Positions 1 to 64,000 of a DNA stretch of 64,000 nucleotides are shown piece by piece; position 1 is the stretch's first letter; the number at the start of each line of letters is the position of its first letter. The notes below the pieces were generated by a model. That model saw only the letters and a program-made list of their open reading frames with translations, did no database searches and was not told the origin of the DNA. Origin of the DNA: Escherichia phage TrudiRoth; the sequence record MZ501109. The stretch is one strand, 5' to 3'. Both the position numbers and the translations under genes were made by a program.

Positions 1-1058
1 GCAAGTACACAAGGTCCGCCCTCCGCTACATCTTTCTGGATTCTCAATCGATCATCCAAAGGAGTTGCACCTATAATCTCATAGGTTGTAACACCACGTT
101 GTGCGAGAGCTTCTAGTATTGTTTGAATTAGTTCTGTTCTATCACTTACAAAGAGAACCTTATGCCCCATAGACACATATAAATGAGCTAGATTTATAAT
201 AGTCTCTCGATATTCAGGATGGTTATACACATCGTTAGCACGTAATGCCCACGGTACGTTCTGGTTTCCTGATAACTCAACAGGCACGGAGTACCTATGG
301 ATTGTGGGTGGAACAGTGTTATTAACAGGCGGACTAAAGATCTTATATCCAAAGAAATCTTTGAACATAACTTGTAGGCCGTCTTTACGCTTTAACGTAC
401 CTGATAAACCAATCTTGTAGCGAGCACACGAGATCTCTAGAAAATTAGTGAAAGTTGTAGCCACACAGTGGTGAACTTCATCAACTATAACAGTACCGAA
501 CACCTTAGAAAGATTATTCGCATGTTTATTCACGGTTTGTATATTACTGACCACGATTGGTGGATCAATATTATACTTTCCAGAACCTATAATACCAGGC
601 TCGAATCCAAACCATTTACGAACTTCTGCAGCCCACATTTCACGAATGGATGTGTTGGTACAGATTACCAGAGTTTTCTGGCCAAACTTATATGCAAGAG
701 CTAGCGCTAAGATAGTTTTACCAAATCCAGGCTTACCATTAATAATACAAGTATCATCACACTCTTCATATATAGGAAGCTGATCTTCTTCACGTAGCTT
801 GAACTGAGGTTCTGGTATTTCTACTGGAGCTAACGTGCGTTTATCAACTAATTCGTATTTCACTCCCTTAGCATCTAGTAAATCCAGACGCGTAATGGGG
901 ATCCACTTAATCTCTTTAGCCACAACACCACTATTCTTATACATAATAGGGTATTTACTAGTCATTGTCTCAATGTGATAAGTGGTTTGCTTACTACAAT
1001 AATCCCAGAGTTCATCATCGGGCTTGAAATAGGCTTTATTAGATATAACAACCTTCAT
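1..1058 (-). CDS. SF2 (DEAH-box) helicase, partial; C-terminus lies beyond the window start
   Basis: Own translation from ATG at 1058: Walker A NGKPGFGKT and DEVH box VIVDEVHH; start overlaps stop of upstream gene (ATGA). Not in ORF track because truncated. Confidence 0.7.
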   Translation of the reverse strand, partial: MKVVISNKAYFKPDDELWDYCSKQTTYHIETMTSKYPIMYKNSGVVAKEIKWIPITRLDLLDAKGVKYELVDKRTLAPVEIPEPQFKLREEDQLPIYEECDDTCIINGKPGFGKTILALALAYKFGQKTLVICTNTSIREMWAAEVRKWFGFEPGIIGSGKYNIDPPIVVSNIQTVNKHANNLSKVFGTVIVDEVHHCVATTFTNFLEISCARYKIGLSGTLKRKDGLQVMFKDFFGYKIFSPPVNNTVPPTIHRYSVPVELSGNQNVPWALRANDVYNHPEYRETIINLAHLYVSMGHKVLFVSDRTELIQTILEALAQRGVTTYEIIGATPLDDRLRIQKDVAEGGPCVL

Positions 1059-1552
1059 AATTTTATTCTAAGTCTAGGAATTTCAGGCTCCTCTTGATGG
1101 ACTTGATAAATAACAGGGCTATTATTTACCAGAATATAGCTTATATAAGCTGGAACATAGGATAGCACGAATGGATACGGGACTTTAGCCACATAGCATT
1201 GATACTTTCCATTATAAATTCTTGCAGAATGCAGAACTTTAGACGTGATAACATCATAGAACGTAGTTTTCTTCCAGTTAATGAGATTTCCATCAGAATC
1301 TATGAACTGGCTACGCTTTGACCCAACTAATTGGGACAACATTGATATTCTACCACGAATAGGATAGAGCTTATAAGGTAATTCTTTCCGCTTCTCAAAT
1401 AAGGCTAACCTACGTTGAGAGAATGTGCCAGGCAACTCCCTGTTATCCAGCACATATTTATTATATCTTGTTGTAATTACGGAATAATCACCTTCCTGCT
1501 CAATTGATACAAACGCCCGTAAAGCATATACGGGCAATTTGAAATCAAGCAC
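1055..1552 (-). CDS. hypothetical protein (165 aa)
   Basis: ORF track; 8-nt overlap with polymerase gene, operon context. Confidence 0.55.
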   Translation of the reverse strand: MLDFKLPVYALRAFVSIEQEGDYSVITTRYNKYVLDNRELPGTFSQRRLALFEKRKELPYKLYPIRGRISMLSQLVGSKRSQFIDSDGNLINWKKTTFYDVITSKVLHSARIYNGKYQCYVAKVPYPFVLSYVPAYISYILVNNSPVIYQVHQEEPEIPRLRIKL

Positions 1553-4112
1553 CTAAAATCCTTTTCACATTATCCAGATCTTTACATACAGCAATAAACT
1601 TATCATCCTTGTACTTGCTGTGGTCTGGATGCTCTTTATCCATTGCAGCTAACTTCTTATACTCGAAATCTGCATCGAGTAATACACCCTTAACATAACG
1701 AGTATACTCATCATCATCAATACAAGCGATTGATGGGTGCTGTTTCTTCATCTTACCACAAGAGTAGTCACGAGAACCACCTTTCTCGGAATCAGAATCA
1801 ATACCGATTGGGCAGCCAGGGATACTAATACCACGATCCTTCTGGATGCTACGAATCAGAATCTCGTTATACTGATCGATCAGATCTTCACGTACAATGG
1901 CAACCACGGAGTCGTGAACCAACATGACGATCTTCATCTCTTTTCCTAGACCCAGTGACAGGATTTCTTCATCAGCATCAATAGCACCTAACAACAGGCT
2001 ATCAGAAGATGCAGACTGAATGATTGCGTTAAATCCAGAACGGATTTCTTCACCCTGAACACCACGATCTTCGGAATGGATGTTGTGCAGACGACGCTTA
2101 CGACCAAAGTGACTATAGATGAATCCAAAGTTCTTGATCTGATCGTGGCACTTATCAATCCAACGCTTAAGCTGAGGGAACTGACCGAAGTAAGTTTCGA
2201 TATAGTCCTTAGCATCTGCAACGGTACATTCAACAAACGGTTCGCCTGTCTTAGCAGCCTGTTCCAGAAGAGCTTCGTTAACAGAATGAGCTACTTTCGC
2301 TGGGCCAGAACCATACAGAATACCGAAGGTAATTGCCTTAGCAGCTTGACGCAGAGCTGGGAACAATTTCTTAACATCACGCGGTTCACAGGTCAGTTTA
2401 AATACCATGTGTGCGATGTTAGAGTGGAAGTCAGGGTATTTATCCGGCTCATTCTTCATGTTGATAAATACTTGTTGCATGTTTCTGTCACCAGACAGTA
2501 CAGCAGCGTAATAAACTTCCGCAGTTGTTAAGTCCCATGCGATTACACGGTATCCCGGAGGAGCTACTACACAACCCTTGATAATAGATTCATCACGTGG
2601 TAACTGTTGCAGGTTCAGCTTACCAGAAGAACTCAGACGACCAGAAGTAGTCATATGTTCATGGAAACCAGTACGAATGCAACCATCTGCATCGATGCTC
2701 AGAAGAATCTTCTCAACATAAGTAGAGATCAGCTTAGTCAGCTTACGAATCTCTAGCAGAGTTTTCGCAATCGGGTGCTGAGTAGCCAATTCATTCAGAG
2801 CTTCTGCGTTTGTAGAATCTGCACCTGTATCCGTCAATTTACCCGTTGGAGTCAAACCAACATAATCAAACAGAAGAACACGGAGTTGCTTAACAGAGTT
2901 CGGGTTAAACGCTTCGTTCTGATTCTTCTCCAGCTGAACGACTTCTGGATAAGTATACAGCTTCTCACGAGCCATATTTAATCGATGTGTCAACTGATAC
3001 TGAGCTTCTTTCAAGCGATCAACGGAAATCGGTACACCACGATCTTCAACACGTTGCAGGAATACACAACCAGGCATCAGAACTTCGTAGTATAGACTGC
3101 AAAGCTTTTCGTTCTTCTCAATTTTTGGTAAGAAGAAGTTATGCAGACGCAGAGTAGCATCGGTATCTTTTGCAGCATATGGCCACATAATATCAAAAGG
3201 AATCAGATCATAGCTGAAATCCTCTTTTTTGATCTTATGTGCCTTGCAATAATCATCCTTGAACTTATCCAGTTCAAAGTCATAGTCACCCATGTCAGTG
3301 TACTTCATAGCCAGAGATTTCAAGCCGTGAGTACCACGACGTTCATCGAGAACATAGTGTTGTAACATGGTATCGTGAAGTCTACGCTCTTTATGTGCTT
3401 TCTCGAAGGAAAGTCCTAGATGATAGGAGTAAAAGTGCATATCGAACTTCAAGTTATGAAAAACGATCTGATGATTCTTGCTATCCAGAATTTTCTGGAG
3501 ATAATGTACAGCTACTTCGGTGATGCTGTCAGAGTCAATATAGACACCCTGATACTCTTGGTGAGACATAGAAACACCAAGAAGATAACCATCACGAGCA
3601 TACAGAGCTGAGGTTTCGGAGTCGAATGCGATAGGTCCGATAACCATATTATACACCATCTTGATGTATTCTTCAGCTTCATCTGGATCAGTAATAGGAC
3701 GATAATCACCAGCTTTTGCAATCTTCTCACGACCATTAATAATGTCATGAATACTTTCAACAGTAGCATCGAAAACTGGTTTCATTTCAGGTTTAAAGTG
3801 TAGCTGAGCTGGACTAATACTTGCAATCCAGTTGGCATAGCCACCATGCTCTACACGTTTACCAGTATAATCACCTATACCTTTCTTACCTGCGAAATAC
3901 AGGAAAGGTTCAGCACCGACTAGCACAACAAAATCGTAATCGTTCGGATCGAACGGGTTATCTGGAGTTCCGATTGTAATATGCTTTTTCAGCAAACGAC
4001 CAGATAACTTCTCGTTACACATATGGAATACATCAACTTCCTCACCATAAAGCTGGAAGTGTTTATCATAACGAGTGTTATTTAGAGCTTTATCAACTAC
4101 TGCAATTTTCAA
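1545..4112 (-). CDS. DNA polymerase, family A (855 aa), with N-terminal 3'-5' exonuclease region
   Basis: Pol A motif B RQAAKAITFGILYG and motif C MLVHDS; 855 aa matches the size I recall for T5 DNA polymerase. Confidence 0.85.
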   Translation of the reverse strand: MKIAVVDKALNNTRYDKHFQLYGEEVDVFHMCNEKLSGRLLKKHITIGTPDNPFDPNDYDFVVLVGAEPFLYFAGKKGIGDYTGKRVEHGGYANWIASISPAQLHFKPEMKPVFDATVESIHDIINGREKIAKAGDYRPITDPDEAEEYIKMVYNMVIGPIAFDSETSALYARDGYLLGVSMSHQEYQGVYIDSDSITEVAVHYLQKILDSKNHQIVFHNLKFDMHFYSYHLGLSFEKAHKERRLHDTMLQHYVLDERRGTHGLKSLAMKYTDMGDYDFELDKFKDDYCKAHKIKKEDFSYDLIPFDIMWPYAAKDTDATLRLHNFFLPKIEKNEKLCSLYYEVLMPGCVFLQRVEDRGVPISVDRLKEAQYQLTHRLNMAREKLYTYPEVVQLEKNQNEAFNPNSVKQLRVLLFDYVGLTPTGKLTDTGADSTNAEALNELATQHPIAKTLLEIRKLTKLISTYVEKILLSIDADGCIRTGFHEHMTTSGRLSSSGKLNLQQLPRDESIIKGCVVAPPGYRVIAWDLTTAEVYYAAVLSGDRNMQQVFINMKNEPDKYPDFHSNIAHMVFKLTCEPRDVKKLFPALRQAAKAITFGILYGSGPAKVAHSVNEALLEQAAKTGEPFVECTVADAKDYIETYFGQFPQLKRWIDKCHDQIKNFGFIYSHFGRKRRLHNIHSEDRGVQGEEIRSGFNAIIQSASSDSLLLGAIDADEEILSLGLGKEMKIVMLVHDSVVAIVREDLIDQYNEILIRSIQKDRGISIPGCPIGIDSDSEKGGSRDYSCGKMKKQHPSIACIDDDEYTRYVKGVLLDADFEYKKLAAMDKEHPDHSKYKDDKFIAVCKDLDNVKRILGA

Positions 4113-4174
4113 ATTTAGTCTCCTTTTGGTAAGTAAGTATAACTTCAGTGTTTCTTCTCTAACTTACCAATATA

Positions 4175-5065
4175 TTATACCAAATCTTTGAGCGATTCGG
4201 CAACTAAAATTTCAATACGTTGAGCCAACATATCGATCTCTTCTTTATTTAAATCACCTGGGTCTTTACCTTCTGGAAGAAGGAAGTTACCAACTACAGG
4301 TGTTAAACGTGTTTTTGTACGAATTAGCTTCGCTAGTGCTTGAGCAGCTTTATTACCAGAGGCATCATTATCTAGCAAGATAACAACTACTCTTACTCCA
4401 GCAATAATGTAAGGACTGAACTTATCAGCAATGTTATCAGATGTAAACTGATGTGTACCAAAGCAGCAAGAAGCATAATCCACACCGTTGTCTTCTAGAT
4501 TTAACATATCAAAGATACCTTCAACTAGAACAAGAACTGGTGTATTATATCGTACGGGGAAAATCGGTGGTGAAACTTGTTTTGGTTTTACTAAGTATTT
4601 AGGAGGGGCAGAACTGTTTATAGAACGTCCCAGGAATAGGATATTGCGTCCAACAGCATCTGTTATTGGGAATACAATTCTGCCTTCCCAGTCTGCTTGA
4701 TGTTGGAAAGCAAAATATTTCTTCAAGGTCTTAGAACTGATACCTCGGAAATCACCTTCGAAAAGGTAAGCAGATTCAGGAATTGCAAGATTCGTAGATC
4801 CATTCCTAATCTCTGAAATCTTTTTACGTACTTGTGACAATCTTGGTGACTGTCTGTACTGAGTCTCATTAAAATAATGGTAAATGCTCGGTATTCCTCT
4901 ACCGAAGCCACAGCTCAAGCAATGCATAATACCTGATTCAGGATCAATACGCAAGCTTGGGTGTTTATCATCATGATCTGGATTGAGACAACAGATGAGG
5001 ATGTCCCCACCTGTGTCTTTGTATTCAATGCCTTTCAGATCAAGTAGTTCTGTTATTCTACTCAT
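4175..5065 (-). CDS. DNA primase (zinc-finger + TOPRIM type)
   Basis: Zn-binding CLNPDHDDKHPSLRI...CLSCG and acidic TOPRIM-like LVLVEGIFDM / ILLDNDASG. Confidence 0.7.
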   Translation of the reverse strand: MSRITELLDLKGIEYKDTGGDILICCLNPDHDDKHPSLRIDPESGIMHCLSCGFGRGIPSIYHYFNETQYRQSPRLSQVRKKISEIRNGSTNLAIPESAYLFEGDFRGISSKTLKKYFAFQHQADWEGRIVFPITDAVGRNILFLGRSINSSAPPKYLVKPKQVSPPIFPVRYNTPVLVLVEGIFDMLNLEDNGVDYASCCFGTHQFTSDNIADKFSPYIIAGVRVVVILLDNDASGNKAAQALAKLIRTKTRLTPVVGNFLLPEGKDPGDLNKEEIDMLAQRIEILVAESLKDLV

Positions 5066-6585
5066 ATATCACTGGCCTGTTCACCTGTTGAATTTTCAGC
5101 TTTGTCTTTCTTAGCACGTTTAGGTTGAGCTGGTTTATCCTTTTCAATAGGAATAACGAACTCAGCTTCCATTTGCGCAATATCTTCCATTGCTAGGTTG
5201 GTAGTGTTATCCATTCGCAGAGTTTCCCAGTTCATCTTAGGCATAAACTTCACGCTATCAGAGGAACGAGTCTTAACGAAGTCAAACATAATAGCACCTT
5301 GACCATTATCAGCTTTTGCAGCATTAAGGTTGGCAGCCATGTCCGCGGAATCTAGGATACCTTTAGACATACGCGTTCTACCATCTTGGTCAATCTGGTA
5401 AGGAGCAACACCAGCCACGTTATATTTCTGGCAGATAGATTTGAAAGACGAACTAACAACCATCTGTTCCTTCCAGTCATACATATCAATGGTCTTTGAA
5501 TCTGGAAGTCTTGTTTGGTTAATATAGTCTAGAAGGGCTACAGTAACCTTATCACCATACTTAGCAACTAGTTTATTTAATTCTACGTCAACCGTCGTAA
5601 TAGACAGTTCAGGATCGTAAACGATGATCATAGGAGTGTGAAGTTCATAGCTTTCAAGTAGTTTACTTTCCATATCATAGAAGTCACTCATTTTAGCCAT
5701 AGTGTATTGCTTAACGAAGTTATCGAAAAGCTCTTCACCACCATTAAACATCCTAGCCCTAGTTCTGGCTAATCTCAACAGAGCAGCACCTTCAAGAGTG
5801 TTATTACGCATTGCTAATGCAGATACTCCAGCCAACATAGCCAGATTACGTCTAAACACTTCGTGCTCTTTCATCTCAATTGAAAAATATGGAGCAATGT
5901 CTCCATTCAAATATTGCTGAACCTGTATGTTTGAACAGATAATGGATTTACCAGTACCACGCCAACCACCAAGCAGTAACGTTTCTGTGCGAGCTAAACC
6001 AATTTGAGCGTCGAACTCATTACAAATACCAAGAGCGATCAAGTTCAGTTTGGTATCTTCTTCTCTCTGGAAAATACGCATTGTGTCTGCGTTGAATACC
6101 TTTCCAGTATTCGTTACTTTCTCTTCTAATTTTAAGTGAAGGGAGGCAACTCGGTTGAGAATTTCTCCCTGATCCAGCATTGTTAAATCTTGAAGCACGT
6201 CTGTTTCTAGAAGTTTCAGGAATAGATCCTGTGTATATTCGGCTTCTAGGACTTCAAGCGCCTGTTCCATGCTCACTTCTGGAATTTGAGTGTTAGCTAA
6301 GACGATAAGAGCTTGAGAAAGGCGGGCGTTCCTATTGGCCTCAAGCATCAGTGCGTCAATGGACGGCATTGCGTTATATTTCTTATAATAATTCTGGACG
6401 GCTTGGTAAATTGAGGAGAAAGCGTCATTAAAATGATCTTTATGCAGTTTTGAGAATGTTTCCAATGCTATTTGCTTCTGTTCAGAAGCGAGAAGCATCT
6501 TCAACACTACAGCTTGCACGTTAAACAAGGTCATTCTCCTTTGCACGCTTTCGTGCCTTCTAAATGCAAAAAGGGGAAGGAGCAT
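5062..6585 (-). CDS. DnaB-like replicative helicase (507 aa)
   Basis: Walker A LLGGWRGTGKS and Walker B IIVYDPE; position next to primase. Start uncertain: annotated ATG lies inside a terminator-like hairpin, alternative ATG at 6534. Confidence 0.65.
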   Translation of the reverse strand: MLLPLFAFRRHESVQRRMTLFNVQAVVLKMLLASEQKQIALETFSKLHKDHFNDAFSSIYQAVQNYYKKYNAMPSIDALMLEANRNARLSQALIVLANTQIPEVSMEQALEVLEAEYTQDLFLKLLETDVLQDLTMLDQGEILNRVASLHLKLEEKVTNTGKVFNADTMRIFQREEDTKLNLIALGICNEFDAQIGLARTETLLLGGWRGTGKSIICSNIQVQQYLNGDIAPYFSIEMKEHEVFRRNLAMLAGVSALAMRNNTLEGAALLRLARTRARMFNGGEELFDNFVKQYTMAKMSDFYDMESKLLESYELHTPMIIVYDPELSITTVDVELNKLVAKYGDKVTVALLDYINQTRLPDSKTIDMYDWKEQMVVSSSFKSICQKYNVAGVAPYQIDQDGRTRMSKGILDSADMAANLNAAKADNGQGAIMFDFVKTRSSDSVKFMPKMNWETLRMDNTTNLAMEDIAQMEAEFVIPIEKDKPAQPKRAKKDKAENSTGEQASDI

Positions 6586-6600
6586 AGCCCCCTCCCCTTA
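6565..6600 (-). terminator. terminator-like hairpin after the abundant DNA-binding protein gene; overlaps annotated helicase start
   Basis: Minus strand aaggggaggg-ggctatgct-ccttcccctt followed by ttttgc. Confidence 0.45.
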
Positions 6601-6616
6601 GGTTTAATTTACCAGA

Positions 6617-7384
6617 TTATTCAGCAGCCGCAGCTTTTGCATCCAGTTTAGCACGCTTAGCAGCACCATCATAGTCCTTAGCAACCAGACCACGACGAGA
6701 CAGCATAGATTTAACACCGCGCTCAGACTTACCAGTTTTCTCAGCGATCTCAGCAACAGTCATGTTAGCCAGATCCAGACCTTCTAACAGATCTTCACGA
6801 GTCTTAGCACTTGATGTTTCCTGTACCGGCATAGCAGCGATACGACCTTCACGAAGCAGGCTCAGAGCTTTACCACGGATCTGCTTAATATTACGACCGA
6901 AGTGAGCAGCGATAGCTTCAATAGTAGCACCAGCAACAACCTGATTAACGAAATCAGTTTCTTCGTCAGGAGTGAAGGAACGAACAGCAGCAGCTTTTTC
7001 AGTTGGCTTAACAGAAGCAGTCATTTCCAGACTCAGGATCTTACCCTGTACCTGCTTAGCACCGAACTGACCACCAGCTACAGCAGCAGCGATTTCAGCG
7101 TAAGTATACTGACCAGCATGAGCGTTCAGGAAATCAACCAGTTCAGCTTCCTGCTCAGGAGTCCACGGGGATTTCTGTACTTCGTTAGCTTTCTGTACTT
7201 CGAAACCTTCTTTACGCAGCTTAGAGCCAACAGAGCGAGCGGTAACGTCTTTACCAGTCTCGGTAGCCAGTTCAGCAGCGATAGCAGCTACTTGTTCTTG
7301 AGAGATTACAGCAACACCCAGAGCAGTGGCTTTTGCTTTCAGAGACTCGGTTACACCTTCTACGTTCCAGTTCAGTTTAGACAT
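6617..7384 (-). CDS. abundant Ala-rich DNA-binding protein (255 aa), possibly the T5 D5-type DNA-binding protein
   Basis: Strong host-like high-expression codon usage (cgt/ctg/ggt/gct), repeated HTH-like segments, own terminator; size consistent with ~29 kDa. Confidence 0.45.
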   Translation of the reverse strand: MSKLNWNVEGVTESLKAKATALGVAVISQEQVAAIAAELATETGKDVTARSVGSKLRKEGFEVQKANEVQKSPWTPEQEAELVDFLNAHAGQYTYAEIAAAVAGGQFGAKQVQGKILSLEMTASVKPTEKAAAVRSFTPDEETDFVNQVVAGATIEAIAAHFGRNIKQIRGKALSLLREGRIAAMPVQETSSAKTREDLLEGLDLANMTVAEIAEKTGKSERGVKSMLSRRGLVAKDYDGAAKRAKLDAKAAAAE

Positions 7385-8159
7385 TATTATTTTTCTCCAA
7401 TAGTTCTTTAATCGACAGGATTTCTATCCCATTCGTTTCGGCTTTCTTATAAGATGAGGAAGAACGTTTTGATTCATCCTCACAGATTAGGTATTTGACG
7501 TCTTTGGTAACGGACTTCTTAACCGTATATCCTAGACTTTCTAAATAGTTTGTTGCATCCGTTCGATTTGCAAAATCTTGCAAAGATCCGGTAATACAGA
7601 CCGTGATTTCATTTGGTTGGGCAACTAAATCATCTGTAATGATGATATCAGCTTTAGTACCTCGAATACCAGTTGAGAATTTCCACGGTAATTCAATAAC
7701 ATCCTTGCCTTGTGGGGAATTTAGCCAGGTTTTGTAATTTTCTCCAGCCTTGCCGTCAGCCTTCACATCGTAGAAGCTAGTGCAATTTTGGGACAGTTTC
7801 TTTGCTGCAACCTCTCCAATAAGAGGAATTCCTAAAGAACCTAGAACTGAACCAAAGTCAATGTCTCCGCGAACCTTAGTATTTAACTCGCTAATCAACT
7901 TAGTGGCAACCTTGCTACCCACAGCTCCGACCAAATCTTCTTCGGTCAGGTAAAACAGTTCTGAGATCTTAGTCAGTTCCAGCTTCTCAATAGTTTTCGG
8001 GCCAAAGCCCTTTAACTTCATTTTTGTGCAGAAGTTCTCGATTAACTTACTTGATTGCGCTGGACAGTTGGACTTATTCCTACAGAATAATTGCCCGTTG
8101 ACAAGATCTAGCTTAGAACCACAAGAGGGACATTGTGTTGGAATTTCGATTTTCATCAA
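7377..8159 (-). CDS. NAD-dependent DNA ligase, C-terminal portion (Zn finger, HhH, BRCT)
   Basis: Begins with CPSCGSKL...C...C zinc finger, followed by HhH-like and BRCT-like segments. Confidence 0.8.
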   Translation of the reverse strand: MMKIEIPTQCPSCGSKLDLVNGQLFCRNKSNCPAQSSKLIENFCTKMKLKGFGPKTIEKLELTKISELFYLTEEDLVGAVGSKVATKLISELNTKVRGDIDFGSVLGSLGIPLIGEVAAKKLSQNCTSFYDVKADGKAGENYKTWLNSPQGKDVIELPWKFSTGIRGTKADIIITDDLVAQPNEITVCITGSLQDFANRTDATNYLESLGYTVKKSVTKDVKYLICEDESKRSSSSYKKAETNGIEILSIKELLEKNNNV

Positions 8160-8327
8160 ATTTCTTCCTTATCAATTTATATAAATATTATAGCAAGTAT
8201 TTAAGCATTTAGCAACTACAATTTTAACTAACTTTGCTTACCATCGCCATAACTTTCTATCCCTCAACTGAATGATAATAGTATATACCTAAGCGGCGAA
8301 AATGTCAATAGCTACTTTATAATTTTA

Positions 8328-8522
8328 CTATGGAGAACGGGCAAATTTACTATACGCACATTCATATCCTAGGGGTGTTAACATAATGTACACATTTCCT
8401 AGCTGCTTTTCCTTTGCTAGGCCAAGCTCTATAAGAGAAGTATAGTCACCAAGCATATCCCATACTTTAGTGGGACCATTCCAAAATAATTTCTCTAGTG
8501 CCTCGAGCATACTGCTATTCAT
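8328..8522 (-). CDS. hypothetical 64-aa ORF inside the spacer between the two ligase ORFs
   Basis: ORF track only; no recognisable motif. Confidence 0.3.
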   Translation of the reverse strand: MNSSMLEALEKLFWNGPTKVWDMLGDYTSLIELGLAKEKQLGNVYIMLTPLGYECAYSKFARSP

Positions 8523-9486
8523 AAACTCGCTCCACGATACAAGGTATTACACCACCAGCACGAATCACTCGAATCTGGCAACCGATCTCTAAATCGAGAG
8601 CGTTAATATAATCAACGTTATTAAGAGTTGCTTTAACAATTGTGGCATCATCAATAATCACCGGCTCGAAATAACCAACTGGAGTTACTTTACCAGAAGC
8701 CCCTACTTGCCATTCAACTTTAACAAGTGTGGTAATTTCGCCTTCTTCATCCTCTTTAATAGCAAATGCACCACGAGGAAATTTATTAGTCCAACCTTCA
8801 CGGAAGAATTTATTGTTGTCGTTAATGCGAACAACTTTACCATCTGTCGGAATCCATTTAAAGAAGGAACGAACATTAATAACTGTCAAGAAGTTCTCAT
8901 TCTCTAGCCAAAGCATATCTTTTAAATAGGCTTCTGTAATACCGACTGTTTCCGCTGAACACTGGATACCATATGCAACGAAGATTAAACCACCTTCACC
9001 AATACGTTGGATGAAATCATCGCTGTCTTTCAGGTTAATAGCACCTGAAGCGTAGTTACGCTTGTTCTCTACTTCTTTAGTAATGAGAACTTCACCAGTG
9101 ATTTGAGTTGGTACTTTTTGGGAAATAGTTTTGGGGATGTTCAGCATTTTAACATTATGCGTTACATCATTCCCTAGAATACCGTTACCACGAGTTAATG
9201 CTTGAACAAATTCACCATTAATATATAATAGAGAAATCGCACAACCATCTAACTTATCAGTTTCAACCTGACCTAATGGATTGAATGGAGCTTTATCACC
9301 ACGACCGTAATAGACTTTCTGCAAAGAATACATACGATACAAATGAGGAATATCACCTTTCGGTCCGATTTCTTCCTCTAGAGGGAATCTTTTAATCAGA
9401 CGATCATATTCTTCATCGGAAATAAGACTCATTCCCTGGTAGTACGCTTCTTGACAACGTTTGATAAAGTCTTTTACATTATTCAT
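8515..9486 (-). CDS. NAD-dependent DNA ligase, N-terminal portion (adenylation domain + OB fold)
   Basis: Ligase KxDG motif ETDKLDGCAIS; OB-fold end ...VIRAGGVIPCIVERV. Confidence 0.85.
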   Translation of the reverse strand: MNNVKDFIKRCQEAYYQGMSLISDEEYDRLIKRFPLEEEIGPKGDIPHLYRMYSLQKVYYGRGDKAPFNPLGQVETDKLDGCAISLLYINGEFVQALTRGNGILGNDVTHNVKMLNIPKTISQKVPTQITGEVLITKEVENKRNYASGAINLKDSDDFIQRIGEGGLIFVAYGIQCSAETVGITEAYLKDMLWLENENFLTVINVRSFFKWIPTDGKVVRINDNNKFFREGWTNKFPRGAFAIKEDEEGEITTLVKVEWQVGASGKVTPVGYFEPVIIDDATIVKATLNNVDYINALDLEIGCQIRVIRAGGVIPCIVERVYE

Positions 9487-9682
9487 CGTCTGTGATTTCC
9501 ATTTTGAGTTCTTTATTATACTGAGCAGCCATACCAGCCATACCAGCTAAATCAGCAGCTTCTTTCAACCACGCATCTTTGCACGCTTTCTGGTTTGGAA
9601 TGCCGATACTATCCTGATAGTTGATTCTTGCTATGGAGGGCAAATTAAATTTTGCTTGAATCTTTGGAAGTGTTATTGCCAT
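9479..9682 (-). CDS. hypothetical protein (67 aa)
   Basis: ORF track, operon context. Confidence 0.45.
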   Translation of the reverse strand: MAITLPKIQAKFNLPSIARINYQDSIGIPNQKACKDAWLKEAADLAGMAGMAAQYNKELKMEITDDE

Positions 9683-9970
9683 TTACTGTACCTCATATGC
9701 TTTAGGCTGAATAGTATCCCCCTGCCATGTAAAGTTCTTACATAAGCAAAGATAGGTAGTCCTTCCCACTCTTTGAGTTATTGGAGAGTAAATATCAGCA
9801 ACTAATGTGTTTGCTTCGTAAGCGAGAGATATAAGTTTATATCCCTGTCGAACCATACGTACCTTCTCTCCATTGAGCTTTTCTTCCCAGGAAAGAACTA
9901 AAGACTGTCCTATGTACGGTAAAGGTTTGAGTGGACTTATTTTTATCTTTTTCATATTCACCCCTCTCAT
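9683..9970 (-). CDS. hypothetical protein (95 aa)
   Basis: ORF track; canonical minus-strand promoter immediately upstream. Confidence 0.55.
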   Translation of the reverse strand: MRGVNMKKIKISPLKPLPYIGQSLVLSWEEKLNGEKVRMVRQGYKLISLAYEANTLVADIYSPITQRVGRTTYLCLCKNFTWQGDTIQPKAYEVQ

Positions 9971-9984
9971 TAATTTATATAACT

Positions 9985-10013
9985 ATTATATAAGAAAATA
10001 GGGATGAAAGCAA
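9985..10013 (-). promoter_or_regulatory. early-type sigma70 promoter (TTGCTT-17-TATAAT)
   Basis: Reverse complement reads tgtacTTGCTTtcatccctattttcttaTATAATagttatataaattaatgagagggg. Confidence 0.6.
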
Positions 10014-10022
10014 GTACATTTA

Positions 10023-10056
10023 TAAAGAAAAAGCCAAGAACTAGGCATTCTTGGCT
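10023..10056 (-). terminator. Rho-independent terminator
   Basis: 9-bp stem agccaagaa/ttcttggct followed by U-tract on minus strand. Confidence 0.6.
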
Positions 10057-10349
10057 TTGAGTTCTTCAGCTCGTTTCTGTACTTCATGCAAGACCTCTGA
10101 TTCACTGAGGATTTGCGTAAAAGCGTAGAATAGCTGTGATGTAGTTTCTAGGGTATAAGGAAAAGAGAAGCCTGATTTCGTTGGAAACCACTCTCCAGTA
10201 ATATCTTGGAGCCAGTAACGAATTCCCATGTATAGATTCCCACGAAATTCAGATACGGTTAGTCTTACTTGTTCCCCCTCCTTCTCCCAAAGCATGATGG
10301 ACTGGTCGTCAACGTGTCCTTCATAGTTTTGATTTACCTGATCGCTCAT
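10041..10349 (-). CDS. hypothetical protein (102 aa)
   Basis: ORF track. Confidence 0.55.
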   Translation of the reverse strand: MSDQVNQNYEGHVDDQSIMLWEKEGEQVRLTVSEFRGNLYMGIRYWLQDITGEWFPTKSGFSFPYTLETTSQLFYAFTQILSESEVLHEVQKRAEELKAKNA

Positions 10350-10363
10350 TTACATATCCCAAA

Positions 10364-10389
10364 TACACAAAAAGCCCCATATAGGGGCT
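10364..10389 (-). terminator. Rho-independent terminator
   Basis: Hairpin agcccc-atata-ggggct followed by tttttgtgt on minus strand. Confidence 0.6.
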
Positions 10390-10399
10390 AATTGGTTTC

Positions 10400-10696
10400 T
10401 TATCGGCCTACTGGAGAAGCACGATCTAACTCTGACTGGAGGCTCGTCACACGGCGAACTTTCGCAACAGGAATAAAACGGAAGCTATCATTAGTACGAG
10501 AGAAAACGAGGATTTCATCTTCTTTCGGCTTACGGATGCGCTCACGTTTAATACGCTCAGCCAGGTATTTATCCTGAGCTGGATCAAATTCCATCGTACC
10601 CTGAAGGTACGTGGTTCCTTTCTGACGAAGTTTTTCGTAATGAAGATAAAACTCACCAAATTTTTCGCATTGAGCAATAATTTCAGCTTTATTCAT
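10400..10696 (-). CDS. hypothetical protein (98 aa)
   Basis: ORF track; overlapping opposite-strand ORFs judged shadows. Confidence 0.5.
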   Translation of the reverse strand: MNKAEIIAQCEKFGEFYLHYEKLRQKGTTYLQGTMEFDPAQDKYLAERIKRERIRKPKEDEILVFSRTNDSFRFIPVAKVRRVTSLQSELDRASPVGR

Positions 10697-10732
10697 AACT
10701 GTATTCCTTGTGTTGGTGGATTTATCTAAGAA

Positions 10733-11143
10733 TTACTTAGTGATAGCTCGGATAGCTTCCGCCAGATGAGCAGCTGCTTTACCGGTCAGCTTGTCGATGA
10801 TTGCGTCGTCCAGGAAGTCCGGTGCTAAGCCAGCATCAGAGAATGCAGAGCGAAGATCGGAGTGAGCCTGAGCTTTGGAAGTACGAGAACCACCAGAAGC
10901 TTTTTCTCCAGTAGATGCGTTTGATTTAGAAGTAGAGCCAGCAGCTTTCTTGATATACAGACCTGCTTTGGTCAGCTTCATACGGAAACCGTTCGGAGTT
11001 ACACCATTTTCCTGAGCAATTTCGCTAACAATTTCCATGCTAACGCCCGGACGCTCATCTTCTGGGAATTGCTCCATACGAGCAACGTAGTCGGAAGACA
11101 TTTTTTCGAACAGTTCATCAGTCCACTGAGTTGGAGTAGTCAT
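10733..11143 (-). CDS. hypothetical, apparently highly expressed protein (136 aa)
   Basis: Host-like high-expression codon bias; canonical promoter directly upstream. Confidence 0.6.
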   Translation of the reverse strand: MTTPTQWTDELFEKMSSDYVARMEQFPEDERPGVSMEIVSEIAQENGVTPNGFRMKLTKAGLYIKKAAGSTSKSNASTGEKASGGSRTSKAQAHSDLRSAFSDAGLAPDFLDDAIIDKLTGKAAAHLAEAIRAITK

Positions 11144-11201
11144 ATTTTTCGATTTCCTTAATTAAGAATTAAACAGAATAGTTCTTTCAAACTATGAGAA
11201 T

Positions 11202-11230
11202 ATTATATCAAGAATTACAGGATTAAGCAA
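11202..11230 (-). promoter_or_regulatory. early-type sigma70 promoter (TTGCTT-17-TATAAT)
   Basis: Reverse complement reads cagTTGCTTaatcctgtaattcttgaTATAATattctc. Confidence 0.6.
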
Positions 11231-11250
11231 CTGAAATTTTTCAGTAACTG

Positions 11251-11514
11251 CTACACATCTAGTTCAACGATCTCCCAATCGTCGGCCAGAGCTTCGTCTA
11301 GGGTTAGGGAGGTGGTTTTCCATGTTGCGTCTTTTATATCGAACTTGGTATACCCATCTACATCAGGCCACCAAGTAAATTCGATAATATCATTATTATC
11401 AACATCTACCTTTATAATGGTAGAGTAGCAGCTACGAACATCCCAGTTAACCCAACTATCTCGCTGGAGATATTTTACGTCTCCAGCTTTTAACAGATCA
11501 GTTAGTTTACTCAC
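11251..11514 (-). CDS. hypothetical protein (87 aa)
   Basis: ORF track. Confidence 0.5.
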   Translation of the reverse strand: MSKLTDLLKAGDVKYLQRDSWVNWDVRSCYSTIIKVDVDNNDIIEFTWWPDVDGYTKFDIKDATWKTTSLTLDEALADDWEIVELDV

Positions 11515-12211
11515 GGCGTTTTCCTTTCTCTTTATCGAGTTTCAAGGCAGCTTTAACAGCTTCATTAACCAACGTGATAACTTCTTCACGACTCCACTTA
11601 AATCCTAGAGCTTTAACATCAACTCCCAGCTTTTCCAGATGTTTAACAGAAGCTAATTCGTAGTGCATATAGTGAACGTTCTGTTGTTTACCTTCTGATA
11701 ACAACCAAACACGGTAGCAGCCAACTGGGTTAGTCATTGCTTTCTTGATTTCACCAATACACTGATAGCCAGGAACCCAAACAAGTTCACCAACTTCAAA
11801 TTCTTCTGCCATTGCATCATCAGGAATCAGCGGTGGATTCAATGGATCAACAATATCGTTTAAACGAAGCAAAGCACCATAACGTTCCAGAACAGATTTA
11901 ATCATCGCTACAGAACGATAATTACGATCTGCGATTTCTTCAAAAGAATCACCAGAAAGATACTGTTCAATTACGTTTGCAAGCTCAACACCCTCAATCA
12001 GTGTTCCGCGCTTCTTCTTTTTCATTTCCGCAACTTGAACCTGACGATCTCTCCATTCTTCGATCATTCGTTCCATAGTTGGGTTAGAAGAAACACCGAG
12101 CATTTCACATGCTGCTTTCTTAGTACCACCATTCTCCAGATGTTCAATAACCTTTTTAAAGGTTTCATCAGGGATTTCATGGATAAGTTTCTTTCTACGA
12201 GAACCAGCCAT
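11507..12211 (-). CDS. putative HTH DNA-binding protein (234 aa)
   Basis: HTH-like segment TKKAACEMLGVSSNPTMERMIEEW; canonical promoter upstream. Confidence 0.5.
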   Translation of the reverse strand: MAGSRRKKLIHEIPDETFKKVIEHLENGGTKKAACEMLGVSSNPTMERMIEEWRDRQVQVAEMKKKKRGTLIEGVELANVIEQYLSGDSFEEIADRNYRSVAMIKSVLERYGALLRLNDIVDPLNPPLIPDDAMAEEFEVGELVWVPGYQCIGEIKKAMTNPVGCYRVWLLSEGKQQNVHYMHYELASVKHLEKLGVDVKALGFKWSREEVITLVNEAVKAALKLDKEKGKRRE

Positions 12212-12242
12212 ATTTAAACTCCTCTCTCAAATTTATGAATCT

Positions 12243-12271
12243 ATTATACAGAAAAATTTTCCTAAAAGCAA
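12243..12271 (-). promoter_or_regulatory. early-type sigma70 promoter (TTGCTT-17-TATAAT)
   Basis: Reverse complement reads ttatTTGCTTttaggaaaatttttctgTATAATagattcataaatttgagagagga. Confidence 0.6.
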
Positions 12272-12280
12272 ATAAATTTT

Positions 12281-12514
12281 TTATGATTCTTTGAGCAAAG
12301 AAGCAAGTTCAGCATAGACTTTATCTAACTCAAAGCCAATGCGAAGAGACACACGAGTCTTCCGTTGTTTAAGTAACCACTCGGATATGTTAGGGATGCC
12401 AGCTAATCTATGCGGTACCACCCTACATAGCTTTTCCGCAGTATCGTAAACAGAAGTTTTACGTTCTTTTACTGGGAACTTCCTTGTTTCCCACTTTTTA
12501 TTCTTCGCTGTCAT
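12281..12514 (-). CDS. hypothetical protein (about 77 aa; start adjusted to internal ATG)
   Basis: Track ORF 12281..12565 overlaps upstream gene by 68 nt; internal Met with G-rich RBS preferred. Confidence 0.4.
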   Translation of the reverse strand: MTAKNKKWETRKFPVKERKTSVYDTAEKLCRVVPHRLAGIPNISEWLLKQRKTRVSLRIGFELDKVYAELASLLKES

Positions 12515-15410
12515 TTCTAGCCCCCAATTCAGCAAGAGCTTCCTCATGCATCTGACGTTCTTCATCTGTCATAAACTTAACTGGAATCGGCATACATTCG
12601 ATCTTACAGTAAGTTCTGTACCAGTCCACAATCTTTTCCGTATCCAGATCTTTACCGATACCCATCATGCCAAGATACATACGAGCATATTTTGGGTTAG
12701 CGCTCTGACCTGTCTTAAGGAAGAAATCCTTCTTCTTATTCTTAAGAGCTTCGATAAACGGTTTGATTGTTACGTTTGAACACTTTTTAATATCTTCCCA
12801 GAACATGTCGTGCATCTTATGGAAGAATGCAGCTCTATCGTTTGGTTTATCCTTAATATACTGTTCAACGTGTTCCACTATTACATCTTTAATAGAATCC
12901 AGATGATAATAGCGAACCAGAAGTAACTTGGCTTCATAGGCATCTGCATGACGTGGTGCGCAATATTCAGGAGTTGAGTGCAAAATAGCTTTGATTCGCT
13001 CTTCTATATACTCGTTGCCTGCACCTTCGATAGTTCCCCAGCTTTCGCTGAAAATATCGATAGTTGCACCCTGATCAAGCAGATAATAACGCAAAGTACT
13101 AGTATAGTTTCTAGATTCCAGCTCACGACGACGTGCGTACAGTTGTTGGGCTAACTCAATCCAACCTTCGTCAATATTATATTGCTCGGAACCCGCAGAA
13201 AATCCACTCGTAGATTTATCAATAAAATAATAAATGTTCTGAGCACCACGGTCGCGCCTGATTGCTTGGAAACGCATGTTTGGCGCTTGGTTTGAGGTTC
13301 TAGTGATTACGAATACGTTATCAAAATAGTTAAAGTCAACACCACTCGTTACAGATGGACTACATAATAAACAATCAATCTGTTGATCAATTAGCTCATT
13401 AGTTGTATAATCCAGAATACGTCGGATATCTACATCAGACGTAGAGTTTGAGTGAATTTCTTTAACTAACGCACCAGTATTACGACGTAATGCCATTCCC
13501 TTCTCATTCAGTTCATCAGGGCCACAATCAGATACTAGGATTGATTTCTCCCCCATCTCTAAAGATGTTTGAAGTGCAACCCAAATACTGGATTCATCAG
13601 GGAATTCATAAGCATGAGCTTTTGCCAGCATTTTACGGTGATGATTATAGAACGCAACCGGTTTATCAAAATCAATCAAAGAACCATAGGCTTCAATCGT
13701 TTCTGCACTGATATCCCCATCAGATAAGATCACCGTTTTTGCAGTAATAAGAATATCACGAAGAACCTGAATACATTCACGACGGTTTTTAACAACCGGA
13801 GCGAATAACAGATCATTCATTACTGCGTCACATTCATCAATAAAGATCGTATCAATCTGACCCACAAAGCTCTTGAACTTATGTATAGAGTGAATAGTTG
13901 AAGACATACGATCAATAGCACCACGTTTGAAGTTCAGCATATCAACTGACTTATCATACTGGCCAGCACCGAATTTCTTCGCGTTAGAAGATACAAGTGC
14001 CCTAGTATTTGTGATTGCAATAAAGTTTCCTGGAAGAACACCTGCATCTAGCCACTTAGTTACTGCGGTAGTTTTACCCGTACCAAGACTTGCCTTAACA
14101 AATGTTAAATGTCCTTTTGGTGGTACAATATTAATTTTCAGGTATGGAACTTCTGGTGGAGAATCTGTGTCTAGACGTTTTAATGGTACACCTTTTAAGT
14201 TTGGTGGAATCTCACGTTTGGAGTTATTTACAAAGGCTTTGAGAGCCTGCTTACGACCGTTATTAAAGTAATCTTGAATATTACGACTATTATCCTTAGT
14301 TGCAATATATTCAGATAAGGCTGGTTTAATCTCACGTTCCAACCACGTAAAATCAACACCATCTTCTAACGCTCTGTGATAAAGTTTTGGGATAATACGC
14401 AGGTACACTCCATCCTCAGCTTCTTCTAGTTCGCTGATGGTTTCTTCCACTTTATCAGATGCAGCCTTCTTACCTTTAATTTGGTCAAGTAAGGAGTAGA
14501 ATTCTTCTTTGAACTCGCCTCTAGTTGTCTCAAAGTCAACTAGGTTATTAGGTAGATTCACCTTCGAACCCTTAACGTACACAAGACGTGGTTTATTCTC
14601 CGCTTTAAACGGATCGACTATACCATCATCAAATAAGGGATCTGCGAAATAGTGAAGCTGAACAGAAGAATAATAAGCTAAGTCAGCAATATCAAAGCCA
14701 TACTTTTGCTTACTACTGTCATTGATAGATGTAAATAAGAACTTTAACTGTCCCTGCGTTACCTTGACATTAGATTCTAGCATTAAGTGCATTCGGATAC
14801 CTAGTTTTAGGCCAGCCGAAGACGATGCATGAGCAATAAACCCTGCATCAAGAGGGAACATATCCTCACTAATACTATTCAACATCTTAATAATATGACG
14901 TGCCATGCCAACAAGATTAAACTTGTCATAGCCACCAGTATCTACAATACCATCCACGTCCATAGCAATAATATGACTAGGATTGGATACGTTAAAGTTT
15001 CCTCTGGTACGACGCACATTATCTTTTGGAGCTAGACATTTACCACGAATAGCTACAATATGCGGGTCTTTGGTAAGACGACGCATGATAGGTAACATTT
15101 CAGCAAGGTTTTGCGGGTCAAGTTCTTCAAGTACGTCAAATTTGAAGGGCATGGAAGCTGGTTTACCTTCTGGATGCTCTTTAGAGAATCGCTTTGCAAA
15201 GGTGTAATCTTCCACTTTGATCTCTTTCCAGATGCCAGTGGCTTTATCTCTGGAAAATCCTGCGTGACCTTGTAGGATTGAGAACACAACAATACTCCTA
15301 TGTTGGTTATTCGAATATCTTTCTTTAGGACTATTCAAAAGAATAGAACAACTATTACTACCATTTACACAAACATTAATCATCATCAAGCAGTATGAAT
15401 AAGTTATCAT
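12498..15410 (-). CDS. large SF2 helicase-domain protein (970 aa), putative replication initiation / origin-binding helicase
   Basis: Walker A KASLGTGKTT and DExD-like IFIDECD in central region. Confidence 0.65.
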   Translation of the reverse strand: MITYSYCLMMINVCVNGSNSCSILLNSPKERYSNNQHRSIVVFSILQGHAGFSRDKATGIWKEIKVEDYTFAKRFSKEHPEGKPASMPFKFDVLEELDPQNLAEMLPIMRRLTKDPHIVAIRGKCLAPKDNVRRTRGNFNVSNPSHIIAMDVDGIVDTGGYDKFNLVGMARHIIKMLNSISEDMFPLDAGFIAHASSSAGLKLGIRMHLMLESNVKVTQGQLKFLFTSINDSSKQKYGFDIADLAYYSSVQLHYFADPLFDDGIVDPFKAENKPRLVYVKGSKVNLPNNLVDFETTRGEFKEEFYSLLDQIKGKKAASDKVEETISELEEAEDGVYLRIIPKLYHRALEDGVDFTWLEREIKPALSEYIATKDNSRNIQDYFNNGRKQALKAFVNNSKREIPPNLKGVPLKRLDTDSPPEVPYLKINIVPPKGHLTFVKASLGTGKTTAVTKWLDAGVLPGNFIAITNTRALVSSNAKKFGAGQYDKSVDMLNFKRGAIDRMSSTIHSIHKFKSFVGQIDTIFIDECDAVMNDLLFAPVVKNRRECIQVLRDILITAKTVILSDGDISAETIEAYGSLIDFDKPVAFYNHHRKMLAKAHAYEFPDESSIWVALQTSLEMGEKSILVSDCGPDELNEKGMALRRNTGALVKEIHSNSTSDVDIRRILDYTTNELIDQQIDCLLCSPSVTSGVDFNYFDNVFVITRTSNQAPNMRFQAIRRDRGAQNIYYFIDKSTSGFSAGSEQYNIDEGWIELAQQLYARRRELESRNYTSTLRYYLLDQGATIDIFSESWGTIEGAGNEYIEERIKAILHSTPEYCAPRHADAYEAKLLLVRYYHLDSIKDVIVEHVEQYIKDKPNDRAAFFHKMHDMFWEDIKKCSNVTIKPFIEALKNKKKDFFLKTGQSANPKYARMYLGMMGIGKDLDTEKIVDWYRTYCKIECMPIPVKFMTDEERQMHEEALAELGARNDSEE

Positions 15411-15783
15411 ACCTCAGTGCTGCGCTCTCTTAACTCTTATCCAGATCAGAACCTAGGTCATTGGCCGCTAAGCCGATTCTGATTGCCCTCACTATCCTAT
15501 TGGTAGGTGGCTACTGGACGTGTCACCATTCGCTGCTCTTTTCGTTCGCACCCCCATATAAAGCTCTGCCTATATAACGAGCTAAATATGCACGGTTTGG
15601 ATTTACCTTTCCGAATTCAGGGTACGCAGATCACTTAATTGATAATTAACTAATGCAGTATAAACACTAGTAATAGTTAAAACAACCCTTAATGGGGCAG
15701 CCTAACTGTTCCGTATTGCGGATTGTAAACAAGAAAAATTAGCAAAATCAATTTTTACTAATGTCTCTCAATTCAATATAAAT

Positions 15784-15812
15784 ATTATATCAAGATTTTG
15801 AGCATCCTGCAA
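15784..15812 (-). promoter_or_regulatory. sigma70 promoter (TTGCAG-17-TATAAT) for the 970-aa gene, leaving a ~350-nt leader
   Basis: Reverse complement reads ttacTTGCAGgatgctcaaaatcttgaTATAATatttat. Confidence 0.5.
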
Positions 15813-15850
15813 GTAAAATTTTTCCGAAGGTGCTATCAGTGTCCTTGAGC

Positions 15851-15880
15851 ACAGAGAAAACCGAGTCATTTTGACTCGGT
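15851..15880 (-). terminator. Rho-independent terminator
   Basis: Perfect 9-bp stem accgagtca/tgactcggt, 3-nt loop, then tttctctg on minus strand. Confidence 0.65.
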
Positions 15881-15903
15881 AATCAGGATTGAGCTAATGA
15901 AAA

Positions 15904-16299
15904 TCAATCATCATTTAGGCCTGGGACATAGATTCCAATGCGATTTAATTGACCTTTAGCTTCTTCGAGAATATCTTCGGTGTACTCCCAAATATCATCT
16001 TCTACTTGCAAAAGATAAGGGGATTCACCAGTTTCGGGGTCACGTGTAATGGCTAAGCCACGTGGATGGAATATAGAGAAGTTGAGGGCAACAATCAAGC
16101 CCATACTGGACAATTCATTCCAGTCAGCTTCCCAACCATCATCTTCATCTTCGTCCACAAAGACACCTACACTAGGGTCTGTTACAGAAGTAAACGGAAA
16201 TGTTACACTAACCTTGTCAACCCCCAACCAACGTGCAAGGAGCCCTTCAGCACGCTCTACCAAACTAGGATCTATCTGACGCCAAAATACTTGTTCCAT
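15904..16299 (-). CDS. hypothetical protein (131 aa), paralog of the adjacent gene
   Basis: Shared segment W.ELS.MGL..ALN...F.P........TGE.P...V.....W.Y. Confidence 0.6.
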   Translation of the reverse strand: MEQVFWRQIDPSLVERAEGLLARWLGVDKVSVTFPFTSVTDPSVGVFVDEDEDDGWEADWNELSSMGLIVALNFSIFHPRGLAITRDPETGESPYLLQVEDDIWEYTEDILEEAKGQLNRIGIYVPGLNDD

Positions 16300-16308
16300 T
16301 CTGCCTCC

Positions 16309-16737
16309 TTAAGCAGTTAAACCTGGGATCATATACCCGAAACGACGAAGTTTCTGAATCCCCTCATTTACTTCCTCGGGCGAATATGACCAGCCCTCAC
16401 TTTCATTTACCTGGAAAGCAGGAGCTTCACCAGTGCGATAATTTACAATAAGACGGTGATTTGCAGGCATAAACAGCTTATGGTTCAAGGCAAAAACCAG
16501 ACCCATTTCATCGAGTTCTTTCCAGTCTACAATCTCTTCTACTCCCTCCCCTAAATCCACGCTAACTCCAATACACGGAGCTTCCTCTAGTGGGCCTTTA
16601 AAAGACAGGAAGATATCGTTATTCTCACACCAAATCTTAAGCAGATTGATGGTTTCATTGTACATACCATTAGGGAGAGAACGCCAGAAGTTGAGGAGCA
16701 TAGGATTTACCTCTTTCATGAAAATATTATTGAACAT
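16309..16737 (-). CDS. hypothetical protein (142 aa), paralog of the adjacent gene
   Basis: Alignable by eye over ~70 residues with the 131-aa neighbour. Confidence 0.6.
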   Translation of the reverse strand: MFNNIFMKEVNPMLLNFWRSLPNGMYNETINLLKIWCENNDIFLSFKGPLEEAPCIGVSVDLGEGVEEIVDWKELDEMGLVFALNHKLFMPANHRLIVNYRTGEAPAFQVNESEGWSYSPEEVNEGIQKLRRFGYMIPGLTA

Positions 16738-16739
16738 GC

Positions 16740-17255
16740 TTATACCTTAAGTTTCTGAAGAGCCTTACACATTTCAAGATCTGGACTAAATTCCAGCATA
16801 TAGCTTATAGCATTTAAATCTTGAAGGTTTATTCCAGTCCTGCCATTTACAATAACAGTAGGAAATTGGTACATCATAGCACCAGCATCATCTAGGACGC
16901 ACCAATGCTTGAGCTTATGTTTTTCTACGAAACGTAAGACAGAATTACCTCGAGATAAACCACCTCCAGTAAAATCTGTTGTACCAAGAAAACGATCGAT
17001 CAAACCGAGTCCGGTCATAATCTGAACGTTCTCCATTTCATTTCGTACAGAAAACCATGAAGAGACCCCAACAATCATTATTGGGGAGGGTTTAAGAAAG
17101 TTCTGAAAAGCCTGGAGTAATGGCTTATAAACCCAATCACTGCCAAAGAACAGCTTTTCACTGTCTGGAGCATAATGGTGAGAGATGCTCGAATTGAGCA
17201 CCCCATCAATATCCAGGAAAATCACAGGAGTATTACTTATTTCCACCAGTAGCAT
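16740..17255 (-). CDS. HAD-superfamily phosphatase (nucleotidase-like)
   Basis: HAD motif I FLDIDGVLN near N-terminus and motif IV VLDDAG; start probably the internal Met (MLLVEI). Confidence 0.6.
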   Translation of the reverse strand: MLLVEISNTPVIFLDIDGVLNSSISHHYAPDSEKLFFGSDWVYKPLLQAFQNFLKPSPIMIVGVSSWFSVRNEMENVQIMTGLGLIDRFLGTTDFTGGGLSRGNSVLRFVEKHKLKHWCVLDDAGAMMYQFPTVIVNGRTGINLQDLNAISYMLEFSPDLEMCKALQKLKV

Positions 17256-17418
17256 CCCACGTCCAGACTTTAACTTCATCAGTAAAAGGAACTGGAACCT
17301 TCAATTCACCTTTACCCCACATAACAGATAGGAACAGAGAATAAATGGTAATCATACCGATTAGGTTGACAAACCATACTAGACCTTTCCAGATACCCTT
17401 AAAAATCTTCTTCACCAT
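17233..17418 (-). CDS. small membrane protein (about 61 aa)
   Basis: Hydrophobic helix WFVNLIGMITIYSLFLSVMW; strong RBS aaggaggg before internal Met. Confidence 0.4.
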   Translation of the reverse strand: MVKKIFKGIWKGLVWFVNLIGMITIYSLFLSVMWGKGELKVPVPFTDEVKVWTWDATGGNK

Positions 17419-17581
17419 ATTCTCCCTCCTTAATAAGGAACTCTTTCCATTCTGCTGTATCCTCATAGATAACGCAGAAATCATCACTCTTCCATGAGAA
17501 GTCATCGGTAGCAAATTCGAAACGGTAGCACCAACTACCGTCCGGCCATACTAAAAGATCACACATGCTCTTGCGGTGCAT
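17399..17581 (-). CDS. hypothetical protein (60 aa)
   Basis: ORF track; RBS ggaagg upstream. Confidence 0.4.
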   Translation of the reverse strand: MHRKSMCDLLVWPDGSWCYRFEFATDDFSWKSDDFCVIYEDTAEWKEFLIKEGEYGEEDF

Positions 17582-18410
17582 AAATAGTTCCTTCCATAAA
17601 GGCTTCTACTTGACCAATGAAATGCTTGTTACCAAAAACTTCGGCAGCTCCAGCCCGCCATACAGTAACACCACGTTTCTCATACTCAAGCTGTTCATCA
17701 TAACGAACTTGAGGGTTAACAACCATCATCTTAGTTCCACGACATACAGCAGGAAATAGCTCCCAGTTGAAGTCGATTACTTGGTTGCTACAACCTACTA
17801 CAATAACCATATCATTGCTAGTAAGTGTATCAAACAGGTTAATCTGACCCATATACCACGGAGCCGTCTCACCAAAGAATGTTACGTTTGGTTTTACCCA
17901 TTCGTAATCCTCAGGGGCAATCGCAGTATACCCAACATCTTCGATGATTTGGTTGCGACCCTGACGATAGATCACCTCTTTCAAGTACCCGTGAGCGTGA
18001 ATGATTTCATCACGAGGGATACCAGCACGTTCCAGAAGGTCATCAACGTTAGTAGTGAAGTTCTTCACGCTATCCGCACCATAACGCTGGAACCATTCTG
18101 CAATTCGCAGATGGGCAATGTTAGGCTCAACAGTCTGTAATTCCTGACGACGCATGTTGTAGAACTCATGAGTCTTGAGATACAGATCGTTACCATCTTT
18201 ATCAATGCCAGGGAAACGAGCACTGAAGTAGTTAGGATCATCTTCACCACAGAAGCGACGGAAGCCAGCTTCAAAGTTAGGCAAGCTACATACTTCCTCT
18301 AGATCGTACTCATCCCACAAGGATTTCCCACTAGCAGTATCAGTACGGAAAGCACGAACACCACTATCTACACTCAAACCTGCACCACTAACAACGATTA
18401 GTCTACGCAT
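17559..18410 (-). CDS. Sir2-family (sirtuin-like) NAD-binding protein lacking a Zn-ribbon
   Basis: Sirtuin motifs GAGLSVDSG...FR, TTNVDDLLERAG...HAHG, VTFFGE, VVGCS; no CxxC pairs. Confidence 0.65.
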   Translation of the reverse strand: MRRLIVVSGAGLSVDSGVRAFRTDTASGKSLWDEYDLEEVCSLPNFEAGFRRFCGEDDPNYFSARFPGIDKDGNDLYLKTHEFYNMRRQELQTVEPNIAHLRIAEWFQRYGADSVKNFTTNVDDLLERAGIPRDEIIHAHGYLKEVIYRQGRNQIIEDVGYTAIAPEDYEWVKPNVTFFGETAPWYMGQINLFDTLTSNDMVIVVGCSNQVIDFNWELFPAVCRGTKMMVVNPQVRYDEQLEYEKRGVTVWRAGAAEVFGNKHFIGQVEAFMEGTIYAPQEHV

Positions 18411-18604
18411 TATACGATTCCTTGCTTGAATCCTTCGATGATATTTTGGAGCAGAATTGCTTCTTCTGGGCGAACCTTCTCTTGCTTAATAAGCATATCC
18501 AAACCAGCAATACAGGTAGCTACTCCAGCATTATACCCAGCATTCCACTGCTCCATGAGCATATTTTCTAAATTACTTTTTAGATTCTGATTCAAGAAGT
18601 CCAT
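18410..18604 (-). CDS. hypothetical protein (about 64 aa; start adjusted)
   Basis: Track ORF 18410..18688; internal Met preceded by ggagg RBS. Confidence 0.4.
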   Translation of the reverse strand: MDFLNQNLKSNLENMLMEQWNAGYNAGVATCIAGLDMLIKQEKVRPEEAILLQNIIEGFKQGIV

Positions 18605-18776
18605 AAAGTTTTTCCTCCAATTCCATAATACGATTTTCGTAAGAAGCACGCAGCTTCTCGATGGACAAAGCACGAACTGTAACTTCATCTGAATTGATCG
18701 CTAGCTGAGCTAGATCTTCTGTTTCCATACGTCCGTTGTAAATTAAGCGATATTTAAGATGTTTTACGTTTTTCAT
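18573..18776 (-). CDS. hypothetical protein (67 aa)
   Basis: ORF track. Confidence 0.4.
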   Translation of the reverse strand: MKNVKHLKYRLIYNGRMETEDLAQLAINSDEVTVRALSIEKLRASYENRIMELEEKLYGLLESESKK

Positions 18777-18785
18777 TCTTGTTCC

Positions 18786-19067
18786 TTAGTTCTGTACTGT
18801 AAATTCATTCTTATCACAGTGAGCATAATAATACCCATACATACGATAAATTTTCACAGCCTTAGTAGACCCCTTCGATTCTTCATAATCAATCCAGAGC
18901 CACTTGTCTTTACCTACATAATGTACCCGAAACTTCTTAACTTTCTTATCATTCCATGTTGCAACAACACGACGATAATCAAATCCGCCCAACCAATCTA
19001 GAGCCTTACGTTCTTCACTAGGCTCTCCAAGATGGGAAACATCTACTTTTGGAAGCAATTCGCTCAT
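18786..19067 (-). CDS. hypothetical protein (93 aa)
   Basis: ORF track; canonical promoter upstream. Confidence 0.5.
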   Translation of the reverse strand: MSELLPKVDVSHLGEPSEERKALDWLGGFDYRRVVATWNDKKVKKFRVHYVGKDKWLWIDYEESKGSTKAVKIYRMYGYYYAHCDKNEFTVQN

Positions 19068-19095
19068 AGCTTTCTCCTCTCAAATTTATAAATCA

Positions 19096-19124
19096 ATTAT
19101 ACATAAGTTTTAGTTCGAAAGCAA
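19096..19124 (-). promoter_or_regulatory. early-type sigma70 promoter (TTGCTT-17-TATAAT)
   Basis: Reverse complement reads ttatTTGCTTtcgaactaaaacttatgTATAATtgatttataaatttgagaggag. Confidence 0.6.
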
Positions 19125-19125
19125 A

Positions 19126-19159
19126 TAAAATAAAAGCCAGGTCGACTAGCAACCTGGCT
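19126..19159 (-). terminator. Rho-independent terminator downstream of nrdD
   Basis: 7-bp stem agccagg/cctggct, then U-tract on minus strand. Confidence 0.6.
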
Positions 19160-19165
19160 GATTCA

Positions 19166-21040
19166 TTATTTAGCGCGAATGTCTTGATGTTTCACTCGAC
19201 CCATAACCTCATGTTGTTTACCTGGGTTAAACGGACGAGCACCTGGATTTCCAAGATATCCACAAACTCGACGAGTTACCTCAAGAGTCTCAGGATCATG
19301 GTTGCCACAAATAGGGCATTTGAAACCATCCTCAGAAGCTATAGTTTCACCCAAGAACCCACATTCCCCACAAGAGTCTACTGGAGTATTAATACCGAAG
19401 TAATGAACTTTACTTGCAGCATAGTTAATAACCCATTCCAGTGCATCAGGGAATCGTTTCATATCCGGTAATTCCACATAGGAAATGCACCCACCAGAAG
19501 CAATAGGAGTAAAGTTAGACTCATAATCAAACTTCACATTTGGAGCAACCTTACGTTCTACATCAAGGTGATGGGAATTAGTGTAATATCCTTTAGCCAG
19601 AATATCTTCATGCTCTGGGAAATACTCACGGTCTAGGCGACAGAAGCGATCACATAGAGATTCAGATGGTGTAGCATACAGACTATACCCTAATTGAGTC
19701 TCTTCCTTCTTCTGATCAGCACGATCACGCATGTATTGTAGCACACGTTGAACGAACTTGATACAAGACTCAGACATTGTATCTACATCTTTACCAAACA
19801 TGAGTTGCAACATTTCGTGGCAGCCAATATATCCTAGGGATACAGAAGCACGCTTGTAGAAATGATCAAACACATATTCATCTGGCCCCAGACGTAATCC
19901 AAAGGCTCCTGACGTATAGAGGATGGGCGCAGCTTTAGCTTGAATGTATTTTAAGCGATCAACCCTCCACTCCAATGCTTTTAACGCGGTATCCACACGC
20001 AGCTCAAGCAGATCGAAGAATAGATCAATATTTCCTTCCGCTTCGATAGCGATTCGAGGAAGGTTTACGGAAACAACGCCTAAGTTGTTACGACCAGAAG
20101 TTTCACCATCTTCCGCAGCAGCCAGGAATGAACGACAGCCCATAGAGACTTTGTAGTCCCCCGTAACTTCTACAACCTTATCATAACTGATGTAGTCAGG
20201 ATACATACGTTCAGCAGTACATTTCATAGCTAACTTCTTGATATCATAGTTAACATCACCAGGTTTCATGTTTACGCCCTCACGCAAAACAAATACCAGT
20301 TTAGGGAAGATAGCTGTACGTTTATTGATACCCAAACCATCCATACGTACTTCTAGTATTGCTTTCTGTACAAGACGTGCTTCCCAAGAAGTTCCTAGAC
20401 CAAAACCAAAGGTAATAAACGGACTTTGACCATTAGAGTTGAACATCGTATTGATTTCATACTCCAGGCCCTGACAGGCATCGTAAACTTCTTTCTCAGT
20501 CATTTCCGTAGCCATTACAGATGCTTTAGCTTCATCCTTAGTCCAACGCTTTGCAAACGCATGATTCTTATCATAAGACTTACGAACATAAGGAGCCAAT
20601 ACTTCATCTAATCGGTCTACAGAAGTACCCCCATATTGATGTGAACTAACCTGAGTGATAATCTGAGCTGTGATAGCAGCCGCAGTAGTAATAGAGTTTG
20701 GTGTACTGATTTCAGCATTACCAACCTTCATACCATTCTTCAACATATCTTCCAAAGCAACCAGGCAACAGTTAGTCATACCTAACGCAGCGTAATCAGC
20801 ATCATGGAAGTGAATATCACCAATCATGTGAGCATTTCGAATCTGGATTGGCATTTCTTCCAGAATCAGATATTTACTCAATTCCCCTGCAAGCATATCC
20901 CTTTGTGTAGGGAAACGTTCTGAGGGCTTATTGGCATTATTAAACAGCAGCTCTTCATCTGCTGAACCTTCGATAATTTCTTTGCAGTTTCGAATCAAGG
21001 ACTGCATTCCTTTATACTTTAGTTCTTCATTGCGATTCAT
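19166..21040 (-). CDS. nrdD: anaerobic ribonucleoside-triphosphate reductase (class III RNR)
   Basis: C-terminal glycyl-radical motif TRRVCGYLGNP and upstream Cys-rich CGECGF...CPICG; 624 aa. Confidence 0.9.
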   Translation of the reverse strand: MNRNEELKYKGMQSLIRNCKEIIEGSADEELLFNNANKPSERFPTQRDMLAGELSKYLILEEMPIQIRNAHMIGDIHFHDADYAALGMTNCCLVALEDMLKNGMKVGNAEISTPNSITTAAAITAQIITQVSSHQYGGTSVDRLDEVLAPYVRKSYDKNHAFAKRWTKDEAKASVMATEMTEKEVYDACQGLEYEINTMFNSNGQSPFITFGFGLGTSWEARLVQKAILEVRMDGLGINKRTAIFPKLVFVLREGVNMKPGDVNYDIKKLAMKCTAERMYPDYISYDKVVEVTGDYKVSMGCRSFLAAAEDGETSGRNNLGVVSVNLPRIAIEAEGNIDLFFDLLELRVDTALKALEWRVDRLKYIQAKAAPILYTSGAFGLRLGPDEYVFDHFYKRASVSLGYIGCHEMLQLMFGKDVDTMSESCIKFVQRVLQYMRDRADQKKEETQLGYSLYATPSESLCDRFCRLDREYFPEHEDILAKGYYTNSHHLDVERKVAPNVKFDYESNFTPIASGGCISYVELPDMKRFPDALEWVINYAASKVHYFGINTPVDSCGECGFLGETIASEDGFKCPICGNHDPETLEVTRRVCGYLGNPGARPFNPGKQHEVMGRVKHQDIRAK

Positions 21041-21149
21041 TATACCCTCCTTCTCTAACTAAGACTACTATTATAACTCATTCGAAGGCGGATGTCAACA
21101 ATATTTTACTATAAAGTTCTGTAACATGATCTGAGTCAAAAAATTTTAT

Positions 21150-21178
21150 TTGCCAACCTCTACTAAAAATAGTATAAT
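21150..21178 (+). promoter_or_regulatory. sigma70 promoter (TTGCCA-17-TATAAT)
   Basis: ttatTTGCCAacctctactaaaaatagTATAATcacgc. Confidence 0.5.
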
Positions 21179-21290
21179 CACGCATCCGTGTACGCGATAT
21201 AAAATGATTATCTAGTACCATACATCTCCCAATAAAAGCAAGCAAATTTTTTATTTAAATGCAATATCATAGGCTTATTTAAAATTGTAG

Positions 21291-21319
21291 TTGCTTTCTC
21301 CCGTATATATTGGTATAAT
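21291..21319 (+). promoter_or_regulatory. early-type sigma70 promoter (TTGCTT-17-TATAAT)
   Basis: tagTTGCTTtctcccgtatatattggTATAATatatttgtaag. Confidence 0.6.
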
Positions 21320-21392
21320 ATATTTGTAAGTTGATAAACAAGATCTTTTTGTTGATCCTCTGTTAGCGAAGTACACTATAGGAGTGTTATTT

Positions 21393-22145
21393 ATGGGAAA
21401 AGCACGTCAAAAAAGAGAGAACCGCAATGGTTCAAGAAAGCGTGGCAACAAGTATGAGAGTAACGTAATTCAAGCAGATTTCTCTGGTGATTACGCCAAT
21501 CCAGTTGCTAAATCCCTAGTTGGTAAAAACCGTGAGCAAAAATCATATATCAATATGATCAAGAACAACACAGTGACTGTGGGTATTGGTGAACCAGGTA
21601 CTGGTAAAACCTTTATTCCGTCCGTTCTTGCAGCTCAGGAACTCGTAGACATTCACTCAGATATTGAGCAAGTGATCCTCGTGCGTCCGAACGAACCTCT
21701 AGGTAAATCTCTTGGTATGCTCCCAGGTGATCTGGCAGAAAAGCTAGAGCCTTGGTTGGAACCAATAACCGATGGTATGAAATGGGCAATCGGTGATCAC
21801 GCCTACAAAGGATATGTCGAACGTCAGAAAATTAAATTCCTGGCTATCGAACATGCCCGTGGCCGAACTTTCAACAACTCCTATGTAATTGTCGATGAAG
21901 CTCAGAATATCTCCGTTGAAGCAATGATCTGTCTCCTGACTCGTGTAGGACAAGATTGTCGTTTAATTATCTGTGGGGATATAGCTCAGAAAGACATCAA
22001 GGGTGATTCAGGTCTAGCACTTCTTATGGAAGTCTATGAGAAGTACGAAAACTCTCCTTTCTCTATGATCGAACTGATCGACAACGTTCGCTCACCAGAG
22101 TCTAAAGCATTCTACGATATCTTTAAGGATATGGGGAAGGTGTAA
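21393..22145 (+). CDS. phoH: PhoH-like ATPase
   Basis: Walker A GEPGTGKTF and Walker B-like VIVDEAQN; start moved from GTG 21384 to ATG 21393 with RBS taggag. Confidence 0.8.
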   Translation: MGKARQKRENRNGSRKRGNKYESNVIQADFSGDYANPVAKSLVGKNREQKSYINMIKNNTVTVGIGEPGTGKTFIPSVLAAQELVDIHSDIEQVILVRPNEPLGKSLGMLPGDLAEKLEPWLEPITDGMKWAIGDHAYKGYVERQKIKFLAIEHARGRTFNNSYVIVDEAQNISVEAMICLLTRVGQDCRLIICGDIAQKDIKGDSGLALLMEVYEKYENSPFSMIELIDNVRSPESKAFYDIFKDMGKV

Positions 22146-22146
22146 T

Positions 22147-22389
22147 ATGGGAAACGTCGTACATCTGCACCGCAAAACTAAGATCCACCGTACTTCACTG
22201 AGCGCTGCTAATATGATTACACGTAAGGAAGGGGAAGAAAGTCCTAAGACTACCCTAGCGTGGAAAATTGTAGCCTCTAATCCAAATCGGCCTTTCAACT
22301 ATAATGAACTGAGTACTTCTATAGACATTCTTATGGCTAAGGAAATACAACAGAAACTAACTGATATGACCGATAAACTTAAATGGTAA
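22147..22389 (+). CDS. hypothetical protein (80 aa)
   Basis: ORF track; terminator follows. Confidence 0.5.
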   Translation: MGNVVHLHRKTKIHRTSLSAANMITRKEGEESPKTTLAWKIVASNPNRPFNYNELSTSIDILMAKEIQQKLTDMTDKLKW

Positions 22390-22396
22390 GACAGAC

Positions 22397-22429
22397 GAGC
22401 CTGGGTATGAAAATATCCGGGCTCTTTTT
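22397..22429 (+). terminator. Rho-independent terminator
   Basis: 8-bp stem gagcctgg/ccgggctc followed by ttttta. Confidence 0.55.
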
Positions 22430-22445
22430 ATCTGTAAAATTGTAC

Positions 22446-22474
22446 TTGCAAAATGACCCAAAACAAAGTAGAAT
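22446..22474 (+). promoter_or_regulatory. sigma70 promoter (TTGCAA-17-TAGAAT) for nrdA
   Basis: tacTTGCAAaatgacccaaaacaaagTAGAATatttcc. Confidence 0.5.
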
Positions 22475-22512
22475 ATTTCCTAAATCCTGATAACTACAAA
22501 AAGGAAAGCCAA

Positions 22513-24846
22513 ATGAGCCATCGTATCGAAAAAGTAATTAAACGTGACGGTACTGTTCAGGACTTTGCTCCTGAAAAACTCAATGATTGGGCTGCATGGG
22601 CATGTAAAGATACTGACGTAAGTTGGTCTGCCGTAGTTATGGCTGCCCTGAAAAATCTACCCAAAGGTGTTGTAGACTCCGATACACTCCAAGATGTGTT
22701 AATTAAAGCCGCTGAAGGTCTTATCAAAGACAACCCAGCATATGATACTGTAGCAAAGGAATTACGTCTTGCGCAGATGCGTAAACGCCTATATGATTCT
22801 TTTGAACCTCCTTCTCTGCGTTTCTTCCACGATCATATGGTTCGTGTCGGCGCTTGGGAAGACATGAGTGCATGGATTAGCGATGATCAGTTTGAAGCTC
22901 TGAACCAAGTTATTGATCATGATCGTGATCGTTTATTCACCAGTGGTGGACTGAAACAGTTCTTCGACAAGTATTCCCGTCGTAATATTGCAACTGGTGA
23001 AATTTATGAAACCCCGCAGTTTGCCTACATGGGTATGGCAATGGCGATGTTATCTCAACCTAACTGGACAATTCTCGATGCAATCGACCTCTACAACGCA
23101 ATGTCACTCCATAAAATCAACGTGCCGACTCCACCTCTCGTGGGTCTTAGGAGCAGCGACCGCGGTTTTGCTTCTTGTTGTCTTGTTGATAGTACTGATA
23201 CCCTCGATTCAATCGACACAGCCGAGCACATCGTCTTCAAAATGGTCGCAGCCAGAGCGGGAATCGGGTATCATCTTGAAAGCCGATCAATTGCTGATCC
23301 GGTGCGAAATGGGGCATTCCCGCATTCCGGAAAACTGCCATATTATCGACACATTGACCGATCAGTAAAAGCTAACACTCAGCAAACCCGTGGTGGTTCT
23401 GCTACTGTGTCTTACCCATACTTCGATCCTGAAATCATTCAGTTGATGCAGGTTAAGCAGCAACGTGCTACAGACGAGAATAAAATCGATAAGATGGATT
23501 ACTCTCTGAGCTTTAACAACCTTCTGTTAAAACGTTACCTGAAAAATGAAGATATTACGCTAATGTCCTACTTCTACGCACCAGAAGTTCATGAAGCGTT
23601 TTATGGCGAAGATGAGGCTAAGTTTGAAGAAATCTACGTGGCAGCGGAGAAACGTGTGGCATCTCTTACAAAGATCGACCACGAAGGAAAAACAATTCCA
23701 GCAGCTCCTAGAATCTCTGCAAAAGAAATCCTAGATACTTGGTTACGTATCCGTATGGAAACAGGGCGTATGTATGCTCATCACATTGGTGAATCTAACC
23801 GTCATGGTAACTTCCTTGACCCGATTCGTATGACCAACCTTTGTGTTGAAATTACTCAGCCAACCCGTCCATTCCATCACATTACGGAGCTGTATAAGAC
23901 CCAAGATCAGTTAGACGATATGCGTCCAGAGGACATTGGTGAAGTATCTCTGTGTAACTTAGGTGGTGTTGTACTAGGTCGCATGGAATCTCTGGCTGAA
24001 TGGGAGAAAACTTGCTACATCCTTCTGAAATTCGTTGATACAATCATCGAGATTCAGGATTATCCATTCCCAACCATGGAATACACGGCTAAGAAACGTC
24101 GTAACGTTGGTATTGGTCTGATGAACGCAGCAGGTGCAATGGCAGCAGAAGGTTTGGCTTACGAAGGTGTTGAAGCACGTAACTGGATTCACCGTGAAGC
24201 TGAAAAGCTGTCCTACTTCCTGCACAAAGCCTCTGTACGTCTGGCCAAAGAACAGGGTGCATGTGACTGGTTTAATCGTACTAAGCCTTCACAAGGAACT
24301 CTGGTAATCGACACGTATAAGAAAACTGTTGATGAACTGGTAACTGTAGGTCTAGAAATGGATTGGGAATCTCTACGTGCAGATATCCTGAAATATGGTA
24401 TGCGTAACTCCGTTCTGACTGCTCAGATGCCGGGTGAAAGTTCCTCTGTACTGCTAGGTGTTACTAACTCTATTGAACCGCCTCGTAAGATTGTATCTAT
24501 CAAGGGTAGTGCAGTGAATAAAGTAATTGCAATTGCTCCAGGTGCAACTGATTGGGATACATTAATGAGCTATAAACTGGCTTATGATGTAGATCGTATC
24601 GAGTGGATCAAATGGGTAGCAACCATGCAGAAATTCTTCAGTCAGTCTATAAGTACGAATATGTACTATGACTACACCAAGTTTGAGAATGAAATTATTC
24701 CTGGCCCAGTAGTAGTTCGTGACTTCATGACTGCTGTTAAGTACGGTTGGAAAACTTTCTACTATGCAAACTTTAACACCGAGAATGGTGGTGGTGCAGG
24801 GGAAGAAACTGCTGCTGGATGCGCATCAGGTGGTTGTAACCTGTAA
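22513..24846 (+). CDS. nrdA: ribonucleoside-diphosphate reductase large subunit (class Ia)
   Basis: ATP-cone start MSHRIEKVIKRDGTVQDF; catalytic-region motifs NLCVEI and QMPGESSS; start placed at ATG 22513 after RBS aaaaaggaaag. Confidence 0.85.
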   Translation: MSHRIEKVIKRDGTVQDFAPEKLNDWAAWACKDTDVSWSAVVMAALKNLPKGVVDSDTLQDVLIKAAEGLIKDNPAYDTVAKELRLAQMRKRLYDSFEPPSLRFFHDHMVRVGAWEDMSAWISDDQFEALNQVIDHDRDRLFTSGGLKQFFDKYSRRNIATGEIYETPQFAYMGMAMAMLSQPNWTILDAIDLYNAMSLHKINVPTPPLVGLRSSDRGFASCCLVDSTDTLDSIDTAEHIVFKMVAARAGIGYHLESRSIADPVRNGAFPHSGKLPYYRHIDRSVKANTQQTRGGSATVSYPYFDPEIIQLMQVKQQRATDENKIDKMDYSLSFNNLLLKRYLKNEDITLMSYFYAPEVHEAFYGEDEAKFEEIYVAAEKRVASLTKIDHEGKTIPAAPRISAKEILDTWLRIRMETGRMYAHHIGESNRHGNFLDPIRMTNLCVEITQPTRPFHHITELYKTQDQLDDMRPEDIGEVSLCNLGGVVLGRMESLAEWEKTCYILLKFVDTIIEIQDYPFPTMEYTAKKRRNVGIGLMNAAGAMAAEGLAYEGVEARNWIHREAEKLSYFLHKASVRLAKEQGACDWFNRTKPSQGTLVIDTYKKTVDELVTVGLEMDWESLRADILKYGMRNSVLTAQMPGESSSVLLGVTNSIEPPRKIVSIKGSAVNKVIAIAPGATDWDTLMSYKLAYDVDRIEWIKWVATMQKFFSQSISTNMYYDYTKFENEIIPGPVVVRDFMTAVKYGWKTFYYANFNTENGGGAGEETAAGCASGGCNL

Positions 24847-24855
24847 TAAAAACAA

Positions 24856-24881
24856 GGAGATCTTCGGGTCTCCTTTTTCTT
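24856..24881 (+). terminator. Rho-independent terminator after nrdA
   Basis: Stem ggagatc/ggtctcc with ttcg loop, then tttttcttt. Confidence 0.6.
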
Positions 24882-24892
24882 TGAAATTTTAC

Positions 24893-24921
24893 TTGCTAAT
24901 CGCTACCAGATTTGCTATAAT
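24893..24921 (+). promoter_or_regulatory. early-type sigma70 promoter (TTGCTA-17-TATAAT)
   Basis: tttacTTGCTAatcgctaccagatttgcTATAATatctcc. Confidence 0.6.
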
Positions 24922-24947
24922 ATCTCCATTAGTTAAGGAGATTAGTT

Positions 24948-25463
24948 TTGATAACACAAGATGAATTAAAAAGGATTCTGGAGTATAATCCAGATGAAGG
25001 AACATTTACTTGGTTAAATAACCAAGAAGTACACAATAAAGTAAGAGGACTACCTGCTGGTTGTTTAAAACCCCACTCAGTAGATCCTAACCGAAAAGAC
25101 TTAGTAATACAAATCAATGGTAAGAAATATCCTGCACAAAATATTGCTTTCCTGTACATGACAGGAAACTTACCTAAAGTTATGGTTGATCATATAGATG
25201 GAGATTCACTAAACTATAAGTGGACTAATCTAAGAGAAGCAGACTGGCAGTTAAATAGTCAAAATAGAAAAACCAGTAAAAACAATATATTGGGTACTAA
25301 GAATATTCGGAAGAAAGGGTCTGGATTTCAAGTTAGAAAATCCATTAACGGAAAAGAATACGTGAAAACTCTTCCAACTCTCGAAGAGGCGATAGAGTAT
25401 CGAGATTCTTTAATCCTCTCTATAACCAAAGACCCAACACTACTTAGAAACACAGATAAATAG
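24948..25463 (+). CDS. HNH homing endonuclease with AP2-type DNA-binding domain (TTG start), inserted between nrdA and nrdB
   Basis: HNH segment HNKVRGL...VDHIDGDSLNYKWTNLR; AP2-like GTKNIRKKGSGFQVRKSINGKEY; three paralogs elsewhere in window. Confidence 0.7.
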   Translation: MITQDELKRILEYNPDEGTFTWLNNQEVHNKVRGLPAGCLKPHSVDPNRKDLVIQINGKKYPAQNIAFLYMTGNLPKVMVDHIDGDSLNYKWTNLREADWQLNSQNRKTSKNNILGTKNIRKKGSGFQVRKSINGKEYVKTLPTLEEAIEYRDSLILSITKDPTLLRNTDK

Positions 25464-25471
25464 GAGAACTA

Positions 25472-26617
25472 ATGACAACTTTACTTAACTTAAACTGGGA
25501 TCATACCAATAAAGATCTATTTCTCGGTGATTCTCTTGGTATTGCAGATTATGTACGAGTAGCTCATCCAGAGCTAGAAAGGCTGGCGTTATTAGCTCGC
25601 TCTCAATTCTGGACTGAAACTGAAATCAGTCTGGAAGCTGATAAGAAACAATGGCCAAACCTTCCGCGTGATATTCAGGAAATTACTCTCCTGAACTTAG
25701 CATGGCAGACCCAAACAGATTCTTTCATTAGCCGTGCTCCTGAAGCAGCTATTATGCCGCTTGTAAGCCGTCCTGAATTGGAGGGTATGCTCAAGCAGTG
25801 GAGCTACTTCGAAGATCTGCATAGCCGTGCATATAGTAACATTATTCGTAACGTTCTGACTGATCCAGCAGAATTTATTGATTCTGTAACTAAAAACCAA
25901 GAAGCATTTGCACGTATCGCAGATTCTGTTGAACTGTTTGATGAATTGTATCTGTTAGGTCAGTATTTCCTTGCAGTACGTGATCATCGTGGTGATAATA
26001 CTTATCCAGAAACTGAGTTCCCTGAAGTTAAACGTGAAACTCAGGCTAAGCTGTTAGATGCTTACTTTGCAATCTACGGTCTGGAAGCAATGCAGTTCTA
26101 CGCATCCTTTGCATGTACCTTTGCTCTAGCAGAGAACGATATTCTGCAAGGTATTGCCAAGAACCTGCAACTAATCGCTAAAGATGAAGCTCTACATACT
26201 CAAATGTCTAAAGCTATCATCCAGATTATGTTCCAGCAGTTTGATAAAGATCTGGTAGACGAAGCATTAGCTAAAGCACCAGCACAACTCCTAAAAACTC
26301 TGAAAACTGAGATTGAATGGGGCCACTTTATCTTTAAAGGCCGCAGTCTGATTGGTTTGAACGCAGAATTGCTTGAAGAATACCTTTACTTTGTAGGACG
26401 TAACGCATTTATGCACATTGGTGTAGAATGGCCAAGCCACTTACCTGTAATTACTAAGAACCCTATTCCGTGGATTATGAACTGGCTGGATACTACTTCC
26501 TTACAGCCTGCCCCACAAGAAATCCAGATTGGTGCAGCATATCGTGTGGGTCAGGTAACTGAAACTTCTGCTGATACCCTGAAAGATCTGGGTAACGAAT
26601 TTGAGGGCATGTTCTAA
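25472..26617 (+). CDS. nrdB: ribonucleoside-diphosphate reductase small subunit
   Basis: 381 aa immediately downstream of nrdA; acidic/His residues spaced as in di-iron R2 proteins. Confidence 0.8.
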   Translation: MTTLLNLNWDHTNKDLFLGDSLGIADYVRVAHPELERLALLARSQFWTETEISLEADKKQWPNLPRDIQEITLLNLAWQTQTDSFISRAPEAAIMPLVSRPELEGMLKQWSYFEDLHSRAYSNIIRNVLTDPAEFIDSVTKNQEAFARIADSVELFDELYLLGQYFLAVRDHRGDNTYPETEFPEVKRETQAKLLDAYFAIYGLEAMQFYASFACTFALAENDILQGIAKNLQLIAKDEALHTQMSKAIIQIMFQQFDKDLVDEALAKAPAQLLKTLKTEIEWGHFIFKGRSLIGLNAELLEEYLYFVGRNAFMHIGVEWPSHLPVITKNPIPWIMNWLDTTSLQPAPQEIQIGAAYRVGQVTETSADTLKDLGNEFEGMF

Positions 26618-27147
26618 TGATAGCAGCAATCTATGCAACTGGGCCGAATGGGGAGTTCGGCCTCAATGGTAAGCTCCCCTGGGGTTCTTTCAAAGAAGAA
26701 CTAGATATCTTCTATACTACTTTGGATTCTCTAGCACCTGATAATATTATTGTAGGTGCAGGAACTTGGTTAGCCTTCCCTGAGACTCTGCAAAAAAGAA
26801 TACTAGGAGATTCTGACCTATTTATTTATGCAAATAGATCACTACCTAACTCTGTAGGATCAGCTACACGCATAAGCAACATTGGATACCGTCTGCCTGA
26901 TTTTCTCAAGGAAGAGGTAACTGTAGTATTAGGGGGAGCAACTCTGCTTCTTGAAATGTATGTCAAAAATCATCTAGATATGGCGTATATCTCTACTATT
27001 ACTTCAGCCACACCATTATCTGCTGATGTACATCTGCATCATCATATTACTTTAACTAATTCAATGGCAACTAGAATGGACTATGTGGCAGGACAGAATG
27101 CAGATAAAACGCTTTCATTCTTACAAGAATTGGTGATATTTAAATGA
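26617..27147 (+). CDS. frd: dihydrofolate reductase
   Basis: N-terminal [21 protein letters not shown] and VVLGGATLL resemble DHFR; position between nrdB and thymidylate synthase. Confidence 0.65.
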
Positions 27148-27998
27148 AGCAATATATTGAAACTGGAAAACGTATTCTTGAAGAGGGTGTATGGGTAACG
27201 AATCCTAGAACAGGGGTTCGTTGCCTAACCATTATTGATGCAGACTTTACCTTTAACGTAGGAGCAGGAGAACTGCCGCTAGTAACTACTCGTAAAGCAT
27301 TTGCTAAACAAGCAATAATGGAAATGATCGGATATCTCCGTGGGTACGACTCAGCAGCACAATTCCGCGCTATTGGTGTTAATACATGGAATGCTAATGC
27401 AAATGAAAATATTGCCTGGCTAGGTAATCCATTCCGTAAAGGCGAGGATGATATGGGACGAGTCTATGGTGTTCAAGGACGTCATTGGACTAATTCTGAT
27501 GGTATGGTATTTGATCAGTTAGCCAAAGTCTATCATAATTTGAAAAGAGGGATTGACGATCGTGGAGAAATTTTAACTTTTTGGAACCCTGGGGAATTTC
27601 GTAAAGGATGCCTACGTCCGTGTATGCATACCCATCAATTCTCTATTTTAGGTGATACACTATACCTAAACTCTTTCCAGAGGTCTAATGATTTCTTGCT
27701 GGGCCAAGTATTTAATATGGTGCAATGCTATGCACTTCTAGCTATTATGGCACAGATTACAGGTCTTAAGCCAGGTATTGCTCGTCAAAAGATTATTAAT
27801 CTTCATATCTATGAAGATCAGTATAATGTTCTGATGGAGCACAAGCAATTCGATCGTGAACCTTTTGCACCTCCTACTTTAGAAATCAATCCAAATATTA
27901 GAACTTTGGATGATGTATTAACGTGGGTAAGTAAGGATGATTTTACTGTTCGTGGCTATGAACACCATCCTGCTATTGCATATCCATTTACGGTGTAA
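27144..27998 (+). CDS. thyA: thymidylate synthase
   Basis: Catalytic-cysteine region [12 protein letters not shown] and LGQVFNMVQ. Confidence 0.8.
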
Positions 27999-28046
27999 CA
28001 TATATTAATTATACTATTATTTGTCATATTCTTTCTAAAACATTTT

Positions 28047-28355
28047 ATGGCCGATTATCCACTCCAAACACCATATATGCTAAAAAAGACGCATAAAATA
28101 GGGTGGAAACTTCCATTATTAACCCATTCGCTAGTACATGCTGGATTAACATTTGCAATTCTAATCCTATTCACATCACCAGGAATGTCTATAGCTTTAG
28201 CTATTATGGAATTAATTCTACACTTTATTATAGATTATTGGAAAGCACAACGCTGTAAATACGCTATAAGCGATGCTAAGTTTTGGATAGCTTTAGGATT
28301 TGATCAGTTACTGCATTATCTGACATACGCCCTAATAATCTTGATTATAATCTAA
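28047..28355 (+). CDS. small membrane protein (102 aa)
   Basis: Three hydrophobic segments. Confidence 0.5.
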   Translation: MADYPLQTPYMLKKTHKIGWKLPLLTHSLVHAGLTFAILILFTSPGMSIALAIMELILHFIIDYWKAQRCKYAISDAKFWIALGFDQLLHYLTYALIILIII

Positions 28356-28360
28356 TTCAA

Positions 28361-28384
28361 ATAGCCCTTCGGGGCTATTATATT
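28361..28384 (+). terminator. Rho-independent terminator
   Basis: 7-bp stem atagccc/gggctat with ttcg loop, then T-rich run. Confidence 0.6.
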
Positions 28385-28394
28385 TAAATTTCAT

Positions 28395-28423
28395 TTGCTT
28401 ACTGAGTGAAATTCAAATATAAT
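28395..28423 (+). promoter_or_regulatory. early-type sigma70 promoter (TTGCTT-17-TATAAT)
   Basis: tcatTTGCTTactgagtgaaattcaaaTATAATatac. Confidence 0.55.
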
Positions 28424-28453
28424 ATACTTCTAATTTGACAGAAGGATTTAATA

Positions 28454-29032
28454 ATGACAGCCATAGTAGCATTTAAATATAAAGATAAAGTATACTTAGC
28501 CGGTGATCGTATGGGTTCTAATGGCTATACGAAACTGCTGGTTAAAAATCCGAAAGTATTCAAAATCTCTGATGATTTGTGCTTCGGATACACTAGTTCC
28601 TTCTACATGGGACAATTACTAGAGCATAGCTTTACTGTACCACCACGTTTAGCAGATATTTCTGATGATAAATATTTATATACGGAAATAGTACCTAAAT
28701 TACGTGATATGTTTAACCAGAAAGATTTTGGCGAAAAGAAAAATGAAAAATATGCTGAACCTAATCTGGGACAATTTATTATGCTCTACAAAGGAAGAAT
28801 CTTTATTTTCCAATCTAATGCTTCTATTCTAGAAGTTGAATATGCCGGTGTAGGCTGTGGAGGAGAAGATGTACTTTCCAGTATTCGTACAGGTTTAGCT
28901 ATTGCGGATTGTCGAGCCACAGATTTAGATGTAGATGATATATTTGAAATCATTGATCTGGCTTTTACGCATTGTGCAGATTATATGTGTGGTGTATCTT
29001 CTCAACATGATATTTTAGTAATTGGAGAATAA
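28454..29032 (+). CDS. putative Ntn-hydrolase / HslV-like peptidase fold protein (192 aa)
   Basis: N-terminus MTAIVAFKYKDKVYLAGD resembles HslV TTIVSVRR...VIAGD with Thr at position 2; GVGCGG near C-terminus; inference only. Confidence 0.4.
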   Translation: MTAIVAFKYKDKVYLAGDRMGSNGYTKLLVKNPKVFKISDDLCFGYTSSFYMGQLLEHSFTVPPRLADISDDKYLYTEIVPKLRDMFNQKDFGEKKNEKYAEPNLGQFIMLYKGRIFIFQSNASILEVEYAGVGCGGEDVLSSIRTGLAIADCRATDLDVDDIFEIIDLAFTHCADYMCGVSSQHDILVIGE

Positions 29033-29034
29033 AT

Positions 29035-29304
29035 ATGTCTATTCTTTTATCTGCTTTAGAAGCAAAACAAAATACTATTGCTAGCATTAAAAAGGAAGTA
29101 ATTGACCTAGAATCACTTATTGCCGTAGAGATTGACAAAGCTATTAAAGATAAAGAATTTAATTGTCACATCCAGGGATTAACTGAATACTCAGAAAACG
29201 CTAGAAATAGCGTCATGCAAAAACTTAGCAAACTAGGTTATGTTGTAGAAGCTAAGTATGAACAGCGTGAAGGTTTTTGGCTTGAAATTGATTGGAGCAA
29301 ATAA
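29035..29304 (+). CDS. hypothetical protein (89 aa)
   Basis: ORF track. Confidence 0.5.
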   Translation: MSILLSALEAKQNTIASIKKEVIDLESLIAVEIDKAIKDKEFNCHIQGLTEYSENARNSVMQKLSKLGYVVEAKYEQREGFWLEIDWSK

Positions 29305-29780
29305 TGTCGGTTTTCCACATATATACAGATGGTGCATGTAAAGGCAATCCTGGTTTAGGTGCGTGGGGATTCGTTGTCTATAATGATAATGATGATCGTA
29401 TTGGCTCTAAATCTGGCTTCAGCCCTAAAACTACTAATAACGAAATGGAACTTACTGCAATTGTAGAAGTTCTTCGTTGGTCTACTAAGAAAGATAATCG
29501 TCCAGTAATTATCTACACTGATTCTGCTTACTGCAAAAATGGTATGGAAAGCTGGATGTGGTCTTGGCAGAAGAAAGGCTGGAAGAAGGGAGATGGTGAA
29601 ACCCCTCTTAATCTAGAACTCTGGCAAGAAGCATTTAAACTAACCCAACAGTACATTAACTTCCATGATACCAATCCAACCTTTGTTAAGGTTAAAGGTC
29701 ACTCAGGTATTCGTGGTAATGAAGAAGTTGATGCTCTATGCAATACTGTAATTACTGAGCAAGAACTTGCTGAGATGTAA
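29304..29780 (+). CDS. rnhA: ribonuclease H
   Basis: MSVFHIYTDGACKGNPGLGAWG and TDSAY, VKGHSG...NEEVD; start may instead be 29292. Confidence 0.85.
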   Translation: MSVFHIYTDGACKGNPGLGAWGFVVYNDNDDRIGSKSGFSPKTTNNEMELTAIVEVLRWSTKKDNRPVIIYTDSAYCKNGMESWMWSWQKKGWKKGDGETPLNLELWQEAFKLTQQYINFHDTNPTFVKVKGHSGIRGNEEVDALCNTVITEQELAEM

Positions 29781-29800
29781 TAAATAAATTAAAAATTCAC

Positions 29801-29829
29801 TTGCTTAAAGCCCTCGAATTTAGTATAAT
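29801..29829 (+). promoter_or_regulatory. early-type sigma70 promoter (TTGCTT-17-TATAAT)
   Basis: attcacTTGCTTaaagccctcgaatttagTATAATattcg. Confidence 0.6.
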
Positions 29830-29856
29830 ATTCGTATTGAAAGTGAGGAGGGCTTT

Positions 29857-30135
29857 ATGCGAATTTACAACTCAAATTCATTAGGATTTAAACCTTTGAG
29901 AAAACGCGCACAATCTCCGCGTCAGATCAGAAAGGCAAATATTGGTGAGCCAGAAACTAGGCTTCCACCACCTCCGGAGCAACGTCTAGTTTACCTAGAT
30001 GAAGAGTTAGCCGAAAGGGAACGCAAAGCTCAAGAAGAAATTGAGCGTAAGAAACTGTGTACTGCTCCTGCGTATAACAAGGGTGGTTATCAATACGTTT
30101 CCAGTGAGGAACAAGCTAAGATGATCGGCAGATAA
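29857..30135 (+). CDS. hypothetical protein (92 aa)
   Basis: ORF track, promoter and RBS gaggaggg. Confidence 0.55.
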   Translation: MRIYNSNSLGFKPLRKRAQSPRQIRKANIGEPETRLPPPPEQRLVYLDEELAERERKAQEEIERKKLCTAPAYNKGGYQYVSSEEQAKMIGR

Positions 30136-30151
30136 TTTTTAAAAAATTCAT

Positions 30152-30180
30152 TTGCTAAACGCTTCAAAATTTAGTATAAT
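30152..30180 (+). promoter_or_regulatory. early-type sigma70 promoter (TTGCTA-17-TATAAT)
   Basis: attcatTTGCTAaacgcttcaaaatttagTATAAT. Confidence 0.6.
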
Positions 30181-30218
30181 ATATCTCATAAATTGATCAA
30201 CAAAAAGGAAAACAAATA

Positions 30219-30734
30219 ATGGCTAAGCAGAAAAACGCAAAAACTCAGGCAGCTCCGGCAGTTAAAACTTTCGCTCAGACCGAAGCCAATCGTAAGGCTC
30301 GTCTGGAACGTCATCTGCGTAAGCATCCTAGCGATGCTCAGGCTCAGACTGCTCTGAAGTCTCCGGTTCCGATTCGTCAGAAGCCGAAGGCTAAGAACTC
30401 CACTCGCGCAACTGCTAAGCAGGTTGTGTTCATCAAGGGTGAAGGTCATAAGTCTGTACCGGTAACTCTGAGCTTTAACGGAGGTGCTGAGATGTTCGCC
30501 CGCAACGGTATGGCTCTGAAAGATTACGAAAAAGCAGTCAATCAGAAGCGTAAGCCAATGGCTGACGTAATGCGTGAATCCCGTGGACAGTTTGGCTCCG
30601 TTAAACCGAATATCTTCGGGGTAGAGTATAGCCGTGACAACGTTCGCGCTCTGTGCTATGGTATCGGTATTAAGTTTACTGGTGCTTCTGATCGTAAATC
30701 CACTAAACCTGCTCGTAAGCGTAAAGCGAAGTAA
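30219..30734 (+). CDS. basic, apparently highly expressed protein (171 aa)
   Basis: Host-like high-expression codon bias, promoter, RBS; preferred over the overlapping minus-strand ORF. Confidence 0.6.
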   Translation: MAKQKNAKTQAAPAVKTFAQTEANRKARLERHLRKHPSDAQAQTALKSPVPIRQKPKAKNSTRATAKQVVFIKGEGHKSVPVTLSFNGGAEMFARNGMALKDYEKAVNQKRKPMADVMRESRGQFGSVKPNIFGVEYSRDNVRALCYGIGIKFTGASDRKSTKPARKRKAK

Positions 30735-30795
30735 TGATTGATGGGGCGAAAGCCCCATATACTAACTCTTTCTCTGACTAATTAAGGATATTTTT

Positions 30796-31011
30796 ATGTT
30801 CTCTAAGAAACCACGTTCCGTTACTGAAATCGTTGCTTCCTTTACCACTATTACTGATGAACTTCAAGCTCGTATTGAAGCTGACCAGAAAACTGCTGCT
30901 GATATTCAGAAACAGCAGGAAGAACTCGCTCTGAAACTGGCTGAAACCAATAAGAGTGAAAAATCTGCTCAAACTATTAAGGAAAATATCCTTAAACTGC
31001 TGGGCAAGTAA
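30796..31011 (+). CDS. hypothetical protein (71 aa)
   Basis: ORF track. Confidence 0.5.
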   Translation: MFSKKPRSVTEIVASFTTITDELQARIEADQKTAADIQKQQEELALKLAETNKSEKSAQTIKENILKLLGK

Positions 31012-31020
31012 TTTAAATCA

Positions 31021-31043
31021 GGGGGCGAAAGCCCCTCTTATTT
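31021..31043 (+). terminator. terminator-like GNRA hairpin
   Basis: gggggc-gaaa-gcccct followed by cttattt. Confidence 0.5.
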
Positions 31044-31052
31044 GGAGAAACT

Positions 31053-31265
31053 ATGCGTAACTTCGTTGCAAAGAATGATTTTAACCGTGCTAGCACTCAC
31101 AAGTCTGCTAGAGACTACACTCGTCTTTCTAAACATGAGCTTCTAGAAGAAATCATGGAAGAAAACTGGGATGTTAGTGAAAATGGAACAGACCTGTTTG
31201 AAGAAGGGGAACTTCCTCTGAAAGACCCCAAACAGTGGGAGTCTATTAAAGAGACAGCTCTTTAA
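31053..31265 (+). CDS. hypothetical protein (70 aa)
   Basis: ORF track. Confidence 0.5.
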   Translation: MRNFVAKNDFNRASTHKSARDYTRLSKHELLEEIMEENWDVSENGTDLFEEGELPLKDPKQWESIKETAL

Positions 31266-31295
31266 TAGTTTTCTACAACAATAAAGGACATAATT

Positions 31296-31997
31296 ATGAA
31301 ATTCAAGCCCTTTGGTATGCTGGACATTGAATCTCTAGGTACTCCAGGAAATTGCGGTACTACTCATATTGCAATGCCTTCTTTCGCTTTTGTAGCGATG
31401 CACGGAATTGATAAAGATCCTGATCTGGTATTCGTTACTCTAGACGTTCAAGATCAGCTTAATGCGGGTGCTAAGGTAACTGCCTCTACTATTGCATTCT
31501 GGATGGATCAAGCTAAAAACAGTCCATCTGCGCTCCATATTATGGAGGCTCTAAATGGTCGTAATCCTAAACTGATTGCCTTCCGTGATGGTAAGCATCA
31601 CTGCACTAATGACGTAGGCTCTAATTATGCTGCCTTCTCTATGGCTCAGAACATTATGGAATTGTCTCTAGGAGATAATGCTCTGTATTACGGCAATGGC
31701 CCAGAGTTTGATATGACTATCTACTCTGCAAATACGTTCCATGCCGGAACCCATGAAGAAGTAGTTCCGTGGAAATTCTGGAACTTAGGTAATGTTCGAT
31801 CTTTCCGTAATCAATGGATGCAAGCTGGTTATAGTTATAAAGATCTAGAAGCCGAAGGTGCTAGCTGGGCAAAAGCTAAAATGGAAAAGATGGATACCAT
31901 TCGTTATGGAATCTATCCAGTTAAACATGATCCAGCATTCGATGCTTTAGTTGAAAGTTATTGTGTAGCCATCATGATCGAAAAAATCAAAATTTGA
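31296..31997 (+). CDS. putative DEDDh-type 3'-5' exonuclease-like protein (233 aa)
   Basis: Candidate Exo I MLDIESLG, Exo II-like GNGPEFDM, Exo III-like KHDPAFDAL; inference. Confidence 0.45.
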   Translation: MKFKPFGMLDIESLGTPGNCGTTHIAMPSFAFVAMHGIDKDPDLVFVTLDVQDQLNAGAKVTASTIAFWMDQAKNSPSALHIMEALNGRNPKLIAFRDGKHHCTNDVGSNYAAFSMAQNIMELSLGDNALYYGNGPEFDMTIYSANTFHAGTHEEVVPWKFWNLGNVRSFRNQWMQAGYSYKDLEAEGASWAKAKMEKMDTIRYGIYPVKHDPAFDALVESYCVAIMIEKIKI

Positions 31998-31998
31998 T

Positions 31999-32027
31999 TT
32001 GCTTTCAGCTCCAAAATTCTGTATAAT
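31999..32027 (+). promoter_or_regulatory. early-type sigma70 promoter (TTGCTT-17-TATAAT)
   Basis: gatTTGCTTtcagctccaaaattctgTATAATatattcataaatttgagaga. Confidence 0.6.
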
Positions 32028-32067
32028 ATATTCATAAATTTGAGAGAACAACAAAAGGAAAATAATT

Positions 32068-32250
32068 ATGCCAGTATCTAAAAACGTCCGTAAAAATGGT
32101 AAAGTAGCAAAACGTAACCTGGGTCTGCGTCGTATGGCTGAGCGTCAGTCCGGCATCCAGAAAATCTTTAATGTACTGAATCGCACCAACCCGAATATTG
32201 ATAACAGTTCTGATACTGTTCTGCGCACTCTGCTCGCAATCGGTCTGTAA
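32068..32250 (+). CDS. small basic protein (60 aa)
   Basis: ORF track, promoter. Confidence 0.5.
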   Translation: MPVSKNVRKNGKVAKRNLGLRRMAERQSGIQKIFNVLNRTNPNIDNSSDTVLRTLLAIGL

Positions 32251-32304
32251 TAGACCGTTTTTAAAACAAGTTCAAATCTCAAACTTCATATAAGGAAGCA
32301 AATA

Positions 32305-32943
32305 ATGACTACTCGTATCTCTAAAACTCGTGCTCTGGCAACTATCAAGTCTCTGGAAGCTAAAATCCGTAAAGCTACTGAACAACAGCTTTTGATTGCT
32401 GTTGGTGAAGGTAAAGACAAGAATCAAGTTGTCGTTGGTGCTGCAATCGAAGTAGATGCTCTGTCTACTCGTATTAAAACTGATTTCCAGTCTCTGCTGG
32501 ATATGATGACCCAGCGTGATCATCTGAAAGCAGCGCTGATCAAGAGCAATGCTGAAACTGTTGTAGAGATCGGTTCCCGCTCTATGACTGTTGCGGAAGC
32601 AATCGAAGCTAAGCGTTCTATGGAACTCAAAGCTCAGTTGCTGGCTAACATGCGTAAGCAGTTCCATGCTGCTACTGTTAAGTTTAACACTCAAAAGGCT
32701 CAGTTTGATGCCAAGTATGAGCGTTTGCAGGATACCATGGCTACCCGTGACAAGAAGACTTCCGAGGATGAAGTTAAGATGCAGCTTAACCTGCTGGAAC
32801 TCAAGAACACTCCGTTCCTGATCGATCCGCTGGAGCTGGAAAAGCTGATCAAGCAACACGACGAAGAGTACCAGGACTTTGCAACCAACGTTGACTTTGT
32901 TCTGTCTGAGTCCAACGCCTCTACTTTTATCGAAGTAGAGTAA
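32305..32943 (+). CDS. hypothetical, apparently highly expressed coiled-coil protein (212 aa)
   Basis: Host-like codon bias; overlapping antisense ORFs judged shadows. Confidence 0.6.
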   Translation: MTTRISKTRALATIKSLEAKIRKATEQQLLIAVGEGKDKNQVVVGAAIEVDALSTRIKTDFQSLLDMMTQRDHLKAALIKSNAETVVEIGSRSMTVAEAIEAKRSMELKAQLLANMRKQFHAATVKFNTQKAQFDAKYERLQDTMATRDKKTSEDEVKMQLNLLELKNTPFLIDPLELEKLIKQHDEEYQDFATNVDFVLSESNASTFIEVE

Positions 32944-33327
32944 TAATTTAAAAGACTAGTAAATCGGTAGACGAAAGCCCAAGCATCTTACCTCGCAGCA
33001 GCGGTTGAAATACGAGGTTAAATAAGACCGCTGACCATACTATAAAGTATAATCTATTGGAGATTATGTTTATTACATCAGACATTTAATCTGACACGTA
33101 AAAACAAAAGGTCGTTGGTAGTACCAACACAACTTCAAAGATCAACGCTCAAGTATGAAAGCTGAAAAGTTAAAAGCACTCAAACTTCTAACCTTCTAAA
33201 GCTAAAAGATGCAAAGTATTCGTTGATGATTCAAACCCTAGATCAAAGGTACATGGCTCATAAGATATGGCCTGTGGCGCCTCTAGGCTGTTTATCGGTT
33301 TACTAGTCTCTCAATTTAAAAATGTAT

Positions 33328-33356
33328 TTGCTAATTAGTTTAGTTTTCTATATAAT
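33328..33356 (+). promoter_or_regulatory. early-type sigma70 promoter (TTGCTA-17-TATAAT)
   Basis: gtaTTTGCTAattagtttagttttctaTATAATatatttttaaattgatgagacgagg. Confidence 0.6.
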
Positions 33357-33386
33357 ATATTTTTAAATTGATGAGACGAGGCTATT

Positions 33387-33704
33387 ATGATTTTTCATAT
33401 TCTGATTGATGATGTGCGTAACCTTCATGGAATGGACATTATCATTCGAACCCCCGAAGCCGCTGTTGAGTTTCTGAATAAAACCGATACCACAGGTCAT
33501 TTCGTTTATATGGATAACGATCTGGCTGTAGATGGTATGGAAGGTTATCAAATTCTTCGTTTACTCCTAGAATTTGGTCAGAGACCCAAGAAAGTGGTAC
33601 TAGTAACCTCGAACCCAGTAGCTAAAGAGACCATGCGTAATGATCTCTTAGACGAAGGGTATCAAGAAAGCCCTAATCGTATTGAGTACGATTGGCCGGA
33701 GTAA
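33387..33704 (+). CDS. hypothetical protein (105 aa)
   Basis: ORF track. Confidence 0.5.
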   Translation: MIFHILIDDVRNLHGMDIIIRTPEAAVEFLNKTDTTGHFVYMDNDLAVDGMEGYQILRLLLEFGQRPKKVVLVTSNPVAKETMRNDLLDEGYQESPNRIEYDWPE

Positions 33705-33709
33705 ATAAA

Positions 33710-34159
33710 ATGAAGGCAGCTTTGCTTTTAATAGCTGCCCTAACCTATAGCTTCAATAGTCATGCGACCTACGACTCAAAGCAGATTGATTGCATTGCAA
33801 AAAATATCTACTTCGAAGCACGAGGTGAGGGCACTAAAGGAATGATCGCAGTTGCACAGGTTACTAAAAACCGTGTTAACTCTGGTACTTTTCCTAATTC
33901 TTACTGTAAAGTAGTATATCAGTCTAACCAGTTCTCTTGGGTGGCCAAGAGACCAAAAGTTGATAAAACCGATGAGGCTTGGCAAGTTGCTAAGAATTTA
34001 GCTAGAGTGATATACTACGTTGATTTACCACAAGATCCAACACATGGAGCGTTATACTTCCATAGTGGTAAAGATAAACCGTACTGGACAAAGAAGTTTA
34101 AGAAAACAACGAAGATTCAAGGCCATACGTTCTACAAGCCTGTGGTTAAGAAAACTTAA
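33710..34159 (+). CDS. secreted cell-wall hydrolase, SleB-like
   Basis: Signal peptide MKAALLLIAALTYSFNSHA; motif NIYFEARGEGTKGMIAVAQVTKNRV...FP.SYCKVVYQSNQFSW. Confidence 0.6.
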   Translation: MKAALLLIAALTYSFNSHATYDSKQIDCIAKNIYFEARGEGTKGMIAVAQVTKNRVNSGTFPNSYCKVVYQSNQFSWVAKRPKVDKTDEAWQVAKNLARVIYYVDLPQDPTHGALYFHSGKDKPYWTKKFKKTTKIQGHTFYKPVVKKT

Positions 34160-34167
34160 AAATTCGA

Positions 34168-34196
34168 TTGCTTAAAGCCTTAAATTTCTGTATAAT
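34168..34196 (+). promoter_or_regulatory. early-type sigma70 promoter (TTGCTT-17-TATAAT)
   Basis: ttcgaTTGCTTaaagccttaaatttctgTATAATactttcataaattaatgagagg. Confidence 0.6.
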
Positions 34197-34227
34197 ACTT
34201 TCATAAATTAATGAGAGGAAGCGAAAT

Positions 34228-34398
34228 ATGAAATCAGTTGTAATTATTGGTGTTAATACTCGTGGTATCCGTACTACGAAAACAGTTAAAACTACTAACG
34301 TTGCTGAAATTACTACAAACCCTAAGAAGTTTGATTTCGCTAAAGTCTCGGCAGTTATGACAGAACAATCTTTTAACCAAGCACTGGGAATTAAATAA
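34228..34398 (+). CDS. small ORF (56 aa), below ORF-track threshold
   Basis: Own translation MKSVVIIGVNTRGIRTTKTVK...; preceded by canonical promoter and RBS gagaggaag. Confidence 0.4.
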   Translation: MKSVVIIGVNTRGIRTTKTVKTTNVAEITTNPKKFDFAKVSAVMTEQSFNQALGIK

Positions 34399-34841
34399 TG
34401 GAAGAGAATATTCTAGATGTTTTGCGTAGGGCTTTGCAGGAATCTAAGGTTGATGGTTCTGATAAAGAAGTAGCTAAAAGCTACCAGACCATAATCGGAG
34501 ATCTTCAGCGTGTTGATAAAGACTTCATTACTTCTGAACAGTTTGTATCTTATATAAAAGCTCAACTGAAAAGCATTAATCAGACGAAAGCTAAACTTCA
34601 CGGTCAAGACCTTGATAATTATAGCTTGCAGTCTGCTCAGTATGAGTATATACTGAACAAATGGCTACAACAGTATCTGCCGCCTCAGTTATCTGATTCT
34701 GAGATTCGCAAATACTTTGCAGAATTAGTTAAGTTGAACCCTGGGATTACAAAAGGTATGCTGATGAAAGCGATTAAGGAAGAGTTTCCTGGTCGTTACG
34801 ACGGTGGCATTGCTGCTCAGGTTGCTGGCGAATTTAATTAA
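34398..34841 (+). CDS. hypothetical protein (147 aa)
   Basis: ORF track. Confidence 0.55.
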   Translation: MEENILDVLRRALQESKVDGSDKEVAKSYQTIIGDLQRVDKDFITSEQFVSYIKAQLKSINQTKAKLHGQDLDNYSLQSAQYEYILNKWLQQYLPPQLSDSEIRKYFAELVKLNPGITKGMLMKAIKEEFPGRYDGGIAAQVAGEFN

Positions 34842-34849
34842 AAATTGAT

Positions 34850-34878
34850 TTGCTAAACGCCTCAAAATTCTGTATAAT
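34850..34878 (+). promoter_or_regulatory. early-type sigma70 promoter (TTGCTA-17-TATAAT) firing into an ORF-free region
   Basis: aattgaTTTGCTAaacgcctcaaaattctgTATAATagattcataaattagagaac; no RBS/ATG follows. Confidence 0.6.
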
Positions 34879-34884
34879 AGATTC

Positions 34885-35764
34885 ATAAATTAGAGAACAG
34901 CGAGCCGATTACGCTGAGTGAGTTTAGTGATTCCTACTAGGATAGCTATTCCACTGAATAGAGTCGGTGAGTTTAGAATGATCACCTGTTAGAGTTCCGA
35001 GTCCAGTCCGGTATATCCGGCCAAGTGACTAGAGTAACGAATATAGGTTCGAGACTTCTTGTAAAACTCGGGAGCTGTCCCGAAATCTCGTAAACTCTTC
35101 TCTAGTTTATGTTAGTGGGGTGTCGAACTGACTTATGTGATAACACTGCCGTCCTAGTATAAACGGTAATATCAAACCGTAACTGGTGGAAGATGCAGGT
35201 TCGAATCCTGCGGTCGGAAAGAATCAGATAACTCGGGCTTATACCGGATAAGCATTCGCTGCTGGAGTACATACTATGACGGTTCAGGAGGTACGCCACC
35301 TGATCAGTATTAGGTTAGAATCGAAACAGCTAAACCACGAGGAAACCTGACGGCCTCAACCAAACTCGGAACTCGGGATCACTGCCTAGTGTGTGCCCCG
35401 TTTAACCTGAGACTAGGCATCCAGCTTCGCATCGAAAATCGGAGGTGCGATTCTAACAGACCGCGTGAATATGAGAGTGGGAAACGCTGACATGAGAGAT
35501 GTCACTAATGGTGCCCAATAGTACAGGTAATTCGCGATAATTCCTGTTGAGCGGCAGCAGTAGGCTGGGAGTCATGACCTAAGCCTAACCGAGTTCTTCA
35601 CATACGGAGAACATAACCACAAAGTCACCCTGACTTAAACTGGAAGATATTGTCTGACGGAAGGGCTGCAGAGCTTAATCTGAGGGGGCTGACCCTACCT
35701 ACCATCGGGTATCTTTAAGAGCTTTTTCGAGAGTTCTTAAAAATACCTAACAAAAGGAATCAAT
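34885..35764 (+). ncRNA. candidate large structured non-coding RNA or array of degenerate tRNA-like elements (~0.88 kb)
   Basis: No plus-strand ORF of 60 aa or more; appears GC-richer than flanks by eye; T-arm-like gcaggTTCGAATcctgc near 35194-35210 without pairing acceptor; recurring ACTCGG(G)/CCGAGT words. Confidence 0.4.
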
Positions 35765-36274
35765 ATGAATCTAGGAACAACTTGTATCTTTGATCATCAA
35801 GAAATGTGTTGCCCTCGTATTCTGCATATAGCACATTTCTCTGAACGATTGACACTTGATCAAGCTCGCGAGAAAATGAGTGAGATTACAGGATATAATT
35901 TTCGAGAAGGTGAATACTTTAGCGTAGCTTTGGATTACATCGACAATACTCGTCTTTATCACCTAGTTCAGCTTGGTGAAGAAACTGATGAAGTAAAAAT
36001 GGCGAAAGATACATTACGTCGTTATCGCCCGCAGATTCTAGAGAGTACACTTCGCGGAGAGCCTAGTGATTACTTCTATATGCGCTGTTATGACGCAGAT
36101 GCACAAGAATACATGGCACATCAACGTTTCTACCACGATATTAAAGAGTTCGTTAATATCAAGTATGACAAGCTATTGATTGACTCTAAAGCACAACGTG
36201 CAGCTAAAAATGCTGAGAAATCTGCTAAAGAAGCTGTTGAAAGTCAAACTAAATTGAATAAAGTCATTAAATGA
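35765..36274 (+). CDS. hypothetical protein (169 aa)
   Basis: ORF track; RBS aaaagga. Confidence 0.55.
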   Translation: MNLGTTCIFDHQEMCCPRILHIAHFSERLTLDQAREKMSEITGYNFREGEYFSVALDYIDNTRLYHLVQLGEETDEVKMAKDTLRRYRPQILESTLRGEPSDYFYMRCYDADAQEYMAHQRFYHDIKEFVNIKYDKLLIDSKAQRAAKNAEKSAKEAVESQTKLNKVIK

Positions 36275-36282
36275 TTAACTTT

Positions 36283-36357
36283 CGGGGTGTAGTCTAAGGG
36301 ATAGGCAGGAGTCTTCTAAATTCCTTTATGCAGGTTCGAATCCTGTCACCTCGGCCA
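36283..36357 (+). tRNA. tRNA-Arg (anticodon UCU)
   Basis: Hand-folded cloverleaf: acceptor cggggtg/cacctcg, anticodon loop cuUCUaa, T-arm gcaggTTCGAATcctgt, encoded CCA. Confidence 0.7.
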
Positions 36358-36383
36358 ATTTTATTAACTGCTAGGAAAATAAA

Positions 36384-36584
36384 GTGAAAACACGATATAT
36401 AGTAAAAGTAGTAGGTGAACATTCACAAGTAAATACCACCGATGTTACAGCGCTAGCATTTGAAGTAGTCTCCGGTATAGTCATATTTCATAACGGAGAT
36501 ATCAAAGCTCCTGAATTTGCTGTGGATGCTAGCCTGTTTATTTCTGCAACTAAAGTAACTGTAGTAGCTAACTCTTCTAAATAA
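36384..36584 (+). CDS. hypothetical protein (66 aa, GTG start)
   Basis: ORF track. Confidence 0.4.
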   Translation: MKTRYIVKVVGEHSQVNTTDVTALAFEVVSGIVIFHNGDIKAPEFAVDASLFISATKVTVVANSSK

Positions 36585-36595
36585 TAAGGAAATAT

Positions 36596-37540
36596 ATGTT
36601 TACTAAAAACACTAAAGAACTGACTTCCGATCAAAAAGTAATTCGTACTATTAAACGTTGGGGCGTTGGTGCTGTAGTTGGTCTTGGCGCTCTTATTCTG
36701 GCTCTCAATTCCTATACAGTTGTTCAGGACGGTACGGTTAAAACTCAGACTTTCCTGGGTAAAGTTAGTCCTAATCCTGTATTGCCGGGGTTCCATATTG
36801 TCAACCCATTCGCCTCTTTTGATACTTTTAGTACGAAAGATATTTCTATGAAACTGGATAAACTTCAGGTTCCTAGCCAGGATAAGTTTAAGTCCACTGT
36901 TGACATTACCGTTATGTTGCAGTTTGATGGTGCTAAAGCTCCTATGAACCGTGTTAACGCAGGTACTCAGGATCAAGCTCTGAACAAGTACGTTGAAGAG
37001 AAGATGCTATCTACGATTCGTGAGTTTGGTAAGTCTGTACCAAAAGCACAAGATCTGTTCGACGCTAAGATTCAGGCTCAACTGCAAACTGCTATTCAGC
37101 AAGAAGTAGAAGAGTACGCGCGTCCTTATGGTTACACGGTTAAGCAAGTATTCCTTCAGGATATTACTCTGCCACCTGTAATCATGGAACAGGTACAAAA
37201 CACAAAAGTTCGTGAAGAACAAGTTAACGCCGCTAAAGCTGAATTGGCTCGTGTTGAACAAGAAGCACAGCAGAAAGTTAAGCAAGCTGAAGCTGATCGT
37301 TCTGCTCGTGAAAACATGGCAGTAGCTAACGAACGTGACGCAGATGCTAAACTGTACGCAGCTAAGAAAGAAGCTGAAGCTAACGCCGCGCTGCAACGTA
37401 CCATTACTCCTGAAATGATTCGTTGGAAGCAGCTGGAAGTTGAAATGCTTCGTGCTGAAAAATACCAAGGTGGTGTACCGCAGACTGTTGTTGGTACTGG
37501 CTACGATGGTCAAATGATCATGGATATGCGTAACAAGTAA
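36596..37540 (+). CDS. SPFH/band-7 (prohibitin/HflC-like) membrane protein
   Basis: N-terminal TM helix, SPFH-like core, long C-terminal coiled coil. Confidence 0.65.
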   Translation: MFTKNTKELTSDQKVIRTIKRWGVGAVVGLGALILALNSYTVVQDGTVKTQTFLGKVSPNPVLPGFHIVNPFASFDTFSTKDISMKLDKLQVPSQDKFKSTVDITVMLQFDGAKAPMNRVNAGTQDQALNKYVEEKMLSTIREFGKSVPKAQDLFDAKIQAQLQTAIQQEVEEYARPYGYTVKQVFLQDITLPPVIMEQVQNTKVREEQVNAAKAELARVEQEAQQKVKQAEADRSARENMAVANERDADAKLYAAKKEAEANAALQRTITPEMIRWKQLEVEMLRAEKYQGGVPQTVVGTGYDGQMIMDMRNK

Positions 37541-37563
37541 TAGTTACACGTAATCTTCGAACC

Positions 37564-37596
37564 AAGCCCGCGTTTCCTCTGAGAGCGCGGGCTTTT
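37564..37596 (+). terminator. Rho-independent terminator
   Basis: 8-bp stem agcccgcg/cgcgggct, then tttctg. Confidence 0.6.
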
Positions 37597-37743
37597 CTGT
37601 ATTTAAGGCAAAAGAAAAGCCCATAAGTTATTCAACTAAGGTCTTTAGTATTTAATTCTTTAGAATCATATACTATTATTTCAGCAACAACGTGCTGCCC
37701 TTAAGTGCCCTGCGATTTTCCTCTAAAAAGTTAAAAAATTCGA

Positions 37744-37772
37744 TTGCTTGAATGCTAAATTCTCTGTATAAT
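37744..37772 (+). promoter_or_regulatory. early-type sigma70 promoter (TTGCTT-17-TATAAT)
   Basis: attcgaTTGCTTgaatgctaaattctctgTATAATatatttataaatttgagagagg. Confidence 0.6.
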
Positions 37773-37802
37773 ATATTTATAAATTTGAGAGAGGAATCAA
37801 AT

Positions 37803-38858
37803 ATGATTAAGACTGGTCTAGTAATTGGTAAGTTCGCACCATTAACACGTGGTCATATTAACCTAATAAACACAGCAGCAACTATGTGTGAACGAGTTAT
37901 AGTTGTAGTTAGTCATGATAATCGCTGGCTGGATAAACAAAACACACGTGATCAGGAAGTCTTACAGTTAAAGAACCGACTTCGTTGGTTAGAACAAACT
38001 TACGCGGATATTGAGCACATTTCGGTAGAGTACATTATTGAAGATGATATTCCTGAATATCCGAATGGTTGGCCGGAATATGCTAGAATACTTAATGAAA
38101 ATTATGGACATTTGCCTGAGATCACCATTTTCTCTAGCGAACTAGACTATGATGCAGAATATAAGAAATATCTGCCGAAGTTTGGTCATTATATTGTAGA
38201 TTCTGATCGGACTCGTGTTCCAATCTCAGCTACAATGATTCGTAATGATCTTATGAAGTATTGGGAGTTTCTTCCTAGCGTAGTTCGTAAAGATTACGTG
38301 CGTAAGGTTGTAATCATTGGGACTGAAAGCTCGGGAAAGACTACTTTAACAAAATACCTTGCGAAGCTATACAACACTTCGTGGGTAGAAGAATATGGTC
38401 GAACGTATTGTGAAGTTGATCTAGTTGGTAACGAAAATCTGCTTACCAGCGAAGATTATAGTAAAATTGCGTTCAGACACAAAGAGCTAGAGTTTGAAGC
38501 AGAACGTACTGCAAATAAGATCATGTTTGTGGATACAAATGCTTTTATTACTGAGTTCTACCACAGACTTTATGAACATAGTAAGAATCCTGTGGTTACA
38601 GCAATTGCAAAAGAAGAACATTATGATTTAGTAATTGTTCTAGCGCCTACTGTCAAGTGGGTAGATGATGGTTTACGTATTAACTCCGATCGTTCAATTA
38701 CTTCTGAACTGTTCGAGCAGATGAAGAAAGAATTTCCAAATCAGTTCCCTGAAGGGCGTACTGTTTACATCGACTCTCCGGACTACAAAGTTCGTATGGA
38801 CGAAGCAGTAAACGCAGTAGACTGGCTGATTCATCACTTTAACGTTGGAGAGTTTTAA
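37803..38858 (+). CDS. NadR-like bifunctional NMN adenylyltransferase / ribosylnicotinamide kinase
   Basis: Nucleotidyltransferase motif GKFAPLTRGH at N-terminus; P-loop kinase IIGTESSGKTT in C-terminal half; start moved to ATG 37803. Confidence 0.7.
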   Translation: MIKTGLVIGKFAPLTRGHINLINTAATMCERVIVVVSHDNRWLDKQNTRDQEVLQLKNRLRWLEQTYADIEHISVEYIIEDDIPEYPNGWPEYARILNENYGHLPEITIFSSELDYDAEYKKYLPKFGHYIVDSDRTRVPISATMIRNDLMKYWEFLPSVVRKDYVRKVVIIGTESSGKTTLTKYLAKLYNTSWVEEYGRTYCEVDLVGNENLLTSEDYSKIAFRHKELEFEAERTANKIMFVDTNAFITEFYHRLYEHSKNPVVTAIAKEEHYDLVIVLAPTVKWVDDGLRINSDRSITSELFEQMKKEFPNQFPEGRTVYIDSPDYKVRMDEAVNAVDWLIHHFNVGEF

Positions 38859-38859
38859 T

Positions 38860-39537
38860 ATGACTAACTATCTCGTAAATGACTTTAAAAACTGGAAACC
38901 TCTGGAATATCTGTGGCTGTTCATAGCGGTTGTCTTCATTAGTTTAGCAAACTATAATGGTACAGCTCTAGATTGGGCTACTGCAATAACCAATGTGGTT
39001 TGTGTTATTCTGGTTGCAAAAGGACGTGTTTCCAACTATATTTGGGGCTTAGTGGGTGTTCTTACATATGGTATTACAGCTTTAAACGCAGATCTTTATG
39101 GTAACGCTGCACTAAACCTGCTATACTACGTTCCTATGCAGTTTTATGGAATGTACTTATGGCATAAAAATAAGCCAAGTAATCTGCCGGATGTTCCAAC
39201 TAAGGTTCTGACTAAAGCCCAAGCTCTGCTGACTCTAGGGATTCTAGCAGTAGCCACGTTAGGGTATGGTAGTTTCTTAGCTACTACGGCTGATCCATTT
39301 CCAATGTTGGATGCATTTACTGCGGTAGGTAGTGTGATCGCTATGTGGCTTATGGTTAAGCAGTATGCCGAGCAGTGGCTGATCTGGATTGCTATTAACA
39401 TTGGTACTGTGTACATTTGGCTTGTAACTGCTCAATCTACAGGTGCATCTTATGCAATCCTAGCAATGTGGCTAGTATTCTTAGGTAACTCTATTATGGG
39501 AGCCTATAAAGGATACTTTGTACGCGTTAACAAATAA
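38860..39537 (+). CDS. PnuC-like nicotinamide riboside/NMN transporter
   Basis: Polytopic membrane protein immediately downstream of the NadR-like gene; multiple Trp/Asn-rich TM helices. Confidence 0.55.
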   Translation: MTNYLVNDFKNWKPLEYLWLFIAVVFISLANYNGTALDWATAITNVVCVILVAKGRVSNYIWGLVGVLTYGITALNADLYGNAALNLLYYVPMQFYGMYLWHKNKPSNLPDVPTKVLTKAQALLTLGILAVATLGYGSFLATTADPFPMLDAFTAVGSVIAMWLMVKQYAEQWLIWIAINIGTVYIWLVTAQSTGASYAILAMWLVFLGNSIMGAYKGYFVRVNK

Positions 39538-39544
39538 AGTAGTT

Positions 39545-39572
39545 ATAGCCCTCGCTTAGAGGGCTATTATAC
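39545..39572 (+). terminator. Rho-independent terminator
   Basis: 9-bp stem atagccctc/gagggctat, loop gctta. Confidence 0.55.
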
Positions 39573-39584
39573 AGAAATTTTCAC

Positions 39585-39613
39585 TTGCTTAATATAGAAA
39601 ATTTCTGTATAAT
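39585..39613 (+). promoter_or_regulatory. early-type sigma70 promoter (TTGCTT-17-TATAAT)
   Basis: ttcacTTGCTTaatatagaaaatttctgTATAATatatttataaatttgagagagg. Confidence 0.6.
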
Positions 39614-39643
39614 ATATTTATAAATTTGAGAGAGGAATCAAAT

Positions 39644-39940
39644 ATGAAACGCATTGTACTTGCATTGACTCTAGTATCTACTTCTGTATTTGCTGCTCCA
39701 CAACAGGAACTTTGTCAAGTTCAAGTTTGTAATAAGCTAGAACGATTTACTCTAGACATTTGGTCACATATTAAAGATAATATGGGTGAACAGTGTTTTG
39801 ATATTGTTCTGCCAAAAGAACAAGCTGTTCCTGGTGCTGTTCTCAGTTCAGAATCACGTTGGTGGCAGGGTTCTTCTATCAATCCAACTAAGAAGTCAGT
39901 GACACGTATCAAACAAGTATATCAGTGCAATGTTCAGTAA
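39644..39940 (+). CDS. secreted small protein (98 aa)
   Basis: Signal peptide MKRIVLALTLVSTSVFA; start placed after RBS. Confidence 0.55.
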   Translation: MKRIVLALTLVSTSVFAAPQQELCQVQVCNKLERFTLDIWSHIKDNMGEQCFDIVLPKEQAVPGAVLSSESRWWQGSSINPTKKSVTRIKQVYQCNVQ

Positions 39941-39948
39941 AATTTCAC

Positions 39949-39977
39949 TTGCTTAATGCCGAAATTTTCTGTATAAT
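39949..39977 (+). promoter_or_regulatory. early-type sigma70 promoter driving a tRNA operon
   Basis: ttcacTTGCTTaatgccgaaattttctgTATAATatattcataatttcggaag; tRNA starts ~15 nt after -10. Confidence 0.6.
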
Positions 39978-39991
39978 ATATTCATAATTTC

Positions 39992-40085
39992 GGAAGATTA
40001 ACCCTAAAGGTAAGGGAGCTGTTTGCTAAACAGCTAGTAGCTGTGGAAACACGGTGTGCCAGTTCGAGTCTGGCATCTTCCTCCA
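39992..40085 (+). tRNA. tRNA-Ser (anticodon GCU), long variable arm
   Basis: Acceptor ggaagat/atcttcc, anticodon loop uuGCUaa, variable-arm hairpin with GAAA loop, T-arm gccagTTCGAGTctggc, CCA. Confidence 0.7.
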
Positions 40086-40090
40086 AATTT

Positions 40091-40168
40091 GGTTCTCAAG
40101 CTCATTTGGTATGAGCCGTCGCCTCATAAGCGAAAGGTAGGTAGGTTCGAATCCTCCGGGAGCCACCA
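40091..40168 (+). tRNA. tRNA with CAU anticodon (Met, fMet or Ile2)
   Basis: Acceptor ggttctc/gggagcc, D-arm gctc-atttggtat-gagc, anticodon loop cuCAUaa, CCA. Confidence 0.65.
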
Positions 40169-40185
40169 ATTAACTAGGAGACGAT

Positions 40186-40371
40186 ATGTCTAAGTTTCAG
40201 GAATTGAAGCAGGAACTAGAAGAGTGTGCCTGCCCAAAATGCTTCGGAGCAGGTGAATGGAACGATGCTGAACCTGGTGATACATGGTATAATACATACG
40301 TTTGTACACATTGTAATGGTTCTGGTATTAATCCTGAATGCGGTATTTCTCTAGGTATTGAGCGAGGCTAA
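40186..40371 (+). CDS. small Cys-rich zinc-ribbon-like protein (61 aa)
   Basis: CACPKCFG ... CTHCNGSG. Confidence 0.5.
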   Translation: MSKFQELKQELEECACPKCFGAGEWNDAEPGDTWYNTYVCTHCNGSGINPECGISLGIERG

Positions 40372-40372
40372 G

Positions 40373-40705
40373 ATGGATATTTACACTACACCAGCAGTAA
40401 ACCTGATTGGCTCTTGCCTTGTGCATTTCCGCTTCTTCCAAACGGATGATAGCAAAGAGGAGTATACCTATCCTCTGATGGATTTTCAGATTGAGGACTT
40501 CTTCCGTGAAGTGCGTAATATCTCTGAGAACTTCTATTATGGCATGGATAAGGAAGACTTTGACATTGAGTTCCCTATAATCTCTCGTTATTTCCTAGAG
40601 CAGTCCGACGCTCGGTTTGAGAAGATTGAACACATGGAAGTAGCCTGGGCTATCCAGTTCGAAATTACTGGCTTTGCTCGATACATTCAAGGTTACGAAC
40701 TATGA
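40373..40705 (+). CDS. hypothetical protein (about 110 aa)
   Basis: Track ORF 40358..40705; start moved to ATG after RBS gagcgagg. Confidence 0.5.
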   Translation: MDIYTTPAVNLIGSCLVHFRFFQTDDSKEEYTYPLMDFQIEDFFREVRNISENFYYGMDKEDFDIEFPIISRYFLEQSDARFEKIEHMEVAWAIQFEITGFARYIQGYEL

Positions 40706-40797
40706 AATTAAAAGATTATTATATTGGTTGGTTTGTAGGACTAATAGTAGGATTTTCACTGGGCTACAACTTGTATCAACTGATAAACTGATTACAT

Positions 40798-40874
40798 GGG
40801 GGTGTAATCGAATTGGCATAGGTACTGGACTTAAAATTCAGGTTTTGTGGGTTCGAATCCCACCACCCCTACCA
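40798..40874 (+). tRNA. tRNA with UAA anticodon (Leu-type) but short variable arm; D-stem poorly defined
   Basis: Acceptor gggggtg/cacccct, anticodon arm ctgga-cuUAAaa-ttcag, T-arm gtgggTTCGAATcccac, A73, CCA. Confidence 0.45.
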
Positions 40875-41025
40875 AATTAAGGAAATAAAATGAAAGCTAT
40901 TAAGAAAGCACTGCGTAAATTTATGTATTGTCGTTTTCATAGCATCAAGGCTTCAACTAATGGTACTACTTACGATCGCTATGATCCTAAGTTTGGCTTA
41001 CATTCTAAATAACTGGAGAAAACAA

Positions 41026-41232
41026 ATGGCTAATCCTGAAATTACGGCACAACGCTTTATGCTGAAAGGAATTATTGCTGAAGCAGGCATGACAGAAGAA
41101 GTTGCAGATTTTCAAAAGCAATTCCTCAATATTCTCACTCAAGCCAAAGAGCTAGGAGAGAAAGAACATGGCGCGGCTATTATGGCAATCACATTGGTTG
41201 GGCTTGATCTGGCTGAAGAATCAGGAGTTTAA
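41026..41232 (+). CDS. hypothetical protein (about 68 aa)
   Basis: Track ORF 40960..41232; start moved to ATG after RBS ctggag. Confidence 0.4.
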   Translation: MANPEITAQRFMLKGIIAEAGMTEEVADFQKQFLNILTQAKELGEKEHGAAIMAITLVGLDLAEESGV

Positions 41233-41262
41233 CTCCTCCAAGCAGAAATTTTAAAAATGTAC

Positions 41263-41292
41263 TTGCTTTTTACTTAAGATTTCTGCTATAAT
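41263..41292 (+). promoter_or_regulatory. early-type sigma70 promoter (TTGCTT-18-TATAAT)
   Basis: gtacTTGCTTtttacttaagatttctgcTATAATagttatataagttgatgagagg. Confidence 0.55.
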
Positions 41293-41321
41293 AGTTATAT
41301 AAGTTGATGAGAGGAATCAGA

Positions 41322-41588
41322 ATGTTAAAACGTTTTGCAGCAACTGGTATTGAAAGCTCAGTATGTAAATCCTGGGGTGGTTGGGAAGGTGAGATCGAGT
41401 GGCTTTATTTCTACAATGTAGAACTTCTTCCAGAGATCAAAGCTCAATGTATTGAGGCTGGTATGGCTCCTGATGCTACGGCTGATGTTGAAATCAGCAT
41501 GAATAAGCTAGAGGGTCGAGTAGTCACTGTTACTGATGAAGGTGAAGAGGTATTCGAACTTCCATTCACTTTGAAAGTCACTCCTTAA
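41322..41588 (+). CDS. hypothetical protein (88 aa)
   Basis: ORF track, start after RBS. Confidence 0.5.
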   Translation: MLKRFAATGIESSVCKSWGGWEGEIEWLYFYNVELLPEIKAQCIEAGMAPDATADVEISMNKLEGRVVTVTDEGEEVFELPFTLKVTP

Positions 41589-41633
41589 TTTGATTAACTG
41601 ATACAGCACTGAGCAAGTTCTTTAAAATTTGAC

Positions 41634-41662
41634 TTGCTCAGTCCTTCAAAACTTGATATAAT
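41634..41662 (+). promoter_or_regulatory. sigma70 promoter (TTGCTC-17-TATAAT) driving a tRNA operon
   Basis: tttgacTTGCTCagtccttcaaaacttgaTATAATagttatc. Confidence 0.55.
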
Positions 41663-41726
41663 AGTTATCTAATTTGGAAAACATATTTAAAAGTGTTTAA
41701 ACTAGTATTTGAATATTTCTAAATAT

Positions 41727-41817
41727 GTTGGATTAGTATCGTAGAGGTAGCGAAGCAGACTGTAAATCTGCCGACTCGGAAGGGTCTCGGGTGGTTCGAC
41801 TCCATCATCCAACACCA
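41727..41817 (+). tRNA. tRNA-Tyr (anticodon GUA), long variable arm
   Basis: Perfect acceptor gttggat/atccaac, anticodon arm gcaga-cuGUAaa-tctgc, CCA. Confidence 0.7.
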
Positions 41818-41824
41818 AATTTAA

Positions 41825-41901
41825 GTCCTGTTAGACAAACTGGTAAAGTCACTACCCTTTCAAGGTAGGATTTGCGGGTTCGATCCCCGCACAGGACGCC
41901 A
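41825..41901 (+). tRNA. tRNA-Glu (anticodon UUC)
   Basis: Acceptor gtcctgt/acaggac, anticodon arm ctacc-cuUUCaa-ggtag, T-arm gcgggTTCGATCcccgc, CCA. Confidence 0.75.
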
Positions 41902-41904
41902 ATT

Positions 41905-41986
41905 TCTGCATTCCTAGAGTGTTACTGGACAGCATGTCGGTCTCCAAAACCGTACGGTCTAGGTTCGAGTCCTAGTAGGTTTGCCA
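41905..41986 (+). other. tRNA-like element lacking a pairing 5' acceptor strand (possible degenerate tRNA)
   Basis: Anticodon-like loop cuCCAaa, T-arm ctaggTTCGAGTcctag, 3' ...taggtttgCCA; no complementary 5' 7-mer found upstream. Confidence 0.3.
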
Positions 41987-41992
41987 ATATTT

Positions 41993-42067
41993 GCACCTTT
42001 AGCTGAGATGGATTAGCGCTTGCCTGAAGAGCTTGAGAGGTTCGTTCGATACGAACAGGGTGCACCA
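41993..42067 (+). tRNA. tRNA-Phe (anticodon GAA), weak anticodon stem
   Basis: Acceptor gcacctt/agggtgc, D-stem gctg/tagc, anticodon loop cuGAAga with two U-U mismatches in stem, T-arm gttcgTTCGATAcgaac, CCA. Confidence 0.55.
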
Positions 42068-42084
42068 ATTTGAAGGAGATGCTG

Positions 42085-42357
42085 ATGCATCCTGAAAACT
42101 TCTTTATTTACTGTGCGGATAAGTCACTGAAACGCAGAATTAACAAAGTCTATCATTATCGTGCTAGTCAACAGCCTTATGTTTATGCTTTTGATGGAGA
42201 TTACATCCCACTAGAACAGTTGGCCTGTGATTACATGGTTTTGAAGAACTTTGACGAGACAAAGATCTCAAGCGTTCATAATCGACAGAACCCGTTAACG
42301 TGGAAATATAAGAAGAAAAAGAAAGGCATCAAATTCTTAAAAAATGTAGTTGCTTAA
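42085..42357 (+). CDS. hypothetical protein (about 90 aa)
   Basis: Track ORF 42070..42357; start moved to ATG after RBS aaggag. Confidence 0.5.
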   Translation: MHPENFFIYCADKSLKRRINKVYHYRASQQPYVYAFDGDYIPLEQLACDYMVLKNFDETKISSVHNRQNPLTWKYKKKKKGIKFLKNVVA

Positions 42358-42378
42358 CCGCTTAAAGTTCTGTATAAT
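42350..42378 (+). promoter_or_regulatory. early-type sigma70 promoter (TTGCTT-17-TATAAT)
   Basis: tgtagTTGCTTaaccgcttaaagttctgTATAATtattacataaattgaactggag. Confidence 0.6.
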
Positions 42379-42407
42379 TATTACATAAATTGAACTGGAG
42401 AAGCAAC

Positions 42408-42632
42408 ATGACAGAACAAGAATTGAAAGAACGTAAGCTGGTAATGCTTCGCTTACTAAACATTTTCTCTGGTATGGATGGTGGTATTGACTTCATTCAA
42501 CTACGCACTTTTGTAGAAGAAGCAGAAGGCGAGGCTATCACTAGGATTCTTAAACATATGGGTTTGTTACTAGATGCTGCTAATGTGGCTACTCAATATA
42601 AACTCGAAGATTTACCGGAGCGTGTTAAATGA
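42408..42632 (+). CDS. hypothetical protein (74 aa)
   Basis: ORF track, start after RBS. Confidence 0.5.
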   Translation: MTEQELKERKLVMLRLLNIFSGMDGGIDFIQLRTFVEEAEGEAITRILKHMGLLLDAANVATQYKLEDLPERVK

Positions 42633-42820
42633 AAATGTTAGTTAAATTTAAGTGTTGTGGTTCTGAACATATTTTCACTCGTTATAGAGAGTTTAAGATG
42701 TGTGAGTGCGGTAAATCAGGCTACGATGCTGGAGATGGCTATTATGCTAGATCTATAGGACATTCTAAAGATCTAGAGTTTACTAATCTCGAAAAGCAAG
42801 ATAAATCGACCGTTGGCTGA
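42629..42820 (+). CDS. small Cys-containing protein (63 aa); 3' end overlaps a tRNA gene
   Basis: ORF track. Confidence 0.45.
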   Translation: MKMLVKFKCCGSEHIFTRYREFKMCECGKSGYDAGDGYYARSIGHSKDLEFTNLEKQDKSTVG

Positions 42821-42882
42821 ATGGCTTAGGCGGAGGCCTGCAAAACCTCCTTATGTGAGTTCGAATCTCATGCGGTCGTCCA
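42807..42882 (+). tRNA. tRNA-Cys (anticodon GCA)
   Basis: Acceptor cgaccgt/gcggtcg, anticodon arm gaggc-cuGCAaa-acctc (one C-A mismatch), T-arm gtgagTTCGAATctcat, CCA. Confidence 0.6.
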
Positions 42883-42889
42883 AATTTTA

Positions 42890-42972
42890 GGGTCGTTAGC
42901 CAAGCGGTTTGGCGGTGGACTGTTAATCCATGTCGAAAGACAACGTAGGTTCGAATCCTACACGGCCCGCCA
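42890..42972 (+). tRNA. tRNA with GUU anticodon (Asn-type) carrying an atypical 13-nt variable arm
   Basis: Acceptor gggtcgt/acggccc, anticodon arm gtgga-cuGUUaa-tccat, variable gtc-GAAA-gac mini-hairpin, T-arm gtaggTTCGAATcctac, CCA. Confidence 0.5.
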
Positions 42973-43075
42973 TATTCTGTGTAGAGTTAAGTAAACCGGT
43001 AGCCAACCAGCTATCATTGCTGATATCGAATTCAGTCACAGATACCATTTTTCATTAACAACTGAGGAAATAGAT

Positions 43076-43261
43076 ATGACAACTCGTGCAATTGCTCGAC
43101 TAGAAGCTGATCGTGATAATCTGATTAATAATATTAAGGTTCGTGGTAATATTATTAAGGCTCTGAAAGCTGAACTTCTTGAAGAACTTCAAGGTCAAGT
43201 AGAGCGTCGTGAAGCTCTAAAAGAGGTTGAGGAAGCTATCGAAAAACTCAAAACTGAGTAA
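43076..43261 (+). CDS. small coiled-coil protein (61 aa)
   Basis: ORF track. Confidence 0.45.
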   Translation: MTTRAIARLEADRDNLINNIKVRGNIIKALKAELLEELQGQVERREALKEVEEAIEKLKTE

Positions 43262-43264
43262 ATT

Positions 43265-43846
43265 ATGCACGGAATATCCTTACCCATTCCAGGGTTTGAG
43301 GAGTACTTAGTAAGTTTGGATGGGTTAGTATTTAGTATCAAATCAAACAAAATACTAACCCAAATAACCAGTAATTACGGATACTTATCTATACGTCTCC
43401 ATAAAAATGGTCAACAGAGAAATACCGGTGTACATAGGATTTTAGCATGTGCATTTAAGAAATTACCAAGTCTAGACTCTGAACTAGAAGTTGACCATAT
43501 TAACACAGACATTACTTATTGGGGTCTTAATAACTTACAAGTGCTCACAAAAGAGCAGCATCTAGAAAAGACTTTAAAAGATAAAGGATTTAGTAAACTA
43601 AACCATGATAATTGTTGTAAGGATTGTGGTAAAGCTATTTCTTTAAAAGCTGAAAAATGTCAGGAGTGCTCTTCACATAAACCAAAAGATATCTCTATAA
43701 CTAAAGAAATAATCGAGGTTACAGTAAGAGAGCTAGGCTGGTCAGGTGCAGGGAGAAAGTTAAGTTATTCAGATAATGGGTTGCGTAAAAGATACACTTC
43801 TTTAGGAGGCAATCCTAAAGAACTTAAAAAGTTAAAGGTACTATAG
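43265..43846 (+). CDS. HNH homing endonuclease (HNH_3-like); 3' end overlaps tRNA-Asp
   Basis: HRILACAF...EVDHINTDITYWGLNNLQVLTKEQH; Cys-rich CKDCGKAIS...CQEC. Confidence 0.7.
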   Translation: MHGISLPIPGFEEYLVSLDGLVFSIKSNKILTQITSNYGYLSIRLHKNGQQRNTGVHRILACAFKKLPSLDSELEVDHINTDITYWGLNNLQVLTKEQHLEKTLKDKGFSKLNHDNCCKDCGKAISLKAEKCQECSSHKPKDISITKEIIEVTVRELGWSGAGRKLSYSDNGLRKRYTSLGGNPKELKKLKVL

Positions 43847-43911
43847 TCTAACGGTTAGGATACTCCCCTGTCACGGGAGAGGTAGGGTTTCGATTACCCT
43901 TAGTACCGCCA
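43837..43911 (+). tRNA. tRNA-Asp (anticodon GUC)
   Basis: Perfect acceptor ggtacta/tagtacc, anticodon arm ctccc-cuGUCac-gggag, T-arm agggtTTCGATTaccct, CCA. Confidence 0.75.
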
Positions 43912-43917
43912 AATTAT

Positions 43918-43994
43918 ACATCCATAGCTCAATTGGTTAGAGCTACCGCCTCTTAAGCGGTAGGTTCTAGGTTCAAGTCCTAGTGGGTGTACCA
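43918..43994 (+). tRNA. tRNA-Lys (anticodon CUU)
   Basis: Acceptor acatcca/tgggtgt, D-arm gctc-aattggtta-gagc, anticodon arm accgc-cuCUUaa-gcggt, T-arm ctaggTTCAAGTcctag, CCA. Confidence 0.65.
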
Positions 43995-44207
43995 AACATC
44001 AGAGCAGCGTGATGTACTGCAAAGACCCAAAGTCCGGGGTGGACTTCTTGATTCAAAGGAGCAGGCACTAATTATCATTCTAGCGTGGTGGAGAGGGGAC
44101 ACCAGCTTGCCGAGGGTAGAAGCTCGTTCGATTCGAGTGAAAGAATGGTTCTCGTAAATCCGCACAAGTGATAGCAGGTTCAAGTCCTGCCTAGATTGAC
44201 TTATTAT

Positions 44208-44281
44208 GCGTTCGTAGTTAAAAGGTATAATTTTTGGTTGCCAACCAGAAGTTGAGGGTTCGATTCCCTCCGACCGCACCA
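44208..44281 (+). tRNA. tRNA-Gly (anticodon GCC)
   Basis: Acceptor gcgttcg/cgaccgc (one mismatch), anticodon arm tttgg-uuGCCaa-ccaga, T-arm gagggTTCGATTccctc, CCA. Confidence 0.6.
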
Positions 44282-44590
44282 AATCTATCAAACCAAGCCT
44301 GCGCATTCGTGTAACAACTTGTGCGTCTGTAAGGTGATAGTAAACAAGCCACGGAGTTCCGGCCGTTCAACGTGGTAAAATCTTCTGAATAACAGGTCGT
44401 GGATACCTCTTTGGAGGCTCAACGGAAACGCAGGAGTGTAAGTAAACGAAAGTTTACTTATTATGTAGGTTCCGATAGATCGGCGGGTCTATTCTGGCAT
44501 TTAAGAGAAGTCTCGCAAACTTCTTTGTCAGCCGTGGGGTTGGTAGCCTCCAGGTGGCCTACACAATAAGTAAATTTATTAAAAATTAAT

Positions 44591-44619
44591 TTGCTATTCT
44601 GCTTAATTATCTGTATAAT
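44591..44619 (+). promoter_or_regulatory. early-type sigma70 promoter (TTGCTA-17-TATAAT)
   Basis: ttaatTTGCTAttctgcttaattatctgTATAATatattttataaagtgaataga. Confidence 0.6.
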
Positions 44620-44653
44620 ATATTTTATAAAGTGAATAGAAGGAAGTTAACAA

Positions 44654-44893
44654 ATGAAAAAATATTCAGAAGAATTTCTAGAAGATATGGATTTACATTA
44701 CCTGTTAACTTTGGTTTTAGAAGAAAAAATCTATGACCAATTTGATCTAGAAGGTCTTACAAAAGTAGATTGTATTCGTGCCCTTCTCACTGTTGAAACT
44801 CGCTATTTCGAATGTCAACAGTGTGGTGAAGTTAATGAGTGCTCTTGGGAATGTCCAGAGTGTGGATATGACGATCTGCTTGAAACAGAATAA
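44654..44893 (+). CDS. small zinc-ribbon protein (79 aa)
   Basis: CQQCGEVNECSWECPECG. Confidence 0.5.
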   Translation: MKKYSEEFLEDMDLHYLLTLVLEEKIYDQFDLEGLTKVDCIRALLTVETRYFECQQCGEVNECSWECPECGYDDLLETE

Positions 44894-44896
44894 TAT

Positions 44897-44973
44897 CTCC
44901 GATTAGCTCAATTGGTTAGAGCTACCGCCTCTTAAGCGGTAGGTTCTAGGTTCAAGTCCTTCATTGGAGACCA
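44897..44973 (+). tRNA. second tRNA-Lys(CUU)-like gene with weakened T-stem (possibly degenerate)
   Basis: D-arm, anticodon arm and T-loop identical to the 43918 copy; acceptor ctccgat/attggag; T-stem only 3 bp. Confidence 0.45.
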
Positions 44974-44979
44974 AACAAT

Positions 44980-45057
44980 TGCGGGTTAGATCTTTGGTAG
45001 AGATCGCTAGTCTCATAAGCTAGAAAGAGGTAGGTTCGATTCCTGCACCCGCTTCCA
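44980..45057 (+). tRNA. tRNA with CAU anticodon (Met/fMet/Ile2), U1-U72 mismatch
   Basis: Acceptor tgcgggt/acccgct with mismatched first pair, anticodon arm ctagt-cuCAUaa-gctag, T-arm gtaggTTCGATTcctgc, CCA. Confidence 0.55.
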
Positions 45058-45078
45058 ATTTAATAGAAGGATTTCGAA

Positions 45079-45243
45079 ATGAAATTATTTCGTTTAAAAG
45101 TAAGTGATTTACGTTCTAGCAAAGATCGTAAGAAGTATCCACTAGCCCATTACGGTAAAGATGAAAACGAAGTGATGGCGGAATTTGGTATTAATCACCC
45201 TTACTTAAAAGTTTATTCTATTAAGGAAGTCTATGCTAATTAA
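45079..45243 (+). CDS. small ORF (54 aa), below ORF-track threshold
   Basis: Own translation MKLFRLKVSDLRSSKDRKKYPLAHYGKDENEV... Confidence 0.35.
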   Translation: MKLFRLKVSDLRSSKDRKKYPLAHYGKDENEVMAEFGINHPYLKVYSIKEVYAN

Positions 45244-45706
45244 TAAAGTTTTAGCTGCCTTAAACCTTCCTGATAACTTCATTATAGATGATAAGCTCAT
45301 AAGAGCTTATATGAGCAAATATAACGAAATTTCAGGTAAAGAAGGTAAGTTAAAAACTTCAGAGTTTAGATTCTGTTATCGAATGGCAGCCTTAAATCTC
45401 TTAAAATATAAAAGGGAGCATAAAATACCTATAACGGAAGGTTTTGTATATGTAATTGGTAATCCAGCATGGCCAGGCATGTATAAAATAGGTATGACTA
45501 TAGATGTGAATGAGAGGTTAACAAGTTATCAAACTTATTCACCTAATAGAGACTACAAGCTATACCATTTCAGATTTTCGTCGGATAAAAGACGTACAGA
45601 GAAAGAATTACATAATCTTCTTAAAGATTATAGAGTATCTGGAGAATGGTTTGAAGTACCTGTACTAGATGCTTTTAAATTATTAGTAGAAAAATTGGAT
45701 TGCTAG
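45233..45706 (+). CDS. T5orf172-like (GIY-YIG-related) putative homing endonuclease; 3' end overlaps a tRNA
   Basis: GFVYVIGNPAWPGMYKIGMT... and YRVSGEWFEV; recalled from the T5orf172 domain, not searched. Confidence 0.5.
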   Translation: MLINKVLAALNLPDNFIIDDKLIRAYMSKYNEISGKEGKLKTSEFRFCYRMAALNLLKYKREHKIPITEGFVYVIGNPAWPGMYKIGMTIDVNERLTSYQTYSPNRDYKLYHFRFSSDKRRTEKELHNLLKDYRVSGEWFEVPVLDAFKLLVEKLDC

Positions 45707-45774
45707 CTCAACTGGATAAGAGTAGCGGACCTTTAATCCGTCAGTTCTGGGTTCGAATCCCAGGCAATCCACCA
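45697..45774 (+). tRNA. tRNA-Lys (anticodon UUU) with C at position 33
   Basis: Perfect acceptor ggattgc/gcaatcc, D-stem gctc/gagt, anticodon arm gcgga-ccUUUaa-tccgt, T-arm ctgggTTCGAATcccag, CCA. Confidence 0.6.
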
Positions 45775-45778
45775 AATT

Positions 45779-45852
45779 GCTCGGTTAGTTTAATGGGAGA
45801 ACCCCGTCTTTACACGGCGGTTGCGATAGTTCGATTCTATCACCGAGTACCA
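45779..45852 (+). tRNA. tRNA-Val (anticodon UAC)
   Basis: Acceptor gctcggt/accgagt, D-stem gttt/gaac, anticodon arm ccgtc-uuUACac-gacgg, T-arm gatagTTCGATTctatc, CCA. Confidence 0.7.
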
Positions 45853-45870
45853 CTCAACTAAAATAAGGAA

Positions 45871-46113
45871 TTGCAAATGCAATTATCATCTAAAGTTCAA
45901 GGTTTCTTCGCACATGCAACAGCAGAATTTGCTATTAGCAAGGGTTGGGATTTTGAGCAAGAACTTTCTGAGTTCTATAAAGATATAGATATGAATACGC
46001 CATACATGGGACTCTCCACTGGTCAAGAGATCACAGAAGGCGATGTGTTCAAGGCAAGTCAAGGTGAGGTAACACCTAGTTTTGCCGCTTTTTTGGAGTG
46101 GCTTCACAATTAA
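45871..46113 (+). CDS. hypothetical protein (80 aa)
   Basis: ORF track. Confidence 0.5.
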   Translation: MQMQLSSKVQGFFAHATAEFAISKGWDFEQELSEFYKDIDMNTPYMGLSTGQEITEGDVFKASQGEVTPSFAAFLEWLHN

Positions 46114-46222
46114 AGAAGAAGCTCCAGATGATGATGTATTTATGCAAAGCATGCACTCTGGGAGTTCTGATATGTTATTTGTTAAAGATGTACGACATAT
46201 CCAAGAAGTGGTAAAAACGCAG

Positions 46223-46251
46223 TTGCTTAATGCTTAATTTCTTGTTATAAT
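46223..46251 (+). promoter_or_regulatory. early-type sigma70 promoter followed by ~330 nt with no ORF, then tRNAs
   Basis: cagTTGCTTaatgcttaatttcttgtTATAATatttatataaattgatgcg. Confidence 0.6.
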
Positions 46252-46585
46252 ATTTATATAAATTGATGCGAAAATAGCTGCCTAGATACCAGGTGTATGA
46301 CGTCTACACTAGCAGAGCTACCGAAAAAGAGATCCTCAGGATAAACGTCGTAGCAAAATTAGTCTGGTATCCATTAATTTAGTTCACTAAGGTATTAGCT
46401 CGACCTAGGACTGGCTGCCAAAAAGCACGATCCCTACGATTTGGGAGAAGTTCTAGATTAGTCCACTAGATTCAGCGGCAACTGAATAGTGTATCGGGTT
46501 TGTGAAGAGCAGCTATTCTCTACTGGCTAATGTCTGAGGTTAGTACGCACACCGAGCTAATAGCCTTAGTAAACTTAAAGAATTT

Positions 46586-46661
46586 GGGCGAATAGTGTCA
46601 GCGGGAGCACACCAGACTTGCAAGTCTGGTAGGGAGGGTTCGAGTCTCTCTTTGTCCACCA
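46586..46661 (+). tRNA. non-canonical tRNA (GCA-containing anticodon arm; loop of 8 or 6 nt)
   Basis: Acceptor gggcgaa/tttgtcc, D-arm gtgt-cagcggga-gcac, anticodon arm is a perfect 18-nt palindrome ccagacttgcaagtctgg, T-arm gagggTTCGAGTctctc, CCA. Confidence 0.45.
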
Positions 46662-46676
46662 AATTAAAAAGAATGC

Positions 46677-46753
46677 GCGCGATTGACGGAATAGGTATAC
46701 GTGTCAGCCTTAGAAGTTGAATTTTGAGGGTTCGAATCCCTTGTCGCGCACCA
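46677..46753 (+). tRNA. tRNA with UAG anticodon (Leu-type) but short variable arm
   Basis: Perfect acceptor gcgcgat/gtcgcgc, anticodon arm tcagc-cuUAGaa-gttga, T-arm gagggTTCGAATccctt, A73, CCA. Confidence 0.5.
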
Positions 46754-46878
46754 AATTTGATGGTCAGAGTAAATTAAACCTACTATCTCGGTTGAGCTGT
46801 TTTAATGGATTCGAATCCCAGCGAGGCGTAACTGCCTGGCGTGATAGAGGCATCATTCCACTAACATTGGAAAAACTA

Positions 46879-47109
46879 ATGAAACGAAAATTAAAAAAGT
46901 CTTATATAATTAAGATAAATAAGCTACGAAGTAGGGCAAAAGGATGGCCACTTCGAATATTAATTGCGGATAACCATATTAGATACCATGCGGAACAACA
47001 TCATTACAAACAGTGGGAGTCATACTGTCGCTCAAAAGCAGGTCGTTTAGATGGATCTTATGAGCTTCTATTTGGTAAGAAGCCTACTAGATTAGCTTTA
47101 GGTAAGTAA
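46879..47109 (+). CDS. small basic protein (about 76 aa)
   Basis: Track ORF 46717..47109 truncated to internal ATG because its 5' part overlaps tRNA/tRNA-like sequence. Confidence 0.4.
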   Translation: MKRKLKKSYIIKINKLRSRAKGWPLRILIADNHIRYHAEQHHYKQWESYCRSKAGRLDGSYELLFGKKPTRLALGK

Positions 47110-47114
47110 TACTT

Positions 47115-47208
47115 GGAAAAGCAAATAGACTGGCGACTAAACCCGATTGGAAATCGGTTGAGTAATAGCAATATTGCCTTATGGGTTCAACTCCCATCTT
47201 TTCCGCCA
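47115..47208 (+). tRNA. tRNA-Ser (anticodon GGA), long variable arm
   Basis: Perfect acceptor ggaaaag/cttttcc, anticodon arm ccga-uuGGAaa-tcgg, T-arm atgggTTCAACTcccat, CCA. Confidence 0.7.
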
Positions 47209-47223
47209 AATATTGGAGTATAG

Positions 47224-47739
47224 ATGCTAACACAACAAGAATTAAAATCCGTGTTGTTATATAAACCAGATACTGGAGAGTTTTTCTGGAAATATAGATC
47301 TGATTTAGATAGTCAATGGAATAGTAAATATGCTGGAACTAGGGCAGGATTTATTAATGAACTAGGCTATTGGAAGATAACTCTAGGAAATACTAGCTGG
47401 TTAGCACATCGTCTAGCATTCTTATACATGACTGGGGAAATACCAGATCTAATTGACCACAAGGATCAAGATAAGTCCAATACTAAATGGGATAACTTAC
47501 GAATAGCCACTGTATCACAGAATCAGGCTAATGCTAAATTAAGGGTAGATAATACCTCTGGGTACAAAAATGTAACTTGGCATAAGCAAAGAAATAAGTG
47601 GAAAGTAGAAGTACGTAAAGATGGCAAACTCCATTATGGTGGACTTTTTACAGAACTAGATAAAGCTGTAAATAAAGCTAATAATCTTAGACGTGAGTTA
47701 TTCGGGGAATTTGCAGTATATGAAGAGTTTATGGGGTAG
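47224..47739 (+). CDS. HNH-AP2 homing endonuclease (paralog); 3' end overlaps tRNA-Ser
   Basis: HRLAFLYMTGEIPDLIDHKDQDKSNTKWDNLRIATVSQNQAN and AP2-like SGYKNVTWHKQRNKWKVEVRKDGK. Confidence 0.75.
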   Translation: MLTQQELKSVLLYKPDTGEFFWKYRSDLDSQWNSKYAGTRAGFINELGYWKITLGNTSWLAHRLAFLYMTGEIPDLIDHKDQDKSNTKWDNLRIATVSQNQANAKLRVDNTSGYKNVTWHKQRNKWKVEVRKDGKLHYGGLFTELDKAVNKANNLRRELFGEFAVYEEFMG

Positions 47740-47829
47740 GTCAATCCAACGGCTGGCGCTGGACTCCGACTTGAAATCGGTTGATCGTAGTGATACGGTG
47801 TAAGGGTTCGATCCCCTTACCTACCTCCA
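47735..47829 (+). tRNA. tRNA-Ser (anticodon UGA), long variable arm
   Basis: Perfect acceptor ggtaggt/acctacc, D-stem tcca/tgga, anticodon arm ccga-cuUGAaa-tcgg, T-arm aagggTTCGATCccctt, CCA. Confidence 0.7.
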
Positions 47830-47849
47830 ATTAACTATAAGGAATCCTT

Positions 47850-48023
47850 ATGAGCAAAACAGCTACTGTAACAATGAAGGATGGTACAAAATTTAAAGCA
47901 TGTCTTCATGAAACAGATAATGGATGGAAGGCTTATTTGCCACACCTAGATTCCACTGGGTATGGAATGACCCAACGTGAAGCTATTGTTGATGCTTTAA
48001 ATGAGGCTTCCGCTGGTTTATAA
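47850..48023 (+). CDS. small ORF (57 aa), below ORF-track threshold
   Basis: Own translation MSKTATVTMKDGTKFKACLHETDNGWKAY...; RBS taaggaatcc. Confidence 0.35.
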   Translation: MSKTATVTMKDGTKFKACLHETDNGWKAYLPHLDSTGYGMTQREAIVDALNEASAGL

Positions 48024-48029
48024 AAATTC

Positions 48030-48160
48030 TTGGAATATGCCGGAATTGGTAGACGGGACTGCCGAATAGGTTTACTAGGAACATCCACTCCTAGAAATAT
48101 ACCTTAAAAGCGGTTGAGTTAAATGGTATAACTCATGAAGGTTCAAGTCCTTCTATTCCT
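48030..48160 (+). tRNA. tRNA-Leu(UAA)-like gene (type II) with ~40-nt insertion in the anticodon arm; 131 nt, no encoded CCA
   Basis: Acceptor tggaata/tattcct (6 of 7 bp), UG at 8-9, Leu-type D-arm ccg-GAATTGGTAGA-cgg, stem actgc(48057-61)/gcggt(48109-13) separated by 47 nt ending in cuUAAaa, 6-bp variable hairpin, T-arm gaaggTTCAAGTccttc. Confidence 0.4.
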
Positions 48161-48282
48161 TGATACATCAATGGCTCAAAGTGTAACGGTGCTATTTGAT
48201 GCTCTTGGCAAGACTTCCCCGACATGCGTTCGGGAGTAAGCTGCTAAGACTAGAGTAGAAGAGTTTCAACAAGACAACGATA

Positions 48283-48357
48283 GCTCTTAAAGCATTGCTG
48301 GCGATGCAGTTGCCTTGTAAGCATCTGAACCGGGTTCGATTCCTAGTGGGAGCACCA
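48283..48357 (+). tRNA. tRNA-Thr (anticodon UGU)
   Basis: Acceptor gctctta/tgggagc, D-stem gcat/atgc, anticodon arm gttgc-cuUGUaa-gcatc, T-arm ccgggTTCGATTcctag, CCA. Confidence 0.6.
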
Positions 48358-48373
48358 AAATTAAAAAATTCAT

Positions 48374-48402
48374 TTGCCTTCTCTCTTATTTCTTGTTATT
48401 AT
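48374..48402 (+). promoter_or_regulatory. sigma70 promoter (TTGCCT-17-TATTAT)
   Basis: ttcatTTGCCTtctctcttatttcttgtTATTATatttatataaattaatgagaggg. Confidence 0.55.
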
Positions 48403-48432
48403 ATTTATATAAATTAATGAGAGGGAAACCAA

Positions 48433-48726
48433 ATGAAACGTTATCTTTCTGTTATGTTCCAAACTGGTGGTCAACGCTATACTTATGAATTTCCATCTTC
48501 TTGGAAGATCAAAGAAGGTGATCAAGTAGTAGTGTTAACACCGCGTGATGGTTTCAAGGTAGTAACGGTTAAGCAAGTATTTCCAAAAGATCACGAACCA
48601 TCTAAGGCTATTCAGTACAAGATGATTCATGGTCTGGTACGAAAAGTACCTAGAACAGAAGTCGAAGTAGATAAAACTGGGGAAGCTAAATACCAGTATA
48701 CCTCTTACTTAGACGAGTTGTTATAA
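48433..48726 (+). CDS. hypothetical protein (97 aa)
   Basis: ORF track, promoter and RBS. Confidence 0.55.
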   Translation: MKRYLSVMFQTGGQRYTYEFPSSWKIKEGDQVVVLTPRDGFKVVTVKQVFPKDHEPSKAIQYKMIHGLVRKVPRTEVEVDKTGEAKYQYTSYLDELL

Positions 48727-48932
48727 TGGGAATTACTTTCACAGAAAAGATTATGGGCAATGGTGTTATGATCATTACCGCATGGGATGGTAATCAGTGG
48801 TGTAGTGTTTCAGGTATTAAGCCTGAAGAACAAACACTAGAAAATATCTCAAAGATTAAGCGAAGAATGGCAGAACGTGCACGACTTCCAGGTGCGCCTA
48901 GAAATGGTAAACGTTCTGCAATTAAATGTTAA
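48726..48932 (+). CDS. hypothetical protein (68 aa)
   Basis: ORF track. Confidence 0.5.
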   Translation: MGITFTEKIMGNGVMIITAWDGNQWCSVSGIKPEEQTLENISKIKRRMAERARLPGAPRNGKRSAIKC

Positions 48933-48934
48933 TG

Positions 48935-49011
48935 CTTCGGTAGCTTAGCGATCTAAAGCACTCGGCTGATAACCGAGAGATCGGGGGTTTAAATCCCTCC
49001 CGGAGTACCAA
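48935..49011 (+). tRNA. tRNA-Ile (anticodon GAU)
   Basis: Acceptor gcttcgg/ccggagt, D-stem gctt/aagc, anticodon arm ctcgg-cuGAUaa-ccgag, T-arm gggggTTTAAATccctc, CCA. Confidence 0.7.
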
Positions 49012-49104
49012 ATTTAGGAAGTAAGACTATGCGTCCAGGAAAGTTTAAAAAAAAAAAAAAGCTAATTGGTCTAAAGAGTATAAAGAATATTTACTTAGTC
49101 TAGT

Positions 49105-49180
49105 AAAACATAATAGTTAGTTGGCAGAGTGGTTATGCACCTCCTTCATACGGAGCGACTACAGTGGTTCAAATCCACTA
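49105..49180 (+). tRNA. tRNA with CAU anticodon (Met/fMet/Ile2)
   Basis: Perfect acceptor agttagt/actaact, anticodon arm ctcc-uuCAUac-ggag, T-arm agtggTTCAAATccact, CCA. Confidence 0.6.
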
Positions 49181-49228
49181 CTAACTACCATAAAAAAGAG
49201 CTAGAGATAGCTAAATATAGGAGCAAGT

Positions 49229-49423
49229 GTGTTAACTGTTAAAATAATGTCTGCAAATGGTGGTGAAGAAATTCATGATGGTAATAGCGTAGGATTTAAT
49301 CCTAAAAATAAGAGTATTCATGTCTCGGGATTAGATCAAGCCATATTCCTAAAAGAGGATGAAGTCGCCTACGTTATGAATCAGAACGGTAAAACAGTTT
49401 CTGTTTACTACGGTAAGCTGTAA
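49229..49423 (+). CDS. hypothetical protein (64 aa)
   Basis: ORF track. Confidence 0.5.
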   Translation: MLTVKIMSANGGEEIHDGNSVGFNPKNKSIHVSGLDQAIFLKEDEVAYVMNQNGKTVSVYYGKL

Positions 49424-49521
49424 AGAACAGAGGATCAGGTCATTGTACCAGATCCTGCTGAGAAGAGAGTCCACATTCTATAAATGGCCGGGCGTGACAG
49501 CAGGAAGTAGACTGCAACTCC

Positions 49522-49752
49522 ATGCTATCCAGGAGTATAAATGTAGAAGCTAAGACTTTAGATAGCCATTGTCTTAGCGTGAGCAATCACGTAGTTGCAA
49601 CAGACCTGGAAGATCGCAACGTTAAAATCAAAGCTCCTGTGCTTATTAAACTGAATGGGACTATCAATCCACAAGCCGGACTACGAGCGATTATCGGGTA
49701 TTCACTTAATAAGCAAGCCTGCCTTCCAGTTTTTATCTTGCTTCTGGGTTAA
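49522..49752 (+). CDS. hypothetical protein (76 aa), weak
   Basis: ORF track only. Confidence 0.3.
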   Translation: MLSRSINVEAKTLDSHCLSVSNHVVATDLEDRNVKIKAPVLIKLNGTINPQAGLRAIIGYSLNKQACLPVFILLLG

Positions 49753-49790
49753 CAAAAAGCTGAGCCAAATTCTAACATCAGGGAGATCTA

Positions 49791-50159
49791 ATGAAAGCAT
49801 ATCAAAGTCTTAAGTCTGGCGTAATTAACATTGTTCATAACAATCAGATCATTCAACTATATTCTAAAGATGGTGAACTTAAACAGAAAGTTCTAGTCGA
49901 AGATCTAGAAGGTATCACACCTCACTTTGACCCTGAGGCCTTTCGCATTGTAGATGTGGAAGTGGTTCCTCAAGTCGAGGGTGGTCAGCACCTAAATGTC
50001 AATGTGTTAAGCCGTGATCAGCTTTTGGATGCACAGAAACATCCTGAAAAATATCCTCAGTTGACCATCCGTGTCTCTGGCTATGCTGTTCGATTTAACG
50101 CATTGACGCGTGAACAACAGAACGACGTTATTAGTCGTACATTTACTCAGGCGATATAA
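49791..50159 (+). CDS. grcA: autonomous glycyl-radical cofactor (GrcA/YfiD-like)
   Basis: [11 protein letters not shown]...[36 protein letters not shown] closely matches E. coli GrcA as I recall it, including glycyl-radical motif RVSGYAV. Confidence 0.85.
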
Positions 50160-50240
50160 TGGGGTTTGGATACGATTTCTCCCAGCTACGCAAGGTAGTC
50201 GAGCAAACTCCATTTATCTCCCAAGTTTTAGGAGAAATGT

Positions 50241-50540
50241 GTGGATCGAGCATTAAGACGCCATCACCGGCAACGTGTGAAAAACAATCGCAAAAAGTAT
50301 TGGACAGTCTTCCCACATGAAGAAAGTCCTAAGCGGTTAGGCATTATCACTACCACTCCTTGCATCTGTTCTTGTTGGATGTGTGGGAATCCTCGCAAAT
50401 ACTATAAGAATAGTAAAGCAGGCATGAAAATCTCGGAGATTAAAAAGATGGATGCAATGATTATGGGCATCACCTTTACAGGTGGTATCTCTGATGAATT
50501 CGACGGTTTTGTAACTCAGGATATTGTCGAAATTATCTAA
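50241..50540 (+). CDS. hypothetical Cys-rich protein (99 aa)
   Basis: ORF track. Confidence 0.45.
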   Translation: MDRALRRHHRQRVKNNRKKYWTVFPHEESPKRLGIITTTPCICSCWMCGNPRKYYKNSKAGMKISEIKKMDAMIMGITFTGGISDEFDGFVTQDIVEII

Positions 50541-50550
50541 TTAATAATAA

Positions 50551-50587
50551 ACCCCAGCTATTGAATAGGTAGTCTGGGGTTTTCTTG
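50551..50587 (+). terminator. Rho-independent terminator
   Basis: 7-bp stem accccag/ctggggt, then tttcttg. Confidence 0.55.
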
Positions 50588-50604
50588 TATGTAGGATTTT
50601 CGAA

Positions 50605-50790
50605 ATGAAAATTTTTAAAGTGAACTATAGCGGCCTGTGGTTAGGTGGTACAGCTATTGTCGTTGCAGAAACTGCAGAAGAAGCAATCGAACTGACTAGA
50701 AACCATAGAAGTTCTATAGAATTCGAGGATGTGACAGTAGAAGAACTCCCGAGCAGTGGGGTAGTATACAACAACAACGGAGATTACTGA
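50605..50790 (+). CDS. hypothetical protein (61 aa)
   Basis: ORF track. Confidence 0.45.
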   Translation: MKIFKVNYSGLWLGGTAIVVAETAEEAIELTRNHRSSIEFEDVTVEELPSSGVVYNNNGDY

Positions 50791-50848
50791 TGTTATATTT
50801 TGAAGTTCGCCCACATTAAGTTAATTTAAAAGACTTAATGGAGGTAAT

Positions 50849-51244
50849 ATGAGCCGTACATATCGTAAACAATCTGGTGATCGTCACTGGCGTGATGCAC
50901 ATCGTTCTACTTATAATTTTCATAGCACTAATATCCGTATTCCGTATACCTACACGGATAGGGATGGTAAGCAGTGGAAGTATTATCAAGTTCGATCCAA
51001 TGAAGCATGGGCTAAAACTTGGGATGAAATTGAGAAGGAGATTCAGGAAAATATCATCCGTAACGAGAAGAAAGATGGGCACTGGTGGGATTCTGTTAGT
51101 AGGAATGTTAAGTGGCATTCTAACAAAATGGTTCGTCAGGGAAACCGTCGCGAACTTCATCGTGTGATGAAAGATCCAGAAAATTACGACTATAATCGCG
51201 ATCATGATCTGCGTAAGCGTGGGTTATGGTGGTGCTACGACTAA
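50849..51244 (+). CDS. hypothetical basic protein (131 aa)
   Basis: ORF track; RBS ggaggt. Confidence 0.5.
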   Translation: MSRTYRKQSGDRHWRDAHRSTYNFHSTNIRIPYTYTDRDGKQWKYYQVRSNEAWAKTWDEIEKEIQENIIRNEKKDGHWWDSVSRNVKWHSNKMVRQGNRRELHRVMKDPENYDYNRDHDLRKRGLWWCYD

Positions 51245-51261
51245 TTTCGTAAATAATTCAT

Positions 51262-51290
51262 TTGCTAAAACCCTCTCCTTTTGATATAAT
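51262..51290 (+). promoter_or_regulatory. early-type sigma70 promoter (TTGCTA-17-TATAAT)
   Basis: ttcatTTGCTAaaaccctctccttttgaTATAATatttatataaattgatgagaggg. Confidence 0.6.
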
Positions 51291-51320
51291 ATTTATATAA
51301 ATTGATGAGAGGGCTTTGAA

Positions 51321-51593
51321 ATGAAAGAAGCAGAAATTAATGAAATGGCTAGAATATTCATCGTTTCCTATATGCAAGGCAGTTGCAATAGTTTATTCGA
51401 GTCTGCTATAGTATTTCAGGAAATGTTAGCCGAGAAAGGCGTACATATGGAAGATACTGAAATTGAAGATCTTCTAATGGAAACTTGTAGTAGTGCTGAA
51501 GTCTTCCAGTGTGGTAACTGTAATTGGTGGTGTCCAGAGCATGATCGTTCTGAAGAAGGTTCCTACTGTTCCGATTGTGAAGGAGAAGAATAA
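51321..51593 (+). CDS. hypothetical Cys-rich protein (90 aa)
   Basis: ORF track. Confidence 0.5.
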   Translation: MKEAEINEMARIFIVSYMQGSCNSLFESAIVFQEMLAEKGVHMEDTEIEDLLMETCSSAEVFQCGNCNWWCPEHDRSEEGSYCSDCEGEE

Positions 51594-51892
51594 TGAATAA
51601 GTTTATTATTGCTCTAGTAATTTCAGCAGTTAGTTTCGGTTCTCTGGCATCTACCAAAGTTTCTATGAAAAATGGTAATGTTAAAGTTCAGCAGAATGGC
51701 ATTACCACCGAATATGGTAAAGTACGTGATGTAAAAGAACGTAATGGCAAAGTAGAAATATATACTAATAAAAACTTCTCTACTCCGGCTGTTACTGTTA
51801 GTAAACGTGGTGAAATCACTACTCAACGTACTAATAGTTCTGATTCTTTTACTTGCCGTTATGACTGCGGCTTTGAAGGTGAAGATGAGTAA
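51593..51892 (+). CDS. secreted small protein (99 aa)
   Basis: N-terminal signal-like MNKFIIALVISAVSFGSLAS. Confidence 0.5.
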   Translation: MNKFIIALVISAVSFGSLASTKVSMKNGNVKVQQNGITTEYGKVRDVKERNGKVEIYTNKNFSTPAVTVSKRGEITTQRTNSSDSFTCRYDCGFEGEDE

Positions 51893-52304
51893 TTTAGACC
51901 CTAGAATTAAACATGCAGTCGAAGAAATCCAAGATCAGATAGATGAGGACTTCACTGTTTGGTCAAGATTTGGCAATGGTGAAGGCTGTCAGCTTTATAG
52001 CATGAAAATGGGCATCTCGATTGAACTTAGTATCAATCCAGAGGGCAACGTAGAAGCCCAACCCATGTTCAGTGTTCCAGGCTTCTCTGGATTTGTTATG
52101 GGCATGAAACTATGTCTACCAAATAAACATCTTTACCGTGTTATCTGTCAGCTAGAAACAATTAAACATTTCTTGCCAGAAGATAACATTAATGACTACT
52201 ATCATGAAGTTGTAGCAGCTTACATGATGAAAGAACGCAAACGTCGGAGAGAAGAACGTGAAAGAGCTAAATCTCAACAGTCTAGTACAGATTCCAGCAA
52301 CTGA
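51885..52304 (+). CDS. hypothetical protein (about 139 aa)
   Basis: Track ORF 51807..52304; start moved to ATG 51885 to avoid long overlap. Confidence 0.5.
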   Translation: MSNLDPRIKHAVEEIQDQIDEDFTVWSRFGNGEGCQLYSMKMGISIELSINPEGNVEAQPMFSVPGFSGFVMGMKLCLPNKHLYRVICQLETIKHFLPEDNINDYYHEVVAAYMMKERKRRREERERAKSQQSSTDSSN

Positions 52305-52551
52305 TGCTGTACTAGAATATCTTAGAAAGGATCATGTTAAATTCTGGACTGATTATAGCTACGAGCATAACTCAGATTTAGCTACTGATTTTGCAAATAA
52401 ACGAATAGCTGAGTATACAGATCCTAGAGTTAAGAATGGTGTGATTACTTTACCACTTTGGGATGTGATGGAAAAGTTTGGTAAAGATTTGTGCCCAGGT
52501 TGTGTACCATTGTTTGTTACTATTCTAATTGATGAAAAGGATCTTAAATGA
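52258..52551 (+). CDS. hypothetical protein (97 aa, GTG start)
   Basis: ORF track. Confidence 0.4.
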   Translation: MKELNLNSLVQIPATDAVLEYLRKDHVKFWTDYSYEHNSDLATDFANKRIAEYTDPRVKNGVITLPLWDVMEKFGKDLCPGCVPLFVTILIDEKDLK

Positions 52552-52832
52552 TTATCTCTCCATTTGCTTTGTGGTTTGTTATTGGTGCAGTTGTCGCGAT
52601 TTACAGCCTGATTGATGATCTGTATATCTCTAAAAATAAAGATGTTATTCTTTATGTTATAAACAAATATCGTCCACCAGAATTAGCAGAATTTGACAAT
52701 GAAAAGATGTTCAAATTCATTATGTCAGGTATGCTTATCATGGACACCTTGTTCGGGCCAGTAGCTACTTACTTCTTCTTCCGTAAAACTCGTAAGATGA
52801 AAAAGTTTCGCGCTGAAATGCAGAGCAAGTAA
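52548..52832 (+). CDS. small membrane protein (94 aa)
   Basis: Two hydrophobic helices. Confidence 0.5.
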   Translation: MIISPFALWFVIGAVVAIYSLIDDLYISKNKDVILYVINKYRPPELAEFDNEKMFKFIMSGMLIMDTLFGPVATYFFFRKTRKMKKFRAEMQSK

Positions 52833-52907
52833 AGAACTCGCGTAGGACCGAGTTGCGTCACCTGCAACTGTTACGGATAAGGGAGTCGTGCCCCTTTAGT
52901 GCGGTAA

Positions 52908-53297
52908 GTGGTGAGTTGGTCGCTGACCTCAACTTTAACTGGAGATATCATGAGCTTTATTTTATTCAGTGTAGCAGCATGGTTTATTATTGGTTTAGGC
53001 TATGCTATTGCAGTTATTCGTCATCTGGATGAATATTCTGCTGAATGGTTTATTAAGTACCTACGTTTAGACGATCGAGAACACGAGTTCGACAGTGCTG
53101 AGGAAAGACAGGCTGTCCAGTCAATGACTCCCAAAGAATGCTTGCTTTACATGCGTGTAATTGGTTTCTTTGGACTGTTGGTAGTGGGGCCGCTAGGTCT
53201 TACTATTGCTCCCTACAAAGAAGTTGTTGACGACATTAAACTATGGAGAACCGCTGGATCGCTACGTCGTGCTAGAGAATTAAGTAAACAAGAGTGA
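52908..53297 (+). CDS. membrane protein (129 aa)
   Basis: Hydrophobic helices. Confidence 0.5.
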   Translation: MVSWSLTSTLTGDIMSFILFSVAAWFIIGLGYAIAVIRHLDEYSAEWFIKYLRLDDREHEFDSAEERQAVQSMTPKECLLYMRVIGFFGLLVVGPLGLTIAPYKEVVDDIKLWRTAGSLRRARELSKQE

Positions 53298-53382
53298 TGA
53301 TAATCACCTCCTAGCAAGAATAATAATGACAAAGCCCAGCCTGCAATTTTGCGACTGGGCTATTTTTGTAATAAAATTTCAG

Positions 53383-53411
53383 TTGCTCAGATGCCACAAG
53401 TATTGTATAAT
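53383..53411 (+). promoter_or_regulatory. sigma70 promoter (TTGCTC-17-TATAAT)
   Basis: tcagTTGCTCagatgccacaagtattgTATAATatgtttatagattgaggc. Confidence 0.55.
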
Positions 53412-53442
53412 ATGTTTATAGATTGAGGCAAAAGGATAATTT

Positions 53443-54141
53443 ATGAGAATCATTTCAAAGTTCAATGATGTATACGATTTGCAGAATAGTTTATTTGATC
53501 CAGATCGTGTCTGGGAGCGTAAAACTGAAGAGCTGCGAGTAAAAGTAACTGACGATGTAGAAAAGAATATCGTTCATAATCGTCAGGTGTTTCGTGAGGG
53601 TTCCTTATCCTTCCGTGGTGACTTCGAATACTCAGTAAATCCACTGTTTATTGCAGGCGAAGTTTACTGGTTACATGAACTGTCCTGCTGGCATCCAGCA
53701 TTCAGTTTCAAAACGTTCAACATCGATGCTGTGTTCGATAAAATGGAAGAAATGGGATTACATGCCCGTTCTTACTTACTAGATAAGAATCGTGGTGATG
53801 TTCGTGAAACCATGCGAGATATGTTGGTTGAAGCAAAACCTAAAGCAGAACGTATCTTATCTGAACTGCGCGTACCAATTGCATATGTGAAAGGTATTAA
53901 GAAGAACGATAACGATGATGTTCGTAACTTCGTAATTCAGACAAACATTCGTTTCCATCAGTCAGGTATTCCGTGGCAGGAAATTGAAAGTAACTTATAC
54001 CGTTTACACCAAGTTCTCGAACAGTATATCTTCGGTGTACTAGGAACTGGTGAGCCTGATATGATTACCGTATCAGATAAAGACAGGTTAGCAGCACATG
54101 GATTTGATACAAAAACTTCTTTCAGGAATATGGCAAGGTAA
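53443..54141 (+). CDS. hypothetical protein (232 aa)
   Basis: ORF track with promoter. Confidence 0.55.
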   Translation: MRIISKFNDVYDLQNSLFDPDRVWERKTEELRVKVTDDVEKNIVHNRQVFREGSLSFRGDFEYSVNPLFIAGEVYWLHELSCWHPAFSFKTFNIDAVFDKMEEMGLHARSYLLDKNRGDVRETMRDMLVEAKPKAERILSELRVPIAYVKGIKKNDNDDVRNFVIQTNIRFHQSGIPWQEIESNLYRLHQVLEQYIFGVLGTGEPDMITVSDKDRLAAHGFDTKTSFRNMAR

Positions 54142-54547
54142 GTGGTATATCCTGGGAGCTGGTCTTGCGATAGGTATCGGATTCGGTGCTTATCACTTAG
54201 TTAATAAGGTTGAGACTCTAGCAGGTGATCTTGCAGTTGCGACTAAAAAGATCTCCACTCTAGAGACTTCTCTTAATAAAGTGAAAACTGAGAGTGAACT
54301 TCGTGAGACTCGAATGAACCAGTATTTCACAATGAATAATATTTCGCAAGCAGATCTAGACAAAAAGATTAAGCAGTTAGATAAAGCTCTTAGTCGTCAA
54401 GATGTTATCGCTGCAAAGCCTGGATTGGTAACATTAATTGCTAAAAAGCAGAATAAAGAGTTCGAGGAAAGATTAGCGTGTTTAACTGGAAACTTGGAGT
54501 ACTGCTCGCAGCCGCAATCACAATCACAGGCTGTGCAGAAGAAATAA
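54098..54547 (+). CDS. i-spanin-like protein (N-terminal TM helix + coiled coil)
   Basis: TM WYILGAGLAIGIGFGAYHLV then coiled coil; 3' end overlapped by a lipoprotein gene. Confidence 0.4.
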   Translation: MDLIQKLLSGIWQGKWYILGAGLAIGIGFGAYHLVNKVETLAGDLAVATKKISTLETSLNKVKTESELRETRMNQYFTMNNISQADLDKKIKQLDKALSRQDVIAAKPGLVTLIAKKQNKEFEERLACLTGNLEYCSQPQSQSQAVQKK

Positions 54548-54831
54548 AACCGGAGCCATCCCATGAGTTAAAGCAAGCTCATATAGATTGGCCTAAAGGA
54601 CTTCAGCCGTGTAGCTTTGATTTCAAATTCGAAAAGAAATTAGCTACAAATGGTGAAGATGGCGTAGTAGTTGTTGTACCTTACAAAGATTGGAATGCAA
54701 AAGCAAAATGCGAGGAAGCAGTTTACTCTTACATTTCACGACTGACCGGTATGGTTTGCTTCTATCGTCAAGATTTACAAGAAAAACGTTGCTTAGTTTA
54801 TTATCCACCCATTACAAATAGGAAAGATTAA
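54478..54831 (+). CDS. outer-membrane lipoprotein, o-spanin-like (GTG start)
   Basis: Signal peptide with lipobox LAAAITITGC. Confidence 0.45.
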   Translation: MFNWKLGVLLAAAITITGCAEEIKPEPSHELKQAHIDWPKGLQPCSFDFKFEKKLATNGEDGVVVVVPYKDWNAKAKCEEAVYSYISRLTGMVCFYRQDLQEKRCLVYYPPITNRKD

Positions 54832-55583
54832 TGTCAGTATTAGTCGGTTTACACGGTGAGGCTGGTGCGGGAAAAGATACCGTTGCAGAATTAATGATTG
54901 ACTGGTGTAATGACACGTTCCCAACGTGTTTATCCCGTCGTTACAGTTTTGCTAAACCCGTTTACGAACTTGCATCCGTAATCCTCGGGGTAACTCCAGA
55001 GTTTCTGGGAGAGCGCAGGGGGAAAGAGATTGACCAATGGTTTACAGTCACACAATCTCAATTGGAGCGAGCTAGAGACATATGGTTTAAGTATGGTATC
55101 GATAAGTTTGAGGACTTCTCGTACGTTTGGCCTATTTTTGAAGGAAAATACCTTGATCCTCAGCAGTTAATTGGGCAAGCTGATGATGCGCTGTATAGCG
55201 TGTTTATCTCCCCAAGAAAAATGCTACAGCTTGTAGGTACTGAGTTAGGAAGGCAGCTGGTGCATGAACGCATTTGGCTCATAATTCTGGAGCAATCCAT
55301 CGATAAAGACGACCCAGACGTCGCAATCGTTACCGATGTGCGTTTTCCCAATGAGGGAGAGCTAATCATGGAAACCAATACTCTAGATATGGATTCCATA
55401 CTTATTAAGGTTGAATCTGGTATTACTAATAAGTATCGCATCGAGACAGATCATCCGTCTGAAAGCGGTATTCCTGAAAAATACATTTCTCATAAATTTG
55501 AGAATACCTTCAACGGACTTGATGCACTTCGTACCGATGTGTACCACTTCTGTGACTTAGAGCTAGAACCACTAGTTGGATAA
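54831..55583 (+). CDS. dnk: deoxynucleoside monophosphate kinase
   Basis: P-loop GLHGEAGAGKDT resembles T4 gp1 dNMP kinase SGVKRSGKDT; IVTDVRFPNE region. Confidence 0.65.
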   Translation: MSVLVGLHGEAGAGKDTVAELMIDWCNDTFPTCLSRRYSFAKPVYELASVILGVTPEFLGERRGKEIDQWFTVTQSQLERARDIWFKYGIDKFEDFSYVWPIFEGKYLDPQQLIGQADDALYSVFISPRKMLQLVGTELGRQLVHERIWLIILEQSIDKDDPDVAIVTDVRFPNEGELIMETNTLDMDSILIKVESGITNKYRIETDHPSESGIPEKYISHKFENTFNGLDALRTDVYHFCDLELEPLVG

Positions 55584-55595
55584 TTAAGGATCACT

Positions 55596-56195
55596 ATGAC
55601 TAACAAGAAAGAAGAAAAGACTAACCTGTTTCACACTGTTCGCCAATCTAATGAGTATACCTTTTTCTTTGACGAAGAGTTAGGCTCACCGGATGAGTAT
55701 CGTGATCTATCAATGATACTGATGCAGGCTGGTGAAGATGATGAAATTAATCTGATGATTAATGGGCCTGGTGGTTACGTTGATACTGCTGCACAGCTAT
55801 CTAACCTAATAGCTAACTGTCGTGGAACGGTTATTGGGCACCTGCTCGGTCCTAGTGCTTCTGCTTACTGCACAATCTTCCTATCTTGCCACGGTTGGGT
55901 TGTACATCCACATGCTACGCTTATGGGACATACGTTCTCTGGCGGATTCTGCGAGAAAGGTCAAGAAATCAAGAAAGCCTATGAATCCTACAACCAGTTT
56001 GTAGAAGATATGATGCTAGATATTTACTTTCCGTTCTTCTCTGTCGACGAAATCGAGGACATGGTAAAAGAGAATAAGAATATCTATCTCAACAGCAAAG
56101 AAATCAATAAGCGTATTGAAATTTTGGCGAATTATCGTAAAGAGCAGTGTAGTAAAGCTCAAGCCCCACATCCAGAAGAACATGGAGAAGTGTAA
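55596..56195 (+). CDS. ClpP-like serine peptidase-fold protein
   Basis: LMINGPGGYVDTAAQLSNLI...LGPSASAYCTIF resembles ClpP INSPGG...G.AaS. Confidence 0.55.
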   Translation: MTNKKEEKTNLFHTVRQSNEYTFFFDEELGSPDEYRDLSMILMQAGEDDEINLMINGPGGYVDTAAQLSNLIANCRGTVIGHLLGPSASAYCTIFLSCHGWVVHPHATLMGHTFSGGFCEKGQEIKKAYESYNQFVEDMMLDIYFPFFSVDEIEDMVKENKNIYLNSKEINKRIEILANYRKEQCSKAQAPHPEEHGEV

Positions 56196-56204
56196 GTAGT
56201 TTTA

Positions 56205-56237
56205 AGCCAGAGTTTAACGACTCTGGCTTTTCTTTTG
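56205..56237 (+). terminator. Rho-independent terminator
   Basis: 8-bp stem agccagag/ctctggct, then tttcttttg. Confidence 0.65.
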
Positions 56238-56298
56238 CCTAAAATTCTTCTTGACAACGACAAAAAATTGTGCTCCAGAAGTGATCTTAAAAAACACA

Positions 56299-56328
56299 TT
56301 GTAATTTTACTCTAGAATTAGTATAATG
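56299..56328 (+). promoter_or_regulatory. sigma70 promoter (TTGTAA-18-TATAAT) for lysis genes
   Basis: caTTGTAAttttactctagaattagTATAATggtagtg; perfect TTGACA lies ~45 bp upstream. Confidence 0.45.
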
Positions 56329-56351
56329 GTAGTGGTTAGAGGAGGTTACAA

Positions 56352-57008
56352 GTGGAAAAGTTTATACAACTATTAACGATACTGCTACAAGAAGCGAAAG
56401 ATCCAGCTTCACTACTAAAACGTCTGCTAACTATCTTAGTTGCTGTCATTATTTTCTTGTTTGTAAGTAACACTAGCGAGGTGATGTCATTTTTAAAGAC
56501 TTTCTCCACGTCTTCGGTTTTACAGGATGTTCAAACCCAAAGGATAGATAACTTTCCTAATGTAGCACGAGAAAAGAGTATGGTTCTTTTCTCCCAGACT
56601 GGTGCGGATGCCGTTTTTGTAGTAAAGTATAAACCAGATGCTATAAATGATTATTCAAACATTATTGCATGGGAAAGCAATGCGCAATTGGATAGGGCTG
56701 ACTTGGCCGATAAAGCAGTAAATAAGACGTCTGAACTTTATAGACGTCACCTGGAAGGCTTTAACTACGCTGCGGATTTAAGTGTAAAAGTAAATAAATA
56801 TACGGGGTCAAATATACCAGCGTTTAAGAACATTACTTTTAATTACGTCTACACTTGTCCATATTTCAACCTAAATAATATCTATGCTGGATACATAGGT
56901 ATTGCATGGAAGGATAAACCCGTAGATACAGCTGATTCGGAACAATTTAATGAGTACTTAGCAAAGCTCTGTTCCCCACAACGGAGATCATTAGGTAGAT
57001 CTATATGA
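56352..57008 (+). CDS. putative holin (218 aa, one N-terminal TM, GTG start)
   Basis: TM LTILVAVIIFLFV; sits directly upstream of and overlaps the endolysin gene. Confidence 0.5.
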   Translation: MEKFIQLLTILLQEAKDPASLLKRLLTILVAVIIFLFVSNTSEVMSFLKTFSTSSVLQDVQTQRIDNFPNVAREKSMVLFSQTGADAVFVVKYKPDAINDYSNIIAWESNAQLDRADLADKAVNKTSELYRRHLEGFNYAADLSVKVNKYTGSNIPAFKNITFNYVYTCPYFNLNNIYAGYIGIAWKDKPVDTADSEQFNEYLAKLCSPQRRSLGRSI

Positions 57009-57418
57009 GTTTTAAATTTGGTAAAAATAGCGAAAAACAATTAGCAACTGTTAAGCCCGAGCTACAGAAGGTAGCTCGTAGGGCTTTAGAATTATCTCCA
57101 TATGATTTCATAATCGTACAGGGTATTCGTACAGTAGCACAAAGTGCCCAAAACATTGCTAATGGTACTTCATTTTTGAAAGACCCTAGCAAGAGTAAGC
57201 ATGTAACTGGAGACGCTATCGATTTTGCACCATATATTAATGGAAAGATTGATTGGAAAGATCTGGAAGCATTTTGGGCTGTTAAGAAGGCTTTTGAACA
57301 AGCCGGTAAGGAACTTGGTGTCAAACTTCGTTTTGGTGCCGACTGGAATAGTTCTGGTGATTATCATGATGAGATCGATCGTGGTACTTACGACGGTGGT
57401 CACGTAGAATTAGTCTGA
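57005..57418 (+). CDS. endolysin, LAS-type Zn peptidase (L-alanyl-D-glutamate peptidase-like)
   Basis: SKHVTGDAIDF and GADW...DEIDRGTYDGGHVE; 137 aa. Confidence 0.75.
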   Translation: MSFKFGKNSEKQLATVKPELQKVARRALELSPYDFIIVQGIRTVAQSAQNIANGTSFLKDPSKSKHVTGDAIDFAPYINGKIDWKDLEAFWAVKKAFEQAGKELGVKLRFGADWNSSGDYHDEIDRGTYDGGHVELV

Positions 57419-57428
57419 TAATAAATCA

Positions 57429-57452
57429 AGGCGGGGTAATTCCCGCCTTTTA
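57429..57452 (+). terminator. Rho-independent terminator
   Basis: ggcggg-gtaatt-cccgcc then tttta. Confidence 0.65.
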
Positions 57453-57493
57453 AAGCAAAGGGGGCTTTAAAAACTTAATGATAGGAGAAAGCC

Positions 57494-57910
57494 ATGTTTG
57501 CAGAACTATTCACCATGATATTACTAGGAATATGGAAAATAAGCCTAGTAATTTTCATCTTAATGATAATTCTCACTGTTGTCGCACTAGTTACCCAAAA
57601 TGATACATTAAAGAAAGTCGTTCATGGGCTAGAGTATATAATTATGGGCACATTCGGCGTTTGCAAATGCAACTGTCAGAGGAATACGAAATATTGTTGG
57701 CTTTGGATGGAGTTAGAGAACTGCATCACAGTAGCCCTGGCTGTCTCATTCGGTATGATTCTTATGGCCCTAACTCTAGCATTGATACCACTAATGTTAG
57801 CTGGGGGAGTCACGGCTTATTTCACCCTTTTCTCCCCTATACTTATGTATTCAATATATCCAATAACTATGTACTTAGTTAGGAAGAGATTCCCACATCA
57901 AGCACACTAA
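57494..57910 (+). CDS. polytopic membrane protein (138 aa)
   Basis: Four hydrophobic helices. Confidence 0.5.
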   Translation: MFAELFTMILLGIWKISLVIFILMIILTVVALVTQNDTLKKVVHGLEYIIMGTFGVCKCNCQRNTKYCWLWMELENCITVALAVSFGMILMALTLALIPLMLAGGVTAYFTLFSPILMYSIYPITMYLVRKRFPHQAH

Positions 57911-57923
57911 TATAAAAAAGTAG

Positions 57924-57952
57924 TTGACTTTCCGCTGAAATTTTTATATAAT
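57924..57952 (+). promoter_or_regulatory. sigma70 promoter (TTGACT-17-TATAAT)
   Basis: tagTTGACTttccgctgaaatttttaTATAATatttgtataaattgaatcagagg. Confidence 0.6.
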
Positions 57953-57985
57953 ATTTGTATAAATTGAATCAGAGGAGTTTCACAA

Positions 57986-58393
57986 ATGTCAGATCGTTAC
58001 TATACTCAGATGGCTAACCATTACAATATGGCTCCGTATGAATTGAACATCGCATTACGTGACCTCGATTCACCAGAGCGTGCAAAACTTGAGAAAAAGG
58101 CGGGAATTCGTATGTCTAGCAAGGGCAAGAAACTTACTCGTATTGACTTAAATACCATGTTAATGGAAGAGCTTGGCGTGAATATTGAAGGTCAGAAGTT
58201 GCCTCTCAATGTTCTTGAAACGATGCTGGATAAAGTCAAAAAGAAAACCTATAAGAAAGTACAAGTACCGGAAGGCAGGCTAAAAGCCCCTTATCAGGCT
58301 GCTGTATCTGAGTGCTTAGGTGCTACCTTAGATCTTAGCACTGCAACTGTTAAAGTGATGCGTGCGTTTTTAGAGGCAGTTAATAAATTGTGA
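57986..58393 (+). CDS. hypothetical protein (135 aa)
   Basis: ORF track. Confidence 0.5.
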   Translation: MSDRYYTQMANHYNMAPYELNIALRDLDSPERAKLEKKAGIRMSSKGKKLTRIDLNTMLMEELGVNIEGQKLPLNVLETMLDKVKKKTYKKVQVPEGRLKAPYQAAVSECLGATLDLSTATVKVMRAFLEAVNKL

Positions 58394-58917
58394 TTACCCA
58401 AGAAAGATTGAAGGAGCTTCTAGAGTACAATCCAGATACAGGGATATTTATATGGAAGAGCCGAAAGATAGATAGAAGTGGTTTTAACAAGCAATTCGCA
58501 GGAAAAGTTGCTGGCAATCCTCAAAATAACGGTTATATCAATATTACTGTTGATTCCGAAGTTCATGGGGCACATAGATTAGCTTTTCTTTACATGGAAG
58601 GCTATATGCCTGCAAGGGTAGACCACGAAAACATGGTTAGGTCTGATAACAAATGGCTTAACCTACGAGAAGCTACAGTCTCTCAAAATGGTGCTAATGC
58701 GTTAAAGTATTCTAACAATAGTTCTGGATATAAGAACGTATACTGGACAAAGAAAACGTGTAAATGGCAAGTACAGGTTATGAAAGATGGTAAATCCTAC
58801 TCGGGAGGATACTTCACAAACCTCAAAGATGCTGTAGAAACTGCCAATGAGTTAAGATTTGAATTATTTGGGGAATTTGCCCTATATGAACCATTTAAAG
58901 GAGATAAACATGAGTAA
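58390..58917 (+). CDS. HNH-AP2 homing endonuclease (paralog, GTG start)
   Basis: HRLAFLYMEGYMPARVDHENMVRSDNKWLNLREATVSQN and AP2-like SGYKNVYWTKKTCKWQVQVMKDGK. Confidence 0.75.
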   Translation: MITQERLKELLEYNPDTGIFIWKSRKIDRSGFNKQFAGKVAGNPQNNGYINITVDSEVHGAHRLAFLYMEGYMPARVDHENMVRSDNKWLNLREATVSQNGANALKYSNNSSGYKNVYWTKKTCKWQVQVMKDGKSYSGGYFTNLKDAVETANELRFELFGEFALYEPFKGDKHE

Positions 58918-59200
58918 ATTAGTATATCTATTAAAGGGATCTACCTGCAATCCGTGCAAAATGTTCGAGCCTGTATTCGATAAAGTAGTACAGGACTACA
59001 GTCTAGAAGTTCATAAAGAGACTGATAACACAGAACTTATGCAGAAATTTGGCGTTCGTCAGGTTCCTGTAGTAGTTCTAGCAGATCGTCTCCCTAATGG
59101 TCGTGTGGAAGCCAACCACATTCTGATTGGTCGTCAGCTTCGTAAAGAAACTATGCACGATGCAATCAAAAACTTCCTGGAAGATAATCCAGAAGATTAA
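58877..59200 (+). CDS. thioredoxin/glutaredoxin-like protein (CxxC)
   Basis: MSKLVYLLKGSTCNPCKMFEPVF; start moved to ATG 58877. Confidence 0.55.
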   Translation: MPYMNHLKEINMSKLVYLLKGSTCNPCKMFEPVFDKVVQDYSLEVHKETDNTELMQKFGVRQVPVVVLADRLPNGRVEANHILIGRQLRKETMHDAIKNFLEDNPED

Positions 59201-59209
59201 TAAATCCAA

Positions 59210-59238
59210 CCCAGATCTTAGCTGATCTGGGTTTTTTA
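59210..59238 (+). terminator. Rho-independent terminator
   Basis: 8-bp stem cccagatc/gatctggg, then ttttttatt. Confidence 0.65.
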
Positions 59239-59242
59239 TTAC

Positions 59243-59271
59243 TTGCTTTCTGCTAAAAATTTTGATATAAT
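59243..59271 (+). promoter_or_regulatory. early-type sigma70 promoter (TTGCTT-17-TATAAT)
   Basis: ttacTTGCTTtctgctaaaaattttgaTATAATatatttataaattgatgagagg. Confidence 0.6.
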
Positions 59272-59302
59272 ATATTTATAAATTGATGAGAGGAGTATCA
59301 CA

Positions 59303-59683
59303 TTGAATTACGCATATCTTATAATACATAACAACGTGGTCTGTGGTACTCGTGCTGTAGAAATGGGAATCACAGAAGAAAAATATAAGTCACTACCTGA
59401 AAAAGAGCAAGAATATTACGTTGAGCAAGCTGCTTGGGAATATGCTGAAGTTTATCCCGAAGAACGTGAAGGTCGTGTTACTATTGTTGTTGCTCTGGGG
59501 CTGGTGGGCTGTGATACCGAAGTTGATACAGATCTAGAAACACTTGAAGAATGGGAAGAGCTGGATATTGCAGAGCAAAATGCTATTATCCGTGAATCTT
59601 TCTGGGAAGCAGTAGACTGTCACGTTGTCTTTGAGCCAAACGATACAGAAGCTGAAAAACATACTAATTGGATGACTCGATAA
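59303..59683 (+). CDS. hypothetical acidic protein (126 aa, TTG start)
   Basis: ORF track; RBS gagaggag 8 nt upstream. Confidence 0.5.
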   Translation: MNYAYLIIHNNVVCGTRAVEMGITEEKYKSLPEKEQEYYVEQAAWEYAEVYPEEREGRVTIVVALGLVGCDTEVDTDLETLEEWEELDIAEQNAIIRESFWEAVDCHVVFEPNDTEAEKHTNWMTR

Positions 59684-60546
59684 TGAAAAAAGAATTTAAC
59701 CTGCATGAAATGTTAGTAGTACCAGACGATGTTAACCTGTTCTTCGTAGGAGATATTCACGGCTGTAATGATATGCTGGAAGATGCTCTTAAACTAGCAG
59801 GATATAAAGAAAAGCGTGACTATGTTGTCTGTGTTGGCGACTTAATTGACCGTGGCCCGCAGAACTTACAGGTTCTAGCCAAATTCTTATATAACCCACG
59901 TTTCCGTAGCGTTCGTGGCAACCATGATCAGTTTATGATTGCCGGGGATTATGCCAACTGGATGTATAATGGTGGAATGTGGGCAATGAATGATCTGGAT
60001 ACCGATACAATTAAAGGTATCGCAGAAGATATGGCAGTTAAAATGCCAGTATTCATGACTGTACTCCATCGTGGCAAGAAATACGGTATTGTTCATGGTG
60101 GAATACCATTCCAGTATAAAGATGCGGGATTCGATGTACATACACCTAATTGGGACGATATTATTGATCATATCGCTGCAAGTGAAAATGATCCTAATGA
60201 TCATCCTAGTTATTACATTGAGCCATATCTATGGGATCGTGATGTAATTCAGGAAATTGGGTTCATCCTAGCACGTGGAGGAGCTACTCATGAGTACTTC
60301 AATCGTTATGCTAGCTTTAAGAATCAGTTAGTAGTTGAAGTACCTCCAGTTAAAGGTGTGGACTATGTATTCCATGGGCACACAGGTGTACCATACCCAA
60401 TCCTGTACCAGAACCGCGTATACCTAGATACTGGCGGTGTGTTCAACGGGAAGTTGACGGTTGCGCAAGTTAATGATGAAGCCGGTAAGATTATGACATT
60501 TACCACAGATAAAAATGATAGCTGTGGTGTACAGAGGATTCTGTAA
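59683..60546 (+). CDS. Ser/Thr protein phosphatase (calcineurin-like)
   Basis: GDIHGCNDML, GDLIDRGPQN, GNHD, and a His-rich C-terminal region; start could be 59668. Confidence 0.8.
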   Translation: MKKEFNLHEMLVVPDDVNLFFVGDIHGCNDMLEDALKLAGYKEKRDYVVCVGDLIDRGPQNLQVLAKFLYNPRFRSVRGNHDQFMIAGDYANWMYNGGMWAMNDLDTDTIKGIAEDMAVKMPVFMTVLHRGKKYGIVHGGIPFQYKDAGFDVHTPNWDDIIDHIAASENDPNDHPSYYIEPYLWDRDVIQEIGFILARGGATHEYFNRYASFKNQLVVEVPPVKGVDYVFHGHTGVPYPILYQNRVYLDTGGVFNGKLTVAQVNDEAGKIMTFTTDKNDSCGVQRIL

Positions 60547-61058
60547 TGGCCGGTATTTCTCAGGAATACCTGAAGAGTAGACTAACCTATAATCCTGAAA
60601 CATGGGAGTTTCGGTGGAAGCCTAACCCAAATGCTAGTAAAACATGGAATACTAGGTTTGCTGGTAAAGAAGCAGGTACTCTAAATAAAACTACCGGATA
60701 TATCAATTTAACAATTGATGGGGTTAAGCATGGTGCACATAGAATGGCTTTCTTATACATGGAGGGCTATTTACCTACTAAAGTGGATCACAAAGATACA
60801 ATAAGAACAAATAATGCTTGGAGTAACCTTAGGGCTGCTGATAATGCTCAGAATACTTGGAATGCTGGTATGAAAAGCTCCAATACTTCAGGATTTAAAG
60901 GTGTTTACTTAGATAAGCGTATAAATAAATATGTAGGTAGAGTTCGCTTTAGAGACAAAAGGTTCTCTACTAAATATTATGAAAATGCTGAGGATGCAGC
61001 TAAAGAGTTGGAAATCCTTAGAGAACAGTTACATAAAGAATTTGCGAGGAATGAATAA
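60546..61058 (+). CDS. HNH-AP2 homing endonuclease (paralog)
   Basis: HRMAFLYMEGYLPTKVDHKDTIRTNNAWSNLRAADNAQN and AP2-like SGFKGVYLDKRINKYVGRVRF. Confidence 0.75.
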   Translation: MAGISQEYLKSRLTYNPETWEFRWKPNPNASKTWNTRFAGKEAGTLNKTTGYINLTIDGVKHGAHRMAFLYMEGYLPTKVDHKDTIRTNNAWSNLRAADNAQNTWNAGMKSSNTSGFKGVYLDKRINKYVGRVRFRDKRFSTKYYENAEDAAKELEILREQLHKEFARNE

Positions 61059-61656
61059 TGCGTGTTAAATTCTGGTCGGATTTGCACTTAGACCACCCTG
61101 GAACTCTTCGCTTCCGTCCGTGGTTTAAGAATATGAAAGAACATGATGAATATATCCTAGATACTTTGTCCAAGCACATTGGCAAGCGTACTAAGCTCGT
61201 CTTGCTAGGGGATATTGCCGTGGGGCGTGAAGGGTTGGCTAAATTAAAGTCGGTTATCCACAATGTGCCTAACCAGTTAATCATGGGCAACCACGATGCT
61301 GAACGTCAGGGTCTGCATATTAAAGATCTTGTAGACGTTTATGATGATATTCAGGCTCTAGGTAAGCAAACAGGTGGTGGCAAGAAGTTTTGGCTGTCAC
61401 ACTGTCACACTGTCCATTGCACGAAGCAGAACTTCGTGGTAAGCTAAACATTCACGGACATGTGCACACCAATTCTGTGCGCGACCCACGTTATATCAAC
61501 ATCTCTTTTGAGATGAGTAAGACTCCTATTCCTCTAGAAGATATTGTATCTGGCAAGTTCACAAGCTATGATAGAGTAGTTAACTGCACTACTGGTGAAG
61601 TACTCCAAATCGATGAAGATGTGGCAGCAGTATTGAGGGGAGATATCAATGTTTGA
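61058..61656 (+). pseudogene. metallophosphoesterase gene split into two ORFs by a -1 frameshift at an 8-bp tandem duplication
   Basis: ORF1 has DLHLD and GDIAVG, GNHD; ORF2 (TTG-initiated in track) has HGHVH; tandem ctgtcaca-ctgtcaca at 61394-61409; removing one unit gives continuous ...FWLSHCPLHEAELRGKLNIHGHVH... Confidence 0.55.
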
Positions 61657-61758
61657 TTTTGATGGTATGGCTCGTGAGATATTTATAGCAATAGGGGTAG
61701 TAGTTCTTATCTCTTTCTTTACGGGCCTAGGCTTAGGCCTTTTATTTTAAAACTTCAT

Positions 61759-61787
61759 TTGCTAAAATGCTTAGTTTTCTGTATAAT
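61759..61787 (+). promoter_or_regulatory. early-type sigma70 promoter (TTGCTA-17-TATAAT)
   Basis: ttcatTTGCTAaaatgcttagttttctgTATAATtactttataaattgatgagaagg. Confidence 0.6.
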
Positions 61788-61817
61788 TACTTTATAAATT
61801 GATGAGAAGGAATCAAA

Positions 61818-62249
61818 ATGCAAAAGATTGATAAAGCACTTTTAATCGCAACAGCAGATAAGTTTGAGCAAGTTAAAGCTACTTTTAAGGCAGTCTTTCA
61901 GTCCTATGTTCAAGACAAATCGAACCCGATTTCTGAGCGTTTGATGATGTGGGAATGTTTTGCTTGCAATGCTCTGCTAATTTCCGATTATAAGGGAGAA
62001 GTATCTGAGGAATTGCATGAGATCTTTATTAATGAGGATACTCCACGCTATCAGTTAGTGAACTTCCAAGATCTAGCTGAGCAAGTTATTCCTGATGATC
62101 TTTGGGACAAGTATTACGGTGATCCTGAAGAAGATGGTATGGAACCTGAGAAGTGCATTGAACTGATCTGTAAAGATCATCCTGAAATTGCTGAGAAATT
62201 TGAGTTGGTATTTGCTTCGGAGTTCTCAGGTTTCGTTAACGATTGGTAA
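61818..62249 (+). CDS. hypothetical acidic protein (143 aa)
   Basis: ORF track. Confidence 0.5.
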   Translation: MQKIDKALLIATADKFEQVKATFKAVFQSYVQDKSNPISERLMMWECFACNALLISDYKGEVSEELHEIFINEDTPRYQLVNFQDLAEQVIPDDLWDKYYGDPEEDGMEPEKCIELICKDHPEIAEKFELVFASEFSGFVNDW

Positions 62250-62262
62250 ATAAATAATTTAC

Positions 62263-62291
62263 TTGCTAAATGTCCAGAAATCTTATATAAT
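62263..62291 (+). promoter_or_regulatory. early-type sigma70 promoter (TTGCTA-17-TATAAT)
   Basis: ttacTTGCTAaatgtccagaaatcttaTATAATatatttataaattaatgagagagg. Confidence 0.6.
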
Positions 62292-62323
62292 ATATTTATA
62301 AATTAATGAGAGAGGAAGTTCAA

Positions 62324-62575
62324 ATGGAAAACATGACTAAAACTGAAATGGCAAACGTATTGGCTATCCTGCTGGACATGCAAGGGTTTGAAGGTCAGCT
62401 CATGAAGATGTCTATTCCGGCAATGAAAAAGATGTACGATTCTCTGAACAAGAATGCTATGGCATTCAACCTCGCAAAACAGGAAGCACGTTTTGCGAAA
62501 GAGCATCAAGCAACTGCCGAACGTCGTGCAGCATCTTTTGAGCGTGAAGTTAAGCAACTAAAAGGTAAGAAATAA
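62324..62575 (+). CDS. hypothetical protein (about 83 aa)
   Basis: Track ORF 62306..62575; start moved past the RBS. Confidence 0.5.
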   Translation: MENMTKTEMANVLAILLDMQGFEGQLMKMSIPAMKKMYDSLNKNAMAFNLAKQEARFAKEHQATAERRAASFEREVKQLKGKK

Positions 62576-62949
62576 TGACTAACGGAAAATTCTTACTTGT
62601 ACTAGGGCTGAATGCCCTAGTTTCCCTGGCTATCACGCTTGGTGTTACCGATTTCACGCTCAACCAGCGTGAGAAGATGGAGGACTTACCTTTATCCTTC
62701 TCAGCGGTTGAATATACTAACCAAGAAGCAGATGTTATACGTTACCAAGCTAACCTAGACGAGGGTCTTTCGAAGTATTCTGGTGTGGAAGTTTTTGATG
62801 CGTATAAACTGAATGATATCGCTGAAGCTAAGCTTCAGATTGAAGAAGGTAAACTCTTCTGTAAAGCAAGTAACTCATCCCTAGTAAAAATTAAGTTTTA
62901 TGAAACTATAAGCCCCTACATTAAATGTAGTAATGGAGTAACGGATTAA
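62575..62949 (+). CDS. hypothetical protein with N-terminal hydrophobic segment (124 aa)
   Basis: ORF track. Confidence 0.5.
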   Translation: MTNGKFLLVLGLNALVSLAITLGVTDFTLNQREKMEDLPLSFSAVEYTNQEADVIRYQANLDEGLSKYSGVEVFDAYKLNDIAEAKLQIEEGKLFCKASNSSLVKIKFYETISPYIKCSNGVTD

Positions 62950-63230
62950 TGATTACAGAAATTTTAATTGGATTGCTGGTTCTCACGACTTTAGCAGCAA
63001 TTGGCGGAATCATTGGCATTATTAATGCTAATAAAAATATGGATAGGATGCGCCTCACTAATGATGGGCTAGTTAAACGTCTCGTTGAACAGGAAGAAGA
63101 TATCGAATTAGCACAAAGACGCTCAGATCTTCTTAAAGAAAAGCTAACGAATATTGAAACTCTTGTTGGTAACACTAAACTTCCTATTAAAGTCCTGCGC
63201 GCTCAGGTAATCACGGAGATTAAGAAATGA
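62949..63230 (+). CDS. small membrane protein with coiled coil (93 aa)
   Basis: N-terminal TM helix. Confidence 0.5.
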   Translation: MITEILIGLLVLTTLAAIGGIIGIINANKNMDRMRLTNDGLVKRLVEQEEDIELAQRRSDLLKEKLTNIETLVGNTKLPIKVLRAQVITEIKK

Positions 63231-63472
63231 TGTTAATTATCTTAGCTTTTTATCTGGTTATTGTTGGTGTTCTGGTTACTAAGTATCATACCTGGATCCC
63301 GAAGAACGTTGCTAAAGTAGCACTGTTTGTTCTGCCAGTTCCTATCATCATCGTTGCAATGCTGTTCACGATGTTGGCTGGTAAAGTGACAAAAACCGAC
63401 GTTAAACGCATTGTAGATGAACTACAGCAATCTTCTGACCTGATCGAGGATATTCTGAAAGATGAAGCTTAA
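63227..63472 (+). CDS. small membrane protein (81 aa)
   Basis: Two hydrophobic helices. Confidence 0.5.
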   Translation: MMLIILAFYLVIVGVLVTKYHTWIPKNVAKVALFVLPVPIIIVAMLFTMLAGKVTKTDVKRIVDELQQSSDLIEDILKDEA

Positions 63473-63794
63473 TTTTAGTGAATTAACCCTGCTGGACGAG
63501 TTTCTAGGTTTTGTTACTGAACGTGGGTTTATTAATGTAGATCCTCAGACACTAGAAGTTCTGCAATCTATCCAGAATAAAACTAGAACAGATCTAGAAG
63601 ACTTATGGCGACCGCTTTCTGAGCTAACTCCTCTTAACATGAAAGTGATTGTTAAAAATATTGAAACTGGTGAAGAACGCGAAATGGTTCGTAAAGAACT
63701 GGCTAATAGTTATTCTCCAGAGTCCTTAGTAATGCATCATGACGATGAACCAGAAACACTTTGGACAGCCCATTACGTTTGGCGTCTGCCTTGA
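63462..63794 (+). CDS. hypothetical protein (110 aa)
   Basis: ORF track. Confidence 0.5.
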   Translation: MKLNFSELTLLDEFLGFVTERGFINVDPQTLEVLQSIQNKTRTDLEDLWRPLSELTPLNMKVIVKNIETGEEREMVRKELANSYSPESLVMHHDDEPETLWTAHYVWRLP

Positions 63795-63895
63795 TTGATT
63801 TAACAACTGTTACGGCAATCCTAGTCTTCGGTTTAGTGGTTGCCGTTTTCATAATAGTTGAGCAGGCCAAAGTAATACGGAGACTTAAAAATAGA

Positions 63896-64000
63896 TGATT
63901 AATTTTTATAACCCTAAATTGCAGAAAGCAACGTGGGATTACTTTATAATTCTACCAGCTTTTATGTTAAGTTGTGCAATCATTAACATTATGTATCAAG
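63896..64000 (+). CDS. membrane protein, partial (continues beyond window end)
   Basis: Own translation MINFYNPKLQKATWDYFIILPAFMLSCAIINIMYQ... Confidence 0.3.

What the first reader, a model, noticed from the sequence alone, without database searches (positions are those of the whole stretch)
7377..9486. NAD-dependent DNA ligase encoded as two genes split between OB-fold and zinc finger
The adenylation/OB half (KxDG motif ETDKLDG) ends at 8515 and the Zn-finger/HhH/BRCT half starts with its own ATG at 8159, 355 bp downstream on the minus strand. The spacer holds only a 64-aa ORF with no motif, so this is not a simple frameshift. It may be a two-subunit ligase or the scar of an excised or decayed mobile element.
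Basis: partly seen in the sequence, partly recalled or inferred. Interest (0 to 1): 0.5.

Follow-up and report, generated by a model that had tools for sequence, protein, structure and literature searches.

The report
Known two-subunit T5-type DNA ligase
This is the already-annotated two-gene NAD-dependent DNA ligase of T5-like phages, for which a relative's two-chain structure on nicked DNA has been solved; the gap between the genes holds a conserved pair of promoters plus a rare small gene of unknown function, so it is real but ordinary.

Summary
ligA (8515-9486, minus strand, 323 aa) encodes domain Ia, the adenylation domain and the OB fold. ligB (7377-8156, minus, 259 aa) encodes the Cys4 zinc finger, HhH and BRCT. 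The ligB ATG is at 8156, not 8159, so the gap is 358 nt. The break maps to the OB|Zn linker of E. coli LigA, and the catalytic, NMN-binding and zinc residues checked are almost all conserved.

This is not new. [quoted passage not shown] PDB 9hu3 and 9i5i, titled [quoted passage not shown] (released 2026), match both halves over full length. Every relative sampled down to about 35% LigB identity is split at the same point.

The spacer is not empty. It carries two strong sigma70 promoters, annotated in T5 as P-K28b and P-K28a. Among T5-type loci they are about 7-fold less variable than the flanking coding DNA.

The 64-aa ORF is an orphan insertion found in only 5 phages. It shows no nuclease or intein features. 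Homing endonuclease genes do occupy the same slot in a few relatives, so a mobile-element origin of the split is plausible but unproven.

The parts
8515..9486 (-). [quoted passage not shown]
   Evidence: Pfam DNA_ligase_aden 3.2e-23 and DNA_ligase_OB 8.2e-22. PHROG 3359 1.2e-175. phmmer to PDB 9hu3_A 2.4e-106. AF2 model (pLDDT 87.7) matches 9hu3_A/9i5i_A at TM 0.82-0.84. Catalytic and NMN-binding residues conserved.
8328..8522 (-). ORF64: 64-aa orphan ORF whose ATG overlaps the ligA stop (ATGAATAG). A lineage-specific insertion between ligA and the promoters; function unknown.
   Evidence: Present at 100% identity in only 5 phages: S132, 1-23, bastian, 8sent65, smaug. Absent from T5, beppo, misterkot and Gostya9. 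No Pfam or PHROG hit. Only itself found in 5.8e9 proteins. Against 1.84e9 representatives it found only itself plus two repeat-inflated hits. AF2 pLDDT 57.7 and no fold match.
8280..8308 (-). Upstream promoter of the tandem pair (homologue of T5 P-K28b): TTGACA-17 nt-TATACT
   Evidence: Promoter scan, 11/12. Identical sequence in T5, where NC_005859 annotates 'promoter P-K 28b' across it. Position conserved, with the -35 about 152-155 nt before the ligB ATG, in enteric and some Vibrio T5-like phages.
8187..8215 (-). Downstream promoter of the tandem pair (homologue of T5 P-K28a): TTGCTA-17 nt-TATAAT with extended-10 TG
   Evidence: Promoter scan, 10/12 plus TG. Annotated 'promoter P-K 28a' in T5. 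The -35 lies about 58-60 nt before the ligB ATG in nearly all enteric and Vibrio T5-like loci.
7377..8156 (-). ligB: NAD-dependent DNA ligase subunit B (Cys4 zinc finger C9/C12/C25/C31 + HhH + BRCT), 259 aa, with RBS AAGGAAG at 8170-8164
   Evidence: Pfam BRCT 4.4e-8; HHH_2 3.9e-4, below cutoff. PHROG 3498 9.4e-136. phmmer to 9hu3_B 'DNA ligase subunit B' 4e-79 and to E. coli LigA residues 402-529 and 585-666. Cys4 aligned to E. coli C408/C411/C426/C432.
6617..7384 (-). D5 DNA-binding protein gene. Its start overlaps the ligB stop by 8 nt, so it lies in the same transcription unit as ligB.
   Evidence: ORF list. Annotated D5 in 8sent65, beppo, misterkot, Gostya9 and T5 immediately after ligB.
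9479..9970 (-). Two small ORFs (95 aa at 9683-9970; 67 aa at 9479-9682) immediately upstream of ligA and overlapping its start. Variable cargo, present in beppo and absent from T5, 8sent65 and bastian.
   Evidence: (PHROG 35018 and 8267, unknown function).

Best explanation
The two ORFs are the two subunits of the T5-family heterodimeric NAD+-dependent DNA ligase.

LigA (domain Ia, nucleotidyltransferase, OB fold) is the catalytic core. It takes AMP from NAD+ onto Lys78 and transfers it to the 5' phosphate of the nick.

LigB (zinc finger, HhH, BRCT) is the DNA-binding half. In one-piece LigA this half closes the protein clamp around nicked duplex DNA. Here the two polypeptides assemble non-covalently on the nick, as in the solved PR1 phage enzyme.

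The gene is cut exactly in the flexible OB|Zn linker. The split is ancient and fixed throughout the T5 family (Demerecviridae).

The gap is a conserved regulatory region. Two tandem strong sigma70 early promoters (T5 P-K28b/P-K28a) start the ligB-D5-helicase transcription unit. ligA belongs to the unit upstream, and no terminator-like site separates the two.

The stretch between the ligA stop codon and these promoters is a slot that collects accessory genes. In this window it holds an orphan 64-aa ORF of unknown function that is not needed for the ligase.

Shown here: domain content, breakpoint, residue conservation, homology to both PR1 chains, family-wide split, promoter conservation, rarity of ORF64.

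Inferred: heterodimer formation and nick sealing by these particular proteins, promoter activity in this phage, and read-through from ligA into ligB.
For: - Domains.
- Breakpoint: LigA residue 321 aligns to E. coli residue 390 and LigB residue 3 to residue 402.
- Conserved residues: K78, D80, G81, R99, E132, R143, D215, G216, K244; domain Ia Y15, Y16, D24, Y27, D28; Cys4.
- Full-length matches to PDB 9hu3/9i5i chain A (2.4e-106) and chain B 'DNA ligase subunit B' (4e-79). Entry titles read 'PR1 phage heterodimeric DNA ligase in complex with 21-mer nicked DNA', released 2026-01-14 and 2026-02-18. The LigA model matches at TM 0.82-0.84.
- The chain B sequence is 100% identical to a translated stretch of Providencia phage PSTCR5, a T5-like phage.
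- Annotated 'subunit A/B' in T5 and hundreds of other records.
- The top 120 LigA homologues, down to 47% identity, are almost all 310-337 aa (one partial, 240 aa).
- All IMG/VR loci in which both halves were found and LigB identity is 35% or more are split at the same point. Apart from L074, loci at 32% or less that contain both halves are fused.
- Promoters. Variable columns are 4.7% in the promoter spacer against 36% in ligA and 34% in ligB.
- No terminator-like site on the minus strand between ligA and ligB.
Against: - No biochemical data exist for this phage's proteins. Heterodimer formation is inferred from 54-60% identical homologues.
- No paper describing the PR1 work was found in the searchable library, so only the PDB entry titles are available.
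- Some residues that I recall as contributing in E. coli LigA differ: R208->N, R277->I, K290->R, R333->A. The HhH region is shorter than in E. coli, and its Pfam hit is below the gathering cutoff.
- Promoter activity is inferred from consensus matches, conservation and the T5 record annotation. It was not measured here.
Confidence: 0.9

Rival explanations
1. The split is the footprint of a mobile element. A free-standing homing endonuclease gene, or an intron carrying one, inserted into the OB|Zn linker of a one-piece ligase gene. The two pieces stayed functional, the endonuclease was later lost or replaced, and ORF64 or the spacer is what remains. This concerns origin, so it does not exclude the best explanation.
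For: - Salmonella phage SP3 and one relative carry a GIY-YIG endonuclease gene (Pfam 1.1e-5) in exactly the slot where ORF64 sits, starting with the same ATGAATAG overlap with the ligA stop.
- A distant ligase on a 618-kb contig (L074) is independently split at the same linker, with a TnsA-like/NUMOD3 endonuclease ORF between the halves.
- From my own knowledge, comparable 'genes in pieces' are described for T4-like phages, for example Aeh1 nrdA split by mobE.
Against: - ORF64 has no nuclease motif and no detectable similarity to the SP3 endonuclease at DNA or protein level. It has no homologues at all.
- Endonucleases occupy the gap in only 2 of about 436 T5-type records, so they look like secondary arrivals at an existing intergenic site.
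- Other lineages hold unrelated cargo in the gap: DprA-like, NADAR and radical-SAM genes.
- The most conserved content of the gap is promoters, not element remnants.
- No fused close relative was found that would allow the event to be dated.
Confidence: 0.25
2. The two ORFs are a broken gene: a pseudogene, a frameshift or an assembly error in a single ligase gene.
For: Only the bare fact that one-piece LigA is the norm in bacteria and in many other phages.
Against: - A 358-nt gap with promoters and an RBS-ATG for ligB cannot be closed by a frame correction.
- The same layout occurs in more than 400 independently sequenced genomes and across all sampled subfamilies.
- Both halves keep their functional residues.
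- A homologous two-chain enzyme has been crystallised on DNA.
Confidence: 0.01
3. The halves are rejoined after expression, either by protein trans-splicing through a split intein or by RNA splicing of an intron in the spacer.
For: None found.
Against: - LigA ends 2-3 residues after the last OB-fold residue that aligns with E. coli. LigB begins 2 residues before the zinc-finger alignment. No roughly 100-aa N-intein or 35-aa C-intein sequence can fit.
- Rfam at E<=1 finds no intron or any other RNA family in 7900-8800.
- The T5-type spacer is 202 bp and is filled by two promoters.
- The PDB entries hold two separate chains.
Confidence: 0.01
4. ORF64 is a functional accessory factor of the ligase, for example an adaptor or regulator of LigA-LigB assembly, rather than neutral cargo.
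For: - Its start is translationally coupled to the ligA stop, with a GGAG 8 nt upstream.
- The insertion spares the promoter exactly: the ORF's stop lies 19 nt before the -35 element.
Against: - It is present in only 5 of more than 450 related phages, all copies 100% identical, so nothing can be said about selection on it.
- The ligase family works without it, including PR1 and T5.
- It has no homologues and no confident fold.
Confidence: 0.05

Closest known systems
T5 LigA/LigB (T5.116/T5.117, YP_006944/YP_006945) and the PR1 phage heterodimeric NAD+ DNA ligase (PDB 9hu3, 9i5i)
   Same: Same two-gene layout and same breakpoint. Same synteny: PC4-like regulator, ligA, tandem promoters, ligB, D5, DnaB-like helicase. 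The window proteins are 95% identical to T5 LigA and LigB, and 54-60% identical to the PR1-type chains over full length.
   Different: This window has an extra 64-aa ORF between ligA and the promoters, which makes the gap 358 nt instead of 202 nt. It also has two extra small ORFs upstream of ligA.
One-piece bacterial LigA (E. coli LigA, PDB 2owo; T. filiformis 1dgs/1v9p)
   Same: Same order of six modules: Ia, NTase, OB, Zn, HhH, BRCT. Same motif I lysine, the same Cys4 and the same NMN-binding residues (one conservative change, H23->Y). About 27-29% identity.
   Different: The phage enzyme is two polypeptides cut in the OB|Zn linker. It is more compact, 582 aa in total against 671. It has deletions after domain Ia and within the NTase domain, and a shortened HhH region.
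Phage 'genes in pieces' made by free-standing homing endonucleases (Aeh1 nrdA/mobE; the split T4 topoisomerase large subunit). Recalled from my own knowledge, not tested here.
   Same: An essential replication enzyme is encoded as two adjacent co-oriented genes cut at a domain boundary. Endonuclease genes are found in the same gap in some relatives (SP3, L074).
   Different: In this window, and in most of the family, no endonuclease is present. The gap is a conserved promoter region instead.

Membership tests
NAD+-dependent DNA ligase (LigA family, EC 6.5.1.2) | Nucleotidyltransferase domain with the motif I KxDG lysine and motifs III, IV and V | tested here: met
   Pfam PF01653 3.2e-23. K78, D80, G81, E132, D215, G216 and K244 align with E. 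coli K115, D117, G118, E173, D285, G286 and K314. The E. coli residue list is from my own knowledge.
NAD+-dependent DNA ligase (LigA family, EC 6.5.1.2) | N-terminal domain Ia with NMN-binding residues (the feature that marks NAD+ rather than ATP use) | tested here: met
   Y15, Y16, D24, Y27 and D28 align with E. coli Y22, H23, D32, Y35 and D36.
NAD+-dependent DNA ligase (LigA family, EC 6.5.1.2) | OB-fold domain following the NTase domain | tested here: met
   Pfam PF03120 8.2e-22, residues 252-321. Aligns to E. coli 284-390.
NAD+-dependent DNA ligase (LigA family, EC 6.5.1.2) | Cys4 zinc finger, HhH domain and BRCT domain | tested here: met
   LigB C9, C12, C25 and C31 align with E. coli C408, C411, C426 and C432. 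phmmer to E. coli LigA 402-529 (HhH) and 585-666 (BRCT), 8e-11. BRCT PF00533 4.4e-8. HHH_2 is weak at 21 bits against a cutoff of 27.
NAD+-dependent DNA ligase (LigA family, EC 6.5.1.2) | All six modules in one polypeptide | tested here: not met
   Two ORFs separated by 358 nt. This is the defining difference of the T5-type variant.
NAD+-dependent DNA ligase (LigA family, EC 6.5.1.2) | NAD+-dependent nick-sealing activity | not testable with these tools
   Requires an enzyme assay.
T5-type heterodimeric ligase (LigA+LigB; PDB 9hu3/9i5i) | Full-length homology of each ORF to the corresponding chain | tested here: met
   Chain A 2.4e-106, query residues 4-321. Chain B 4e-79, query residues 1-255.
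T5-type heterodimeric ligase (LigA+LigB; PDB 9hu3/9i5i) | Break at the OB|Zn linker, with separate start and stop codons | tested here: met
   The same breakpoint is seen in all split loci.
T5-type heterodimeric ligase (LigA+LigB; PDB 9hu3/9i5i) | Fold of subunit A matches the solved chain | tested here: met
   AF2 model, pLDDT 87.7. Foldseek E 2e-43, TM 0.82-0.84.
T5-type heterodimeric ligase (LigA+LigB; PDB 9hu3/9i5i) | Conserved synteny: ligA, promoter(s), ligB, D5, DnaB-like helicase | tested here: met
T5-type heterodimeric ligase (LigA+LigB; PDB 9hu3/9i5i) | The two chains form a complex on nicked DNA | not testable with these tools
   Inferred from the homologue's PDB entry titles. No complex was modelled here.
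Split-intein (trans-splicing) gene pair | N-intein at the C-terminus of the first product and C-intein at the N-terminus of the second | tested here: not met
   LigA ends at the OB-fold boundary and LigB starts 2 residues before the Zn-finger alignment. No intein Pfam hit.
Intron-interrupted phage gene (group I/II intron) | Structured self-splicing RNA between the exons | tested here: not met
   No Rfam match at E<=1 in 7900-8800. The conserved 172-nt part of the spacer carries two promoters and the ligB RBS.
Gene split by a resident free-standing homing endonuclease | Endonuclease gene (GIY-YIG, HNH, LAGLIDADG and similar) between the halves | tested here: not met
   ORF64 has no nuclease domain and no similarity to the SP3 GIY-YIG gene. 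The feature is met in relatives SP3 and L074, not in this window.

The most novel reading that the evidence does not exclude
The ligA-ligB junction is more than an old break. It is a conserved, promoter-bearing docking slot, placed directly after the ligA stop codon, that repeatedly captures homing endonucleases and accessory genes. The family-wide split itself began as an endonuclease insertion into the OB|Zn linker, as is still visible in the independently split ligase on the 618-kb contig. Separate strong promoters for ligB then allow the phage to set the dose of the DNA-clamping subunit independently of the catalytic subunit, possibly to control which nicks in the naturally nicked T5-type genome are sealed. 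ORF64 would be a young orphan gene recruited into this slot.
Probability: 0.12. Interest if true: 0.45.

Novelty: already known. Interest (0 to 1): 0.12.

Why it matters
It matters mainly as a correction. The split ligase is a textbook feature of the T5 family. It has been annotated as subunits A and B since the T5 genome records, and a two-chain homologue is now in the PDB, so the finding needs no further discovery effort.

Three smaller points came out of the check:
- The gap is one of the most conserved non-coding stretches around, because it carries the classic T5 early promoters P-K28b/a.
- The few bases between the ligA stop and these promoters are a recurrent insertion slot. Different phages hold an orphan ORF, a GIY-YIG endonuclease, or DprA-like, NADAR or radical-SAM genes there.
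- An unrelated very large phage-like contig has the same linker split, with an endonuclease still in place. That would be a useful comparison for anyone studying how essential enzymes tolerate being cut into pieces.

Tried and rejected
- Frameshift or sequencing error: rejected. The gap is 358 nt, it contains promoters, and the layout recurs in more than 400 genomes.
- Intein: rejected. There is no spare sequence at either junction.
- Intron or other structured RNA in the spacer: Rfam at E<=1 found nothing.
- ORF64 as a decayed endonuclease: no Pfam or PHROG hit, and no DNA or protein similarity to the SP3 GIY-YIG gene.
- ORF64 homologues: the word-indexed search of 5.8e9 proteins found only itself. 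The exhaustive phmmer search of 1.84e9 representatives gave two extra hits. Both are tandem-repeat proteins with summed weak matches and no shared domain, so I judged them spurious.
- ORF64 structure: the single-sequence AF2 model is low confidence (pLDDT 57.7) and Foldseek against the PDB gave nothing below E=0.9.
- Literature: six searches for a paper on the T5 or PR1 heterodimeric ligase, and one for the P-K28 promoters, found none. The one relevant paper found only lists ligA and ligB as T5 genes (PMC3632103).
- Close fused relatives that could date the split: none found.
- Group I intron in the L074 gap: no Rfam hit.
Full report
**1. What is in the sequence**

On the minus strand, ORF 8515..9486 encodes 323 aa and contains ETDKLDG. 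ORF 7377..8159 encodes a protein that begins (M)MKIEIPTQCPSCGS.

Pfam assigns the first ORF the NAD-ligase adenylation domain (3.2e-23) and the OB domain (8.2e-22). It assigns the second a BRCT domain (4.4e-8) and a sub-threshold HhH hit.

- 8159-8157 is TTG. The ATG is at 8156-8154, 7 nt after AAGGAAG. This start gives the 780-nt ligB annotated in T5.
- The gap is therefore 8157..8514, or 358 nt.
- The 64-aa ORF (8328..8522) starts inside the last codons of ligA (ATGAATAG overlap).
One is TTGACA-17-TATACT at 8308-8280. The other is TTGCTA-17-TATAAT, with an extended TG, at 8215-8187.

**2. Where the break lies**

I aligned the concatenated halves with E. coli LigA, which was fetched from NC_000913. 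The HMMER alignments to PDB chains agree with this alignment.
- LigA residue 321 corresponds to about E. coli residue 390, the end of the OB fold.
- LigB residue 3 corresponds to about residue 402, two residues before the first zinc cysteine.
- The cut therefore falls in the flexible OB|Zn linker.

Nearly all residues that I recall as essential in E. coli LigA are conserved:
- Nucleotidyltransferase: K115, D117, G118, R136, E173, R200, D285, G286 and K314 correspond to K78, D80, G81, R99, E132, R143, D215, G216 and K244.
- Domain Ia: Y22, H23, D32, Y35 and D36 correspond to Y15, Y16, D24, Y27 and D28.
- Zinc site: four cysteines, LigB C9, C12, C25 and C31.

The E. coli residue list is from my own knowledge. 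A few residues I recall as contributing differ: R208->N, R277->I, K290->R and R333->A. The HhH region is shorter than in E. coli. Neither junction has room for intein sequence.

**3. It is a known two-subunit enzyme**

The region is 97-98% identical to Epseptimavirus phages such as 8sent65 and beppo. [quoted passage not shown] A 2013 paper on T5 already lists ligA and ligB (AAU05253 and AAU05254) (PMC3632103).

Both window proteins match the two chains of PDB 9hu3/9i5i over full length. Chain A gives 2.4e-106. Chain B, named "DNA ligase subunit B", gives 4e-79.

An AlphaFold model of the window LigA (pLDDT 87.7) matches 9hu3_A and 9i5i_A at TM 0.82-0.84. The entry titles read [quoted passage not shown], one "containing phage nick sequence" and one "(random sequence)". 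They were released on 2026-01-14 and 2026-02-18. The chain B sequence is 100% identical to a translated stretch of Providencia phage PSTCR5, a T5-like phage.

I found no paper describing this work in the searchable library.

**4. How old and how general the split is**

The same layout is present in every lineage sampled:
- T5 (Tequintavirus)
- My1 (Mccorquodalevirinae)
- KpGranit (Sugarlandvirus)
- PSTCR5 (Priunavirus)
- Vibrio phages AG74 and 70E34-1a

The top 120 LigA homologues, down to 47% identity, are almost all 310-337 aa long; the one exception is a 240-aa partial sequence.

Among 79 IMG/VR loci recovered with a LigB profile, every locus in which both halves were found and LigB identity is 35% or more is split at the same point. 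Gaps range from 71 to 1374 bp. Four loci showed no ligA hit on that strand. Most loci at 32% identity or less that contain both halves have one-piece genes.

The exception is L074, a 618-kb contig. There a distant ligase (28-31% identity) is split at the same linker, with a TnsA-like/NUMOD3 endonuclease ORF between the halves. Rfam detects no intron there.

**5. What the gap really is**

The T5 RefSeq record annotates "promoter P-K 28b" and "promoter P-K 28a" in the 202-bp ligA-ligB spacer. The window's two promoter matches are the same sequences.

Among 27 T5-type loci, only 4.7% of columns vary in the last 170 bp of the spacer. The figures for ligA and ligB are 36% and 34%.

The tandem arrangement is kept in PSTCR5, My1 and KpGranit, although the sequence between the hexamers has diverged.

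In all 23 split loci scanned, the non-coding stretch directly upstream of ligB contains a site matching at least 10 of 12 consensus positions, usually 11-12. In enteric and most Vibrio members the -35 elements sit about 152-155 and 58-60 nt before the ATG. For each locus, 0-28 of 500 shuffles reached the observed best match. The loci are homologous, so they are not independent tests.

So ligB heads its own transcription unit (ligB, D5, DnaB-like helicase). ligA ends the unit upstream. No terminator-like site lies between them on the minus strand.

**6. The 64-aa ORF**

ORF64 is absent from T5, beppo, misterkot and Gostya9. In those phages ligA is followed by about 32 bp and then the promoter block. 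It is present, at 100% identity, in only five phages: S132, 1-23, bastian, 8sent65 and smaug.

The insertion lies between the ligA stop and the promoter. The ORF's last codons and its stop are built from ancestral spacer sequence, and its stop lies 19 nt before the -35 element.

Nothing identifies its function:
- No Pfam or PHROG match.
- No homologue among 5.8 billion clustered proteins.
- An exhaustive phmmer search gave only repeat-inflated spurious hits.
- The fold prediction is low confidence and has no structural neighbour.

I treat it as lineage-specific cargo of unknown function.

**7. Mobile-element idea**

Nothing in this window is recognisable as an endonuclease, an intein or an intron.

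The slot is nevertheless used by mobile genes elsewhere. Salmonella phage SP3 and one relative carry a GIY-YIG endonuclease gene there, starting with the same ATGAATAG overlap. L074 has an endonuclease in an independent split.

Other lineages carry unrelated cargo in the gap: DprA-like, NADAR and radical-SAM genes, and small unknown ORFs.

This makes an endonuclease-driven origin of the split plausible. It is equally consistent with later arrivals at an existing intergenic site, so I rate it at about 0.25 as an account of origin.

**8. Verdict**

The "two-subunit ligase" reading is right and already established. The "empty spacer" and "scar" reading is not supported.

Novelty: already known. 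Interest is low. The modest residual value lies in the promoter-bearing cargo slot and in the independently split ligase on the 618-kb contig.

Noticed in passing
L074 (IMGVR_UViG_3300022719_000283, 618,736-bp contig) 1976-4774: A distant NAD-ligase (28-31% identity to the window proteins) is independently split at the same OB|Zn linker. The A half aligns to E. coli LigA 5-387 and the B half to 384-669. A 274-aa TnsA-like/NUMOD3 endonuclease ORF (3123-3947) lies between the halves and overlaps the stop of the A half. Rfam finds no intron.
   Followed up: partly
L038 = Salmonella phage SP3 (NC_048001) 3199-3840; also phage vB_Sen_SG_WM_RUS_R2: A 213-aa GIY-YIG endonuclease gene sits between the ligA stop and the P-K28b promoter. 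This is the same slot as ORF64, with the same ATGAATAG start/stop overlap. Only 2 of about 436 T5-type records have it.
   Followed up: partly
window 8157-8327, and the equivalent 170 bp in L013-L043 and L060: The promoter-bearing part of the ligA-ligB spacer is far more conserved than the genes around it. Variable columns are 4.7% there, against 36% in ligA and 34% in ligB, across 27 T5-type loci.
   Followed up: yes
window 8224-8250 (-): A mini-ORF, ATG GCG ATG GTA AGC AAA GTT AGT TAA (MAMVSKVS), lies 9 nt after a GAGGGA in the leader between the two promoters. It is conserved in T5 and Epseptimavirus but not in KpGranit or PSTCR5, so it is probably incidental.
   Followed up: no
window 9479-9970 (-) and 10030-10058: Two small ORFs of unknown function (95 aa, PHROG 35018; 67 aa, PHROG 8267) lie between the PC4-like regulator gene and ligA. 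They are present in phage beppo and absent from T5, 8sent65 and bastian. A terminator-like hairpin (10058-10030) and a TTGCTT-17-TATAAT site lie just upstream of them. The window therefore combines a beppo-like upstream cargo with a bastian-like ORF64 insertion.
   Followed up: partly
L009 (Vibrio phage AG74) 1949-2844; L073 3153-3809; L050 564-1568: Other split-ligase lineages carry different genes in the ligA-ligB gap, always upstream of the ligB promoter. These are a DprA-like protein plus a 113-aa ORF (Vibrio Thalassavirus), a NADAR-domain protein, and a radical-SAM protein. In Pectobacterium phage My1 a gene annotated DprA-like sits upstream of ligA instead.
   Followed up: partly

What the first reader, a model, noticed from the sequence alone, without database searches (positions are those of the whole stretch)
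15904..18410. Small-gene module: tandem paralogs, HAD phosphatase, micro-membrane protein and Sir2-like protein
Two adjacent genes (131 and 142 aa) are clear paralogs, followed in the same operon by a HAD-type phosphatase (FLDIDGVLN), a ~61-aa membrane protein and the Sir2-like gene, all bracketed by a terminator and promoter. None of the small proteins has a recognisable motif. The co-transcription of NAD-binding and phosphatase genes could indicate a nucleotide-modifying or host-takeover module.
Basis: partly seen in the sequence, partly recalled or inferred. Interest (0 to 1): 0.45.

Follow-up and report, generated by a model that had tools for sequence, protein, structure and literature searches.

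The report
T5-like phage sirtuin–phosphatase early operon
This is the well-conserved early operon of T5-like phages that carries a zinc-less sirtuin, a small HAD phosphatase and two copies of a phage-only protein of unknown function; the sirtuin–phosphatase pairing has already been described and predicted, but never tested, to repair cut RNA using NAD+.

Summary
The genes are real, but the unit is larger than reported. It is a nine-gene operon on the minus strand (19124–15860), running from a T5 P-N25-type promoter to a strong terminator.

- **Source.** The window is an Epseptimavirus, 99.3% identical to Salmonella phage Seafire. The operon corresponds to about T5.101–T5.107 of phage T5.
- **Sirtuin.** All NAD+ and catalytic motifs are present, but the zinc cysteines are absent. 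It is neither CobB-type nor defence-type.
- **Phosphatase.** It has all four HAD motifs, belongs to Pfam HAD_SAK_2, and has a confident fold closest to capless HADs.
- **Paralogs.** Each consists of two DUF7415 domains, with no solved structural relative.

Iyer et al. 2022 (PMC9503650) already described the sirtuin–HAD neighbourhood in T5-like phages. They predicted NAD+-dependent RNA end repair. I found no experimental test.

I confirmed that a same-clade sirtuin sits in an RNA ligase–cREC–sirtuin operon in a Vequintavirus. However, the roughly 80 kb of T5-like sequence I examined has no ligase or kinase homologue.

New leads:
- HAD homologues sit inside NARP1 NAD+-rebuilding operons in other phages.
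- DUF7415 is fused elsewhere to nucleotide enzymes.
- DUF7415 stays with the sirtuin where the HAD is missing.

Function remains inferred. Novelty is low and interest is modest.

The parts
19135..19159 (-). Intrinsic terminator of the upstream nrdD gene; marks the upstream boundary of the operon
   Evidence: 10-bp stem with 6 GC pairs plus a T run
19096..19124 (-). Early promoter of the operon (TTGCTT, 17-nt spacer, TATAAT), of the T5 P-N25 type
   Evidence: Sequence read. Aligns with the annotated T5 P-N25, including the -35 and -10 hexamers, their spacing and the downstream ATAAATTTGAGAG. The generic scan missed it because the -35 matches only 3 of 6 consensus bases.
18786..19067 (-). First gene of the operon, 93 aa, function unknown
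   Evidence: phrog_7953 at E 8.8e-66; annotated CDS in Seafire
18573..18776 (-). 67-aa gene, function unknown; homologue of T5.101
   Evidence: phrog_5236 at E 1.8e-46; phmmer hit to the T5 ORF just upstream of T5 Sir2, E 2.9e-35
18410..18604 (-). 64-aa gene whose stop overlaps the sirtuin start (ATAATG)
   Evidence: phrog_5827. The Seafire CDS is noted as a membrane protein, but hydrophobicity is only moderate (Kyte-Doolittle 0.98).
17559..18410 (-). Zinc-less sirtuin (283 aa) of the phage-specific clade; homologue of T5.102
   Evidence: PF02146 at 1.4e-21. Best solved relative is E. coli CobB 1s5p at 1.6e-16. Clade invariants are GAGxS, TTNVDD, HxHG and FFGE, with no conserved Cys pairs. NCBIfam CobB cutoffs are not reached and there is no PADLOC hit.
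17399..17581 (-).
   Evidence: phrog_5116 at 3.5e-29; Seafire CDS of 55 aa; phmmer hits at 2.3e-12 and 4e-12
17233..17418 (-). 61-aa single-pass membrane protein
   Evidence: phrog_11166 at 3.1e-44; Kyte-Doolittle 1.93 over residues 14-32; no homologue found in T5 at E<0.01
16740..17279 (-). Capless HAD phosphatase of family HAD_SAK_2 (179 aa; the likely true start is the second Met at 17255); homologue of T5.105
16309..16737 (-). DUF7415 paralog A (142 aa, two DUF7415 domains); homologue of T5.106
15904..16299 (-). DUF7415 paralog B (131 aa, two DUF7415 domains); homologue of T5.107
   Evidence: PF24187 at 3.1e-28. The halves score 44 and 58 bits. 31% identical to paralog A.
15860..15880 (-). 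Intrinsic terminator that ends the operon
   Evidence: 9-bp stem plus U tract. MFE -16 kcal/mol against -5.9±2.2 for shuffles, z = -4.65. T5 annotates a terminator at the same place.

Best explanation
This is an early, tightly packed nine-gene accessory operon of a T5-like phage. Its two enzymes most likely work on phosphate-bearing products of RNA cleavage, using NAD+.

**Proposed mechanism**
- The zinc-less sirtuin transfers ADP-ribose from NAD+ onto a 2'-phosphate left at a cut RNA end or junction. This would be chemistry like that of Tpt1/KptA. It would release nicotinamide and ADP-ribose cyclic phosphate.
- The capless HAD phosphatase either removes terminal 2'/3' phosphates from the RNA or dephosphorylates the ADP-ribose-phosphate by-product.
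- The two DUF7415 proteins (four domains in all) are probably non-catalytic partners or adaptors linked to nucleotide-handling enzymes.
- The small proteins have no assignable role.

**Shown**
- The operon structure.
- Intact catalytic motifs in both enzymes.
- The folds.
- Family memberships.
- The genomic associations.

**Inferred**
- The substrates.
- Any cooperation between the proteins.
- The biological purpose, presumed to be countering host anticodon or other RNA nucleases.
For: 1. **Operon.** P-N25-type promoter, gene junctions of 10 nt or less or overlapping, and a strong terminator.
2. **Sirtuin competence.** GAGxS, N121/D123, H140 and FFGE are invariant across eight phage homologues. 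It is far from CobB-type deacylases by NCBIfam cutoffs (87.7 bits against 243) and matches no defence-type SIR2 model.
3. **RNA-repair context of the same clade.** In Vequintavirus JohannBauhin a 46%-identical sirtuin lies in the order T4-type RNA ligase (PF09511), cREC cyclic-phosphate domain (PF20274), sirtuin. That run sits beside a P-loop kinase, a calcineurin-like phosphoesterase and tRNA genes.
4. **HAD family.** The HAD belongs to PF18143, a family defined from multi-domain RNA-repair proteins. All motifs are invariant. Its nearest folds are capless HADs that act on macromolecule-borne or sugar phosphates.
5. **HAD near RNA-repair genes elsewhere.** In Aeromonas phage Aeh1 the HAD lies about 0.7 kb upstream of rnlA, and a DUF7415 gene follows rnlA directly. 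L087 has Rnl, Pnk and a phosphoesterase within 3.5 kb, L109 and L003 have an Rnl2-type ligase within about 4.5 kb, and two lineages have cREC among the next three genes.
6. **Linkage despite rearrangement.** Sir2 and HAD stay linked within Demerecviridae in two gene orders.
7. **Independent publication.** Iyer et al. 2022 reached the same reading for T5-like phage SP15 (PMC9503650).
Against: - No experiment supports any step. Searches found no experimental characterisation of a phage sirtuin of this clade.
- Neither the window nor Seafire positions 1-50,000 (together about 80 kb of T5-like genome) holds a homologue of the Vequintavirus or Aeh1 RNA ligases, kinase, phosphoesterase or cREC, even at E<=1. 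The phage would therefore have to rely on host ligases.
- The HAD is absent from Klebsiella T5-like phages that keep the sirtuin.
- The closest non-Demerecviridae sirtuin (Phapecoctavirus, 60% identity) has no annotated RNA-repair neighbour.
- In a survey of 47 HAD lineages no partner dominated.
- NAD+-salvage genes are neighbours about as often as RNA-repair genes.
- The acyl-lysine-binding elements (FGE, VNP) are retained, so ordinary protein deacylation is not excluded.
- Early accessory genes of large phages cluster anyway, which inflates apparent associations.
Confidence: 0.35

Rival explanations
1. **NAD+/ADP-ribose metabolite processing in the NAD+ arms race.** The HAD dephosphorylates a phosphorylated NAD+ breakdown product or relative, such as ADP-ribose-1''-phosphate, another ADPR-phosphate or NADP+. 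That would let the product re-enter NAD+ synthesis. This would be functionally analogous to the Macro-domain Adpp phosphatase or the RyDEP glycosidase that accompany NARP1. The sirtuin would consume or reshape NAD+-derived molecules rather than act on RNA.
For: - In Serratia phage ChuuTotoro the HAD homologue's stop overlaps the start of an Adps-like gene, which is followed by a Namat-like gene (the NARP1 pair). A related metagenomic phage has the same operon.
- NAMPT-family genes lie within about 2-4 kb of the HAD in two more lineages (L097, L102). A weak partial Prs/Adps-like hit (E 5e-6) lies 5.5 kb away in L106.
- Macro domains occur twice among the nearest upstream genes.
- NARP1 operons are known to recruit accessory enzymes that convert ADPR derivatives into ADPR (10.64898/2026.01.28.702374; PMC13232231).
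- This window itself carries NARP3, a NadR-like and a PnuC-like gene (PMC13464706). T5-like phages use an NAD+-dependent DNA ligase. NAD+ supply therefore matters to this phage.
Against: - This phage has no Adps or Namat. Its salvage route starts from nicotinamide riboside, which needs no phosphatase.
- A sirtuin consumes NAD+, which is hard to fit into a purely NAD+-restoring module.
- The adjacency to NARP1 rests on one tight lineage plus looser cases.
- The fold is capless and closest to phosphatases that act on macromolecule-borne substrates.
- The HAD is not mentioned in the NARP1-accessory papers or in the supplements I could search.
Confidence: 0.2
2. **Host or phage protein modification.** The sirtuin is an ordinary NAD+-dependent lysine deacylase or a protein mono-ADP-ribosyltransferase. 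It would reprogramme host enzymes early in infection. The HAD and DUF7415 genes would be functionally separate nucleotide-pool accessories that merely share the transcript.
For: - The best sequence relatives with solved structures are deacylases: CobB, Sir2Af and SIRT5.
- The catalytic His and the FGE and VNP substrate-tunnel elements are conserved.
- This is the interpretation given for the related Vibrio phage sirtuin, which also lacks the zinc site (PMC5107563).
- The operon lies between nrdD and the replication genes, inside a nucleotide-metabolism region.
- DUF7415 is fused to a dATP/dGTP pyrophosphohydrolase and to a thymidylate kinase in other phage proteins.
- The HAD sits next to td in Aeh1 and to PhoH/RNR in AAS21-like phages.
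Against: - Scores against curated deacylase families are far below their cutoffs.
- The clade lacks the zinc module that shapes the peptide-binding cleft in canonical sirtuins.
- The clade's recurrent neighbours in other phages are RNA-end enzymes, not protein-modification partners.
- The Sir2-HAD linkage persists through gene-order change.
Confidence: 0.25
3. **No functional module.** This is a mosaic of independently acquired non-essential early genes that share a promoter only because T5-like early regions are densely packed.
For: - Each gene has its own distribution. Sir2 is found in 979 phage records, the HAD in 497 and DUF7415 in 881, with different host and taxon spectra.
- The HAD is missing in Sugarlandvirus-type phages. 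DUF7415 is missing in AAS21-like phages. The membrane protein is missing in T5.
- In P2-like prophages DUF7415 simply follows the replication gene A.
- The epseptimavirus sirtuin is closer to the Phapecoctavirus one (60%) than to the T5 one (51%), which suggests gene exchange.
Against: - Sir2, a g60-like gene and DUF7415 are kept together across Markadamsvirinae, and Sir2 with DUF7415 also in My1.
- Sir2 and HAD are kept adjacent in two arrangements.
- HAD and DUF7415 homologues both lie within 2 kb of rnlA in an unrelated T4-like phage.
Confidence: 0.2

Closest known systems
Sirtuin-centred predicted RNA-repair neighbourhoods of phages (Iyer, Burroughs, Anantharaman & Aravind 2022, Viruses 14:1977, section 3.7.3, type 3 'SP15-like')
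   Same: This is the same thing. [quoted passage not shown] The window is 99.3% identical to described epseptimaviruses.
   Different: The paper does not mention the DUF7415 paralogs, the small genes or the operon structure, as far as I could search. I also find no RNA ligase or kinase homologue in the T5-like sequence examined. The prediction remains untested.
Tpt1/KptA RNA 2'-phosphotransferase with Poa1p/Adpp-type ADPR-1''-phosphate phosphatase
   Same: This is the proposed working analogy. NAD+ is used to remove an RNA 2'-phosphate as ADP-ribose cyclic phosphate, and a phosphatase then clears the phosphorylated ADP-ribose.
   Different: The folds are unrelated. Here they are a sirtuin Rossmann fold and a HAD fold. 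Tpt1 has an ADP-ribosyltransferase fold and Poa1p/Adpp a Macro fold. Activity is untested.
Bacterial CobB / class III-U sirtuin deacylases
   Same: CobB is the best solved sequence relative (1s5p, E 1.6e-16). The two share NAD+-binding motifs and the catalytic His.
   Different: There are no zinc-binding cysteines. Gln is replaced by Thr in the TQNID motif. A second invariant His is present (HxHG). Some members carry a variable insertion of about 27 residues. Scores are far below the NCBIfam CobB cutoffs.
Capless (C0) HAD phosphatases: MDP-1, Scp1/FCP CTD phosphatases
   Same: The core fold is the same, DxD catalysis is shared, and there is no large cap domain.
NARP1-AP and RyDEP-NARP1 extended NAD+ reconstitution operons
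   Same: HAD_SAK_2 homologues occupy the accessory-enzyme position directly upstream of Adps and Namat in ChuuTotoro-like phages.
   Different: The known accessory enzymes are Macro or RyR-domain proteins. The window itself has no NARP1, only NARP3 about 20 kb away.

Membership tests
Sirtuin superfamily (Pfam PF02146 SIR2) | Profile match above the curated cutoff | tested here: met
   77.7 bits against a cutoff of 24, E 1.4e-21
Sirtuin superfamily (Pfam PF02146 SIR2) | NAD+-binding and catalytic motifs: GAGxS...FR, (T/Q)N(I/V)D, catalytic His in xHG, FGE | tested here: met
   S8-G-A-G-x-S13, F21-R22, T119-T-N-V-D-D124, H138-x-H140-G, F178-F-x-E181 and S208 are all invariant in eight phage homologues (G180 is Cys in one). 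They align to the CobB motifs.
Sirtuin superfamily (Pfam PF02146 SIR2) | Four-cysteine zinc-binding module in the small domain | tested here: not met
   No conserved Cys pairs between the catalytic His and the FGE motif. The CobB cysteine positions align to non-Cys residues. The related Vibrio phage sirtuin shows the same loss (PMC5107563).
CobB-type NAD-dependent protein deacylase (NCBIfam equivalogs) | Score above the curated equivalog or subfamily cutoff | tested here: not met
   Best is 87.7 bits against a cutoff of 243; prot_deacyl_CobB scores 71.3 against 320
Defence-type SIR2 NADases (ThsA, DSR1/2, SIR2-HerA and others) | Match to PADLOC defence-system models | tested here: not met
   No PADLOC hit for any of the nine operon proteins at E<=0.01
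Phage sirtuin clade predicted to act in RNA repair (Iyer et al. 2022) | Closest relatives are phage sirtuins encoded beside RNA-end-processing genes, without a Macro partner | tested here: met
   46% identity to the JohannBauhin sirtuin, which sits in an Rnl1-cREC-sirtuin operon beside a kinase and a phosphoesterase. No Macro domain in the window operon.
Phage sirtuin clade predicted to act in RNA repair (Iyer et al. 2022) | An RNA ligase, or kinase plus end-healing partner, in the same genome | tested here: not met
   No homologue of Rnl1, Rnl2, the Pnk-like kinase, the phosphoesterase or cREC at E<=1 in the window plus Seafire 1-50 kb. None is annotated there. The last ~34 kb of the genome was not examined.
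Phage sirtuin clade predicted to act in RNA repair (Iyer et al. 2022) | NAD+-dependent removal of RNA 2'-phosphate | not testable with these tools
   Needs biochemistry
HAD superfamily, family HAD_SAK_2 (PF18143) | Profile match above the cutoff over the whole domain | tested here: met
   67.2 bits against 27.5; protein residues 19-154 match profile positions 1-138 of 139
HAD superfamily, family HAD_SAK_2 (PF18143) | Four catalytic motifs: DxD, S/T, K/R, DD | tested here: met
   D23, D25, S73/S74, R110 and D130 are invariant and D131 is nearly invariant (at least 90%) in 27 homologues of 26-88% identity
HAD superfamily, family HAD_SAK_2 (PF18143) | Rossmannoid HAD fold; cap type | tested here: met
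NARP1-associated phosphatase (Adpp, NARP1-AP) | Macro domain; gene inside an Adps-Namat operon; ADPR-1''-P phosphatase activity | tested here: not met
   The fold is HAD, not Macro. No Adps or Namat lies in the window operon. Only homologues in ChuuTotoro-like phages sit in NARP1 operons. Activity cannot be tested here.
DUF7415 (PF24187) | Profile match above the cutoff | tested here: met
   Both proteins match (98 and 125 bits), and each half separately scores 44-73 bits against a cutoff of 27. An in-house hhalign of the N-terminal against the C-terminal halves did not confirm the internal repeat (probability 20%).

The most novel reading that the evidence does not exclude
HAD_SAK_2 phosphatases may be a third class of accessory enzyme in the phage NAD+ arms race, neither Macro nor RyR. 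In this reading they dephosphorylate an ADP-ribose-phosphate species.
- In ChuuTotoro-like phages they would feed NARP1.
- In T5-like phages they would work with a zinc-less sirtuin whose true reaction is NAD+-dependent phosphate removal from RNA or another nucleotide substrate.
- The DUF7415 tandem pair would act as an adaptor that ties these enzymes to nucleotide-metabolism complexes.
Probability: 0.15. Interest if true: 0.6.

Novelty: already known. Interest (0 to 1): 0.3.

Why it matters
If the predicted activity is real, this would be the first sirtuin shown to act on RNA phosphate ends. It would also be a second, unrelated solution to the Tpt1 reaction.

Alternatively, if the HAD works on ADP-ribose phosphates, it would add a new enzyme class to the fast-moving field of NAD+ depletion and reconstitution between bacteria and phages.

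T5-like phages are easy to handle genetically and are used in therapy cocktails, so knockouts are feasible.

As it stands, the finding adds no new sequence feature. The genes are annotated in hundreds of genomes, and the key association is already published as a prediction.

Tried and rejected
- **RefSeq label 'Sir2' on the HAD gene (T5.105).** Rejected as a PHROG label error. phrog_18062 matches HAD residues 88-179.
- **Neighbours of the HAD in ChuuTotoro-like and AAS21-like phages as hidden DUF7415 proteins.** The 140-aa, 118-aa and 116-aa proteins gave no hit by HMM, jackhmmer or BLASTP.
- **RNA ligase as a regular neighbour of DUF7415.** This holds only in Aeh1-like phages. The 'RNA ligase' near DUF7415 in Klebsiella T4-like phages looked like a 2H phosphoesterase from its HTT motif, read by eye and not tested further. 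In P2-like prophages the domain follows gpA.
- **A structured RNA in the operon or its flanks.** No Rfam match.
- **Searches that led nowhere.** Literature searches for DUF7415 and HAD_SAK_2 returned nothing. The DUF7415-Tmk fusion protein could not be located in viral contigs.
- **Neighbour-enrichment survey of 47 HAD lineages.** It gave no dominant partner.


Full report
**What the window is**

The region 15500-18800 is 99.3% identical over its full length to Salmonella phages Seafire and faergetype (Epseptimavirus, Demerecviridae). It has matches in 550 phage records. All genes of the finding lie on the minus strand, between the anaerobic ribonucleotide reductase gene nrdD (21040-19166) and the gene annotated as 'replication origin binding protein'. 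In phage T5 the same block runs from about T5.101 to T5.107. T5.102 is the sirtuin, T5.105 is the HAD and T5.106/T5.107 are the paralogs. A terminator and a promoter are annotated right after T5.107.

**Checking the observation**

Confirmed points:
- The two paralogs are real: 31% identity over 124 ungapped residues, E 8e-21.
- The HAD, the 61-aa membrane protein and the sirtuin are all confirmed.
- The downstream terminator (15880-15860) is a 9-bp GC-rich hairpin with a U tract. Its fold energy lies 4.65 sd below shuffled sequence.

Corrections:
- A conserved 55-60 aa gene at 17399-17581 was overlooked (phrog_5116; CDS in Seafire).
- Three more small genes precede the sirtuin.
- The promoter lies at about 19124-19096, immediately after the nrdD terminator.
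- That promoter aligns to the annotated T5 early promoter P-N25 through the -35 (TTGCTT), the 17-nt spacer, the -10 (TATAAT) and the downstream ATAAATTTGAGAG.

The unit is therefore a nine-gene early operon of about 3.2 kb, with every junction 10 nt or less or overlapping.

**The sirtuin**

It matches PF02146. Its best solved relative is E. coli CobB (E 1.6e-16). I aligned it with seven homologues from T5, Klebsiella T5-like, My1, AAS21-like, Phapecoctavirus and Vequintavirus phages. The NAD+-binding and catalytic residues are invariant: GAGxS...FR, TTNVDD, HxHG and FFxE (the Gly of FFGE is Cys in one sequence). The segment that forms the zinc ribbon in canonical sirtuins has no conserved cysteines. 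A variable insertion of about 27 residues is present in some members.

It scores far below the curated cutoffs of the CobB-type deacylase families. It matches no defence-system model. It is thus a catalytically plausible, zinc-less member of a phage-specific clade found in 979 phage records.

**The HAD**

It matches PF18143 ('HAD domain in Swiss Army Knife RNA repair proteins') over the whole profile. Across 27 homologues down to 26% identity, the four HAD motifs are essentially invariant: D23xD25GVLN, S73/S74, R110 and D130/D131.

RefSeq labels this gene 'Sir2'. That is an error inherited from phrog_18062, which in fact matches the C-terminal half of the HAD.

**The paralogs**

Both belong to Pfam DUF7415. 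Each half of each protein matches the 53-residue profile on its own, at 44-73 bits against a cutoff of 27. The two genes therefore hold four copies of the domain. My own profile comparison of the two halves did not detect the repeat.

- The model is fairly confident (pLDDT 86.6).
- In the viral structure library it matches only other DUF7415 proteins.
- The family is small: 160 representatives among 1.84 billion proteins, mostly 60-200 aa.
- Single-domain versions occur in T4-like phages and in P2-like prophages, where the gene follows replication gene A.
- Three longer relatives fuse the domain to nucleotide enzymes: two to a dATP/dGTP pyrophosphohydrolase (PF04447) and one to a thymidylate kinase (PF02223).
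- Few polar residues are invariant. I read that as a binding or adaptor role rather than catalysis, which is inference only.

**Is it a module?**

Within Demerecviridae the sirtuin is the constant element.
- T5, epseptimaviruses and My1 have Sir2 followed by the HAD.
- AAS21-like phages have the HAD, then a 118-aa gene, then Sir2.
- Klebsiella T5-like phages lack the HAD but keep Sir2, a g60-like gene and two DUF7415 genes.

Outside the family each gene travels alone. The linkage is thus conserved but not obligatory.

**What is known**

Iyer, Burroughs, Anantharaman and Aravind (2022, PMC9503650, section 3.7.3) describe exactly this association. [quoted passage not shown] They group it with two other neighbourhoods of the same sirtuin clade. 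One contains 2H, Nudix, cREC and PIN. The other contains a T4-like RNA ligase, cREC, a kinase, MazG and a calcineurin-like phosphoesterase.

They propose that the sirtuin removes RNA 2'-phosphates as KptA does. In their model the phosphoesterases either open cyclic phosphates or process the ADP-ribose cyclic phosphate by-product. My searches found no experimental work on any phage sirtuin of this clade.

**My tests of that reading**

Supporting:
- In Vequintavirus JohannBauhin the 46%-identical sirtuin lies in the order RNA ligase (PF09511), cREC (PF20274), sirtuin. It is flanked by a P-loop kinase, a calcineurin-like phosphoesterase and a tRNA cluster.
- In Aeromonas phage Aeh1 the HAD homologue and a DUF7415 homologue lie on either side of rnlA. 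The DUF7415 gene starts where rnlA ends, and two related phages show the same layout.
- Other HAD lineages have Rnl, Pnk and a phosphoesterase, or an Rnl2-type ligase, or cREC nearby.

Against:
- No homologue of these ligases, kinase, phosphoesterase or cREC exists in the window or in Seafire 1-50 kb.
- The closest myovirus sirtuin has no such neighbours annotated.
- A survey of three genes on each side of the HAD in 47 lineages found no dominant partner.

**A second lead**

In Serratia phage ChuuTotoro, and in a related metagenomic phage, the HAD gene sits inside the operon that encodes a PRPP-synthetase-like and a NAMPT-like protein. Those are the Adps/Namat pair of NAD+ reconstitution pathway 1. 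NAMPT-like genes also lie within a few kb of the HAD in two further lineages, with a weak Prs-like hit in a third. Macro domains occur twice among its nearest neighbours.

Recent work shows that NARP1 operons recruit accessory enzymes that turn ADPR derivatives into ADPR:
- a Macro-domain ADPR-1''-phosphate phosphatase (10.64898/2026.01.28.702374);
- a RyR-domain glycosidase (PMC13232231).

The HAD is not mentioned in those papers or in the supplements I could search. The window itself carries NARP3, a NadR-like and a PnuC-like gene (PMC13464706). T5-like phages also use an NAD+-dependent DNA ligase. A HAD that dephosphorylates an ADP-ribose phosphate would fit both the sirtuin context and the NARP1 context. 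That is speculation.

**Verdict**

The NAD+ enzyme and phosphatase pairing is meaningful, but it is already in the literature with a more specific prediction, and the genes are annotated in hundreds of near-identical genomes.
- I rank NAD+-dependent RNA phosphate-end processing first (0.35).
- The other readings are protein modification with unrelated neighbours (0.25), NAD+/ADPR metabolite processing (0.2) and no functional module (0.2).
- Novelty: already known. Interest is modest (0.3), carried by the untested biochemistry and by two new leads: HAD genes inside NARP1 operons, and the DUF7415 links to nucleotide enzymes and to the sirtuin.

Noticed in passing
window 15300-15860 (minus strand): About 500 nt of non-coding sequence lies between the operon terminator and the 'origin binding protein' gene. 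It starts with a promoter-like TTGCAG, 17-nt spacer, GATATAAT. As RNA it folds far better than shuffled sequence (MFE -139.6 against -112.9±6.05, z = -4.41). It has no Rfam match. T5 has the same layout. It could be a structured leader, a small RNA or an origin-related element.
   Followed up: partly
window 37752-39537 (plus strand): A NadR-like (NMN adenylyltransferase plus kinase) gene and a PnuC-like transporter gene lie here. Together they form the NARP3 NAD+-restoring pair recently characterised in T5-like phage Bas30 (PMC13464706).
   Followed up: partly
window 16740-17279, and T5.105 in L002 1589-2095: There is a database annotation error. RefSeq and PHROG label the HAD phosphatase 'Sir2 (NAD-dependent deacetylase)'. 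The cause is that phrog_18062 carries that name while matching HAD residues 88-179.
   Followed up: yes
window 15904-16737, and homologues in many records: DUF7415 genes are variously annotated 'tail tube protein', 'exonuclease' or 'anti-CBASS protein acb1' in public records. I found no support for any of these labels.
   Followed up: yes
L006 7603-11217 and L008 5606-9569: In ChuuTotoro-like Serratia phages a HAD_SAK_2 gene is translationally coupled to, or one gene away from, the NARP1 pair (Adps-like and Namat-like). A conserved 140-aa protein precedes it. This may be a new NARP1 accessory enzyme.
   Followed up: partly
proteins P0201, P0203, P0124 (not in the window): DUF7415 is fused to a dATP/dGTP pyrophosphohydrolase (PF04447) and to a thymidylate kinase (PF02223). 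The PF04447 part is common in prophage-sized contigs of about 40 kb.
   Followed up: partly
window 36283-49190 (plus strand): There is a cluster of 23 tRNA genes. One call has an odd 4-base anticodon loop (46586-46661, 'tgca').
   Followed up: no
window 17559-18410 compared with other phages: The epseptimavirus sirtuin is closer to those of Phapecoctavirus myoviruses (about 60%) and Klebsiella T5-like phages (64%) than to that of T5 (51%). A ~27-residue insertion is shared in the same pattern, which suggests gene exchange between phage families.
   Followed up: no
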